A stretch of 32,000 nt of DNA from Alphaproteobacteria bacterium. GTDB taxonomy: Bacteria > Pseudomonadota > Alphaproteobacteria > Rs-D84. Of this stretch, positions 1 to 32,000 are shown in pieces; positions within the stretch are counted from its first letter, which is position 1, and each line of letters opens with the position of its first letter. Under the pieces are notes generated by a model. It was not told where the DNA came from. It did no database searches and was given only the letters and a program-made list of their open reading frames with translations. The position numbers and the translations under genes are program-made. The DNA lies in the NCBI GenBank assembly GCA_017475605.1, contig JAFVFD010000004.1, positions 116,224-148,223 of the forward strand, given 5' to 3'.

Positions 1-867
1 ACCAGATAACACGAAATCGCTTTCCGCCATGGGCAGATTTTCAACAATATATGCCTTGTCCCCGGCACCAAAAAGGCCACCATTACGAATCGCACGCAAC
101 GCAAAACCAATCTGACTGCGTGGGTCAACCGGCCCAAAAAGGTCCAGCGTTCTGTTACGGACGTGGGGCAAAAATGTAATCCCAAGTATCAACAGACCAA
201 TTCCACCACCAATCAAACTTAATGTCCATTTTGCCGGTAACCCCGCCATAACAAGCATTACCCCCAATGTTCCCACATACAACAACATTGTTCCAAAATC
301 TGGGTGCCAAAACTGAATTGCCAACACCAACATCAATGGCACCAAATACCAAACCCATGACCATGTTTTTACCTGGAATGCGGTGCGTTTAAGATTGAAC
401 ATATCATCGCCATATATTTCACGCATTTTCGCAATAAACCATGCGGTAATCATAACGAAACCAGGCTTCATCAAATCGGACGGCATCACATGCGGCAACC
501 CCGGTATCACAAACCAACGATGTGAATTATTCATACTGTGTGGGAAAACAACTGTTCCAATAAGCAATATAAAAAACACACCCAAATCAAGCCAAGCTAA
601 TGTAAGTACTGTTTTTTTATCCCTCATGCTGACCCAAAACAGTGTTAATACCCCAATCAAATAATACGGTATCATACGCAGAAAGAAATCATACCATTGT
701 ATGCTGTGTGCCAAATTCACCGTTCGCACAAACATCGCAGAACCACTTGATATCGCCATAAGCATCGCAACCAGCATCAGAAACAGCACCAACCCCAACA
801 ATGTACGGTCTGTTTCAAAATACCAACTGGTTAACTTACTTTCTTCGGTCCTGTTTAATTTGAACAT
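1..867 (-). CDS. ftsW: SEDS-family peptidoglycan glycosyltransferase FtsW/RodA, N-terminal 289 codons (C-terminus lies beyond the window edge)
   Basis: This ORF is absent from the supplied track because it runs off the window. My translation of the minus strand from the ATG at 867 is open to position 1. It gives MFKLNRTEESKLTSWYFETDRTLLGLVLFLMLVAM..., a multi-TM protein with SEDS landmarks: PSDLMKPGF, HPDFGTMLLY (cf. E. coli FtsW QPDLGT) and NLPMAESDFVLSG (cf. LPEAHTDFIF). It lies directly downstream of mraY. Confidence 0.8.
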   Translation of the reverse strand, partial: MFKLNRTEESKLTSWYFETDRTLLGLVLFLMLVAMLMAISSGSAMFVRTVNLAHSIQWYDFFLRMIPYYLIGVLTLFWVSMRDKKTVLTLAWLDLGVFFILLIGTVVFPHSMNNSHRWFVIPGLPHVMPSDLMKPGFVMITAWFIAKMREIYGDDMFNLKRTAFQVKTWSWVWYLVPLMLVLAIQFWHPDFGTMLLYVGTLGVMLVMAGLPAKWTLSLIGGGIGLLILGITFLPHVRNRTLDLFGPVDPRSQIGFALRAIRNGGLFGAGDKAYIVENLPMAESDFVLSG

Positions 868-887
868 TTAATAACCCACCTGAATGC

Positions 888-1976
888 CTATGCGAATTTA
901 AGAATCACCAATGCCAGCCCTGCAAACATCACAGACAAGATAAAGAATCTGTCCACGATTTTTGTTTCGGCCCAACCCAATTCTTCAAAATGATGATGTA
1001 ATGGGGCACGCAAAAACACTCGACGGCCCGTTCCGGTTGCAATACGTGTAACCTTGAACACCATTGTTTGAATAAACGAAGACAACAAAATCAAAACCAT
1101 CATACCGGCGGCAACACCCATGATAATTTCAGATTTTAACAACATCGCAACCGTTCCCATAAAGCCGCCCAATGCCAACGAACCAACATCGCCCATAAAT
1201 ATTGATGCAGGTTTCGCATTGAACCACAGGAACCCCAGCACTGCGCCAAATGCCGCGCCCAAAACCGCATACAGACCACTTGCATCTGGTAAAAACACAA
1301 CAGTATCCATAAAACCGATTCGTGTTGCGCCATACAATGCCACGACAAGTACTACCAACACCGGCAAATAGAGTTTCGACAACATACCGTCCAGACCATC
1401 AGTTATATTTGTCGCATTTGCCGAACCACATATCACAAAATAAGCAAACACATAATACAGCAACCCCAGCGGCCACGCAATCCATGAACCAAAAGCCAAT
1501 GACAAATCTGGCACATAGGCAGGCATAGTTTTATTTATCAGATATGTCAAAATAATCACAAAAACCGCTTCTACCGCTAAACGTGTTGACGGCTTCAATC
1601 CATTTGAAGCCTTGACCGACTGGGAAGAAACTTTTTTATAATCATCAACAAAACCCAACATTGAAAACATCACCAACGCCAACAACGCAATCCAGCCTGT
1701 TGGATTAGCCATTGGCATAAACAAAACAGACGATACAACAATTGCCAGCACCAGCAAAATACCGCCCATTGTTGGTGTTCCAGCCTTGGCCCGATGCGAT
1801 TCTGGGACATTTTCACTTATCGGCTGGCCCCGCTTTTGCCACGCATGCATCGCGCGTATAAACGGGCGACCCAAAATCAGCATTATTAAAAATGCCAACC
1901 CAAATCCACCTGCAAATTGTGTCCAACCACTTGCGAAAAAAGAATAACCGGAATTCAAGAAAAAATCAGTCAGCAT
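888..1976 (-). CDS. mraY: phospho-N-acetylmuramoyl-pentapeptide transferase MraY
   Basis: Polytopic protein with typical MraY blocks: NATNITDGLDG, GDVGSLALGGF, APLHHHFEL. The track ORF starts at a GTG (2009). I trimmed it to the ATG at 1976 (MLTDFF...), which follows an AAGGAG Shine-Dalgarno sequence. Confidence 0.93.
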   Translation of the reverse strand: MLTDFFLNSGYSFFASGWTQFAGGFGLAFLIMLILGRPFIRAMHAWQKRGQPISENVPESHRAKAGTPTMGGILLVLAIVVSSVLFMPMANPTGWIALLALVMFSMLGFVDDYKKVSSQSVKASNGLKPSTRLAVEAVFVIILTYLINKTMPAYVPDLSLAFGSWIAWPLGLLYYVFAYFVICGSANATNITDGLDGMLSKLYLPVLVVLVVALYGATRIGFMDTVVFLPDASGLYAVLGAAFGAVLGFLWFNAKPASIFMGDVGSLALGGFMGTVAMLLKSEIIMGVAAGMMVLILLSSFIQTMVFKVTRIATGTGRRVFLRAPLHHHFEELGWAETKIVDRFFILSVMFAGLALVILKFA

Positions 1977-2030
1977 AAAAATCTCCTTCTTATGCTGACA
2001 TTTTATCACAAAGTTAGTGGAAAATAAATC

Positions 2031-2330
2031 TTATTTGCCGGAACAATCAATAATTGTGTCATCGTCTAAAATAAGGGTCCATTTTTCGCCCTGATTCCAC
2101 AAAACCACAATCGTATCGTTCAATATTCCGGCATATTTAGCACCCGATGCCGAAACAACATGCGACAATTCCAGTTCATCACCGTTTATATTGGCCGTCA
2201 TTGTGTCGCCCTCTTCTGAAAAGGTCATTTCCACGTCGTATCCGCCACATTTTTGGATTTCATTATTATCTTCGTGATTACACGCAACCAGTGGCAACAC
2301 ACAAACCAACATATACAGTAATTTTTTCAT
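2031..2330 (-). CDS. mliC: MliC-family lipoprotein (membrane-bound inhibitor of C-type lysozyme)
   Basis: MKKLLYMLVCVLPLVAC is a lipoprotein signal with a lipobox Cys. The mature part aligns by eye to E. coli MliC, with the Cys...SASGAKY...W..G...C pattern (E. coli has ISASGARY). The start could instead be the ATG at 2348, which would be leaderless. Confidence 0.75.
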   Translation of the reverse strand: MKKLLYMLVCVLPLVACNHEDNNEIQKCGGYDVEMTFSEEGDTMTANINGDELELSHVVSASGAKYAGILNDTIVVLWNQGEKWTLILDDDTIIDCSGK

Positions 2331-2387
2331 ATATTCCCCCATAAACATACGACTAATTATATCACAATTTCTTGTGATGTAAAATTG

Positions 2388-4427
2388 TTAAAACACCCCA
2401 CCAACAACCGGGCTGGTATCCATTGTACTGCGGCGAGGTGCCGGATTTGGTTTTTGCCCGATCTTGAATGCTTCGGTAATAATAGTACCGTCTGGATCAT
2501 CTGTTGCGGCGGCCCCACTGCGACGATTAACCCGAACAAAAGTCAACCCATCTGGTACAGGGAACGGTTGGTTCTTTTCGTTTTCCAACGCAACACGCAT
2601 AAAGTCCGCAAACACACGCGCGGCCATATGGCTGCCTGCGCCCTTGCCCAACGGTTTTGGTGTGTCGTACCCCAGGTACACCCCCGCAATAAGATTTTTG
2701 GTAAATCCTATAAACCAAATATCTTTTACTTCATTTGTTGTTCCTGTTTTACCGGCAATGGTATGTCCTTCGACACGCGCCTGGCGACCGGTACCGCGTT
2801 CAACGGCCCCTTGTAATATAGAAACTATTTGATATAAACTCTGTGCATCGGCCAACGGTTCCGCATCGATTACGGTTTCTGGTGGCGTGGCATCTGGGGT
2901 CCATTGTTCTATTTCCGTTTTATTACCACCAATCGTACGACCATAACGATCCTGGATATAATCAACCAATTGCGGTTTTATCACATGTCCACCATTAACG
3001 AATGCCGAATACCCCAGTACCAATTTTTCTAATGTTGTTTCACCCGCACCCAAAGCCATCGCAACATTTATATTTTGCAGGTTTTCTGGATAAACACCGA
3101 ATCGCTGGGCCATTTCAATTGCGTTTTCCGGACCAATATCCTGGGCCAAACGAACGGTTGTAACATTACGCGATGTTTCAAGTGATAAACGCAACGGAAT
3201 ATCACCCAAAAACTTTTTATCATAATTTTCAGGCTTCCATTCCATACCGCCTTCGCGAATACCAACAATAGGCGCATCAAGCAATAATGTTTCCGGCGAA
3301 TACCCGCGTTCCAATGCCGCCAAATACACAAAAGGTTTAATCGTACTGCCAATCTGGCGATATGCCTGGGTTGCACGATTAAATGAACTTTCCGCAAAAC
3401 TGCGTCCACCAGTCATCGCCAATACGCGCCCAGTATGCGGATTCATCGCAATTATTGCACCCTGTAATTTATCAGTGCGACCCGCATTATACGCATCCAA
3501 TTCCTTGTTCAAAGCATCGGCCGCCGCACGTTGTAATTTTGGATTAATTGTTGTTTTGATATAAAGCCCCTGGTTATATAACACTTCACGTCCAAGGCTG
3601 TTTAATAATTGACGGCGTACATCTTCGGCAAAATACTGAAATGCCGCATCCATTTGCGCGGTAAACCCACTGTTAATGTTTAATTCTTCGGCCGCCGCGG
3701 CATTCATTTCTTCGCGGGTGATATAGCCTTCTTCCATCATACGACGCAATACATAATTACGACGTTCAACCGCACGCGCACGATCATTTGGTGCCTTGGG
3801 CAGTGATGCCAAAAACGCACATTCAGATAATGTTAATTCGGATACAGGCTTATTAAAATACATTAATGCCGCGGAACCAACCCCGTACGCACGCGCCCCC
3901 AGGAATATTTCATTCATATAAAGGGTCAAAATATGCTTCTTGGAAAAAGTGCGTTCAAGGCGCAATGCTAAAATAGCCTCTTTTATTTTTCGCGAGATAC
4001 TCCGTTCCGATGTCAGAAAGAAGTTTTTGGCCACCTGTTGTGTAATTGTGGACGCACCCGAAAAATTCGCATTAAATCCCAACGCGCGCGCACCATTATT
4101 TATAACCGCACGCAAAATACCCTGGACATCGATACCGGGGTGGGTCCAGAAATTCTGATCTTCGGCCGCGACAAAGGCATTAACCAACTGCGCCGGCATA
4201 TCGGCATAATCGATAAAGACGCGTCTTTCTTCGGCATATTCAATAAGTAACGAACCATCCGCCGCATAAAGTCGGGTCGCAACCGGTGGCGCATAGGTCG
4301 CCAATTTGCGATAGTCCGGTAAATCGTTTCCATAAATAAAGATTAACGCCGCCAATGCCGCAATTCCGGCGGTAAACGCCCAAAACACGATGTGTAATAA
4401 AATGCGTAAGAATCTTTTGAATTTCAT
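2388..4427 (-). CDS. mrcA: class A penicillin-binding protein (PBP1A-type bifunctional glycosyltransferase/transpeptidase)
   Basis: GT51 motifs are present (EDQNFWTHPGID, STITQQVAKN, RKIKEA), as are transpeptidase motifs (STIKPF, SRN, KTGTT). The TTG that begins the track ORF at 4466 coincides with a -35-like TTGAAA, so I trimmed to the ATG at 4427 (MKFKRFLRILL..., an N-terminal TM anchor). Confidence 0.9.
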   Translation of the reverse strand: MKFKRFLRILLHIVFWAFTAGIAALAALIFIYGNDLPDYRKLATYAPPVATRLYAADGSLLIEYAEERRVFIDYADMPAQLVNAFVAAEDQNFWTHPGIDVQGILRAVINNGARALGFNANFSGASTITQQVAKNFFLTSERSISRKIKEAILALRLERTFSKKHILTLYMNEIFLGARAYGVGSAALMYFNKPVSELTLSECAFLASLPKAPNDRARAVERRNYVLRRMMEEGYITREEMNAAAAEELNINSGFTAQMDAAFQYFAEDVRRQLLNSLGREVLYNQGLYIKTTINPKLQRAAADALNKELDAYNAGRTDKLQGAIIAMNPHTGRVLAMTGGRSFAESSFNRATQAYRQIGSTIKPFVYLAALERGYSPETLLLDAPIVGIREGGMEWKPENYDKKFLGDIPLRLSLETSRNVTTVRLAQDIGPENAIEMAQRFGVYPENLQNINVAMALGAGETTLEKLVLGYSAFVNGGHVIKPQLVDYIQDRYGRTIGGNKTEIEQWTPDATPPETVIDAEPLADAQSLYQIVSILQGAVERGTGRQARVEGHTIAGKTGTTNEVKDIWFIGFTKNLIAGVYLGYDTPKPLGKGAGSHMAARVFADFMRVALENEKNQPFPVPDGLTFVRVNRRSGAAATDDPDGTIITEAFKIGQKPNPAPRRSTMDTSPVVGGVF

Positions 4428-4437
4428 AACGAAACAA

Positions 4438-4466
4438 AGTGTAAGATATTTATTTATTATTTTCAA
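4438..4466 (-). promoter_or_regulatory. candidate sigma70-type promoter of the PBP1A gene
   Basis: The minus strand reads TTGAAA, a 17-nt spacer, TACACT, then 10 nt to the ATG at 4427. No Shine-Dalgarno sequence lies in between, which implies a very short leader. Confidence 0.4.
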
Positions 4467-4470
4467 TAAA

Positions 4471-4498
4471 AAGAAAATCGCCCATTGGGCGATTTTTT
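4471..4498 (-). terminator. intrinsic terminator downstream of the SuhB-like gene
   Basis: GC-rich hairpin aaaatcgccc-att-gggcgatttt, followed on the minus strand by a T-rich run. Confidence 0.7.
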
Positions 4499-4515
4499 AC
4501 AAAAAAACAAAAAAC

Positions 4516-5220
4516 TTATAATTCAATCAAACCGTTTGTCGCGACCAAATCCGCAGACATTTCGATTTTACCACCCGCCTCGCGTACCAATAAATCACCG
4601 GCGGCAATTTCTGCGAAATCCAATGTTTCGGATACAAAGCCATCAAATTTGCCCGATGCAACCCATGCCAAATCCAGTGCCGGACAACCGGTACGGCGCA
4701 CATCGCCCACCGTTTTACGATTATCAGTTGTGTTATAGGCAATTGTTAAATCGGCCGCATCTTTGATATTGGAAACACGTGTACGCGCGGAATGAAATGC
4801 GGAAAACACATATGCACCGCGTTCGCGTTCGGCATAATATAACCGTTCGTCAATTGGGGAATAAACCAGCGCAATCTGCGTTTCATCATTCGTACGCAAC
4901 GCCAATGAAATCGCAAAATGCGGATTTGCGCGAACAAAATTCGCCGCCCCAGACAATGCCAACACAAATTCATCGCGTCCATCACCTGCGCGGGACACAT
5001 TCGGGGTAAGCAAACCAGCATTCGGCCGCACCAGCATCAAATCAGACAAAATGCTTTCTTCGATTCTTGCCTCGGCCTTACTTACGAAATCACGCGCACC
5101 ACGCAATGATTGTTGCAGGTTTTCCACTTCGCCGAAATCGTGGCGCAAACCGGTTGCCGTACGTTGCAACGCCATAAACATCTTGTTTAATTCCGTTGAA
5201 CCTTTGATCAGCAATTCCAT
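4516..5220 (-). CDS. inositol monophosphatase/SuhB-family protein with degenerate catalytic motifs
   Basis: Aligns by eye along its length with E. coli SuhB (e.g. RRTGCPALDLAWVASGKFDGF vs RRTGSAALDLAYVAAGRVDGF, and AAGDLLVREAGG vs AAGELLVREAGG). The metal-binding block WVIDPLDGTTNF is replaced by EFVLALSGAANF. Confidence 0.7.
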   Translation of the reverse strand: MELLIKGSTELNKMFMALQRTATGLRHDFGEVENLQQSLRGARDFVSKAEARIEESILSDLMLVRPNAGLLTPNVSRAGDGRDEFVLALSGAANFVRANPHFAISLALRTNDETQIALVYSPIDERLYYAERERGAYVFSAFHSARTRVSNIKDAADLTIAYNTTDNRKTVGDVRRTGCPALDLAWVASGKFDGFVSETLDFAEIAAGDLLVREAGGKIEMSADLVATNGLIEL

Positions 5221-5243
5221 TTCGCGACCCCGATTTTATTTTA

Positions 5244-5456
5244 TTAGAAATTGAACCCAGCGAATTTGCTTTTGAATTCCGCAGCGCGTTGGCCCTTGTC
5301 CCCGGTGTTTGCACGTTGACCGGTCCACGCAGAATGGTTCAAGTTATCGGTTGATAAAACCAAATCTTTTTTAACCGAAGAATACATTTTCACAGTCTTA
5401 CCGTCAGTCATTGTGACGTTAATTTCGTGGTATTCTGGATGAATTCCTTTTTTCAT
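5244..5456 (-). CDS. rpmE: 50S ribosomal protein L31 (cysteine-free form)
   Basis: MKKGIHPEYHEINVTMTDG... is the canonical L31 N-terminus. The sequence contains no Cys residues. Confidence 0.93.
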   Translation of the reverse strand: MKKGIHPEYHEINVTMTDGKTVKMYSSVKKDLVLSTDNLNHSAWTGQRANTGDKGQRAAEFKSKFAGFNF

Positions 5457-5530
5457 AATATAACCCTTTTGATTTTAAAAGCCCCGTAATTATACATGGG
5501 TTTTTCGATAAATCAAGCGATATTCGCGAA

Positions 5531-6040
5531 TTAATAGCGACCAATGCACCCCAAATATGAATTGCCGGTCGATTCGAGTATATTTATAAACTGATTTTGA
5601 TTTTTGCCCGAAAACAGTGCCAAAATCGTTCCTGCATCGGTCGCCAACATATCCGCAACCGTCGCAATAGACGAATTCATTTTCTTGAAAAAGCCACTTG
5701 TTGGGTATATTTCCGCCGCAAATAACTGGTGTCCACCACGCATTGTTGCGGACGTTTCCGCCCGAATAACCATTAACTGACATTCCGGGGAAATAATCAT
5801 TTTATCCGTTACAACCGCGCCACCACCCAGCAATTCGCCCCACCAACCCGTCGATTCGCAAAACACAGGATAATAAACCGTCGCATCGGGGGTTGCTTCA
5901 AATATAGCCGGCAAATCCAGTTCAGACGTTATAACATCGGGCATTTGGCCGGTTGCGGTATTTATGACCTTGCGTGCCAACTGGTATGTTGTATCACCAT
6001 TTGTTTTACGCGGCCAATAAAGAATCGGAAACTGCTTCAT
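5531..6040 (-). CDS. hypothetical protein (169 aa), no family recognised
   Basis: Long ORF with coding-like composition. It has its own TcTGATATAAT element 8 nt upstream of the ATG. It lies downstream of the first membrane-protein paralog on the same strand. Confidence 0.6.
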   Translation of the reverse strand: MKQFPILYWPRKTNGDTTYQLARKVINTATGQMPDVITSELDLPAIFEATPDATVYYPVFCESTGWWGELLGGGAVVTDKMIISPECQLMVIRAETSATMRGGHQLFAAEIYPTSGFFKKMNSSIATVADMLATDAGTILALFSGKNQNQFINILESTGNSYLGCIGRY

Positions 6041-6108
6041 TGATGTGAATTATATCAGATTCGGTTCAGATAAAAAAGGGGTGCAAGTAAAATAAAGCGC
6101 TTGATTTT

Positions 6109-7395
6109 TTATTTTTTTATACTTTTGTAGAATTTCTGCAGGTTTGACCACATTGTATCCAGGTTATTTTTTGTCGTTTTATAGAAATCATCTGACACTT
6201 TCACATTGAATAACGTTTTGATAAGTGCCGGAATTGACGTCATAAACATCGCAACAAACACACCCATCATTATGATTGTTATGATGCTGTCGTTGCGCAT
6301 CATGATGCCGTCCATAATAATAGTCGAATCGTTTTGGCTTAATGCCGCACTTAATGCCGATGCCCCGCCCCAATCGCCAAACACCGCATTTAAAAACATT
6401 ACGGCAAAAGTTATAAATATCCCCGTCAATGCGATACCCAGTGCGCCCTGGACAACATCATCAACAATGGCCCTTATATTTTTTCCACCCGCCGGCAATA
6501 TTTTCCACCCGTTAAATATCCAGGACAGCAGACTTATTGGCAGCATAATCAAATCAATAGACAGTTTGATAAATATTTCCAGCAAGAATATTGGTATCGG
6601 CAACAATGCCACAAAAAACAAAACCAAAATCAGCAATCCGCCAAAGAAAATTGGAATATTCGGGAAAAATGGAATCCCCCACATAATTTTGTGCATATAC
6701 CTTTCATTAAATGCCATATTAAGCATTGTCCACCCAATCGTCAGCCCAAGGCCCGTCATCTGATGAACACTGGCCAATTCACAGGCAAGATTATGCCGCA
6801 ACTTTGGCGAAAATGCCCCGCGGGACGCGGCCTCGGTCGATACAGATACCGGGTCTGCTATTGCGGTTGCGATTACACAGGTGTTAAAAGCCTCGTCCCC
6901 GGAAACAACATGATTCATTGACATACCGACACTAAATATCGGTTCAATCGCAATATCGTTAATAAGTCGCGGTAACGGCGCGACCAGCAACGCGCAAACA
7001 ACCCCCAATTTTACGAATCGGGCGCCAAAATCACCGGTAATAGACCATGGTTCTATGTTTTTTGCGTTCATATAACTGGACAACAACTGCCACGCCAGCC
7101 AAATAGCCAACAATATAGCCGCAAATGGCACCACAACCACACCAAGCGCACTGTAAACACCCGGCAATATATTCGATATTGTACCAATAATATCGGAAAA
7201 CATTTGACACGACCAACATGTTGTAAAAAAGTTTAGCGCATCATTCATATTAACCGGTGCAGCGGTACGATATATTGAAAACCCCGCCAAAACACCCACA
7301 CCGGCAATTGCACCCACGACAAATGGAGCGACCGCCCCTGCCCCAAATGGCAGGAACGATAAAAATACAATCCAAAACTTTTTAAACCAATTCAT
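6109..7395 (-). CDS. polytopic membrane protein, paralog 1 of 5 (TrbL/VirB6-like architecture, tentative)
   Basis: 428 aa with many TM segments. It has an N-proximal CWSC followed by MFSDI, the LPRLINDIAIEPI motif shared with paralog 3, the loop Cys pair NTC...LACELA, a hydrophobic core ending ...IDLIMLPISLLSWIF, and a Lys-rich C-terminus (KSIKK). Confidence 0.85.
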   Translation of the reverse strand: MNWFKKFWIVFLSFLPFGAGAVAPFVVGAIAGVGVLAGFSIYRTAAPVNMNDALNFFTTCWSCQMFSDIIGTISNILPGVYSALGVVVVPFAAILLAIWLAWQLLSSYMNAKNIEPWSITGDFGARFVKLGVVCALLVAPLPRLINDIAIEPIFSVGMSMNHVVSGDEAFNTCVIATAIADPVSVSTEAASRGAFSPKLRHNLACELASVHQMTGLGLTIGWTMLNMAFNERYMHKIMWGIPFFPNIPIFFGGLLILVLFFVALLPIPIFLLEIFIKLSIDLIMLPISLLSWIFNGWKILPAGGKNIRAIVDDVVQGALGIALTGIFITFAVMFLNAVFGDWGGASALSAALSQNDSTIIMDGIMMRNDSIITIIMMGVFVAMFMTSIPALIKTLFNVKVSDDFYKTTKNNLDTMWSNLQKFYKSIKK

Positions 7396-7402
7396 ATTTT
7401 TA

Positions 7403-7436
7403 AGTATATCACATTTTGTCCCAAATGTGATATAAT
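7403..7436. promoter_or_regulatory. divergent back-to-back extended -10 promoters embedded in a perfect 12-bp inverted repeat
   Basis: tatatcacattt (7405-7416) and aaatgtgatata (7423-7434) are perfect reverse complements separated by 6 nt. The plus arm reads TGTGATATAAT (7426-7436), 30 nt before the ATG at 7467, which has an AGAGAGA Shine-Dalgarno-like run. The minus arm reads TGTGATATACT (7403-7413), 7 nt before the ATG at 7395. Confidence 0.55.
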
Positions 7437-7466
7437 TGAAAAGATAAAATATAAATAGAAGAGAGA

Positions 7467-8735
7467 ATGAATCTTTTTCGGCGATTTTTACCGTACATGT
7501 TTTTGGCGGCTATGTTCATATTGCCGATGCCCGCATTTGCGGAATGGGGGATCATTGACCAATTAAACCTGGCCCCGTTTGTGCCACTGGTGCTGGATGC
7601 AATGATGACTATTGCCACCGGCGGATATGAATTTTTTGTTGGCAACGGAAACGGCATAATCTATTTATTGGTTTGGGGATTTATTGCCATTACGATTATT
7701 TTATACCTGGTGAAATTATATCTGCCGAAAACATGGGGCGATGTATTTGGCTTTTCTGGGTCCGGCACATTGTGGGATGGTAAAACAGGTGCGCAAACAA
7801 TTGTCTATAATGTTATGAAACCATGCCTGCGCGGCATTATTGCGGCGGTATTGTTGTTACAGATTCGCCCCGCTATGTTAACCCAGGTGTTAGTTAATCC
7901 GTTTTTACAATTTGGCGCAATTTATACACACGCAATAACAGAAACAATCAATGATGCAAAGGGAACCACGAAAAAGATAAAATGTCCGGAATCGATTGTT
8001 CAACACAAATGGATTTCTAAATCATCATGCGAATTTTTAATTCAACCGGTATCTGATTTATCGGCCGCGAACAACACGATTATTAAACGCGGATTTGAAT
8101 TTTTAACATCGGGGTTGCGTGGTCTTATTACAATTGTGCCACATGGTGGGGGCGACTTTTTAAACATCATCACTGGAATAATTTTAATTGCCACATTCTT
8201 TTCCAGCAATTTATTTATGGCATTGTTAATCATAGAAGCAATTTTCAAATTCGGCATGGCATTGGTACTGTATCCGTTCCAGGTATTGTCCTATGTCGCA
8301 AAGCCAAATGACAAATGGTTGGATATATGGCCTGCATTCGCCGGCATTACCAAGGAATTACAGGGGCTTGTTATCACAATGATAATGTGTTCGTTTATGT
8401 TGTGTATAAACCTGGCAATTATTCGCGCATTGTTCACATGGAATAATTCTATTTTTGTTGTTGCGGCCGGTGGCAGTGCATACAGCAATGTTCCCGTTGT
8501 CGCGCGTGCGGCCGGCGGATTTGGCGAACATTCTATTTTGTGGTTGTCGTCTATTTTGACCTTTTACCTTATGTTCAAATTATTCGACTTAACCCAGAAA
8601 CAACTTGAAACCTATGTTGGTGGGCGCGGTAAATTGTATGACCAGGTTATCGGCGACACAAAGACATTGTGGTCGCGAATCAAAGACACAGGCAAATCAA
8701 TCGGCACAGCGGCGGGGTGGATTAAAAAGAAATGA
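7467..8735 (+). CDS. polytopic membrane protein, paralog 2 of 5 (TrbL/VirB6-like architecture, tentative)
   Basis: 422 aa. It has a cleavable-looking signal peptide (…PMPAFA/EWGIIDQL, reminiscent of the TrbL N-terminus), the loop Cys pair KCPES...SSCEFL, a hydrophobic core ...KFGMALVLYPFQVLSYVA, and a C-terminal WIKKK. Confidence 0.85.
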   Translation: MNLFRRFLPYMFLAAMFILPMPAFAEWGIIDQLNLAPFVPLVLDAMMTIATGGYEFFVGNGNGIIYLLVWGFIAITIILYLVKLYLPKTWGDVFGFSGSGTLWDGKTGAQTIVYNVMKPCLRGIIAAVLLLQIRPAMLTQVLVNPFLQFGAIYTHAITETINDAKGTTKKIKCPESIVQHKWISKSSCEFLIQPVSDLSAANNTIIKRGFEFLTSGLRGLITIVPHGGGDFLNIITGIILIATFFSSNLFMALLIIEAIFKFGMALVLYPFQVLSYVAKPNDKWLDIWPAFAGITKELQGLVITMIMCSFMLCINLAIIRALFTWNNSIFVVAAGGSAYSNVPVVARAAGGFGEHSILWLSSILTFYLMFKLFDLTQKQLETYVGGRGKLYDQVIGDTKTLWSRIKDTGKSIGTAAGWIKKK

Positions 8736-9934
8736 ACGAAATAGCAGGCAATCTTATCGATGGCGCAATTCAATGCTATGGTTGTCCGATATTTGATCGG
8801 CTGTTTCAAATTGTGTCTGAATCTGCCGCGGCAATATATCGACCAATGGCATTTTTAGCCACATTGATTTTTGTTATATTGTTTGCATTCTATGTTGTTA
8901 ACGCGGTGTGGCAAAATATCAAGAAAGATGTTCCAGACCCATGGTATCAAAAATCGATTCGCCCAGTTATTATAAATTCATTAATTGCGCTGACTTTTTT
9001 GTGGGCGGGGGTTGGGCTGCCACGACTTATTACGACCGCAACTTTTGAACCTGTTACAGAAATATCATTAATCTATACACAAAGTATGCTTAACATTGAT
9101 AACGATGTTGTTAATGAACGCGTAACATATCAGCCAATGAAAATGTCAGACGATGGTTTTTTCAGACCACAACTGCGCGACAAAATTATTATGCTAATGA
9201 AAACAACGATTACCCAATTTCAATCATATATGAAACTTGGGATTGCGGTGATGGATACCGCGTTTACATGGCGTGCATTGCTGGGTATTGGATCCCTGGT
9301 TAAACATATTATTTTGTTCTTTGTTGGTTTATATATTTTCTATGCGTTCTTTAAATTATTTTTCAGGTTCTGTTGTTATTTCGCAGATATTATTGTTGCG
9401 ATGGCATTGTTTGCGTTTTTCTTTCCGTTATCTTTGGTATTAATTGCATTTCGTGGTGCAGACAATGTTCCATCGTGGATATCGGGTTTGGGTAAAGATG
9501 TTGGTATAAATCAATTTAAGAATCTTATAAACGCAATCGTTGCATTGGCATCTGCGGTGATAACATATACGGTAATTATGGTTATAATAGCGCGTTTCTT
9601 TACATCACCAGATGCATCGGTGGACGAAATTATAACCGCAATAACAACCGGCAATGTTTTCAACGCAGATTTATCTGATGATAACATTGAATCACTTACC
9701 ATTATGGGTACTGTTGTTTTGGTATATGTTATAAACTTTATACAAACCAAAATCCCAGAAGTAAGCAATATGGTTATGTCCGCATTTAATGTAAAGCCTG
9801 ATAATAAACTAAGTGAACAATTGGCAAACGATGCGATGGCATTAACATCTGCTACTTTTAACACTGTGAAAAATGTTGGTAAAATAATAATTAACGGTGG
9901 CGAAACCAAAGACAAGAAAGACGACAAGAAATGA
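8732..9934 (+). CDS. polytopic membrane protein, paralog 3 of 5 (TrbL/VirB6-like architecture, tentative)
   Basis: 400 aa. Its ATG overlaps the paralog 2 stop as ATGA (8732-8735). It has an N-terminal QCYGCPIFDRLFQIV (the IFD..F stretch resembles the VirB6 N-terminus), LPRLITTATFEPV, the core ...AMALFAFFFPLSLVLIAF, and a C-terminal KDKKDDKK. Confidence 0.85.
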   Translation: MNEIAGNLIDGAIQCYGCPIFDRLFQIVSESAAAIYRPMAFLATLIFVILFAFYVVNAVWQNIKKDVPDPWYQKSIRPVIINSLIALTFLWAGVGLPRLITTATFEPVTEISLIYTQSMLNIDNDVVNERVTYQPMKMSDDGFFRPQLRDKIIMLMKTTITQFQSYMKLGIAVMDTAFTWRALLGIGSLVKHIILFFVGLYIFYAFFKLFFRFCCYFADIIVAMALFAFFFPLSLVLIAFRGADNVPSWISGLGKDVGINQFKNLINAIVALASAVITYTVIMVIIARFFTSPDASVDEIITAITTGNVFNADLSDDNIESLTIMGTVVLVYVINFIQTKIPEVSNMVMSAFNVKPDNKLSEQLANDAMALTSATFNTVKNVGKIIINGGETKDKKDDKK

Positions 9935-11370
9935 AAGCAAAAATCATAATGATTCTTGTAAAATTCTTACTGGGCGCAATTGCGTTGGGCCTTGGTATTT
10001 GGTATTTGTCGTCATCTATTGGTGGGGATGCACTAACATATACCAGTATGGGCAACTTCATGACCGCAATTGGTGCGGGCGACAATGTAGCAAATACGAA
10101 CGGCTGTTTCTTTTGCAGGTATGTAACCGATTTGTTTGGTGTATTGGGGCGCGCGACCGAATTGTTTTGGGATGCGATTGTAAATTACCTTTGGTTATTA
10201 ATGGCTATTGGTTTTGGTGTATTCTTGTTCACATATACTGGACAATATATTTATGATGCCGCGAAAAAAACCGCCACATTGGATACAAAAGAAAAGAAAC
10301 TTGAACTAAAAGCCTGGTTTGACAAGGTCTGGCGCCAGGGTGTTCGTATTTTGGTTGCTGGTGCATTTTTGGGCACACTGGGGCTGGGTGGCACAACCGC
10401 ATTAAAATATGTCGCAAAAATCACTATTACCCCCGTTATGTTTGTTGGCGCAGAATTGGGAATGGCGGCATCTGGTGTATCTGATTCCACACATTGTGGT
10501 GCCATGGAAACGGTTGAAGAAACAAATGACATCTTAAACCCTGTATTACAACCATTTATGTGTTCTATTGGAAATCTTAATGCCGTAACATTGGCGGGTG
10601 CGGCCGGCGGCTTTTCATTAATGAATTACGCATGGCTGGGTATGGGCGGTGGCGCAATCACTTGGATTGCGGGATTGGCCCTGGTTATAATGTTTTTAAT
10701 TATCGGGTTTGATTTATTTTTCCAGGTACTGGGTGTCGTATTCAAATTGATATTCCTTATTATCTTTATGCCATTATTTATTGCGGCATATGCATTTGAA
10801 CCAGTATGGAAGGCCGCATCGGGACTTGTAACGCGGGCAATTGAAATGCTGGTTTCATCAGCAGTAAAAATAGTTGCAATATCATTAAAAATTGTGATTA
10901 TTTACGCGACGGTATCATATGCCGCCGATGCGTTTTTCCCAGGCCCCGTTGATGGGTTCAGCACAATTTTACCACCAATGATGAATCAAGCCGTTCAAAA
11001 TCCTGATGCAAAGACTTTGTCGGTAATGAACACATTTTCTGAATGCGAACGCGTCGCGTTGGCGGACGGCGAAATGGATGCAGATAAATTCAAAAACTGT
11101 TTTACCGCGCATCGCGCAACTGTTGAACGCAGATACCCAGGCGCATTTGATTTTATGGGCGACGGTTGGGGATTTATGATGTTGATGATTGGATTGTTCG
11201 CCTTGTATTATTGGGTCATATCGCCCAAGATTGATACGTTGTTGGCATCAACCAAAGACGGCGATGACACATTTGATTTTGGCACCAACATAAAACAGCT
11301 GGGTAAAAACATTTGGAACATACCGGTACAATTAACAGAAAAAATAACATCGGCATTGGGTAAAAAATAA
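9931..11370 (+). CDS. polytopic membrane protein, paralog 4 of 5 (TrbL/VirB6-like architecture, tentative)
   Basis: 479 aa, with an ATGA overlap with paralog 3 (9931-9934). It has GCFFCRYVTDLFG, the loop Cys pair THCGAME...PFMCSIGNL, and the core GFDLFFQVLGVVFKLIFLIIFMPLFIAAYAFEP (cf. A. tumefaciens VirB6 ...YDAVGILTKVLLAIGPLILVGYIF). It also has an extra Cys pair near the C-terminus and ends in GKK. Confidence 0.85.
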   Translation: MKAKIIMILVKFLLGAIALGLGIWYLSSSIGGDALTYTSMGNFMTAIGAGDNVANTNGCFFCRYVTDLFGVLGRATELFWDAIVNYLWLLMAIGFGVFLFTYTGQYIYDAAKKTATLDTKEKKLELKAWFDKVWRQGVRILVAGAFLGTLGLGGTTALKYVAKITITPVMFVGAELGMAASGVSDSTHCGAMETVEETNDILNPVLQPFMCSIGNLNAVTLAGAAGGFSLMNYAWLGMGGGAITWIAGLALVIMFLIIGFDLFFQVLGVVFKLIFLIIFMPLFIAAYAFEPVWKAASGLVTRAIEMLVSSAVKIVAISLKIVIIYATVSYAADAFFPGPVDGFSTILPPMMNQAVQNPDAKTLSVMNTFSECERVALADGEMDADKFKNCFTAHRATVERRYPGAFDFMGDGWGFMMLMIGLFALYYWVISPKIDTLLASTKDGDDTFDFGTNIKQLGKNIWNIPVQLTEKITSALGKK

Positions 11371-12698
11371 TGATGAAATATGTGCGTACATTTTTATCAA
11401 AATTATTTATCGCAATCGTGTGTGCGGTAATATCTGTGTCTGCGATTGCGGCAACTAATATCCCCGCCGGTGACATTGGCGATTACGGAAACTTTATCAC
11501 CGAACAAAACATAGATTCGTTCCGCAAGGCACTTGTCGGCGAAGATGGCGACTTGGTCTATTTCCAGGATAATTTCCAGAAACAATTAGTGCGCGATTAT
11601 GTCCCAGTAGAAGCACGTGTTGGCCTTGCAATGATGAATGCGTTAACACATGTCGCAAAAATACTGGATACAACACTGGTACGATTTATGGTGATATTCA
11701 TAATTGTTATGTATCTTTTCTGGGTGATGTTCGAAGCATATAATTTCATGTCCGGTGGTACAGGTAATGTAAAAAAACTATTTATGGATATTGGTAAAAA
11801 GGCAATATGGATAATTATATGGATGGCTGTTTTAGAAATAGGCCCCGCTGAATTATTCTTGTATGCAATGATGCCTATTATTTCAATCGGGACTTACTTG
11901 TCTGATTTTATTTTGAACGCGGTTGCGGCTGTATCGGGTGCCGTTTTGCCGGACACATGCGCGGCCATTCATGAATATACTGCTGCAAATGCTGCACCAA
12001 ATATGTTAATAAGTGCGAATGCCGCCGCCGACCTTATGTGTGTGCCGACACGTCTTTCCGGATTTTTCACCAGTGCAATTGCGATGGGGTGGAAATGGAT
12101 GGTTGGTGGCATTGGGCACAGTGCGTTTGGCTTTGCCATTGGTGCCGCATTTGTCGTTGTCTTTGCGTGGAACACGTGGAAATTCGCATTGATGGCATTG
12201 GGTGTAATAATGGACTTGTTCCTGGGGATAATAATGTTGCCGTTTACTGCATTGGCCGAAACAATAACACCAACATCGTACAAGGGACTGGCCGGAAACA
12301 TTTTCAATGGCTTTATAAAACTATTCAATGTGGGGCCGGTAAAGTTGGATGCGCAAATAAGTCGCTTTGTTAATGCCGCAATTTATTTTGTAACATTATC
12401 TATTGTTATTGCGATTTGTGCGGGGTTGCTGTACGGAATAATTGGAACAGATTCGGCAAATCAAATACCAACCTTGGAAAACGATGGCTTTATACCGGCA
12501 TTGCTAACAGGTTTACTTACTGCGTACCTGGCGAATCGCGCAGATGAATTTGCGAATAAACTGGGCGGCAAAGACAAGGGCTTGGTAGATACATCTTTTG
12601 GAACTAAATTCGGCGAAGATATAAAAACATTGGCCACCAACACATATAAAACCGCGAAAGATTGGGCCAAGGCAATCGCCGATGACAAGAAAAAATAA
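11370..12698 (+). CDS. polytopic membrane protein, paralog 5 of 5 (TrbL/VirB6-like architecture, tentative)
   Basis: 442 aa, with a TAATG one-base overlap with paralog 4. It has a signal peptide (...VSAIAATN), the loop Cys pair DTCAAIHE...LMCVPTRL, the core ...VIMDLFLGIIMLPFTALAETI, and a C-terminal ADDKKK. Confidence 0.85.
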   Translation: MMKYVRTFLSKLFIAIVCAVISVSAIAATNIPAGDIGDYGNFITEQNIDSFRKALVGEDGDLVYFQDNFQKQLVRDYVPVEARVGLAMMNALTHVAKILDTTLVRFMVIFIIVMYLFWVMFEAYNFMSGGTGNVKKLFMDIGKKAIWIIIWMAVLEIGPAELFLYAMMPIISIGTYLSDFILNAVAAVSGAVLPDTCAAIHEYTAANAAPNMLISANAAADLMCVPTRLSGFFTSAIAMGWKWMVGGIGHSAFGFAIGAAFVVVFAWNTWKFALMALGVIMDLFLGIIMLPFTALAETITPTSYKGLAGNIFNGFIKLFNVGPVKLDAQISRFVNAAIYFVTLSIVIAICAGLLYGIIGTDSANQIPTLENDGFIPALLTGLLTAYLANRADEFANKLGGKDKGLVDTSFGTKFGEDIKTLATNTYKTAKDWAKAIADDKKK

Positions 12699-12700
12699 TT

Positions 12701-14773
12701 TTACAAAATCGTTACATAAGACCGCATAACATTTTTAATACCATGCTTGCCAAAGGCGATTGTTAAAACATCACCATTATCGGCAATAACGGTACCATGC
12801 CCCAATTCACTGTGCGACACCAGTTTTCCCACCAATGTTTCGGGTGCGATGCGTGGCAACGCGCGTCGTGGTTGGGAATAAGATGAATATGTTTGACGCG
12901 TGGATGCCGTCCCGCCCTGAAAATTCAAATACCGCGCATCCATTTCAGATATAAACCGCGATTGCGGGTTATACTGTCGCGCACCAAACACCATTCGTGT
13001 CATAGCATTAGAAATTACCGCACGTTTACGGGCGCGTGTAATCGCGACATATGCCAACCGTCTTTCTTCCTCTAGCCCGCCTTCACCTATTGATTTATCA
13101 TTTGGGAAAATACCTTCTTCCCATGCCGGCATATAGACATAATCAAATTCCAGCCCCTTGGCCGCATGAATAGTCATAATGCTTACTGCATTTTTATCGG
13201 CACCCAATTTATCGTCTTCGTCATCATCTGTGGTCATTAATGCGGCCTGTTCCAGAAACTCTGGCAAAGAATCATATTTTGCAATTACATCATTTATCAA
13301 TTCGCGAATATTGTCCAGACGTTCCGCACTGTCCGCATCATGTGAATCGCGCCACATTTGTAAATAGCCCGATTGTTCCAACAGATTTTGTGCCACCTGC
13401 TTTGGTGCCATATTTGCCCAGTCTATGTTAAACACATCCAGGAACGCATCCGCCGATGCACGCTGTTTCGCACTTAAATTCGCCGTCCGCAACCCCGCCA
13501 TTAAATTAGGCCCCGCCGCGCGTAATTTATCAATCGCCGATGCCCCAAATCCGCGCCGCGGTTTTCCAATAATGCGCAGGAATGAAATATCATCGAACGG
13601 ATATACCAACAAACGCAAATACGCAATCGCATCACGAATTTCGGCACGATCATAAAACTTGGTTGCGCCAACAAGGCGATATGAAATACCGCGCCGCGAA
13701 AATTCTTCTTCAAATAATCGCGACAGGCTGCCTGCGCGAATAAGGACCGCATGTTTATTAAAATCGCCCGCACGCGAAATTGCATCGGCAATAACCCGCG
13801 CTTCGTCAATATCACTGGGGACAGTCAACACATATACCGGTTCGCCAGCCACATCTGACTTCACACTGCGCAAATCTTTGCCAAGGCGACCCCGATTATT
13901 CCGTATTAACGAATTTGCCGCCCCCAAGATATTTCCTGTACTGCGGTAATTTGTTTCCAGGCGAATTATCGTTGCGTTTTTATATACCTTGTCAAAATTC
14001 AGAATATTTTTAATTTCCGCGCCGCGCCACGAATAAATAGATTGGTCATCATCGCCAACACAACAAATATTCGGGTTTTCCGACCCCCGCGTTAGCATTT
14101 CCAACAACTGCATTTGGGCGGCATTGGTATCCTGGAATTCGTCCACCATGATATATTTAAATTGACGTTGATAACGGGCCAAAATTTCGGGCTGTGTATT
14201 GAATAACTTTAAGACATATAAGATTATATCACCAAAATCAATTGCCCCCATACGCGCCAATTCTGCGTTATATGCAATATATGTTTTGTCTTTATTGTCC
14301 AGCGCAGACAACCCCCGGTCTTTGATAGAAGAAAATTGTTCGACATAATCGCCCGGGGTTTTCGTTGATTGTCCCATATCCGCCAGCACAGATTTAACCA
14401 CAGCCCGCTGGTCATCTTCGCCAAAAATGATAAAGTCATTCCGCAACCCCGCCGCCGCGGCATTTGCACGTAATATTCGCAAACAAATTGAATGGAATGT
14501 CCCACACCAAAGGTCGCGTGCGTACCACCCCGCGCCATCTTCCGCGAATGCGGCAATGCGCGTTTTCATTTCATTTGCGGCCTTGTTTGTGAATGTTAAT
14601 GCCAAAACCTGCCATGGCAAAGCCAATGCTTTATTTAAAATATATGCCACACGTGTTGTTAAAACGCGGGTTTTCCCGGTTCCCGCACCAGACAGCACCA
14701 AAACCGGCCCCTCTGTCGTTTTTACCGCCGCCAATTGTTCCGCGTTAAGATTTTCTAGCATTCGTTCCATCAT
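12701..14773 (-). CDS. uvrD: UvrD/PcrA/Rep-family ATP-dependent DNA helicase (superfamily 1)
   Basis: LNAEQLAAV...VLSGAGTGKT (Walker A), VDEFQDTN, SWRGA, TNYRS and TIHAAKGLEF are typical SF1 helicase motifs. The track ORF starts at a GTG (14788). The ATG at 14773 is preferred because TATTAT lies 6 nt upstream of it. Confidence 0.9.
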   Translation of the reverse strand: MMERMLENLNAEQLAAVKTTEGPVLVLSGAGTGKTRVLTTRVAYILNKALALPWQVLALTFTNKAANEMKTRIAAFAEDGAGWYARDLWCGTFHSICLRILRANAAAAGLRNDFIIFGEDDQRAVVKSVLADMGQSTKTPGDYVEQFSSIKDRGLSALDNKDKTYIAYNAELARMGAIDFGDIILYVLKLFNTQPEILARYQRQFKYIMVDEFQDTNAAQMQLLEMLTRGSENPNICCVGDDDQSIYSWRGAEIKNILNFDKVYKNATIIRLETNYRSTGNILGAANSLIRNNRGRLGKDLRSVKSDVAGEPVYVLTVPSDIDEARVIADAISRAGDFNKHAVLIRAGSLSRLFEEEFSRRGISYRLVGATKFYDRAEIRDAIAYLRLLVYPFDDISFLRIIGKPRRGFGASAIDKLRAAGPNLMAGLRTANLSAKQRASADAFLDVFNIDWANMAPKQVAQNLLEQSGYLQMWRDSHDADSAERLDNIRELINDVIAKYDSLPEFLEQAALMTTDDDEDDKLGADKNAVSIMTIHAAKGLEFDYVYMPAWEEGIFPNDKSIGEGGLEEERRLAYVAITRARKRAVISNAMTRMVFGARQYNPQSRFISEMDARYLNFQGGTASTRQTYSSYSQPRRALPRIAPETLVGKLVSHSELGHGTVIADNGDVLTIAFGKHGIKNVMRSYVTIL

Positions 14774-14829
14774 TTCTTTATAATACACTAAAATTTAATC
14801 AAAGACACATTTATTTTACGGGATTGGGG

Positions 14830-15513
14830 ATGAAAAGGGTTATTTGTTTTGATATTGAAACGACGGGGCTGGAATATGCGCGTGGCGACCGCTGTATTGA
14901 AATCGGGGCGGTGGAAATAGACGATGGGGTTATAACGGACCGTACTTTTCATGAATATATTAACCCGGACGGCAAAATTATTCCGAATGATTCCTATATG
15001 GTCCACAAGATATCCAATGCTTTTTTGGAAGACAAACCAAAAATGTCGGTTGTTGCGCCACGTTTTTTGGAATTTATTGGCGATGCACCAATTGTTGCGC
15101 ACAATGGGGCGGACTTTGACTTTCCATTCATGAATTTTGAATTATCAAAATTGGGCTTGCCCCCTATTCCCAAAAGCCAACAACTTGATTCTATTGTAAT
15201 TGCGCGTAATCGTGTATTTGGACCAAAAAGTCTTTCACTGGATTCACTTGCTAAATGGTTTGGAATATCACTTACCGCGCGTGCGGATGCGCATGGCGCG
15301 CTTATTGACGCCGAGATTTTGGCCAAGGTATTTATCGAACTTGAAAACACCGCGCCGGCACCCGACATTCACGATGTAATTGCGAAACAGCACGCGGCAT
15401 TTCTGGCACAACCAAAGACAGACGGATCGTTTCCGCACCGCACATTTACCGCACACGACGACGAATTGGAAAACCACAACGCATTTATAAAAAAAATCAA
15501 CGGGGAAAAATAA
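14830..15513 (+). CDS. dnaQ: DNA polymerase III epsilon subunit-like 3'-5' exonuclease (DEDDh)
   Basis: VICFDIETTGL (ExoI), VAHNGADFDFPF (ExoII) and HGALIDAEILAKV (ExoIII). The track ORF starts at a TTG (14824). I trimmed it to the ATG at 14830, which follows a G-rich Shine-Dalgarno sequence. Confidence 0.88.
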   Translation: MKRVICFDIETTGLEYARGDRCIEIGAVEIDDGVITDRTFHEYINPDGKIIPNDSYMVHKISNAFLEDKPKMSVVAPRFLEFIGDAPIVAHNGADFDFPFMNFELSKLGLPPIPKSQQLDSIVIARNRVFGPKSLSLDSLAKWFGISLTARADAHGALIDAEILAKVFIELENTAPAPDIHDVIAKQHAAFLAQPKTDGSFPHRTFTAHDDELENHNAFIKKINGEK

Positions 15514-15583
15514 CCAGCCTGTGTTGCACAACAAAGGCCCCAACATTACCATATTCGTTTATTTATAACCCAAACAACGACTA

Positions 15584-16957
15584 TTAATCGGCATCGTCCC
15601 ATATTATGAACATATAGAATGGTCGTCCACCTGTATTTGCCAGATTCGGATATGTCCATGGCAAATCTTCCATTTTGATATATTTATTCACCGGTTTTCC
15701 CGTTTCATCATAAATTTTTTGTGATGTAAATGTAAAATCACCGCCCGCTGTACCATCAATATGATATGTTTTGGTAAGGTCCTTTTCCCACATTGAATAT
15801 ATACCAGCAAATTTCTTTCCGCTTGGCGGGGTCAGGTTGTTCACATAATTGGTCAAATCTGGCAATTGCAACATTCCCGTATTACCACTTTCGTCCTTGC
15901 CATAAGAAGTACCAACGGCCGTTCTGAATAAAAATACCCTTGAATAACCATTATTGGTATCCATCAAAGATACAGGATTGTTATAACCCCACGGCAAGAA
16001 ATAATATGTATCGGCACTTTCATAAGTATCTGGATTATATCCATTTGGGGTAAATTGATTAATTCTCGCCATACCATAGCCAAGGTTATAGACATTTATT
16101 TCATTTTCGCATGGAATCAAATGACGCACATCTTTGTTCATCCTTAATGCCCAACATTGACCAATAAAATCTTTTACAATCGCCGCACAATCTTCTGGCC
16201 CCGCAAGGGTTGATTGATTTGTTGTCTGAACAGGTTTAATAAATGTGTCGCCGGTCTTGGCCGCGGGATAACCTGATAAGTCATTAGAACATGTATTTTC
16301 AAGGGTCTTCGGTTCTTCTGGGGTTACAGGGTCCACGGGTTCCGGGGCGGGATTTTCCACACGCAAATATAAATCTGTCGCGGACGAAGTGGTTGCGGGG
16401 GCTGAGCCACTGGCACTATAAACCTGATTCCCAGATTTCTGGCTGTCATATGCCCCACTAAATGTAACCCCTGTCTTGCTTTGTGTGTTCGCAAAAAGGG
16501 TTTGTAAATCTGGCAATTTATTTTTTATCTTTATCAAGGTAACATATCCGGCATTACCAGATAATTCAATATACTTTTTAAGGTTTGCATATTTATCAGA
16601 AACCGTACTGTCAACATGCAATTGTATCAAATTGTCGGATGAAACCAATGCCTGTTGAACAGTCTGTGTTGTTGCCGCACGGTTTTTTGTTCCACCGGAT
16701 AATGTCCGTGTATTCCGGGTGGTTGCACGTGCCGCATCTGAAACAATTGATGAACGCGATTTTACTTGCGTGTTTTTGGCAACACCTGAAACTTGTACCC
16801 CTGCCCGTTGGGCCACCGTACGGGTTGCGATTGTATTTCGTGGTGTTGGCGCAACCGTTGCCCGTGTGGAAATGTTTTGGGTCGCGGCGACCCCAGTGGT
16901 AATCAATCCGATTTCCAAAAATAATACAGACAAAAACATATATATCTGTTTCGTCAT
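15584..16957 (-). CDS. secreted protein A (457 aa) with an Arg/Thr-rich repeat N-module and a distinct Asn/Tyr/Gly-rich C-terminal domain
   Basis: Signal peptide, then STRATVAPTPRNTIATRTVAQR...ARATTRNTRTLSGGTKNRAATT, a Pro-rich linker (PAPEPVDPVTPEEP), and a four-Cys segment. It starts 8 nt after the stop of protein B, preceded by AGGA, so the two probably form an operon. Confidence 0.8.
   Translation of the reverse strand: MTKQIYMFLSVLFLEIGLITTGVAATQNISTRATVAPTPRNTIATRTVAQRAGVQVSGVAKNTQVKSRSSIVSDAARATTRNTRTLSGGTKNRAATTQTVQQALVSSDNLIQLHVDSTVSDKYANLKKYIELSGNAGYVTLIKIKNKLPDLQTLFANTQSKTGVTFSGAYDSQKSGNQVYSASGSAPATTSSATDLYLRVENPAPEPVDPVTPEEPKTLENTCSNDLSGYPAAKTGDTFIKPVQTTNQSTLAGPEDCAAIVKDFIGQCWALRMNKDVRHLIPCENEINVYNLGYGMARINQFTPNGYNPDTYESADTYYFLPWGYNNPVSLMDTNNGYSRVFLFRTAVGTSYGKDESGNTGMLQLPDLTNYVNNLTPPSGKKFAGIYSMWEKDLTKTYHIDGTAGGDFTFTSQKIYDETGKPVNKYIKMEDLPWTYPNLANTGGRPFYMFIIWDDAD
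16664..16876 (-). repeat. degenerate Arg/Thr-rich coding repeats (protein A, aa 28-98)
   Basis: Recurring (A/T)R(A/T)T(T/V) and RNT units in the translation, with locally GC-richer DNA containing many ACG/CGN codons. Confidence 0.6.
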
Positions 16958-16965
16958 ATTATATC

Positions 16966-19803
16966 CTATAGTGCAGTTATATCCGTATCACAATCTGCGA
17001 CACCAACGAATTCGCTGTCGTTACCACTCATTGCATATAAAAGGCAAATCCCGTCCACCGTCTGAATCAATGAAGCATTGGCATTTGATGCCGATACTGT
17101 GGCAGACAACTGCGATGTTTCCGCATTTAACGTTTGTGTAATTTGATTGGCAACGTAAGAATAAGCACAACCACCACCAACCGTCCCCTCGCCATGGGCA
17201 TTATAGACATAGGAATCATCCGTACACCTGCATCCAACGGCCGTACAGCCATTAAGTGTACCAGCGACAATATCGCTTTCCGTACATGACGAATCTTCTG
17301 TACGCAATGCCCTATCCCCCATAACCGCCGAACACGCAGATGCGGGTGTATATGGAACACATGTTGTCCCGGATACGGTGTAAGAATTTTTACATCTGCA
17401 ATATTTTTGTGCACAGCCAGCCAAACCGGATGTGGTTGCGGTACAGGATGCATCATATGTGGCAATGGTGGAACTAAGCGGGCACGATGTCGTAATCTCG
17501 CCAGATGAATCATCAGATGACGAATCGCTGGAATCCCCGGAATTACTGGGGTTTTCAGCTATCCCCCCCCCCAAGTTATCAGAGGCAGAGCATACGCCGT
17601 TTTTCATTGTATAACCATCATTGCAAACACATGTTCCATATAAACTGTGTGTCATATGGTCGCCACACGCCGCAACACATGCCCCAGACCACGCAACATA
17701 ACCCGAATTGCAAACACATTGTGTATTTACATAACCGGCATCTCCGTTCGTTGCAATCGTGCCTGCGGTTGATGTATATGTACTGTTATCCGGGCACAGC
17801 AGCGATTGATAGAACATATCAGACACACAGTTAATTATCGCATCGTTATAACCGGCCGTGCCGTATGTCTGGCTGCCTGCTGCGGTACATTGTGATACAT
17901 GGTATGTTTTATCTCCAACTGGCAAATCGTCGTACGGCTTTATTGTTGGTTCACCTGTGAATAATGCAAAGCCACAGGTTAATGCCACACTACGACACGC
18001 ACCACGCATTACACTGTAAATATTTGTTGTACTGGCCGCCGATGCCCACGAATTAACCTGGGTAATTTGGGAATTATAGCATGCCGCGACATCGGCGATA
18101 CAACTGGACGCATATTCGGAAATAATTTTCTGTTGTGCGGCCTTGATATTGACCATTGCACGCTGAACATAGTTCACAACAATATCGTTATATTGTTTAT
18201 ATTTTTTATTGCTGTCATATGTATAATATTGGCATTTATCCAAAACAGGACGGCACAAACCTTCGTCGGTGGCCTTTTCCTTGGTCCCGATTTTTTGTAA
18301 CAAGTATTTAATCACACATTTACCATCATTTGCGCATGTGTTTGTTCCAATTTGTGTTTCGGAACCATATGCAGATTGTAAAAACGCACTATTAATCGCG
18401 GAATTGTTATATTCTGTCATAAACGATTGAATAACGGTAATATCCTGGCCCAGTACGACTTCGCCATTTTCATCAATATAAGCCTTGGTCGGATCAACAC
18501 ATTTGTAATAGTTATCGCCACAAACCATGTCGTCCTTCATACAGGTTTCAAGTGCCGCAACACAGCCCTTGGCATCATATTGGTTTTTATTCTGTAACAC
18601 CGCAAGGCGCGCCTTTTGTAACATCAAATTAGCACTGTTCACATTGGAAACCAGGGTTTCGTTCATCTTCTTTAAACCGGCCTCGTACGCAACACAATCG
18701 CGGTCAATCGCCAAATCATAGTTTCCTGTTATCTGGGCCTGGGTTGCACCCGCGTTTTTACAACTGTTCAAAATGGTGCTGCAACGACGACGGGCCGTAT
18801 TATATAACTCTGTTCCGCGCAGGTTTGATATACTGCTTGTATTTGAACCAAGATTCAAGAAATCTAAACTAAATATATCTGTTGGTTCCGACGAAAATGT
18901 TAAATCCATATCCAAACCAAAATTTGTTTCAGATGAATACGATGTTGTATTGCTGGTCGGATCCTTAATCATAGATTCGATTTGCTTTAACATATTACGC
19001 GTTGTTGATGTATCTGTGGTCCCGTTAAGTGCTTCTTCGGCCTCGGTTTCTGTCATGATGGCGCGAATTTCATCGGCCGATAACCCAACATAACGAATTG
19101 CCTGGGCAACTTCGTTCAATTTTCTGTTTGCTTCGGTTGCGGCCTTTTCCACCTTGGCATACTTGGACAAATTAGCACTGCAACTGCACCGTTTTTGGTT
19201 CGCATCCACCGCCGCACAGAATTGATCCATACATTCGTTATACTGTTCCTGACACGATTTATTCAATTCCGCGGTTTGTTCCAGTTTTTCCTTGGCCTCG
19301 GTAATAGATTCCTTGGTCGCCTGGACCTGCTTGGTCGCACGACCGGCAACCTTTTGAATATCTGTGCTAATATTAGAACCGGTCTGTCTGTCCGTTCCCG
19401 CAATGGTTGCGCGACCGCCATAGTCGGCAAAACTTGGGCGCAAAACAACCCCCGCGCGCCGAACAACCGGATTTTCATTTATATCACCGGTTGCACGCGA
19501 TTTTGTGGTCGCACCTGAACTGGTCGCATTACGTGTCGCGGTACCGCGCGACAAAGATGACACATTTGCGCGCGATGTCGTCCGCGCAACAGTTGTACGC
19601 GTTGCCGCATCAACCGATTCCGCAACCGTTCCACGCCCCGCCGCCGCGGTTGCACGCGTTGTCGTACGTGCGGTTGTATCATTCGATACCGCTTTTTCAG
19701 ATAAATTGCCCGGAATTACGCGCGATGCAACAACACCATCGGCCGCAAATGCGGGTCCGACAGCCAGCGCCATCAATAAAAATAGCGGTTTGGACATTCT
19801 CAT
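16966..19803 (-). CDS. large secreted cysteine-rich protein B (945 aa): Arg/Thr-rich N-module, Cys/coiled-coil core, EGF-like C-x-C repeats, acidic Ser/Asp linker, C-terminal Cys-rich module
   Basis: Signal peptide MRMSKPLFLLMALAVGPAFA/AD. Residues 41-160 contain TTARTTTRATAAAGRG...VARTTSRANVSSLSRGTATRNATS. The core is shared with protein C (YNECMDQFCAAVDANQKRCSC). Further features are CVCNSGYVAWSGAC, CVCNDGYTMKNGVC and SNSGDSSDSSSDDSSGE. Confidence 0.85.
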   Translation of the reverse strand: MRMSKPLFLLMALAVGPAFAADGVVASRVIPGNLSEKAVSNDTTARTTTRATAAAGRGTVAESVDAATRTTVARTTSRANVSSLSRGTATRNATSSGATTKSRATGDINENPVVRRAGVVLRPSFADYGGRATIAGTDRQTGSNISTDIQKVAGRATKQVQATKESITEAKEKLEQTAELNKSCQEQYNECMDQFCAAVDANQKRCSCSANLSKYAKVEKAATEANRKLNEVAQAIRYVGLSADEIRAIMTETEAEEALNGTTDTSTTRNMLKQIESMIKDPTSNTTSYSSETNFGLDMDLTFSSEPTDIFSLDFLNLGSNTSSISNLRGTELYNTARRRCSTILNSCKNAGATQAQITGNYDLAIDRDCVAYEAGLKKMNETLVSNVNSANLMLQKARLAVLQNKNQYDAKGCVAALETCMKDDMVCGDNYYKCVDPTKAYIDENGEVVLGQDITVIQSFMTEYNNSAINSAFLQSAYGSETQIGTNTCANDGKCVIKYLLQKIGTKEKATDEGLCRPVLDKCQYYTYDSNKKYKQYNDIVVNYVQRAMVNIKAAQQKIISEYASSCIADVAACYNSQITQVNSWASAASTTNIYSVMRGACRSVALTCGFALFTGEPTIKPYDDLPVGDKTYHVSQCTAAGSQTYGTAGYNDAIINCVSDMFYQSLLCPDNSTYTSTAGTIATNGDAGYVNTQCVCNSGYVAWSGACVAACGDHMTHSLYGTCVCNDGYTMKNGVCSASDNLGGGIAENPSNSGDSSDSSSDDSSGEITTSCPLSSTIATYDASCTATTSGLAGCAQKYCRCKNSYTVSGTTCVPYTPASACSAVMGDRALRTEDSSCTESDIVAGTLNGCTAVGCRCTDDSYVYNAHGEGTVGGGCAYSYVANQITQTLNAETSQLSATVSASNANASLIQTVDGICLLYAMSGNDSEFVGVADCDTDITAL
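17563..17572 (-). repeat. homopolymeric G10 (C10 on the plus strand) tract inside the protein B coding sequence
   Basis: The minus strand reads GAT AAC TTG GGG GGG GGG ATA GCT GAA (DNLGGGIAE). This is the only G/C homopolymer of this length that I found in the window. Confidence 0.9.
19324..19683 (-). repeat. degenerate Arg/Thr-rich coding repeats (protein B, aa 41-160)
   Basis: The translation is dominated by R, T, A, S, G and V, with recurring ARTT / SRxxT units. Confidence 0.6.
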
Positions 19804-19814
19804 TATTACAATAA

Positions 19815-19825
19815 ATTATATCACA
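19815..19825 (-). promoter_or_regulatory. TGTGATATAAT extended -10 element upstream of protein B
   Basis: An exact 11-mer on the minus strand lies 11 nt upstream of the ATG at 19803, with no Shine-Dalgarno sequence between them. Confidence 0.5.
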
Positions 19826-19863
19826 AACCGCGTTAATAAAAAAGAAACTTTATTATAAAAAAC

Positions 19864-19890
19864 AATAAAAAATCCCGCATATGCGGGATT
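19864..19890 (-). terminator. intrinsic terminator after rpmA
   Basis: Perfect palindrome aatcccgcat/atgcgggatt, followed on the minus strand by TTTTTTATT. Confidence 0.8.
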
Positions 19891-19893
19891 TAA

Positions 19894-20160
19894 TTATTTT
19901 GCTTCGTCTTCTGGGACGACCGACACTGTTTTGCGATCACCCAAACCACGTTTGAATTTCACGATGCCCGCAATTTTTGCGAACAGTGTGTGATCTTTGC
20001 CCATACCAACATTCAATCCTGGGTGCACCGCGGTGCCACGTTGACGAATGATGATATTGCCTGGGATAACGCGGCTGCCACCAGATTTTTTAACGCCTAA
20101 TCTGCGTCCCGCAGAATCGCGTCCGTTGCTGGTCGAAGTACCTGCTTTCTTGTGTGCCAT
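19894..20160 (-). CDS. rpmA: 50S ribosomal protein L27
   Basis: [25 protein letters not shown]... is the canonical L27 sequence. A GGAG Shine-Dalgarno sequence lies upstream. Confidence 0.95.
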
Positions 20161-20172
20161 AGTTTAAACTCC

Positions 20173-20472
20173 TTAGCCCTTGATATCCGTTATTTTCAAA
20201 ACAGTAATGAACTGACGATGACCCTTGGTCCGACGATAGTTTTGACGACGTTTTTTCTTGAACACCAAAACCTTGTCAGCGCGTTTCTGTTCAACCACTT
20301 CGGCAATAACTTTTGCACCATCAACTGTTGGTGTGCCGATTTTTTCGCCCAGCATTAAAACCTGGTCAAATTCAATTTTGCCGTCGGCATTAAGTTTTTC
20401 AACCTTGATAACATCGCCCTTTTGCACGCGATATTGTTTGCCACCGGTTTGAAAGATTGCAAAATCGCTCAT
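20173..20472 (-). CDS. rplU: 50S ribosomal protein L21
   Basis: [27 protein letters not shown]... is the canonical L21 sequence. It lies immediately upstream of rpmA. Confidence 0.95.
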
Positions 20473-20536
20473 ATTCTTGCTCTTTTTGTTCGTTTTTTAT
20501 GTTATTTTTCGCACTTTTGTCGAAAAGTTTATGCAA

Positions 20537-20564
20537 ATTGTATGTTTTTTATACCAAAAGTCAA
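20537..20564 (-). promoter_or_regulatory. candidate sigma70 promoter of rplU-rpmA
   Basis: The minus strand reads TTGACT, a 16-nt spacer and TACAAT, roughly 60 nt upstream of the rplU ATG. Confidence 0.5.
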
Positions 20565-20592
20565 GTTTTTTATTACTTATTTTTGCAAATCA

Positions 20593-20619
20593 AACAAAAA
20601 ACCGCCCAAACGGGCGGTT
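20593..20619 (-). terminator. intrinsic terminator after secreted protein C
   Basis: Hairpin aaccgccc-aaac-gggcggtt, followed on the minus strand by TTTTTTGT. Confidence 0.8.
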
Positions 20620-20623
20620 GTTA

Positions 20624-22711
20624 TTAATCACGTGTCCAATCGCGAATTGCCTGGACACCGACATCCTGCAAACACTTTTCGCGTTGTGCCGCCGAATTAC
20701 CTGTGGCACCCGATGCGATGGTCGCGGCAGTTGCCCCCGTCCCATTAAGGATCTCGTTCAATGTCACGATATTACGACATGTGTTTTTGGTATAATCTGC
20801 ACTGTTAAGACAGTCCGTTGTGTTGTCTTGTTTGTCGATAATCGCTGTGAACTGTGCCGTTGACGGATTACAAATCATCGTTTCATAGCAATGCGGAACA
20901 TTTGAAATCTGGGCACAGTATGTTTTGATACGTGCATCTGTCCATTTTGCGCCACTTGCTGTTGTATTTGACGCCTGGGTTTCATAACAGTCATAGATTT
21001 CGCTTAAACATTCGTCAAAGTTTGTACCTGCGGCAATTGCATCGGAACGGATTGTTTCGCGTTCTTCGGTTGCGAATTCAAGACGCTTTTGCTGTAATGC
21101 CTGCTGTGCGGCAACCTTTTGATAACCGATATTTTGTGCCGTCTGGCGCAGTTGTTCGCCATATGCATCGCAATCCGCATTCGCATCCAGCGCATATTTT
21201 TGCATAATGCTACGACGGGCATCGGCAACCGGACCACGCAGTGATGAATATGGGTCGCCCGACGATGTCGAATAACCAAAACATGTCGCCGAATTAGATG
21301 ATGTATAACCAGTATTCGGTGTTACAAAGTTCAATTCATATGTTCCGGAATTATTAACGGAAATCCAACTGTTATAGTTATATGGGCATTGGGATGCGCC
21401 ATTACCGCATTTACGGCCACCGGACGGTGGGGTTCCGCATGCCTCGTATATACCGTTAAAGCAGGAATCAAGAACACGCGCACAGACATTATTGTGTGCA
21501 TATTCAAATAATTCATAACCCCATGTTTCCGCCAATGAATCTTTCAATTCATCCGATGATGCAAATGCACCATCAATGCCGGCCATACCGTTAACGACCC
21601 CACCAATAATTGCCGCCGCATCGGACAATGCATCATTATCGTTGTTAAGAATCGTTATTGTTTGTTCCTTGGCTTCGGCCCAAGATTGCAGGGAAGCAAT
21701 AATATCAGACGAAGAACCGTCAATATTTGCTATATCAAAACCAAATGTGTTTGCGCCTTCACCGGTTGACGAACAATACTTTGGCTGTGTACAAGGGCTC
21801 AAACCATTCCCCTTGCCGTCATAAAAGTGGTGATCCGCACACCATTCCTGAGCCTCGTCTGAATTCTGGCCATAGTGGTTTGTAACTTCCTGCCATGAAA
21901 CACAGTTCATAACCTTTTCAGCATCGGTCAATTGGAATGCATCGGAAACATCCTTGCCCTTGTTCGCAATCAACAATGCCAATTCACCCGCAACCTTGAT
22001 TAATTCTTCATTAGCAGATTCAAGTGCGGTTTCCGCCTCGGCAAAAGCCTTGACACGACCGGCGCACGCGCAACGACGTTGTGCCGCATTACGCGCAGTA
22101 CAGATTTCATCCATACATGCATAATATGATTCCATACAGTTGTTGTATGCATCCGCCGAAATCAAGCCAGTCGAAGAATCAATAATTGTTGAATAATTAC
22201 CGGTGTACAATTTACTGGAAAGATACGAATATGTGTTTGCACGTGCTGCACTGCCCTTGTATCCCTGGATAGCACTGCCAGTAAGGGATATGCGTGATGG
22301 TGTTGTTGCAGTACGCGCCACAACATTACGCGATGTGGTCCGCGCAGTCGTTCCACGCGATACAACATTACGCGCCGTATTGTTTACACGCGATACTGTA
22401 TTTGTTGTGGTTGCACGTGATACAACCCCACGCGACGGACTTGTTGTTCCCGCGACACGACCGGTCGCCGATGTTGTCCGCGCAACAGTTGCATTCGACA
22501 CACCACGATTTGTTGTACGACCCGATGCACGATTTGTCGCATTTGTGCGCGGCGACGCATTCGCCTGTACCGGTGTTATTGCCGGCGCAATTGGATCTGC
22601 CAACACAGCGCGCATCGATAAAAATGTAGAACACACAAAAAACGCACCCGCCAAAAGAAATACGGTTCCAACAGCATTTTTTGCAACCAATGCGATATCA
22701 CGTCTTTTCAT
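20624..22711 (-). CDS. secreted cysteine-rich protein C (695 aa), paralog of protein B
   Basis: N-terminal hydrophobic signal or anchor. Residues 50-140 read PRTNATNRASGRTTNRGVSNATVARTTSATGRVAGTTSPSRGVVSRATTTNTVSRVNNTARNVVSRGTTARTTSRNVVARTATTPSR. The Cys scaffold is YYACMDEICTARNAAQRRCAC, and there are further blocks shared with B (e.g. NADCDAYGEQL vs DRDCVAYEAGL). An AGGAGAG Shine-Dalgarno sequence precedes the ATG. Confidence 0.85.
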   Translation of the reverse strand: MKRRDIALVAKNAVGTVFLLAGAFFVCSTFLSMRAVLADPIAPAITPVQANASPRTNATNRASGRTTNRGVSNATVARTTSATGRVAGTTSPSRGVVSRATTTNTVSRVNNTARNVVSRGTTARTTSRNVVARTATTPSRISLTGSAIQGYKGSAARANTYSYLSSKLYTGNYSTIIDSSTGLISADAYNNCMESYYACMDEICTARNAAQRRCACAGRVKAFAEAETALESANEELIKVAGELALLIANKGKDVSDAFQLTDAEKVMNCVSWQEVTNHYGQNSDEAQEWCADHHFYDGKGNGLSPCTQPKYCSSTGEGANTFGFDIANIDGSSSDIIASLQSWAEAKEQTITILNNDNDALSDAAAIIGGVVNGMAGIDGAFASSDELKDSLAETWGYELFEYAHNNVCARVLDSCFNGIYEACGTPPSGGRKCGNGASQCPYNYNSWISVNNSGTYELNFVTPNTGYTSSNSATCFGYSTSSGDPYSSLRGPVADARRSIMQKYALDANADCDAYGEQLRQTAQNIGYQKVAAQQALQQKRLEFATEERETIRSDAIAAGTNFDECLSEIYDCYETQASNTTASGAKWTDARIKTYCAQISNVPHCYETMICNPSTAQFTAIIDKQDNTTDCLNSADYTKNTCRNIVTLNEILNGTGATAATIASGATGNSAAQREKCLQDVGVQAIRDWTRD
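22292..22564 (-). repeat. degenerate Arg/Thr-rich coding repeats (protein C, aa 50-140), including a 42-nt-spaced direct repeat
   Basis: caacattacgcg occurs at 22321-22332 and again at 22363-22374. This corresponds to RNVVAR / RNVVSR, 14 aa apart. Confidence 0.65.
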
Positions 22712-22797
22712 TCATTACTCTCCTGCGGATGCAAAGTCAATGAATCCGCCCTTTTTGGCATGCCAAACTGGGCATACCACCATTATAGTTTGTCTTT

Positions 22798-22826
22798 ATT
22801 ATAACATTTTTAGCGCAATCTGTAAA
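22798..22826 (-). promoter_or_regulatory. candidate promoter of protein C
   Basis: The minus strand reads TTTACA, a 17-nt spacer that ends in TGT, then TATAAT, about 85 nt upstream of the ATG at 22711. Confidence 0.35.
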
Positions 22827-22861
22827 GACAGAAAACAGGCTTTGCCCACCAAGAATACAAG

Positions 22862-22893
22862 AATAAAAAATGCCCCGAAGGGCATTTTTTATT
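22862..22893 (-). terminator. intrinsic terminator (symmetrical A/T-flanked hairpin) after the 145-aa gene
   Basis: aaaaaatgccc-cgaa-gggcatttttt. The stop codon of the 145-aa gene lies in the flanking run. Confidence 0.75.
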
Positions 22894-23326
22894 CTGCTTT
22901 GAACAAGCCTTTTAACAAACCGCCCGTTTCGCGCGCATCAGATTCAACCTGCTTTGCGGCCGCCTTTACTTCATCGGCGGTTGCTTTTGCTTCGGCGACC
23001 TTGGCATTGGCGGCATCGGTTGCCTCGGTTCCGGCGGCATTTGCCGCACCGGTTAATTCAGCAGCCTGTTCCTGGATAGATTTTTTAACGAAGTTCGCAC
23101 ATTTTTTTGACAATGATTTTACATTATCAACCAAGCATGTCGGAATTGTCATATCGCCAGTCAATATTTCTGGACAGAATTTGCTGACTTCGTCTTTATT
23201 ACAAGCCTCGGCCAAAGTGGTTGGTTCCGCCGCCTTTTGCCCCAAACCCAAGAAGTCAAACAAACCAGCATGTGCAGATGTTGCCGCCATAATGGCTGCT
23301 ACACCAAATACCATTGTTTTTTTCAT
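22889..23326 (-). CDS. small secreted/periplasmic protein with one four-Cys 'cysteine-rich repeat'-like unit and an Ala/Lys/Glu-rich helical tail
   Basis: Signal peptide MKKTMVFGVAAIMAATSAHA/G. The segment ACNKDEVSKFCPEILTGDMTIPTCLVDNVKSLSKKCANFV fits the C..D...FC...CL......LS..C pattern of the bacterial/Golgi cysteine-rich repeat family, as far as I recall it. Confidence 0.7.
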   Translation of the reverse strand: MKKTMVFGVAAIMAATSAHAGLFDFLGLGQKAAEPTTLAEACNKDEVSKFCPEILTGDMTIPTCLVDNVKSLSKKCANFVKKSIQEQAAELTGAANAAGTEATDAANAKVAEAKATADEVKAAAKQVESDARETGGLLKGLFKAE

Positions 23327-23402
23327 ATTTTCCCCTTTTGTTTATGAACACATAAATCATAGAAATTATCCGCCCGCCCGTCAATATTTTTTAAGGAAAA
23401 TA

Positions 23403-23430
23403 TTGACAACGCACCACCAAATGATACATT
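23403..23430 (+). promoter_or_regulatory. candidate sigma70 promoter
   Basis: TTGACA (23403-23408), a 16-nt spacer and TACATT (23425-23430), about 22 nt upstream of the ATG at 23453. Confidence 0.5.
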
Positions 23431-23452
23431 GTTAAAAAAAAGAGAAACGCAG

Positions 23453-23749
23453 ATGATTCAAACGCTAAACGATGTTTATAATTTAATTTTGAACCCAAAG
23501 TATTCTATGCAATACATCCCCGACATGTTTGCCAATCGAACACAAATTTTGACCGATGGTACATTTGGTAATCGGGTTGAAGTCAGCAGGACAAAAACCA
23601 CCATGGATATCTATGTTTTTCAAAACGGCAACTCGCAATACTATGAACACATATCCCGTCGCAATCGCGACTATAAACGTATTCATGATGCCGTTTTTGC
23701 CAAAGGAATGGCGGCAATGGTTAAAGATATCGAAGAAAATTATCGGTAA
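23453..23749 (+). CDS. hypothetical protein (98 aa)
   Basis: ORF MIQTLNDVYNLILNPKYS.... The track start at 23429 is a TTG lying inside the putative -10 element. The 3' end overlaps the convergent acyltransferase gene by 10 nt. Confidence 0.5.
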   Translation: MIQTLNDVYNLILNPKYSMQYIPDMFANRTQILTDGTFGNRVEVSRTKTTMDIYVFQNGNSQYYEHISRRNRDYKRIHDAVFAKGMAAMVKDIEENYR

Positions 23750-24855
23750 CGCTTTTCCTGTATTCGTTTCGCCAACTTCTTCGCTGGCATTTCGACGCCG
23801 TAATACGTTATCAATGTCATAATTATAACGCACACAATCGTCAAAACCACATTACCAATTGGTTCAGAAATTACAATTTGTGGATACGGTCTCCATAACA
23901 CTTTTCGCAACAAGAAATAAACAAAAGAATGACACATATACAAAGAATACGTGTATCGTGCCAAAACATTAATACATGTTGGCTTGTTCAATTTCTGACT
24001 TAGCCACCCACGATTTGACAACATAATAACAAGCAATATCACAAAAAGCACCAACATAAAACCAACATTTCGCAACATTGTCGTGTTTAGGAAAAAGGCA
24101 TAAATCAAAGCCGATATACCAACAATTTCCGCAACAGAAAAAAATTTATCCTTGTTAATACTTGCCGTATTATTCGCTTTTCGTTTTATGTAATTTTGGT
24201 ACCATTGTGCAATCAAATAACCAATCCCAATTCCACCAATGGCACGCAATAACCCAACATTTATTATTCCATGCCAGGTTTGGGCAAACAGCAACTGTTT
24301 AAAGTTTATCGGCATTTGGAACAACATCGTATATGCCAACAACACCAAAACAAGCACTATGATATTTAATTTTTCTCTATCAATATGACGCATTAAAAAA
24401 TACAATCCAGCAGACACCCACAACAATGCAGAAACATACCAGAACGGCGTAACAACAGTATGATTGCCTGCAATCCCAGTTCCAGAAAGCCCAAAAAATG
24501 TAACCATATACCATAAGAGATTAAATTTATACAAGCCAAACAGATACGAAACAAAATAGCACCCCATAATAAACACAAGTACCGGCCAAAATCTAATAAC
24601 TCTTTTCTTTATAAACTGATATACACTACTTTTTGCATCAAATGTATAAACCAAAAGGAAGCCCGATAATATAAAAAACAAATCTGTTGCCCATCGTCCA
24701 TTTCGACTTGCGCTGGACAAAAATGAATACATGGGAATTTCTGCAAAATGTTGCAGGTTTCTTTTGCTGAACAAATGAAATGTTGCTATAGCAACAGTCG
24801 CTATTACCCTTAGTAAATCTAACTGAAATATCTTAGGTTTTTCATATTGTTGCAT
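23740..24855 (-). CDS. acyltransferase family 3 (OafA/YrhL-like) integral membrane protein
   Basis: 371 aa with about 10 TM segments. The N-terminal LDLLRVIATVAIATFH motif is typical of Acyl_transf_3. Confidence 0.7.
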   Translation of the reverse strand: MQQYEKPKIFQLDLLRVIATVAIATFHLFSKRNLQHFAEIPMYSFLSSASRNGRWATDLFFILSGFLLVYTFDAKSSVYQFIKKRVIRFWPVLVFIMGCYFVSYLFGLYKFNLLWYMVTFFGLSGTGIAGNHTVVTPFWYVSALLWVSAGLYFLMRHIDREKLNIIVLVLVLLAYTMLFQMPINFKQLLFAQTWHGIINVGLLRAIGGIGIGYLIAQWYQNYIKRKANNTASINKDKFFSVAEIVGISALIYAFFLNTTMLRNVGFMLVLFVILLVIMLSNRGWLSQKLNKPTCINVLARYTYSLYMCHSFVYFLLRKVLWRPYPQIVISEPIGNVVLTIVCVIIMTLITYYGVEMPAKKLAKRIQEKRYR

Positions 24856-24916
24856 ATTATCATTCCATCAACATTTGAAAATATACCTAATCCAACAAAT
24901 AATTGCAAACGCATTC

Positions 24917-24947
24917 AAAAAAAAACGTCCCATTTGGGACGGTTTTT
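24917..24947 (-). terminator. intrinsic terminator after ppdK
   Basis: Hairpin cgtccc-attt-gggacg, with a T9 run downstream on the minus strand. A T-run on the plus side gives it a bidirectional appearance. Confidence 0.8.
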
Positions 24948-24950
24948 GTT

Positions 24951-27611
24951 TTACTTGTTGCGTGGGTATTTAACCGCCGCTTGCGCTGCCGCCAGGCGTG
25001 CAATTGGCACGCGGAACGGGCTGCACGATACAGAATTGAATCCGCATTTATGGAAGAATTCAATCGATTCTGGATCGCCACCATGTTCACCGCATACCCC
25101 AAGGTGGATATTATCACCCTTGGTCGCGCGGGCCTTGGCAACTGCATCTTTAATCAACAGACCGACACCCAACTGGTCGACGGATGCGAACGGATCTGCG
25201 ACATAAACACCGCGGGCGCGATATTCATCCAAGATTTTGCCCGTATCATCACGCGACATACCTAATGTGGTCTGTGTCAAATCGTTTGTTCCGAATTCAA
25301 AGAATTCACAAGATTCCGCAATTTCGTTTGCCAACAACGCGGCGCGTGGCAATTCAATCATGGAACCGACAGAATATTCGATACGATCGCCGGTTTCCGC
25401 GAACAAACTTTCCGCTGTTGCATCGATAACGGCCTTGACGATATCGACTTCCTTCTTGGAACCAACCAATGGAACTTCGATTTCTGGTTTTACTGTAACA
25501 CCGTTGTTCTTGCATTCCAGTGCCGCGGACAAAATCGCGCGTGTCTGCATTTCGCAGATTTCTGGATATGTAATCGCAAGGCGGCAACCACGATGACCCA
25601 ACATTGGGTTTTGTTCCTTTAATGCTTCGCTGCGCTGTTTCACGAATTCAACACTCTTGCCGATGTGTGCAGCCAATGCCGCGATATCTTCTTCGGTGTG
25701 TGGCAAGAATTCATGAAGTGGTGGGTCAATCAAACGGATTGTAACTGGCAGACCATCCATAATCTTGAACAATTCAACAAAGTCCGCTTTCTGATATGGC
25801 AACAATTTTGCGAGTGCGCTACGGCGACCTTCGACATTGTCGGCCAAAATCATTTCACGCATATCCTGGATGCGGCTTGGGTCAAAGAACATATGTTCTG
25901 TACGTGCCAAACCGATACCTTCGGCACCAAAGTCGCGTGCTTGTTTTGCGTCTTTTGGTGTTTCTGCGTTTGCCTTGACTGTCAAAGTTTTGATTTCATC
26001 AACCCATTTCATCAATGTTCCAAAATTACCAGTCATTTCGACAGATACAGTTGGAACCTGACCTTCGATGATCTCACCCTTGGCACCGTCAATAGAAACC
26101 CAATCACCTTCGTGGATAACCGCGCCAGATGTTGTTTTCAATGTTTTCGATTCATAGTCAATTTTGATATCAGGTGAACCGGAAACACATGGTGTACCCA
26201 TACCACGTGCAACAACGGCGGCGTGTGATGTCATACCACCGCGTGCGGTAATAACACCCTGGGCCGCGTTCATACCAGCAATATCTTCTGGGGATGTTTC
26301 CACGCGGATAAGCATAACTTTCTTACCTTCGGATGCCCATTTTTCTGCATCTTCGGCATTAAAGACCGCCATACCAACTGCGGCACCCGGGGATGCCGGC
26401 AAACCTGTGGCAATAACTTTCTTTTCCGCCTTTGGATCCAACATTGGATGCAACAAATGATTCAATTGATCCGCACCAACGCGCAGAATCGCTTCTTCCT
26501 TGGTCAGCAGGCCTTCTTCGACCATTTCAACCGCCATACGAACGGCCGCGGCCGCTGTACGTTTACCATTGCGGCACTGTAACATCCACAGTTTACCATG
26601 TTCAATTGTGAATTCCATATCCTGCATATCTTTGTAATGGCGTTCCAATTTTTCACGAACATCGCACAGTTGTTTATAAACATCTGGCATTGTTTCTTCC
26701 AATGACAAACGGCCAGAATTATCTTTGCTCATCGGCTGTGGTGTACGAATACCGGCCACAACGTCTTCACCCTGGGCGTTAATCAGATATTCACCATAGT
26801 ATTTGTTTTCACCAGTGGCTGGGTCGCGGCTGAAACATACACCGGTTGCGGAATCATCACCGGAATTACCAAAGACCATAGCCTGAACATTAACTGCGGT
26901 ACCCCAATCGCCCGGAATATTATTCAATTTACGATATGTGATGGCCTTTTTGCTCATCCAAGAACCGAACACCGCACCGATACCCAACTTCAACTGTTCC
27001 CATGGATCCTGGGGGAATACCTTGCCGATTTTGACACCGATTTCTTTGAACTTTTCAACCAATTCTTTCAAATCGTCGGTTGTCAATTCTGTATCAACCT
27101 TGTATCCCTTGTCTTCCTTCATGCGTTCCAGTGTGTGTTCGAACAAATCAATATCTGCGCCCAACACAACGTCACTAAACATCATAATGAAACGACGGTA
27201 TGAATCATATGCGAAACGTTCATTGTTAGATGATTTTGCCAATGCTTTCACTGTTTCATCATTCAAACCCAAATTCAAAACAGTATCCATCATACCAGGC
27301 ATTGAGACACGTGCACCACTGCGCACAGACACCAACAATGGATTTTCCATATCAGCAAACTTTTTACCCATAATGCTTTCGATATGTGCGATACCGGCAT
27401 GCACCTGGTCCATCAAATCAGATGGATATGTTTGGTTGTTATCATAATAGTAAGTACAAACTTCAGTTGTAACTGTAAACCCGGCAGGTACCGGCAATCC
27501 AACCAAATTCATTTCCGCCAGGTTAGCACCCTTGCCCCCCAGCAGATTACGCATATCGGCGCGCCCTTCGGCCGCACCGTTACCAAATGTATAGACCCAT
27601 TTGTTACTCAT
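24951..27611 (-). CDS. ppdK: pyruvate, phosphate dikinase
   Basis: 886 aa. The N-terminus is MSNKWVYTFG...GGKGANLAEM, the phosphohistidine region is GGMTSHAAVVARG, and the C-terminal PEP-utilising block is GVCGE. An AAGGAGA Shine-Dalgarno sequence lies upstream. Confidence 0.95.
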   Translation of the reverse strand: MSNKWVYTFGNGAAEGRADMRNLLGGKGANLAEMNLVGLPVPAGFTVTTEVCTYYYDNNQTYPSDLMDQVHAGIAHIESIMGKKFADMENPLLVSVRSGARVSMPGMMDTVLNLGLNDETVKALAKSSNNERFAYDSYRRFIMMFSDVVLGADIDLFEHTLERMKEDKGYKVDTELTTDDLKELVEKFKEIGVKIGKVFPQDPWEQLKLGIGAVFGSWMSKKAITYRKLNNIPGDWGTAVNVQAMVFGNSGDDSATGVCFSRDPATGENKYYGEYLINAQGEDVVAGIRTPQPMSKDNSGRLSLEETMPDVYKQLCDVREKLERHYKDMQDMEFTIEHGKLWMLQCRNGKRTAAAAVRMAVEMVEEGLLTKEEAILRVGADQLNHLLHPMLDPKAEKKVIATGLPASPGAAVGMAVFNAEDAEKWASEGKKVMLIRVETSPEDIAGMNAAQGVITARGGMTSHAAVVARGMGTPCVSGSPDIKIDYESKTLKTTSGAVIHEGDWVSIDGAKGEIIEGQVPTVSVEMTGNFGTLMKWVDEIKTLTVKANAETPKDAKQARDFGAEGIGLARTEHMFFDPSRIQDMREMILADNVEGRRSALAKLLPYQKADFVELFKIMDGLPVTIRLIDPPLHEFLPHTEEDIAALAAHIGKSVEFVKQRSEALKEQNPMLGHRGCRLAITYPEICEMQTRAILSAALECKNNGVTVKPEIEVPLVGSKKEVDIVKAVIDATAESLFAETGDRIEYSVGSMIELPRAALLANEIAESCEFFEFGTNDLTQTTLGMSRDDTGKILDEYRARGVYVADPFASVDQLGVGLLIKDAVAKARATKGDNIHLGVCGEHGGDPESIEFFHKCGFNSVSCSPFRVPIARLAAAQAAVKYPRNK

Positions 27612-27697
27612 AAGTTCTCCTTTAAATCAAAGCGAAATGATTGTAAAAAAATACTGATTAAATGCAAGGCAAAAAGTACCGATTTTCATATTTTTTT

Positions 27698-27731
27698 ACA
27701 AAAAATGCGGTGGAACAAATATCCACCGCAT
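27698..27731 (-). terminator. intrinsic terminator after the 123-aa secreted protein gene
   Basis: Hairpin atgcggtgga-acaaata-tccaccgcat, followed on the minus strand by a T-rich run. Confidence 0.75.
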
Positions 27732-27753
27732 AAAAACTGTAAGTTGTTTATTT

Positions 27754-28125
27754 TTAGCAACCCTGTTCGCCACAAACGGCACGCATTGTTGTATATGTGC
27801 CGGCCGGTTCATAGTGAACAACTGGTTTATACTGTTGCACTGTTTCGCGAACAAAGTATTCACGATTAACAACACGTTCAAATGGTTCACCACATGGCGC
27901 ATCATCAACCATAATTGGTGCAGGTTCTGCAACCACAACTGGTTCAGCAACCGTATTTTCGCATGTAATTTTTGTGATAACAGCACGATTTTCCGCAACT
28001 GCGCGGTTTAATTCGGCACGCATAGCATTCATATCGCAATTTGTTGTATATGTTTCGTAATAATCGGCATTCGCACCCGCTGTTGCCAAAACACCCATAA
28101 TGGACAGAGCAAAAATCTTTTTCAT
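27754..28125 (-). CDS. small secreted protein (123 aa, 5 Cys), no family recognised
   Basis: Signal peptide MKKIFALSIMGVLATAGANA/DY. The gene is monocistronic, sitting between its own upstream region and a terminator. Confidence 0.65.
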   Translation of the reverse strand: MKKIFALSIMGVLATAGANADYYETYTTNCDMNAMRAELNRAVAENRAVITKITCENTVAEPVVVAEPAPIMVDDAPCGEPFERVVNREYFVRETVQQYKPVVHYEPAGTYTTMRAVCGEQGC

Positions 28126-28255
28126 TTTGTTTTACCTTTATATGTCTGCTCTCTCCGAATATACGAATCATAGAACATATTTTACCAAATGCAACAAAAA
28201 ACCGCGGAAAATATGCTTGTTGAAAATCTTAAAAAAGTGTAAAATATAGATTGCT

Positions 28256-28723
28256 ATGATAAATCGACAACGTGCCGCTATTGTTTTAGGAATGCATGAT
28301 GCAATCGTATCGCTAACCGGATTGATTGCGGGGTTGTATTTCGCATCCGTTGAAACCAATATCATTGTAATTTCGTGCGTTATTTCGTCCATTTCCGCAT
28401 CGCTTTCCATGGGTGCGGCAAACTATCTTGCCACGCGCACAACCGGCCGACGCGGTGCATTTGGTGCGGCGGTCCATACTTTTTTGGCCTATATGATTAC
28501 ATGCGTGTTGCTGATATTGCCGTTTTTTGTGATTACAAATCGCGCGACCGCGGTATGCGCGGTATTTGCCATGGCGGTTTTAATTATTTGGGGCTTTAAC
28601 GCGGTATTTTATCGCAACAACCACTTTTGGCGACATTTTAGTGAAATGCTGGGCATCTGTGCGATTGTATCTGTCGCTGCGTTTTTAATCGGCGAATCCG
28701 CCAACCGATTGTTTGGAATTTAA
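28256..28723 (+). CDS. VIT1/CCC1-family-like membrane protein (short form)
   Basis: IVLGMHDAIVSLTGLIAGL...SISASLSMGAANYLA resembles the conserved VIT-family blocks (G.NDGLVS and SMA.GEY). At 155 aa it is shorter than the roughly 230 aa I would expect. Confidence 0.5.
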   Translation: MINRQRAAIVLGMHDAIVSLTGLIAGLYFASVETNIIVISCVISSISASLSMGAANYLATRTTGRRGAFGAAVHTFLAYMITCVLLILPFFVITNRATAVCAVFAMAVLIIWGFNAVFYRNNHFWRHFSEMLGICAIVSVAAFLIGESANRLFGI

Positions 28724-28749
28724 AATAAAAAACCGCCCAGATGGGCGGT
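28724..28749 (-). terminator. intrinsic terminator between convergent genes (better T-run on the minus strand)
   Basis: Hairpin accgccc-agat-gggcggt, with TTTTTTAT downstream on the minus strand. Confidence 0.75.
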
Positions 28750-28773
28750 AATTTCAGAACTTGTAAACAAAAG

Positions 28774-29472
28774 TTATTTGCCACAGCTTTTTGTGTTTTT
28801 AATTGCCTGGGCCTGTAAAGCACGTTCATAAGCCAACTGTTTGGAAATATCTTTCAAATGCTTGATATTGATTTTCATTTTATATGCTGGATTTTCTTGC
28901 TTTATTTCGCGCCACGCATCAGGACCCCGAACAAACGCACTTGTGCCGTCCAAATACTTTTCAGATTTGTTTACAAAATTCATGGCTGTTGCACAAAGTG
29001 TTTTTGAATCAACATCATCCAATTGTTGAACCGGATATAATGGTATATATTCGTTGCCATAAGAATAATGGCAATGAATATTACCAACAACAAAAGGCGC
29101 ATCCCTTACTATCGCATTTGCATATTTTGTAGAATCTTGAACCAACCAATCAATAGATTTTTTGCCAGATTTAACGTCATGATATCTTGATATGGAATTG
29201 ATTTCTTGTTGTGATGGCATATTACGCAAAACATAGGTTTTCACATCATCAAACACATAATCGGTAAAGATGGTTGCCCTTGCAGCAATTTTAGGTTCGT
29301 TTTCCAACTGGGCGCGTTTTTGAGCACGCTGACCACGTTTTTGATCTACACTTCTAACAACAGCGGGGGCAGAAAGCAACCCCACGACAACAGTAATCAC
29401 CAGCCCAACCATCAATGGACTAGTCCATACACGTTCTTGTCTATTTGTGCTTGGATACTTTGATACATGCAT
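28774..29472 (-). CDS. hypothetical membrane-anchored protein (232 aa)
   Basis: Single N-terminal TM segment (SPLMVGLVITVVVGLLSAPAVV) followed by a basic stretch and a soluble domain. An AAAGGA Shine-Dalgarno sequence lies upstream. Confidence 0.6.
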   Translation of the reverse strand: MHVSKYPSTNRQERVWTSPLMVGLVITVVVGLLSAPAVVRSVDQKRGQRAQKRAQLENEPKIAARATIFTDYVFDDVKTYVLRNMPSQQEINSISRYHDVKSGKKSIDWLVQDSTKYANAIVRDAPFVVGNIHCHYSYGNEYIPLYPVQQLDDVDSKTLCATAMNFVNKSEKYLDGTSAFVRGPDAWREIKQENPAYKMKINIKHLKDISKQLAYERALQAQAIKNTKSCGK

Positions 29473-29550
29473 TTTTAATCCTTTGTATATGTATTACAAC
29501 GCACAAAATAACACAAAACAATGTTTTTGTCAACAAACATATTTCGTATT

Positions 29551-30099
29551 TTAAGAATCTTGTTTTGAAAAAATAAGTGAATCACATTTACCAACACACT
29601 TGGCCCACGATTCCATCGGCAACCGCCGTTCCAGCACATAGCCCGCACGCCGCGCGACATTTTCGCTGGACGTGTTTCCGGCATCAATATCTATAATAAT
29701 TTTATTAAACCCAAATTTAAACAATTCGGATTCCAGCGCACTCAACGATTCCGCCATATATCCGTTCCCAGTCGCAGATTCCACCAACCAATACCCTATT
29801 TCACATTCGCCAGGCGCGGTTACCGAAAACCGAATTCGCCCGATTATTTCACCCCCGCGATAAATGTAAAAACACATACCGGTATTATTTTCAATCTGTT
29901 CCGCGCGCCGCCCAAGGTAGTCCAACACATCATCGGCATTGTGTATATATTCAAAGTGTCCCTGCCATGCCTCAAGATAATCGCGGTTTTGTTCAATGAC
30001 ACCGAACAGGTGTTCCGCATTTTCACGCGTTGCCCCAATCACCCGCAACACCAATCGCGGTGTTTTTATTGTTTTGGGAAAATCTAACAATGGTGACAT
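29551..30099 (-). CDS. GNAT N-acetyltransferase, RimJ/RimL-like
   Basis: TPRLVLRVI..., EIGYWLVESATGNGYMAES and NTSSENVARRAGYVLERRL are typical of the Acetyltransf_3 / ribosomal-protein acetyltransferase subfamily. The track start at 30138 is a TTG. I trimmed to the ATG at 30099, one base after the upstream stop. Confidence 0.7.
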   Translation of the reverse strand: MSPLLDFPKTIKTPRLVLRVIGATRENAEHLFGVIEQNRDYLEAWQGHFEYIHNADDVLDYLGRRAEQIENNTGMCFYIYRGGEIIGRIRFSVTAPGECEIGYWLVESATGNGYMAESLSALESELFKFGFNKIIIDIDAGNTSSENVARRAGYVLERRLPMESWAKCVGKCDSLIFSKQDS

Positions 30100-30100
30100 T

Positions 30101-30361
30101 TTATAAAAACTCTTTTTTCTGTATGTCTTCTGGCACAAAGCGCAGCGCGATTTCCGCCTTACGTTCTATGCTGTCCAGATACGCCGTTGTTTGATTAAGG
30201 TTTTGCAATACCAAATCTAAACTCTTTTTCGCATCATTTGGCACATCAGAAATATTTTTTATTATATCCGTCGCAATCGCAACCGCATCGCGCGTTTCCG
30301 TAATGGTTTCCGCAATGCTTAATTGCGCACTTGTAAATGTTCCAGATTTTACATATTTCAT
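30101..30361 (-). CDS. hypothetical protein (86 aa), predicted helical
   Basis: ORF tightly packed between the HExxH gene (a 3-nt gap) and the GNAT gene. Confidence 0.5.
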   Translation of the reverse strand: MKYVKSGTFTSAQLSIAETITETRDAVAIATDIIKNISDVPNDAKKSLDLVLQNLNQTTAYLDSIERKAEIALRFVPEDIQKKEFL

Positions 30362-30364
30362 AAT

Positions 30365-31072
30365 TTATTTCTCCGCCTGCTGTTGTCTTTGCAGTTTGGT
30401 AAAATCCGCCATCATTTTGGCGACCGCGCCCGGCAAATCGTGCTCAATGGCATCGCGGGTTATATACGCATTTGCAAAAGAATTCTCGAATGATTTTTGA
30501 ACCGGACGATTAAAAAATTCCAGGCATATTATATCTACTATGCGTTCCTTAAGATCCTGGGGAACCTGGTATTTTTCAATTATTGGTTTTTCAATCAAGA
30601 TATGTACAAATTCATGTATAAACAACCCAGCCATTCCAAAATGATTACCACGAAACCCAGTACACCGAAATGTTATGCCGTATGGTGCCTCGTATCTGTA
30701 TGAACCACCACGCCCATAATCACAAACGATTTGTACAGTATCTGGTAATGTTGCATTCCAAGATTTTAACATCGGCTTTAATTTTTCCACACCGCGTTGC
30801 ATAAGGGGAATAACCTGATTCAAAATAACATCGTCAAATTTGTTAAGGTCGTTTTTATCGTATATTTCATTAACCAAAATATCATGATAGTATTTTTCTT
30901 GTTCTGTCGTTAAATGTTCTTTTTCGAACATTTCGCGTATGCGGGCATCATCCGGGATAAACCTGGTATAATTGTATCCAAAATGCTTTAATGTTTTATG
31001 ATATTGCCCATGAACATGTAAAATTCGATTCCATACATATTCAGGCGATGCGTGTTTTAATACAAAATTCAT
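30365..31072 (-). CDS. hypothetical protein with HExxH motif (putative zinc-dependent hydrolase)
   Basis: HEFVH is encoded at 30602-30616 (cat gaa ttt gta cat on the minus strand). The upstream part of the track ORF (31073-31141) covers a terminator hairpin and a TATAAT element, so I trimmed to the ATG at 31072, which follows AAAGGG. Confidence 0.6.
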   Translation of the reverse strand: MNFVLKHASPEYVWNRILHVHGQYHKTLKHFGYNYTRFIPDDARIREMFEKEHLTTEQEKYYHDILVNEIYDKNDLNKFDDVILNQVIPLMQRGVEKLKPMLKSWNATLPDTVQIVCDYGRGGSYRYEAPYGITFRCTGFRGNHFGMAGLFIHEFVHILIEKPIIEKYQVPQDLKERIVDIICLEFFNRPVQKSFENSFANAYITRDAIEHDLPGAVAKMMADFTKLQRQQQAEK

Positions 31073-31112
31073 ATAATTTACCCTTTCATGAATATTATAC
31101 CACAAAAACGGC

Positions 31113-31140
31113 AAAATAAAAGCCCCGCGGATGCGGGGCA
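31113..31140 (-). terminator. intrinsic terminator after the 93-aa gene
   Basis: Hairpin gccccgc-ggat-gcggggc, followed on the minus strand by TTTTATTTT. Confidence 0.75.
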
Positions 31141-31145
31141 AAATT

Positions 31146-31427
31146 TTAATGAATGTGTTGGTTAATCAAACTGTCGATATTAACCGTTTTATTTTTTAAT
31201 TGTTGCGCATGATAATCGTTCAAGATTTCTCGTGCGAATTCTTGCTTTTGTATTTTTTGTTTTTCTATTTTGGCTTTTTCTAAATCTTTAACAACAAACA
31301 TACCGACCGCGCACACCCCAAGTGCAAGGCACATTCCAACAAACCACCCATACCCGTCAAATCTAGCCTGTTGATCATCACCGTTCGATGTCTTTTTATT
31401 TGATGAAAAATCGTTTGTTGATTCCAT
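31146..31427 (-). CDS. hypothetical single-pass membrane protein (93 aa)
   Basis: Central TM segment (WFVGMCLALGVCAVGMFVV) followed by a Lys/Gln/Glu-rich helix. Confidence 0.5.
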   Translation of the reverse strand: MESTNDFSSNKKTSNGDDQQARFDGYGWFVGMCLALGVCAVGMFVVKDLEKAKIEKQKIQKQEFAREILNDYHAQQLKNKTVNIDSLINQHIH

Positions 31428-31485
31428 TTTTAAACTATTTGATAACTTTATATATCAAAAATATAACATATAGTCATAAATTGTC

Positions 31486-31513
31486 AAACAAAAAACCCGC
31501 CGAATTGGCGGGT
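31486..31513 (-). terminator. intrinsic terminator of the rRNA operon
   Basis: Hairpin acccgcc-gaatt-ggcgggt, followed on the minus strand by TTTTTTGTTTG, about 35 nt downstream of the 5S rRNA. Confidence 0.8.
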
Positions 31514-31547
31514 GAATCTCGGTTTTTAACATCATAACTGGATTTAT

Positions 31548-31662
31548 TCTGGCGACGACCTACTCTTCCGTGGCTTAAGCCAAAGTACCATCGGCGATAC
31601 GGAGTTTCCCTGTCTGGTTCGGGATGGAACAGAGGGTGACTTCCGCTCTATAATCACCAGAA
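31548..31662 (-). rRNA. rrf: 5S ribosomal RNA
   Basis: The reverse complement reads ...CTGGTGATTATAGAGCGGAAGTCACCCTCTGTTCCATCCCGAACCAGACAGGGAAACTCCGTATCGCCGATGGTACTTTGGCTTAAGCCACGGAAGAGTAGGTCGTCGCCAG.... It contains the universal CCGAAC, GCCGATGGTACT and AGAGTAGG blocks and a closing helix I. Confidence 0.93.
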
Positions 31663-31779
31663 TAAATCCAGCGCCTGCCCACCAAAGCGGTGCGCGAAGG
31701 CGGGAACATCATAATATTCTTTTTCCAAGAATCTGTCAACGTTCTCTTCAAGCATTTCGTTTGATAAGGTCAAACGAAG

Positions 31780-32000
<221 letters not shown>

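What the first reader, a model, noticed from the sequence alone, without database searches (positions are those of the whole stretch)
6109..12698. Stand-alone array of five paralogous TrbL/VirB6-like polytopic membrane proteins with no other secretion genes nearby
Five adjacent ORFs of 428, 422, 400, 479 and 442 aa are clearly paralogs. Each has an N-terminal signal or TM segment, an amphipathic stretch, a TM pair, a soluble loop, a dense hydrophobic core ending in a conserved x-P-(L/F/I) helix (IMLPISLLSWIF / LVLYPFQVLSYVA / FFFPLSLVLIAF / IIFMPLFIAAYAF / IIMLPFTALAETI), and a Lys-rich C-terminus (KSIKK, WIKKK, KDKKDDKK, LGKK, DDKKK). Paralogs 2-5 are translationally coupled: ATGA overlaps at 8732-8735 and 9931-9934, and TAATG at 11368-11372. 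Paralog 1 is transcribed divergently from a shared palindromic control region. By eye the core and N-terminus resemble VirB6/TrbL, e.g. GFDLFFQVLGVVFKLIFLIIFMPLFIAAYAF vs Agrobacterium VirB6 YDAVGILTKVLLAIGPLILVGYIF, and CPIFDRLFQIV vs TIFDVAFTT. Tandem virB6 duplication is an established hallmark of Rickettsiales vir-homolog T4SSs, but as I recall there the array follows virB3-virB4 and the proteins are much larger. Here the array is flanked only by rpmE, a hypothetical gene and uvrD. It may therefore be a dispersed T4SS module of unusual composition, or a distinct and undescribed membrane complex built from a VirB6-like fold.
Basis: partly seen in the sequence, partly recalled or inferred. 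Interest (0 to 1): 0.82.

Follow-up and report, generated by a model that had tools for sequence, protein, structure and literature searches.

The report
Conserved five-gene VirB6-like membrane protein array
A tiny-genome gut bacterium (Candidatus Enterousia) keeps five very divergent copies of the VirB6 core protein of type IV secretion machines in a fixed gene order, with no other secretion genes nearby, and similar arrays turn up in many uncultured bacteria, hinting at a five-part (possibly hetero-pentameric) membrane platform.

Summary
Five ORFs (428, 422, 400, 479, 442 aa) lie at the stated coordinates, with ATGA/ATGA/TAATG junctions and a conserved palindrome in the divergent promoter region. 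Pairwise similarity is weak: only P1-P3 is significant. A broad family profile nevertheless hits all five at full length (E 1e-21 to 1e-152).

The VirB6/TrbL link is real but remote:
- No direct Pfam or NCBIfam hit.
- 32 of 68 remote homologs match PF04610.
- Family profiles align with bona fide VirB6 at 45-68% probability, against <=0.2% for controls.
- The AlphaFold model (pLDDT 78) has TrwI/VirB6 chains as its top five PDB matches.

The host is Ca. Enterousia (order Rs-D84), with a genome of about 0.9 Mb and a suspected partner-dependent lifestyle. Synteny is conserved across the genus. Tandem arrays of 3-5 members, often exactly five with partly conserved positional orthology, occur in about 40 other metagenomic loci. 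None has VirB4/B8-B11/D4 within 10 kb.

Best reading: an ancient five-subunit VirB6-type platform, plausibly a hetero-pentamer. It either belongs to a dispersed T4SS or is an autonomous complex. Whole-genome T4SS content could not be checked.

The parts
6109..7395 (-). P1 (428 aa), VirB6/TrbL-superfamily paralog at position 'a' of the array, inverted relative to P2-P5. It has N-terminal hydrophobic segments, CWSC at residues 60-63, and invariant P152, G221, G253 and P286.
   Evidence: ORF. Family HMM 1.7e-152. AF2 model pLDDT 78 with TrwI/VirB6 as top PDB fold matches. Best match is L016a. dN/dS 0.11.
7396..7466 (.). Divergent control region. It holds a perfect 12-nt inverted repeat (7405-7434: TATATCACATTT-N6-AAATGTGATATA), overlapping promoter-like sites on both strands, and GAGAGA ribosome-binding sequence before the P2 ATG.
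   Evidence: Sequence. Promoter scan: + strand 7408-7436 at 10/12 with TG, - strand 7431-7403 at 9/12. Inverted repeats. Conserved in L002-L007. Function as an operator is inferred.
7467..8735 (+). P2 (422 aa), the most divergent paralog (position 'b'). It lacks CxxC and keeps invariant P145, G209, G237 and P270.
   Evidence: ORF. Family HMM 1.2e-21, full length. hhalign P2-P5 90%. Groups with L016b at 43% bootstrap. dN/dS 0.06.
8732..9934 (+). P3 (400 aa), position 'c'. It has no N-terminal TM segment, CYGC at residues 15-18, P232, and a Trp 17 residues after the invariant Pro, near the position of VirB6's essential Trp. It overlaps P2 by ATGA.
   Evidence: ORF. P1-P3 BLAST 2e-9 and hhalign 96%. 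Groups with L016c at 76% bootstrap. Motif positions.
9931..11370 (+). P4 (479 aa), position 'd', the best-conserved orthogroup across lineages. It has CFFC at residues 59-62 and P281. It overlaps P3 by ATGA.
   Evidence: ORF. Family HMM 8e-34. Clade W4+L016d+L010d+L018d+L017b has 79% bootstrap. Its closest remote relative, P0371, carries PF04610.
11370..12698 (+). P5 (442 aa), position 'e', the fastest-evolving paralog. It lacks CxxC and has P291. Its start overlaps the P4 stop (TAATG).
   Evidence: ORF. Family HMM 2.9e-32. 43-74% identity across Enterousia loci. dN/dS 0.11.
5531..6040 (-). hyp169, a conserved soluble 169-aa protein of unknown function 68 bp downstream of P1 on the same strand. 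It is possibly co-transcribed. Its membership in the system is uncertain.
   Evidence: Conserved at 75-92% in all Enterousia loci at this position. No Pfam or NCBIfam hit. No homolog next to the distant arrays.

Best explanation
The five genes encode very divergent members of the VirB6/TrbL superfamily. This is the polytopic subunit that forms the central pentameric platform (the base of the stalk) of type IV secretion systems.

The array is ancient and vertically inherited. Its gene order (a-b-c-d-e = P1-P5, with P1 inverted in Enterousia) is retained in other lineages, and all copies are under purifying selection. The P2-P5 starts and stops overlap, which suggests coupled synthesis. P1 is probably co-regulated with them through the shared palindromic promoter region.

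I infer that the five products are non-redundant subunits of one hetero-oligomer. Most economically, this is a hetero-pentamer with one copy of each paralog, occupying the five positions that identical VirB6 subunits fill in R388 or DotA fills in Dot/Icm. This platform would sit in the inner membrane and periplasm of a T4SS-related envelope machine. The reduced-genome, biosynthetically deficient bacterium would use that machine to interact with a partner or host cell. The remaining T4SS parts, if present, must be encoded elsewhere, as in the Rickettsia 'archipelago'.

Shown: homology to VirB6, paralogy, conservation, synteny, and absence of adjacent T4SS genes. Inferred: hetero-pentamer, T4SS dependence, and role in partner interaction.

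Sub-confidences: VirB6-superfamily membership about 0.85, non-redundant hetero-oligomer about 0.5, exactly a hetero-pentamer about 0.35, part of a complete dispersed T4SS about 0.5.
For: VirB6 link:
- PF04610 hits in 32 of 68 remote homologs, on the region equivalent to P1 residues ~230-345.
- NCBIfam VirB6/TrbL models hit 5 remote members.
- hhalign to the VirB6 profile gives 45-68%, against <=0.2% for controls.
- The top five Foldseek hits are TrwI/VirB6 chains.

One family: the A3 HMM hits all five proteins, and intermediates such as P0349 hit the P1, P3, P4 and P5 HMMs at once.

Functional genes: dN/dS 0.06-0.11. Synteny is conserved in 8 species representatives.

Five distinct roles:
- Five-member arrays recur in Enterousia and in L010, L016, L018, L025, L028, L030, L034 and L037.
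- The positional best-hit matrix is diagonal for positions b, c and d.
- Bootstrap support is 79% for position 4 and 76% for W3+L016c.

Pentamer precedent: the VirB6 pentameric platform in R388 and the DotA pentamer (PMC12857230). The PDB hits themselves are chains of the TrwJ/TrwI stalk complex.

Parallels: Rickettsia has five RvhB6 paralogs with ~413-aa VirB6/TrbL domains, about 80% divergent from each other, and its vir genes lie in five islets (PMC2653234).

Lifestyle: Enterousia genomes are 0.75-1.0 Mb, lack biosynthesis and standard transporters, and the organism is proposed to depend on a partner (PMC12306168). The Patescibacteria T4SS is essential for epibiotic growth and carries an array of six divergent VirB2-like pilins (PMC12857230).
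Against: - No direct Pfam, NCBIfam or PDB-sequence hit for any of the five proteins.
- Foldseek E-values are only 7e-3 to 6e-2, and TM is 0.33-0.37 normalised to the query.
- The hhalign probabilities are moderate, and the shallow single-paralog profiles give <2%.
- No VirB4, B8-B11, D4, B2, B3 or B5 was found in the window or within +/-10 kb of about 40 related arrays. T4SS dependence is therefore unsupported by any linkage.
- The published metabolic reconstruction of Enterousia never mentions a secretion system.
- Orthogroup support is weak for positions a, b and e (20-43% bootstrap).
- Many related arrays have 3 or 4 members rather than 5.
- VirB6's essential Trp is not conserved at the equivalent position in P1, P4 or P5.
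- Stoichiometry could not be modelled.
Confidence: 0.5

Rival explanations
1. The array is an autonomous complex. It builds a VirB6-fold inner-membrane/periplasmic assembly that works without VirB4 or any other T4SS component. Possible roles are a conduit or anchoring platform for uptake or exchange with a partner cell, or for export of the neighbouring secreted proteins. This would be a new envelope system derived from a T4SS part.
For: No T4SS gene lies next to any of about 40 arrays in 720 kb of sequence. No ATPase is found in the flanks apart from housekeeping genes. Distant arrays have their own recurring accessory genes: a small 2-TM protein, a double HTH_3 regulator, long low-complexity proteins, and a 336-473-aa membrane protein. 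The family is essentially absent from 72,556 plasmids. The Enterousia papers report no secretion system. The genome is so small (~0.9 Mb) that a full T4SS of 10 or more genes would be a large investment.
Against: VirB6 has no known function outside T4SSs (established knowledge; PMC12857230). Rickettsia shows that vir genes can be scattered (PMC2653234). Absence of linkage is not absence from the genome, and the genome could not be scanned. Extended relatives fused to peptidoglycan hydrolase domains (M23, VgrG3-like C) resemble T4SS-associated VirB1-type functions.
Confidence: 0.3
2. The five paralogs are alternative, interchangeable VirB6 subunits. Each forms homo-oligomers, and the set is kept for host-range, antigenic or substrate variation rather than to build one mixed complex.
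For: The proteins evolve 2-4 times faster (dN) than the flanking housekeeping gene SuhB. P5 is only 43-74% identical within the genus. Array size varies from 3 to 5 among lineages. VirB6 paralogs in Anaplasma and Ehrlichia are discussed as variable components (PMC7648143, listed).
Against: Overlapping start and stop codons for P2-P5 point to stoichiometric co-synthesis. Positional orthology is partly conserved across lineages with 29-50% GC. There are no signs of gene conversion, pseudogenes or copy-number change within Enterousia: all loci that span the whole array have five intact genes. dN/dS is about 0.1, not elevated.
Confidence: 0.13
3. The proteins are an unrelated family of helical membrane transporters, and the VirB6 resemblance is a chance or compositional effect of hydrophobic helices.
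For: There are no direct profile hits. Foldseek E-values are above 1e-3 with RMSD of 8-11 A. The hhalign probabilities are below 70%.
Against: Controls with unrelated polytopic proteins, shuffled VirB6 and reversed VirB6 give <=0.2% and scores <=16, against 38-44 for real VirB6. Three independent methods converge on the same family and the same segment. All other PDB membrane proteins score prob <=0.18 and TM <=0.21.
Confidence: 0.05

Closest known systems
Rickettsia RvhB6a-e (five tandem VirB6 paralogs of the Rickettsiales vir homolog T4SS; Gillespie et al. 2009, PMC2653234)
   Same: Both are alphaproteobacteria with reduced genomes. Both have five tandem, chromosomal, vertically inherited VirB6/TrbL-domain paralogs that are extremely divergent from each other (~80% in Rickettsia; here mostly undetectable by pairwise BLAST). 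The VirB6/TrbL domain is about 413 aa in Rickettsia and 400-479 aa here. In both, T4SS genes are not kept in one operon.
   Different: The Rickettsia array directly follows rvhB3-rvhB4, whereas here and in about 40 related loci no VirB3 or VirB4 is adjacent. RvhB6 proteins are 674-1154 aa with large flanking hydrophilic regions and hit PF04610 directly. The Enterousia proteins are domain-only and hit no curated model. One gene is inverted behind a palindromic divergent promoter. Direct sequence comparison with RvhB6 could not be done because no RvhB6 sequences were accessible.
TrwI/VirB6 of plasmid R388 (PDB 7O3V, 8RT9, 8RTD) and Agrobacterium VirB6
   Same: TrwI is the best and only confident structural match. 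The C-terminal helical bundle is shared, including the invariant-Pro helix (family LPxxL..W/Y.F against VirB6 GPLILTGYIF). Both are all-helical polytopic proteins.
   Different: Canonical VirB6 is about 260-310 aa, present as a single copy, forms a homo-pentamer, is encoded between virB5 and virB7/8, and is often plasmid-borne. The proteins here are 400-479 aa with an extra N-terminal region (a CxxC motif in 3 of 5) and a ~100-aa central loop with a second Cys pair. There are five different genes, and sequence identity to the solved chains is only 10-14%.
Extended VirB6 proteins (Anaplasma/Ehrlichia VirB6-1..4, Gram-positive MPF_FA VirB6-like proteins such as TcpH or PrgH)
   Same: Distant members of this family (600-1500 aa) carry the VirB6-like core plus large extra domains, including Peptidase_M23, VgrG3-like C-terminal domains and RHS repeats. 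They occur as tandem paralogs.
   Different: The window proteins have no extensions. Known extended VirB6 proteins are encoded with VirB4 and other T4SS genes, whereas these arrays are not.
Patescibacteria (Saccharibacteria) T4SS with an array of six divergent VirB2-like pilins
   Same: A reduced-genome, partner-dependent bacterium in which one T4SS structural component has expanded into a tandem array of divergent paralogs. There the T4SS is essential for growth on the host (PMC12857230).
   Different: A different component is expanded (VirB2 pilin rather than VirB6). Those bacteria are monoderm, and the locus also encodes VirB4, VirB6, VirB8 and VirD4.

Membership tests
TrbL/VirB6 (Pfam PF04610, NCBIfam PRK13852, TIGR02783) | Direct match of the protein to the curated family model at or above its threshold | tested here: not met
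   hmmscan of all five proteins against Pfam-A and NCBIfam at E<=1 gave no TrbL or VirB6 hit.
TrbL/VirB6 (Pfam PF04610, NCBIfam PRK13852, TIGR02783) | Homology to model-positive proteins through intermediate sequences, on the same region | tested here: met
   The P1-family profile finds 498 representatives. 32 of 68 remote ones hit PF04610 (best 1e-8), at HMM positions ~80-190 inside the stretch aligned to P1. P0371 and several array genes carry precomputed PF04610. NCBIfam VirB6/TrbL models hit 5 members.
TrbL/VirB6 (Pfam PF04610, NCBIfam PRK13852, TIGR02783) | Profile-profile similarity to bona fide VirB6 encoded between virB5 and virB8 | tested here: inconclusive
   hhalign of A4, A3 and the remote-domain profile against a 4-sequence VirB6 profile gives 68%, 45% and 51% probability (E 5e-5 to 2e-4), with up to 153 columns on VirB6 133-288. 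All controls give <=0.2%. This is clearly above noise but below the usual 90-95% confidence level.
TrbL/VirB6 (Pfam PF04610, NCBIfam PRK13852, TIGR02783) | VirB6 fold, by similarity to solved TrwI/VirB6 | tested here: met
TrbL/VirB6 (Pfam PF04610, NCBIfam PRK13852, TIGR02783) | Conserved TM-cytoplasmic segment with the invariant or essential Trp (Agrobacterium ..GPLILTGYIFDRTRDIAAKW..) | tested here: inconclusive
   The Pro is invariant in the family and in all five window proteins. Remote members have LPLLxVAWVFPxTxxYxKxAW, with a Trp 19 residues after the Pro against 18 in VirB6. Among the window proteins, P3 has a Trp at +17 and P2 at +18. P1, P4 and P5 have none at that position.
TrbL/VirB6 (Pfam PF04610, NCBIfam PRK13852, TIGR02783) | Encoded together with VirB4 and other T4SS components | tested here: not met
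   There are no T4SS domains in the 32-kb window. phmmer with pTiC58 VirB1-5, VirB8-11 and TraG gave no hit across 49 loci and 720 kb. No genuine ATPase apart from housekeeping genes is present. The large flank proteins have no T4SS Pfam domain. The rest of the genome is not testable with these tools.
TrbL/VirB6 (Pfam PF04610, NCBIfam PRK13852, TIGR02783) | Assembles as a pentamer at the base of the T4SS stalk | not testable with these tools
   No multimer prediction is available. The count of five genes and their positional orthology are only suggestive.
Rickettsiales rvhB6 array | Five tandem, mutually very divergent VirB6-domain paralogs on the chromosome of a reduced alphaproteobacterial genome | tested here: met
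   compared with PMC2653234.
Rickettsiales rvhB6 array | The array lies immediately downstream of rvhB3-rvhB4 | tested here: not met
   The flanks are hyp169/rpmE/SuhB/PBP1A on one side and UvrD/DnaQ on the other, in all Enterousia loci. There is no VirB3 or VirB4 similarity.
Rickettsiales rvhB6 array | [quoted passage not shown] | tested here: not met
   The window proteins are 400-479 aa and essentially domain-only. Distant relatives such as L010 (474-857 aa) and L011 (up to 1292 aa) are extended.
Rickettsiales rvhB6 array | Specific orthology to RvhB6a-e, with the paralogs grouping with Rickettsiales sequences in a tree | not tested
   No Rickettsiales RvhB6 sequence could be retrieved with the available collections.

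The most novel reading that the evidence does not exclude
The five proteins form a T4SS-independent hetero-pentameric VirB6-fold complex. This would be a previously undescribed envelope machine, with its own accessory genes in other lineages, widespread in uncultured gut and rumen bacteria, and used by reduced-genome, partner-dependent bacteria to obtain or exchange material with other cells.
Probability: 0.25. Interest if true: 0.9.

Novelty: new variant of a known kind. Interest (0 to 1): 0.68.

Why it matters
VirB6 is the least understood core T4SS subunit. Only in 2022 was it shown to form a pentameric periplasmic platform rather than a SecY-like channel. Why Rickettsia keeps exactly five wildly divergent VirB6 genes has been an open puzzle since 2009.

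This locus shows that order-conserved arrays, often of exactly five 'domain-only' VirB6-like genes, exist outside Rickettsiales. They occur in Ca. Enterousia (order Rs-D84) and in many unnamed metagenomic lineages with 29-58% GC, and they are never linked to other T4SS genes.

That makes a simple idea testable: one paralog per position of a hetero-pentameric platform. The Enterousia proteins are a minimal system for testing it, since they are 400-480 aa with no extensions.

The array also flags a candidate interaction machine in a bacterium with a ~0.9-Mb genome that lacks biosynthesis and standard transporters, and whose means of acquiring nutrients is unknown. About 0.7% of that genome is spent on these five genes.

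If the genomes turn out to lack VirB4, this would be the first VirB6-based system that operates without a T4SS.

Tried and rejected
- Direct hmmscan of the five proteins and hyp169 against Pfam and NCBIfam found nothing.
- phmmer and a family-profile search against PDB sequences found nothing.
- The first AF2 run, with a shallow ortholog alignment, gave pLDDT 56 and was discarded.
- hhalign of shallow profiles against a single VirB6 gave 0.07-2.3%. Signal appeared only with broader profiles on both sides.
- The third large homolog search, using profile A4, returned only 2 proteins because of the word-index limit. It was largely wasted.
- Cluster look-ups gave no organism names for the distant loci, so their taxonomy is unknown.
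- The R388 accession was not in the plasmid set.
- Extending the window's contig failed: one protein was not on record, and the other was found only on a 1.6-kb contig.
- The small 2-TM genes upstream of the distant arrays have no counterpart in the window and no significant similarity to VirB2 or VirB3.
- Walker-A candidates in the flanks (L028 939 aa, L038 342 aa) are low-complexity Lys/Glu/Ala-rich proteins, not ATPases.
- The neighbouring Cys-rich secreted proteins and hyp169 do not recur next to the distant arrays, so they were not counted as system parts.
- I considered a mobile element or recent horizontal transfer and rejected it. Synteny with housekeeping genes is fixed across the genus, GC is only slightly low, and the family is absent from plasmids.
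- Literature searches for T4SS genes in Rs-D84/Enterousia and for an RvhB6 or VirB6 hetero-pentamer found nothing. No supplements are held for the Enterousia paper.

Full report
OBSERVATION. The P2/P3 and P3/P4 junctions are ATGA overlaps, and P4/P5 is TAATG. The 71-bp P1/P2 spacer contains a perfect 12-nt inverted repeat (TATATCACATTT-N6-AAATGTGATATA, 7405-7434) that overlaps sigma-70-like promoter matches on both strands. The repeat is identical in three orthologous loci and keeps its dyad symmetry, with 1-2 mismatches, in three more distant ones. Simple hydropathy shows 5-7 hydrophobic segments per protein, with a ~100-residue central loop. All five C-termini are Lys-rich.

PARALOGY. Pairwise, only P1-P3 is significant (BLASTP 2e-9, 21% identity over 377 residues). 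The other pairs give marginal but collinear alignments. Ortholog profiles built from eight related loci give P1-P3 96%, P2-P5 90%, P4-P5 65%, P1-P2 55%, P1-P4 55% and P1-P5 37%. All of these are collinear and near full length, while the soluble neighbour hyp169 scores <=0.4%. A broad family HMM was built from the P1 and P3 orthologs plus remote representatives. It hits P4 (8e-34), P5 (3e-32) and P2 (1e-21) over their full lengths. Single remote proteins match several paralog HMMs at once; for example P0349 matches P1, P3, P4 and P5. All five share four invariant family positions, equivalent to P1 P152, G221, G253 and P286. A CxxC pair is present in P1, P3 and P4 only. So the five are true paralogs, but very old ones. 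dN/dS against locus L002 is 0.06-0.11 for each gene (dS is near saturation). dN is 2-4 times that of the flanking SuhB.

ORGANISM AND CONTEXT. Exact or near-exact copies are annotated only as hypothetical proteins of uncultured Alphaproteobacteria MAGs. Species-representative genomes place the locus in Candidatus Enterousia and relatives. According to PMC12306168, Enterousia belongs to order Rs-D84 and has a genome of 0.75-1.0 Mb. It lacks amino-acid, nucleotide and lipid biosynthesis, respiration and standard transporters. [quoted passage not shown] The word 'secretion' does not occur in that paper. The gene order PBP1A-SuhB-rpmE-hyp169-P1 <> P2-P3-P4-P5-UvrD-DnaQ is conserved in all eight loci. 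The rest of the window encodes housekeeping genes (MraY-type transferase, MliC, PPDK, L21, acyltransferase, GNAT) and several unannotated secreted proteins. It contains no T4SS component, even at relaxed thresholds.

WHAT THE PROTEINS ARE. None of the five hits any Pfam or NCBIfam model at E<=1, including PF04610. Neither P4 nor the family profile (A3) hits any PDB sequence significantly. An exhaustive profile search of 1.84 billion representatives with the P1/P3 profile found 498 proteins at E<=1e-3. Many are 600-1500 aa long, with the homologous ~400-residue core internal to the protein. Of 68 remote hits, 32 match PF04610 TrbL/VirB6 (best 1e-8). Others carry Peptidase_M23 (9), VgrG3-like C-terminal (2) or RHS (1) domains. 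The TrbL matches (HMM positions ~80-190 of 215) lie inside the stretch aligned to P1, corresponding to P1 residues ~230-345. NCBIfam VirB6/TrbL models hit five remote members.

I assembled four bona fide VirB6 proteins from annotated plasmids. Each lies immediately upstream of virB7/virB8 and, where the upstream gene is seen, after virB5 or an eex gene. Broad family profiles align to this VirB6 profile with 68%, 45% and 51% probability (E 5e-5 to 2e-4) over up to 153 columns covering VirB6 133-288. The alignment is anchored on family 'LPLxIvaWVFxxT' against VirB6 'GPLILTGYIFDRT'. Four unrelated membrane proteins, 20 column-shuffled VirB6 alignments and the reversed VirB6 alignment all give <=0.2% probability and scores <=16, against 38-44 for real VirB6.

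An AlphaFold2 model of P1 made with a 53-sequence diverse alignment reached pLDDT 78.2 and pTM 0.70. A shallow alignment had given only 55.6. Foldseek against the PDB puts five TrwI/VirB6 chains of the R388 T4SS at ranks 1-5 (8rtd_L, 8rt9_F, 7o3v_J/G/F; prob 1.00; TM 0.48-0.55 normalised to the target; ~340 columns). Three more TrwI/VirB6-complex chains follow at prob 0.72-0.84. Every non-VirB6 hit has prob <=0.18 and TM <=0.21.

Taken together, assignment to the VirB6/TrbL superfamily is well supported (about 0.85). The family is nonetheless a distinct, uncurated branch. Its members are larger than classical VirB6, with an added N-terminal region and a central loop bearing Cys pairs.

A WIDESPREAD ARRAY. 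Genomic context was obtained for remote members, and a metagenome scan added further loci. In total this gave 49 loci and 720 kb. Family members nearly always occur as tandem arrays of 3-5 genes in chromosomal, housekeeping surroundings (SufBD, GidA, GreA, IleRS, DksA, AsmA, rpsB-tsf-pyrH-frr, MnmE, AmiC, transketolase). Five-member arrays occur in Enterousia and in L010, L016, L018 (at least five), L025, L028, L030, L034 and L037. Across all these loci GC ranges from 29 to 58%.

A phmmer score matrix shows positional orthology. W1 best matches L016a (75), W3 matches L016c (56) and W4 matches L016d (82). Positions b, c and d are mutual best hits among L010, L016 and L018 (40-106). A bootstrapped NJ tree gives 79% for the position-4 clade (W4, L016d, L010d, L018d, L017b), 76% for W3+L016c, 71% for L010e+L017c, 43% for W2+L016b and only 20% for W1+L016a. 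So the five-gene array, in the order P1-P5, predates the divergence of at least several of these lineages, although support is uneven.

ABSENCE OF LINKED T4SS GENES.
- No neighbour of the arrays looked up individually has a precomputed Pfam hit to a T4SS family other than TrbL.
- Unannotated neighbours scanned at relaxed thresholds show none.
- phmmer with pTiC58 VirB1-5, VirB8-11 and the TraG coupling protein finds nothing at E<=0.01 in 2,682 ORFs.
- The only Walker-A-containing flank proteins are housekeeping enzymes or low-complexity Lys/Glu/Ala-rich proteins.

VirB4 is conserved enough that it would have been seen. The family is also essentially absent from 72,556 plasmids. The single marginal hit for P0371 (E 0.01) is to an annotated T4SS protein. 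Whether VirB4 and the other components exist elsewhere in these genomes could not be determined.

MECHANISM. In R388 the bulk of VirB6 forms a pentameric platform in the periplasm, anchored in the inner membrane by two N-proximal helices. A VirB5 pentamer docks on it, and VirB2 pilins are recruited there. DotA of Dot/Icm is likewise pentameric (PMC12857230). Rickettsia has five RvhB6 paralogs (674-1154 aa) whose ~413-aa VirB6/TrbL domains are about 80% divergent from each other. Its 18 vir genes lie in five islets (PMC2653234).

Four observations bear on the mechanism here:
- the recurrence of exactly five order-conserved paralogs;
- the overlapping start and stop codons of P2-P5;
- the shared palindromic promoter region with P1;
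- uniform purifying selection.

The most economical inference is that the five products are non-redundant subunits of one complex, plausibly a hetero-pentamer with one paralog per position of the VirB6 ring. I found no paper proposing this for RvhB6. That search covers only the held library.

In a bacterium that cannot make its own building blocks, such a platform would most plausibly serve an envelope machine for interaction with a partner cell. There is precedent in Saccharibacteria, where the T4SS is essential for epibiotic growth and includes an array of six divergent VirB2-like pilins. Which steps are shown and which are inferred is set out under the best explanation.

RIVALS.
(i) An autonomous VirB6-fold complex without a T4SS (0.30). 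This is favoured by the complete lack of linkage across about 40 arrays, and by lineage-specific accessory genes: a small 2-TM protein, a double HTH_3 regulator, long low-complexity proteins, and a 336-473-aa membrane protein.
(ii) Interchangeable homo-oligomeric variants (0.13). This is disfavoured by positional orthology, translational coupling, and stable copy number within the genus.
(iii) An unrelated transporter family (0.05). This is disfavoured by the controls and by three methods converging on the same answer.

VERDICT. The locus is a new variant of a known kind: a domain-only, order-conserved array of five VirB6-like genes, unlinked to any T4SS gene, in a reduced-genome gut alphaproteobacterium and in many uncultured lineages. 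Its main value is that it makes the hetero-pentamer idea, and the question of T4SS-independent VirB6 function, directly testable. Interest 0.68.

Noticed in passing
window 16966-19803(-) and 20624-22711(-); also 15584-16957(-) and 22889-23326(-): This is a cluster of secreted proteins with no Pfam family. The 945-aa (44 Cys) and 695-aa (25 Cys) proteins are paralogs (BLASTP 2e-14). They share a signal peptide, a Thr/Arg/Ala-rich low-complexity region and a motif CxExYxxCMDxxCx7RCxC. The 457-aa and 145-aa neighbours are also signal-peptide proteins. The 945-aa protein is conserved at 57-79% in several Enterousia loci. These may be surface or adhesion proteins of this partner-dependent bacterium.
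   Followed up: partly
window 5531-6040(-): hyp169 is a soluble 169-aa protein directly downstream of P1 on the same strand. It is conserved at 75-92% in all Enterousia loci and evolves as slowly as housekeeping genes (dN/dS 0.05). It matches no Pfam or NCBIfam family and has no counterpart next to the distant arrays.
   Followed up: partly
L011 14010-19926, L013 15409-22099, L025 11827-20463 (similar in L028, L030, L034, L038, L039, L047, L048, L055): In one large clade the VirB6-like array is followed by a conserved block: a ~325-aa protein with two HTH_3 domains, then a 720-1290-aa low-complexity Lys/Glu/Ala-rich protein, then 2-3 further unannotated genes. None of these has a T4SS domain. 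They may be accessory parts or regulators of the system in those lineages.
   Followed up: partly
L010 4967-5227, L016 9768-10004, L025 9770-9991, L011 2669-2842: Small (57-86 aa) two-TM proteins, mostly with a Lys-rich tail, sit immediately upstream of or within the distant arrays. They are the size and topology of VirB3 or a pilin but show no significant similarity to VirB2, VirB3 or each other. The Enterousia locus has no counterpart.
   Followed up: partly
remote family members, e.g. L011 10001-13879 (P0399, 1292 aa): Extended family members fuse the VirB6-like core to peptidoglycan-hydrolase or toxin-type domains: Peptidase_M23 in 9 of 68, T6SS VgrG3-like C-terminal in 2, RHS repeats in 1 and TcaA_2nd in 1. 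This suggests cell-wall remodelling or effector functions attached to the platform.
   Followed up: no
L010 1567-2829(-), L016 5910-6920(-), L013 3930-5192, L015 4745-6166(-): A weakly conserved polytopic membrane protein (336-473 aa, about 18-21% identity, E ~1e-8) recurs near the arrays in four otherwise different lineages. In L010 and L016 it is divergently transcribed from the array. No equivalent was detected in the window.
   Followed up: no
window 2031-2348(-): An MliC-type (membrane-bound inhibitor of C-type lysozyme) gene sits between the MraY-like transferase and PBP1A. That fits a bacterium exposed to animal lysozyme in the gut.
   Followed up: no
window 9001-10000: The local GC minimum within the array (36%, against a window mean of 43%) falls in P3. 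GC skew also changes sign across the array, following the switch of coding strand. There is no other sign of foreign origin.
   Followed up: no

Follow-up and report, generated by a model that had tools for sequence, protein, structure and literature searches.

Judging by their sequences, proteins B and C encoded in the window (the whole 32,000-nucleotide stretch of DNA analysed here) are members of an undescribed, lineage-restricted and unannotated superfamily. They have in common a signal peptide, an Arg/Thr/Ser/Ala-rich region (the tail) and an invariant C-x6-CMD-x2-C-x8-RC-x-C signature. We propose, with a probability of roughly two in five, that the tail serves as a disordered polycationic arm that would tether or space an acidic, disulfide-rich surface protein. 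That probability applies to the function itself; we take as established how the proteins are built and that this build is conserved, along with the charge pattern, the Arg spacing rule, the predicted disorder and the lack of a known family. The genes and signals of the locus are as follows.

15584-16957, minus strand, gene A, ORF of 457 aa
16966-19803, minus strand, gene B, ORF of 945 aa
19870-19891, minus strand, terminator-like hairpin 3' of rpmA, splitting rplU-rpmA from B-A
19894-20160, minus strand, rpmA, ribosomal protein L27 gene between C and B (L27 from Pfam annotation)
19894-20472, minus strand, rplU-rpmA pair, within the conserved order C-rplU-rpmA-B
20173-20472, minus strand, rplU, ribosomal protein L21 gene between C and B
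20600-20619, minus strand, terminator-like hairpin directly after the C stop codon (8 bp, 6 GC, T-run)
20624-22711, minus strand, gene C, ORF of 695 aa
22798-22826, minus strand, promoter-like site upstream of C (TTTACA-17-TATAAT plus TG, 11/12 matches), a consensus match alone, the number of such sites in the region equalling the shuffle expectation

The preliminary description of this DNA gave the three ORF lengths, several tail motifs, a gap of 8 nt between B and A, and a position of C across rplU-rpmA from B; all of these are correct. The genes are intact, with SD-like sequences upstream of C (AGGAG) and A (AGGA), and gene C is apparently monocistronic. B and C are kept together beside rplU-rpmA in nearly all relatives.

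B is, on sequence similarity, a B-type member of C's superfamily and a paralogue of C (BLASTP E=6e-15, spanning the tail and the start of the core). Related loci hold 36 B-type orthologues of 715-1849 aa, while C was found in 80 genome loci of Candidatus Enterousia or uncultured Alphaproteobacteria and its homologues, over 1,200 in number, are either unnamed or labelled "hypothetical". The superfamily comprises 185 representatives among 1.84 billion proteins, and all its named members trace to uncultured Alphaproteobacteria of the gut (order Rs-D84, "Rickettsiales" MAGs). Rs-D84 genomes are smaller than 1 Mb and lack most biosynthesis, and an obligately symbiotic or parasitic life, with unknown membrane or surface proteins serving cell contact, has been proposed for these bacteria (PMC12306168). 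A regular expression for the signature matches all full-length members, and the signature is invariant in the 31-sequence cross-subfamily alignment A2 and also in A3. Every full-length member examined (~99, diverse) runs from signal peptide through tail to the CMD signature, with tails of 90-280 residues containing 7-15% R, mostly 0-5% K and little D+E; some members end in Ephrin_rec_like or similar Cys repeats. The parts of B and C are listed below.

19744-19803, minus strand, B residues 1-20, predicted signal peptide MRMSKPLFLLMALAVGPAFA/ADG (hydrophobic segment, similar ones in orthologues)
19483-19743, minus strand, B residues 21-107, conserved "SRVIP" start, then Arg/Thr/Ser-rich tail, recognised by composition
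19255-19482, minus strand, B residues 108-183, conserved pre-core segment ..NPxVRRAGxVLRPS..GGRATI..QTGSN.. and predicted helix into the core
19180-19254, minus strand, B residues 184-208, superfamily signature CQEQYNECMDQFCAAVDANQKRCSC (BLASTP, regular expression, alignment)
17359-17718, minus strand, B residues 696-815, EGF-signature-like Cys repeats CVCNSGYVAWSGAC, CVCNDGYTMKNGVC and CRCKNSYTVSGTTC in the length-variable C-terminal region
22598-22711, minus strand, C residues 1-38, long basic n-region, single hydrophobic segment and AVLA/DP site
22277-22597, minus strand, C residues 39-145, Arg/Thr-rich polycationic tail (15 R, 0 K, 1 acidic residue)
20627-22276, minus strand, C residues 146-695, conserved linker and acidic, mainly alpha-helical core (24 Cys, predicted 88-residue helix)
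22064-22138, minus strand, C residues 192-216, superfamily signature C-x6-C-M-D-x2-C-x8-R-C-x-C (invariant alignment columns)

The tail stands directly behind the signal peptide in A, B, C and the full-length members, as had been described. It had also been regarded as a portable unit on different passengers. This does not hold for B and C, whose Cys-rich cores are homologous and whose tail is constant, and whose Arg/Thr region is best read from the alignments as a fixed front end inherited by descent; the pre-core segment of B (residues 108-183) is likewise conserved across B-type orthologues and fragments. Portability would fit only A and its homologue P0121, which have an unrelated body and a tail without the spacing rule. 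Neither sequence nor profile searches of A, B and C turned up a match in Pfam, NCBIfam, PHROGs or PDB that passed the curated cut-off of the respective library, Foldseek matched the C core fold to nothing in PDB or BFVD, and no literature on the three proteins was found, in agreement with the earlier view that the module belongs to no described family.

It is hardly credible that the tails are meaningless low-complexity sequence or mis-called ORFs, a reading that could appeal to the lack of functional annotation anywhere and of any DNA tandem repeat. It is contradicted by the conservation data: 185 representative clusters keep the architecture at identities as low as about 25-30%, the Arg fraction and charge are tightly kept, the Arg spacing is significant, and the genes are intact with SD sites at A and C. 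The R/T/A/S/N/V/G residues that were said to follow a Sec-type signal make up 80% (A), 84% (B) and 89% (C) of the post-signal segment, with R+T at 31-36%. The preliminary description had allowed that such a module might be common in unrelated proteins. In a scan of 1.4 Mb of related genomic DNA (3,679 ORFs of 80 aa or more), tail-like windows were confined to A-, B- and C-type ORFs, so the tail composition is not due to chance.

Within this composition the arginines are ordered. Across superfamily tails we counted 247 Arg-Arg spacings of 5 (79 expected), and 28, 37 and 39 spacings of 1, 2 and 3 (133, 117 and 103 expected); relative to tail Arg, position -3 is enriched 2.6-fold in V and position -1 2.2-fold in S. 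The tail consists of degenerate five-residue [TV][VT]SR[AG] units with an isolated Arg about every 5 residues. Arg-Arg gaps of 3 or less are missing from the C tail (p=1e-4), which is enriched in gaps of 4-6 (p=0.0015) and in [SA]R (p=2e-4); order in the B tail is weaker than in C (no gap of 3 or less, p=0.012). The ratio R/(R+K) is 0.75-1.00 in tails vs 0.24-0.49 in the cores of the same proteins. This compositional difference indicates that Arg is specifically selected in tails. Sec translocates Arg more slowly than any other residue, and Arg is under-represented among the proteins that Sec exports (PMC9110029, PMC10465204); a preference for it behind a Sec signal is unexpected.

The tails evolve rapidly around these constants. 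Among C orthologues, tails (85-120 aa, R 14.2-17.5%, net charge +12 to +18) have a pairwise identity of 0.40 vs 0.77-0.79 in the core, and bodies carry -17 to -35; B orthologues repeat this pattern of variable tail and kept composition (32 tails of 83-157 aa, R about 10%, K about 1%, net +2 to +13; bodies -12 to -83). Such evolution would be the signature of a disordered region under compositional selection. Order-promoting residues amount to 4-5% in the tail vs 25% in the remainder, and in the AF2 model of C (m1e2362975ab1) residues 27-170 have a pLDDT of about 30 and no secondary structure, while most of residues 180-330 and 390-695 reach 70-93; a low pLDDT is an indirect sign of disorder. 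On a charge-hydropathy plot the A and C tails fall on the disordered side and the B tail on the "folded" side. Taken together, the tail is predicted to be intrinsically disordered, and the earlier characterization as basic and probably disordered is upheld. The rapid turnover with kept composition and variable length, the predicted disorder and a tail charged oppositely to the body in all three proteins would also suit a passive spacer or charge balancer with no specific ligand, acting in solubility, in charge masking around export or in setting distance, and the A tail, lacking motif order, is still net +11. Such a role is unlikely, yet deserves consideration; it does not call for Arg over the more easily exported Lys, for a 5-residue spacing conserved across subfamilies or for conserved Arg columns. 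The C tail closes with a conserved RxVxSR...RxVxAR-TAT...(S/A)R(I/V)SL element, and several Arg columns and the RxVxSR...RxVxAR part are conserved down to 31% identity, which hints at specific recognition rather than generic electrostatics.

Protein A is, by homology searches, an orphan, strain-specific and unrelated to B and C. It has two parts behind its signal.

16658-16882, minus strand, A residues 26-100, basic Thr/Ala/Arg-rich tail (9 R, 3 K, 1 acidic; net +11)
15587-16657, minus strand, A residues 101-457, Asn/Tyr/Gly-rich passenger with 4 Cys

Among 5.8 billion proteins A has one homologue (P0121, 61% identity), which occupies A's slot after B and has an analogous tail of net +13; A is absent from all 80 genome loci. 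Its passenger resembles neither B nor C nor any of the family members retrieved, and searches of Pfam, NCBIfam, PDB and PHROG gave nothing above curated cut-offs. The A tail resembles those of B and C in composition only (Arg spacing and motif tests not significant, p=0.17-0.69), and its body carries -10. Of the family of three originally described, the kinship of B and C stands and that of A does not, composition being shared and the repeat grammar not. The observation as first made is partly confirmed, and its interpretation partly supported. A may be an accessory secreted protein, recently acquired or evolved, in which a cationic tail on an acidic body would follow the same design without the repeat grammar.

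We infer the export, cleavage, localisation and ligand of A, B and C from sequence features. Each protein has one N-terminal hydrophobic segment ending in a small-x-small site (predicted cleavage at ..GVAA/TQ in A, ..PAFA/ADG in B and ..AVLA/DP in C), and none has a lipobox or Tat motif. The first Arg follows the cleavage site at +8 (B) or +17 (C), with no net positive charge before it, and mature Cys counts are even (24 in C, 44 in the B of the window, typically 30 in B orthologues). The PROSITE signature of EGF-like domains, C-x-C-x2-[GP]-[FYW]-x4-8-C, has two exact matches in B (residues 696-709 and 725-738; P(>=2)=2e-4 in shuffles). This likeness is limited to B's variable C-terminus and does not extend to the tail, and the Pfam match of EGF type (Pvs28, E=0.022) is weak and below the cut-off. 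The N-terminal segment with its small-x-small site, the early mature region free of net positive charge, the even Cys counts and the EGF-signature repeats together suggest an extracytoplasmic location. Sec-exported B and C, without a beta-barrel, lipobox or known secretion signal, may remain periplasmic.

Could a dedicated export or attachment machinery use the tail as a sorting or recognition tag, for example in surface translocation or a peptidoglycan-linked mature N-terminus? The predicted mature N-termini carry a short conserved motif in each subfamily (A/DPIAP in C-type, A/ADG..SRVIP in B-type and A/DDxxDxxRAA in another subfamily), the RxVxSR...RxVxAR element is conserved, and C residues 1-43, including "DPIAP", are better conserved than the folded core (0.82 vs 0.78, 63 orthologues), so that residues 1-38 are possibly more than a signal peptide. 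An array of five paralogous membrane proteins, proposed earlier as the partner machinery, lies 2-10 kb away. That link is not borne out: DnaQ and UvrD intervene between the array and B, the array is on the opposite strand and is not next to B in the more distant relatives L083 and L084, and gene C is found in different contexts in L006 and L060. The bulk of the tail is unconserved, no known sorting-system domains were found in the window, and an acidic or neutral early mature region is also required by ordinary Sec export. We consider a sorting tag quite improbable.

The tail was also suggested to be a modification substrate (Thr/Ser O-glycosylation or Arg modification), and a related idea is an export brake ordering the oxidation and folding of the Cys-rich body. 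Many tails are 35-50% Ser+Thr, and since Arg limits the rate of Sec transport (PMC9110029), a chain that opens with 10-15 evenly spaced arginines must be slowed in export. However, the neighbourhoods of the B/C loci compared share no conserved glycosyltransferase or Arg-modifying enzyme (an Acyl_transf_3 gene near the locus is a strain-specific insertion), some members keep their Arg content at only 9-15% Ser+Thr, and reduced genomes leave little room for dedicated systems. A brake placed before the body would delay folding, not order it. We regard both ideas as improbable. Self-assembly of abundant proteins into a surface coat or a periplasmic lattice, the cationic tail binding a neighbour's acidic body (B-B, C-C or B-C), is similarly improbable. 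It would use the conserved tail(+)/body(-) asymmetry, the retention of both paralogues by the ribosomal-protein genes in nearly all relatives, and the elongated helical core predicted for C with its 88-residue helix; but it is purely inferential, no lattice-forming fold was recognised (Foldseek, PDB and BFVD), and A shows the same charge pattern though a rare accessory gene.

Known systems resemble parts of this architecture. Pentapeptide-repeat proteins (PF00805, A(D/N)LXX, right-handed quadrilateral beta-helix) share the five-residue periodicity; the tails have no Pfam match, a [TV][VT]SR[AG] consensus, degenerate indel-rich units and no beta-helix in AF2. The Sdr/Clf Ser-Asp and serine-rich repeat stalks are low-complexity, fast-evolving and length-variable, and lie between an anchor point and a ligand-binding domain. 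They are acidic or neutral, C-terminal by an LPXTG anchor, glycosylated by dedicated enzymes and encoded by DNA repeats, whereas the B/C tails are N-terminal and cationic, have no DNA repeat and belong to a diderm alphaproteobacterium. RcsF has a positively charged disordered linker after its export signal, then a small disulfide-bonded domain; RcsF and other lipoprotein tethers have linkers of 10-50 aa, whereas B and C have no lipobox, far longer arms and the Arg grammar. Godessart et al. in 2021 reportedly described Brucella and Agrobacterium outer-membrane proteins whose Ala-Asp N-termini are linked to peptidoglycan by L,D-transpeptidases. The predicted mature starts of B (A/ADG) and C (A/DP) are Ala-Asp or Asp in a likewise alphaproteobacterial lineage; those substrates are beta-barrels while the C core is predicted helical, and the likeness is weak because an acidic start after cleavage is common in Sec substrates. 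In mycobacterial HBHA, a surface protein, polycationic Lys-rich repeats (C-terminal, Lys/Ala/Pro) bind anionic glycans. A disordered region with a polycationic stretch does so in the surface protein NHBA, the neisserial heparin-binding antigen (PMC6104945). NHBA differs in being a lipoprotein whose Arg-rich stretch is single, short and clustered and whose C-terminus forms a beta-barrel, and neither protein has evenly spaced single arginines or homology to B/C. Chlamydial OmcB, the 60-kDa cysteine-rich outer membrane complex protein of an obligately host-dependent bacterium, also combines a signal peptide, a short basic region and a Cys-rich body, and all of its adhesive activity, which is binding to heparan sulfate, resides in the basic N-terminal 100 residues (PMC2229832). 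Its basic domain is about 40 aa with mixed Lys and Arg and a clustered XBBXBX motif. The B/C tails are 85-280 aa with Arg and mostly little Lys; XBBXBX and XBBBXXBX heparin motifs are absent, clustered basics are depleted, and A, B and C match no Pfam model, OmcB's DUF11 repeats included.

In the tethering-arm reading that we favour, B and C would be Sec-exported, disulfide-rich and strongly acidic proteins of partner-dependent gut Alphaproteobacteria (Rs-D84). Against this reading weigh the missing heparin motifs, the depletion of clustered basics, the conserved Arg positions and the place of the B tail on the "folded" side of the charge-hydropathy plot. Once the signal peptide is cleaved, the arm would work as a flexible multivalent guanidinium tether and spacer, and the even spacing of single Arg may be a compromise that keeps a polycation exportable via SecYEG. 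The arm would fasten the acidic Cys-rich body onto an anionic polymer, which may be part of the envelope of the cell itself (LPS or lipid phosphates, peptidoglycan carboxylates), of a partner-cell surface or of host glycans. This would leave the variable C-terminal Cys repeats facing outward.

ORF calling confirmed the positions and lengths of three ORFs, each with a predicted signal peptide and an Arg/Thr-rich N-terminal region (here termed the tail):

15584-16957, minus strand, ORF A, 457 aa
16966-19803, minus strand, ORF B, 945 aa
20624-22711, minus strand, ORF C, 695 aa

The 8-nt gap between B and A was confirmed, rplU and rpmA sit between C and B, and all motif strings quoted in the preliminary description for A, B and C were found in the sequences. 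A hydropathy scan shows a single N-terminal hydrophobic segment per protein, ending in a small-x-small site, with predicted cleavage between GVAA and TQ in A, PAFA and ADG in B, and AVLA and DP in C. By inspection and hydropathy all three carry the basic n-region, hydrophobic h-region and small residues at -3/-1 of a predicted Sec/SPase I signal, as had been proposed. No lipobox ([LVI][ASTVI][GAS]C) occurs within the first 45 residues of any of the three proteins, and no twin-arginine motif ((S/T)RRxFL) in their n-regions; the lipoprotein and Tat readings were therefore rejected. An autotransporter (type V) reading was likewise rejected, as there is no Pfam match to a beta-barrel translocator and the C-terminal half of C is confidently predicted to be helical. 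From the cleavage site to the first Arg (at +8 in B and +17 in C) the sequence is neutral or acidic. The predicted mature N-terminus is ADG in B of the window and DG or DP in its orthologues and in C. Alphaproteobacterial peptidoglycan-tethered outer-membrane proteins carry a mature N-terminal Ala-Asp on a beta-barrel, which L,D-transpeptidases link to mDAP; no beta-barrel is predicted in the AF2 model of C.

The 75-107 residues following the signal consist of 80-89% R/T/A/S/N/V/G, with 9-15 Arg, 0-3 Lys and 1-7 acidic residues. In the three tails Arg makes up most of the Arg+Lys total (R/(R+K) 0.75-1.00), vs 0.24-0.49 in the cores of the same proteins. No DNA tandem repeat was found under the tail region, so a tandem-repeat origin was rejected. 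A scan of genome contigs with C gave 211 confirmed loci, 80 of which were retained; most of these belong to Candidatus Enterousia or to gut MAGs (animal and human) of uncultured Alphaproteobacteria/Rickettsiales, and among them is a circular genome of 958,618 bp (OZ007020.1). The alternative that the tails are chance low-complexity sequence was checked on 3,679 ORFs of at least 80 aa from the window and the 80 related loci (1.4 Mb, ~20-kb neighbourhoods around one locus), and an Arg/Thr-rich, acid-free 50-residue window occurs in A-, B- and C-type ORFs only. A resemblance to mitochondrial/plastid transit peptides (Arg/Ser/Thr-rich, acid-poor) was set aside: the tail comes after a Sec signal, exceeds such peptides 2-5-fold in length and is followed by a disulfide-rich body.

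The proposal of a portable unit on different passenger domains did not hold for B and C. BLASTP aligns B residues 1-360 with C (E=6e-15), over the tail and into the Cys-rich core, and both contain the signature C-x6-C-M-D-x2-C-x8-R-C-x-C (CMD signature; B residues 184-208, C 192-216), which is also found in all full-length representatives; A has no match to B or C and lacks the signature. Exhaustive phmmer searching of 1.84 billion representative proteins with C as query returned only 185 matches, 37 of them at E<=1e-30 (essentially the C-type group), and the other full-length matches listed align to C residues ~40-270 (tail and beginning of the core). A further search with a cross-subfamily core profile gave just 25 short fragments. 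We read 60 sequences and analysed about 99 diverse members, and every full-length member examined has the same layout: a signal peptide, next 90-280 aa of low complexity (7-15% R, mostly 0-5% K, little that is acidic or hydrophobic, S/T/A/Q/P content variable), then C-x3-[YF]-x2-CMD-x-[FIY]-C. In the cross-subfamily alignment the invariant columns are C, C-M-D, C, R-C-x-C and a Glu in the helical segment downstream of the signature. At least four subfamilies can be recognized (C-type, B-type, 'CMDEFCANKD' type and 'CMDQFC..NDTYRRC' type). This constant layout argues that the tail is an integral and ancient part of the architecture of one family, inherited by B and C, which by their sequences are paralogues, from a common ancestor.

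The view that the module belongs to no described family was borne out. Pfam (E<=1), NCBIfam, PHROGs and PDB searches (sequence and profile) gave only sub-threshold or coiled-coil noise, Foldseek with the C model found no match in PDB or BFVD, and the subfamilies tested have no Pfam match except for C-terminal Ephrin_rec_like Cys repeats in one member. Where a source is named, which is so for few members, the protein is a "hypothetical protein" of an Alphaproteobacteria, Proteobacteria or Rickettsiales MAG. The C-terminus of B has two exact matches to the EGF signature (P=2e-4 by shuffling), and the Pfam EGF-type score is 15.3 bits vs a cut-off of 26. B-type genes are length-polymorphic (715-1849 aa, up to 108 Cys); one close relative has a B-type gene upstream of C (L002, 4701-9845) and another has two copies, one on either side of C (L003, 5283-9797 and 12914-18463). 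The length polymorphism and copy arrangement point to rapid expansion of the B-type C-terminal Cys-repeat region.

The Arg residues of the B and C tails are spaced. C has no Arg-Arg gap of <=3 (p=1e-4) and an excess of gaps of 4-6 (p=0.0015) and of [SA]R (p=2e-4); B also lacks gaps of <=3 (p=0.012), and the Arg order in A is indistinguishable from that in its own shuffles. Across 99 diverse family members the Arg-Arg spacing peaks at 5 (247 observed vs 79 expected), while spacings of 1/2/3 are depleted (28/37/39 observed vs 133/117/103 expected), so that RR, RxR and RxxR are 3-5-fold depleted across the family. Relative to Arg, Val is 2.6-fold enriched at -3, Ser 2.2-fold at -1, and Gly/Ala are enriched at +1. 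The tail unit is a degenerate pentapeptide, [TV][VT]SR[AG]. It shares a 5-residue periodicity with the pentapeptide repeats (PF00805, A(D/N)LXX), a family to which there is no Pfam match at E<=1; AF2 predicts coil here, at pLDDT ~30, with no beta-helix. None of the three tails contains XBBXBX or XBBBXXBX, the clustered basic motifs of heparin/GAG-binding domains (OmcB-type, Cardin-Weintraub).

Among 5.8 billion proteins A has one homologue, P0121 (674 aa, 61% identity over the C-terminal 350 residues), which is encoded at the equivalent position, 7 nt downstream of a B-type gene. P0121 has a predicted signal peptide and a basic Thr/Ala/Arg-rich tail of net charge +13, which contains RAR and RAVRAR clusters and therefore breaks the spacing rule. 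Since A is missing from 80 of the 80 related loci, it is a strain-specific accessory gene. It shares with B and C the design of a cationic tail and an acidic body (+11/-10), on a passenger unrelated to theirs. Portability of the module, as first suggested, thus survives only in the design of A; B and C share their tail by descent. Local duplication of the B tail as the source of the A tail was rejected, as there is no similarity past composition. P0121 (L081, 3825-5849) contains an extra block of ~215 aa that looks like an internal duplication, with A residues 99-161 and 108-457 mapping to separate places; its gene is followed by an additional 142-aa gene (L081, 5851-6279) missing from the window.

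The predicted disorder of the module stood for A and C and was less clear for B. Plotted by charge and hydropathy, the tails of A and C come out as disordered and that of B lies near the boundary; order-promoting residues account for 4-5% of tail positions vs ~25% elsewhere. AF2 with 63 close orthologues of C gave a pLDDT of 44; with a diverse C-type alignment the core is predicted at pLDDT 70-93 and mostly helical, including an 88-residue helix, and residues 27-170 have a pLDDT of ~30 with no secondary structure.

Mean pairwise identity of C by region (63 orthologues, >=70% identical)
Residues 1-43: 0.82
Tail: 0.40
Linker: 0.73
Core: 0.77-0.79

Residues 1-38 of C (window 22598-22711), with a 16-residue basic n-region and a hydrophobic segment, together with DPIAP are of fixed length and 0.82 identical, vs 0.78 in the folded core; conservation of the signal region above the core is unusual for a cleaved signal peptide. 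The C-orthologue tails vary between 85 and 120 aa and keep their composition (Arg 14.2-17.5%, Lys near 0.3%), with a net charge of +12 to +18 on bodies of -17 to -35. Eight Arg columns are invariant across the 63 orthologues, and the element RxVxSR...RxVxAR-TAT...ARVSL is kept down to 31% identity. In 32 B orthologues the tails (83-157 aa, ~10% R, ~1% K) carry net +2 to +13 and the bodies, typically with 30 Cys, net -12 to -83. Two rival explanations concern these opposite charges: the tail may be a passive charge-balancing spacer, or tail and body may self-assemble into a coat. From the descriptive conclusions on the tails, which are firm, we infer as the best-supported reading that the tail would be a disordered, multivalent polycationic arm tethering or spacing an acidic, disulfide-rich protein on an anionic surface, either that of a partner cell or the envelope of the cell itself. 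Functional analogies for such an arm, though not relatives, are OmcB (PMC2229832) and NHBA (PMC6104945); the clustered-basic motifs of both are missing here.

As a rule, arginine is avoided in Sec substrates (PMC9110029). Placing 10-16% Arg with almost no Lys immediately after a Sec signal thus implies that guanidinium itself is selected for. The depletion of adjacent Arg and the neutral or acidic stretch before the first Arg would fit a polycation tuned to stay exportable. In a rival reading the tail may be a modification substrate or an export brake.

Gene order in the 80 related loci is PPDK-(D145)-C-rplU-rpmA-B-DnaQ-UvrD-membrane array, with A missing. C is preceded by an SD site and a promoter-like site and followed by a terminator hairpin of its own; a second hairpin follows rplU-rpmA, and then B-A. 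No Shine-Dalgarno-like sequence is present ahead of the ATG of B (window 19804-19843), and an extended -10-like element, TGTGATATAAT, lies ~12 nt upstream of it; this suggests a very short leader, a leaderless transcript or a start at the second Met (residue 3). The following features lie upstream of C:

22889-23326, minus strand, D145, a secreted protein of 145 aa (signal peptide, 4 Cys, C-terminal half rich in Ala/Lys/Glu), directly upstream of C
23740-24855, minus strand, Acyl_transf_3 (membrane O-acyltransferase) gene in a GC trough (0.36-0.39), between PPDK and D145

D145 has a terminator hairpin at 22860-22895, is kept in 12 related loci and gave sub-threshold matches only (Cys_rich_FGFR, E=0.0023). 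The Acyl_transf_3 gene is probably a strain-specific insertion, since it is missing at that position in the closest relatives (L001-L003). A 410-aa "ORF" (22203-23435, plus strand), antisense to the tail-coding region of C and the adjacent gene, encodes VVRATV-type repeats and was rejected as an artefact of biased codon content. In a more distant relative (L083) the C gene is called as two ORFs (4640-6780; 275 + 438 aa), which may reflect a frameshift, a pseudogene or a misassembly, and B is followed by PBP1a-MraY-FtsW-MurG, not DnaQ-UvrD.

The neighbouring membrane-protein array had been named as a candidate machinery for the tail, and among the rival explanations is a sorting or attachment tag:

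6109-12698, one gene on the minus and four on the plus strand, five weakly paralogous polytopic membrane proteins (428, 422, 400, 479 and 442 aa)

These proteins have 6-9 hydrophobic segments and Lys-rich C-termini, and they match no Pfam or NCBIfam model, even at E<=10. Most Enterousia loci keep the array beside UvrD. In L083 and L084, two more distant relatives, it does not adjoin B, which argues against the proposed link between the array and the tail. A VirB6/TrbL identity, considered partly because a relative encodes VirD4, was rejected for lack of a Pfam match at E<=10. In that relative (L084) the gene for a T4SS coupling protein of VirD4/TraG type (5170-7431, minus strand; PF02534, TrwB) lies within a few kb of one for a B-type protein, and by this annotation at least some members of the lineage carry T4SS components.

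Enterousia belongs to the order Rs-D84, has genomes of <1 Mb without respiration and most biosynthesis, and has been proposed to comprise obligate symbionts or parasites; Rs-D84/Enterousia, which would live off other cells, is widespread in human and animal guts (PMC12306168). B and C are kept in essentially every relative, lie beside ribosomal-protein genes and come from an unannotated family, which makes them prime candidates for this lineage's envelope or contact apparatus. A bolder reading, to which we give a probability of roughly one in five, is that the evenly spaced, Arg-only pentapeptide array would be a new attachment module for the envelope or a partner cell, a multivalent guanidinium "velcro" shaped to pass SecYEG in spite of the strong Arg penalty, with CMD-signature carriers as the principal surface/contact proteins by which the genome-reduced Rs-D84 hold on to the cells on which they depend and A-type proteins as re-use of the design on unrelated bodies. 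The tail is a natural counter-example to arginine avoidance by Sec substrates (PMC9110029), and this Arg-rich, Lys-poor, spaced-Arg family could show how much positive charge Sec tolerates and why guanidinium is needed. Should it turn out to tether polyanions in general, the tail would offer a compact anchoring peptide that lends itself to design.
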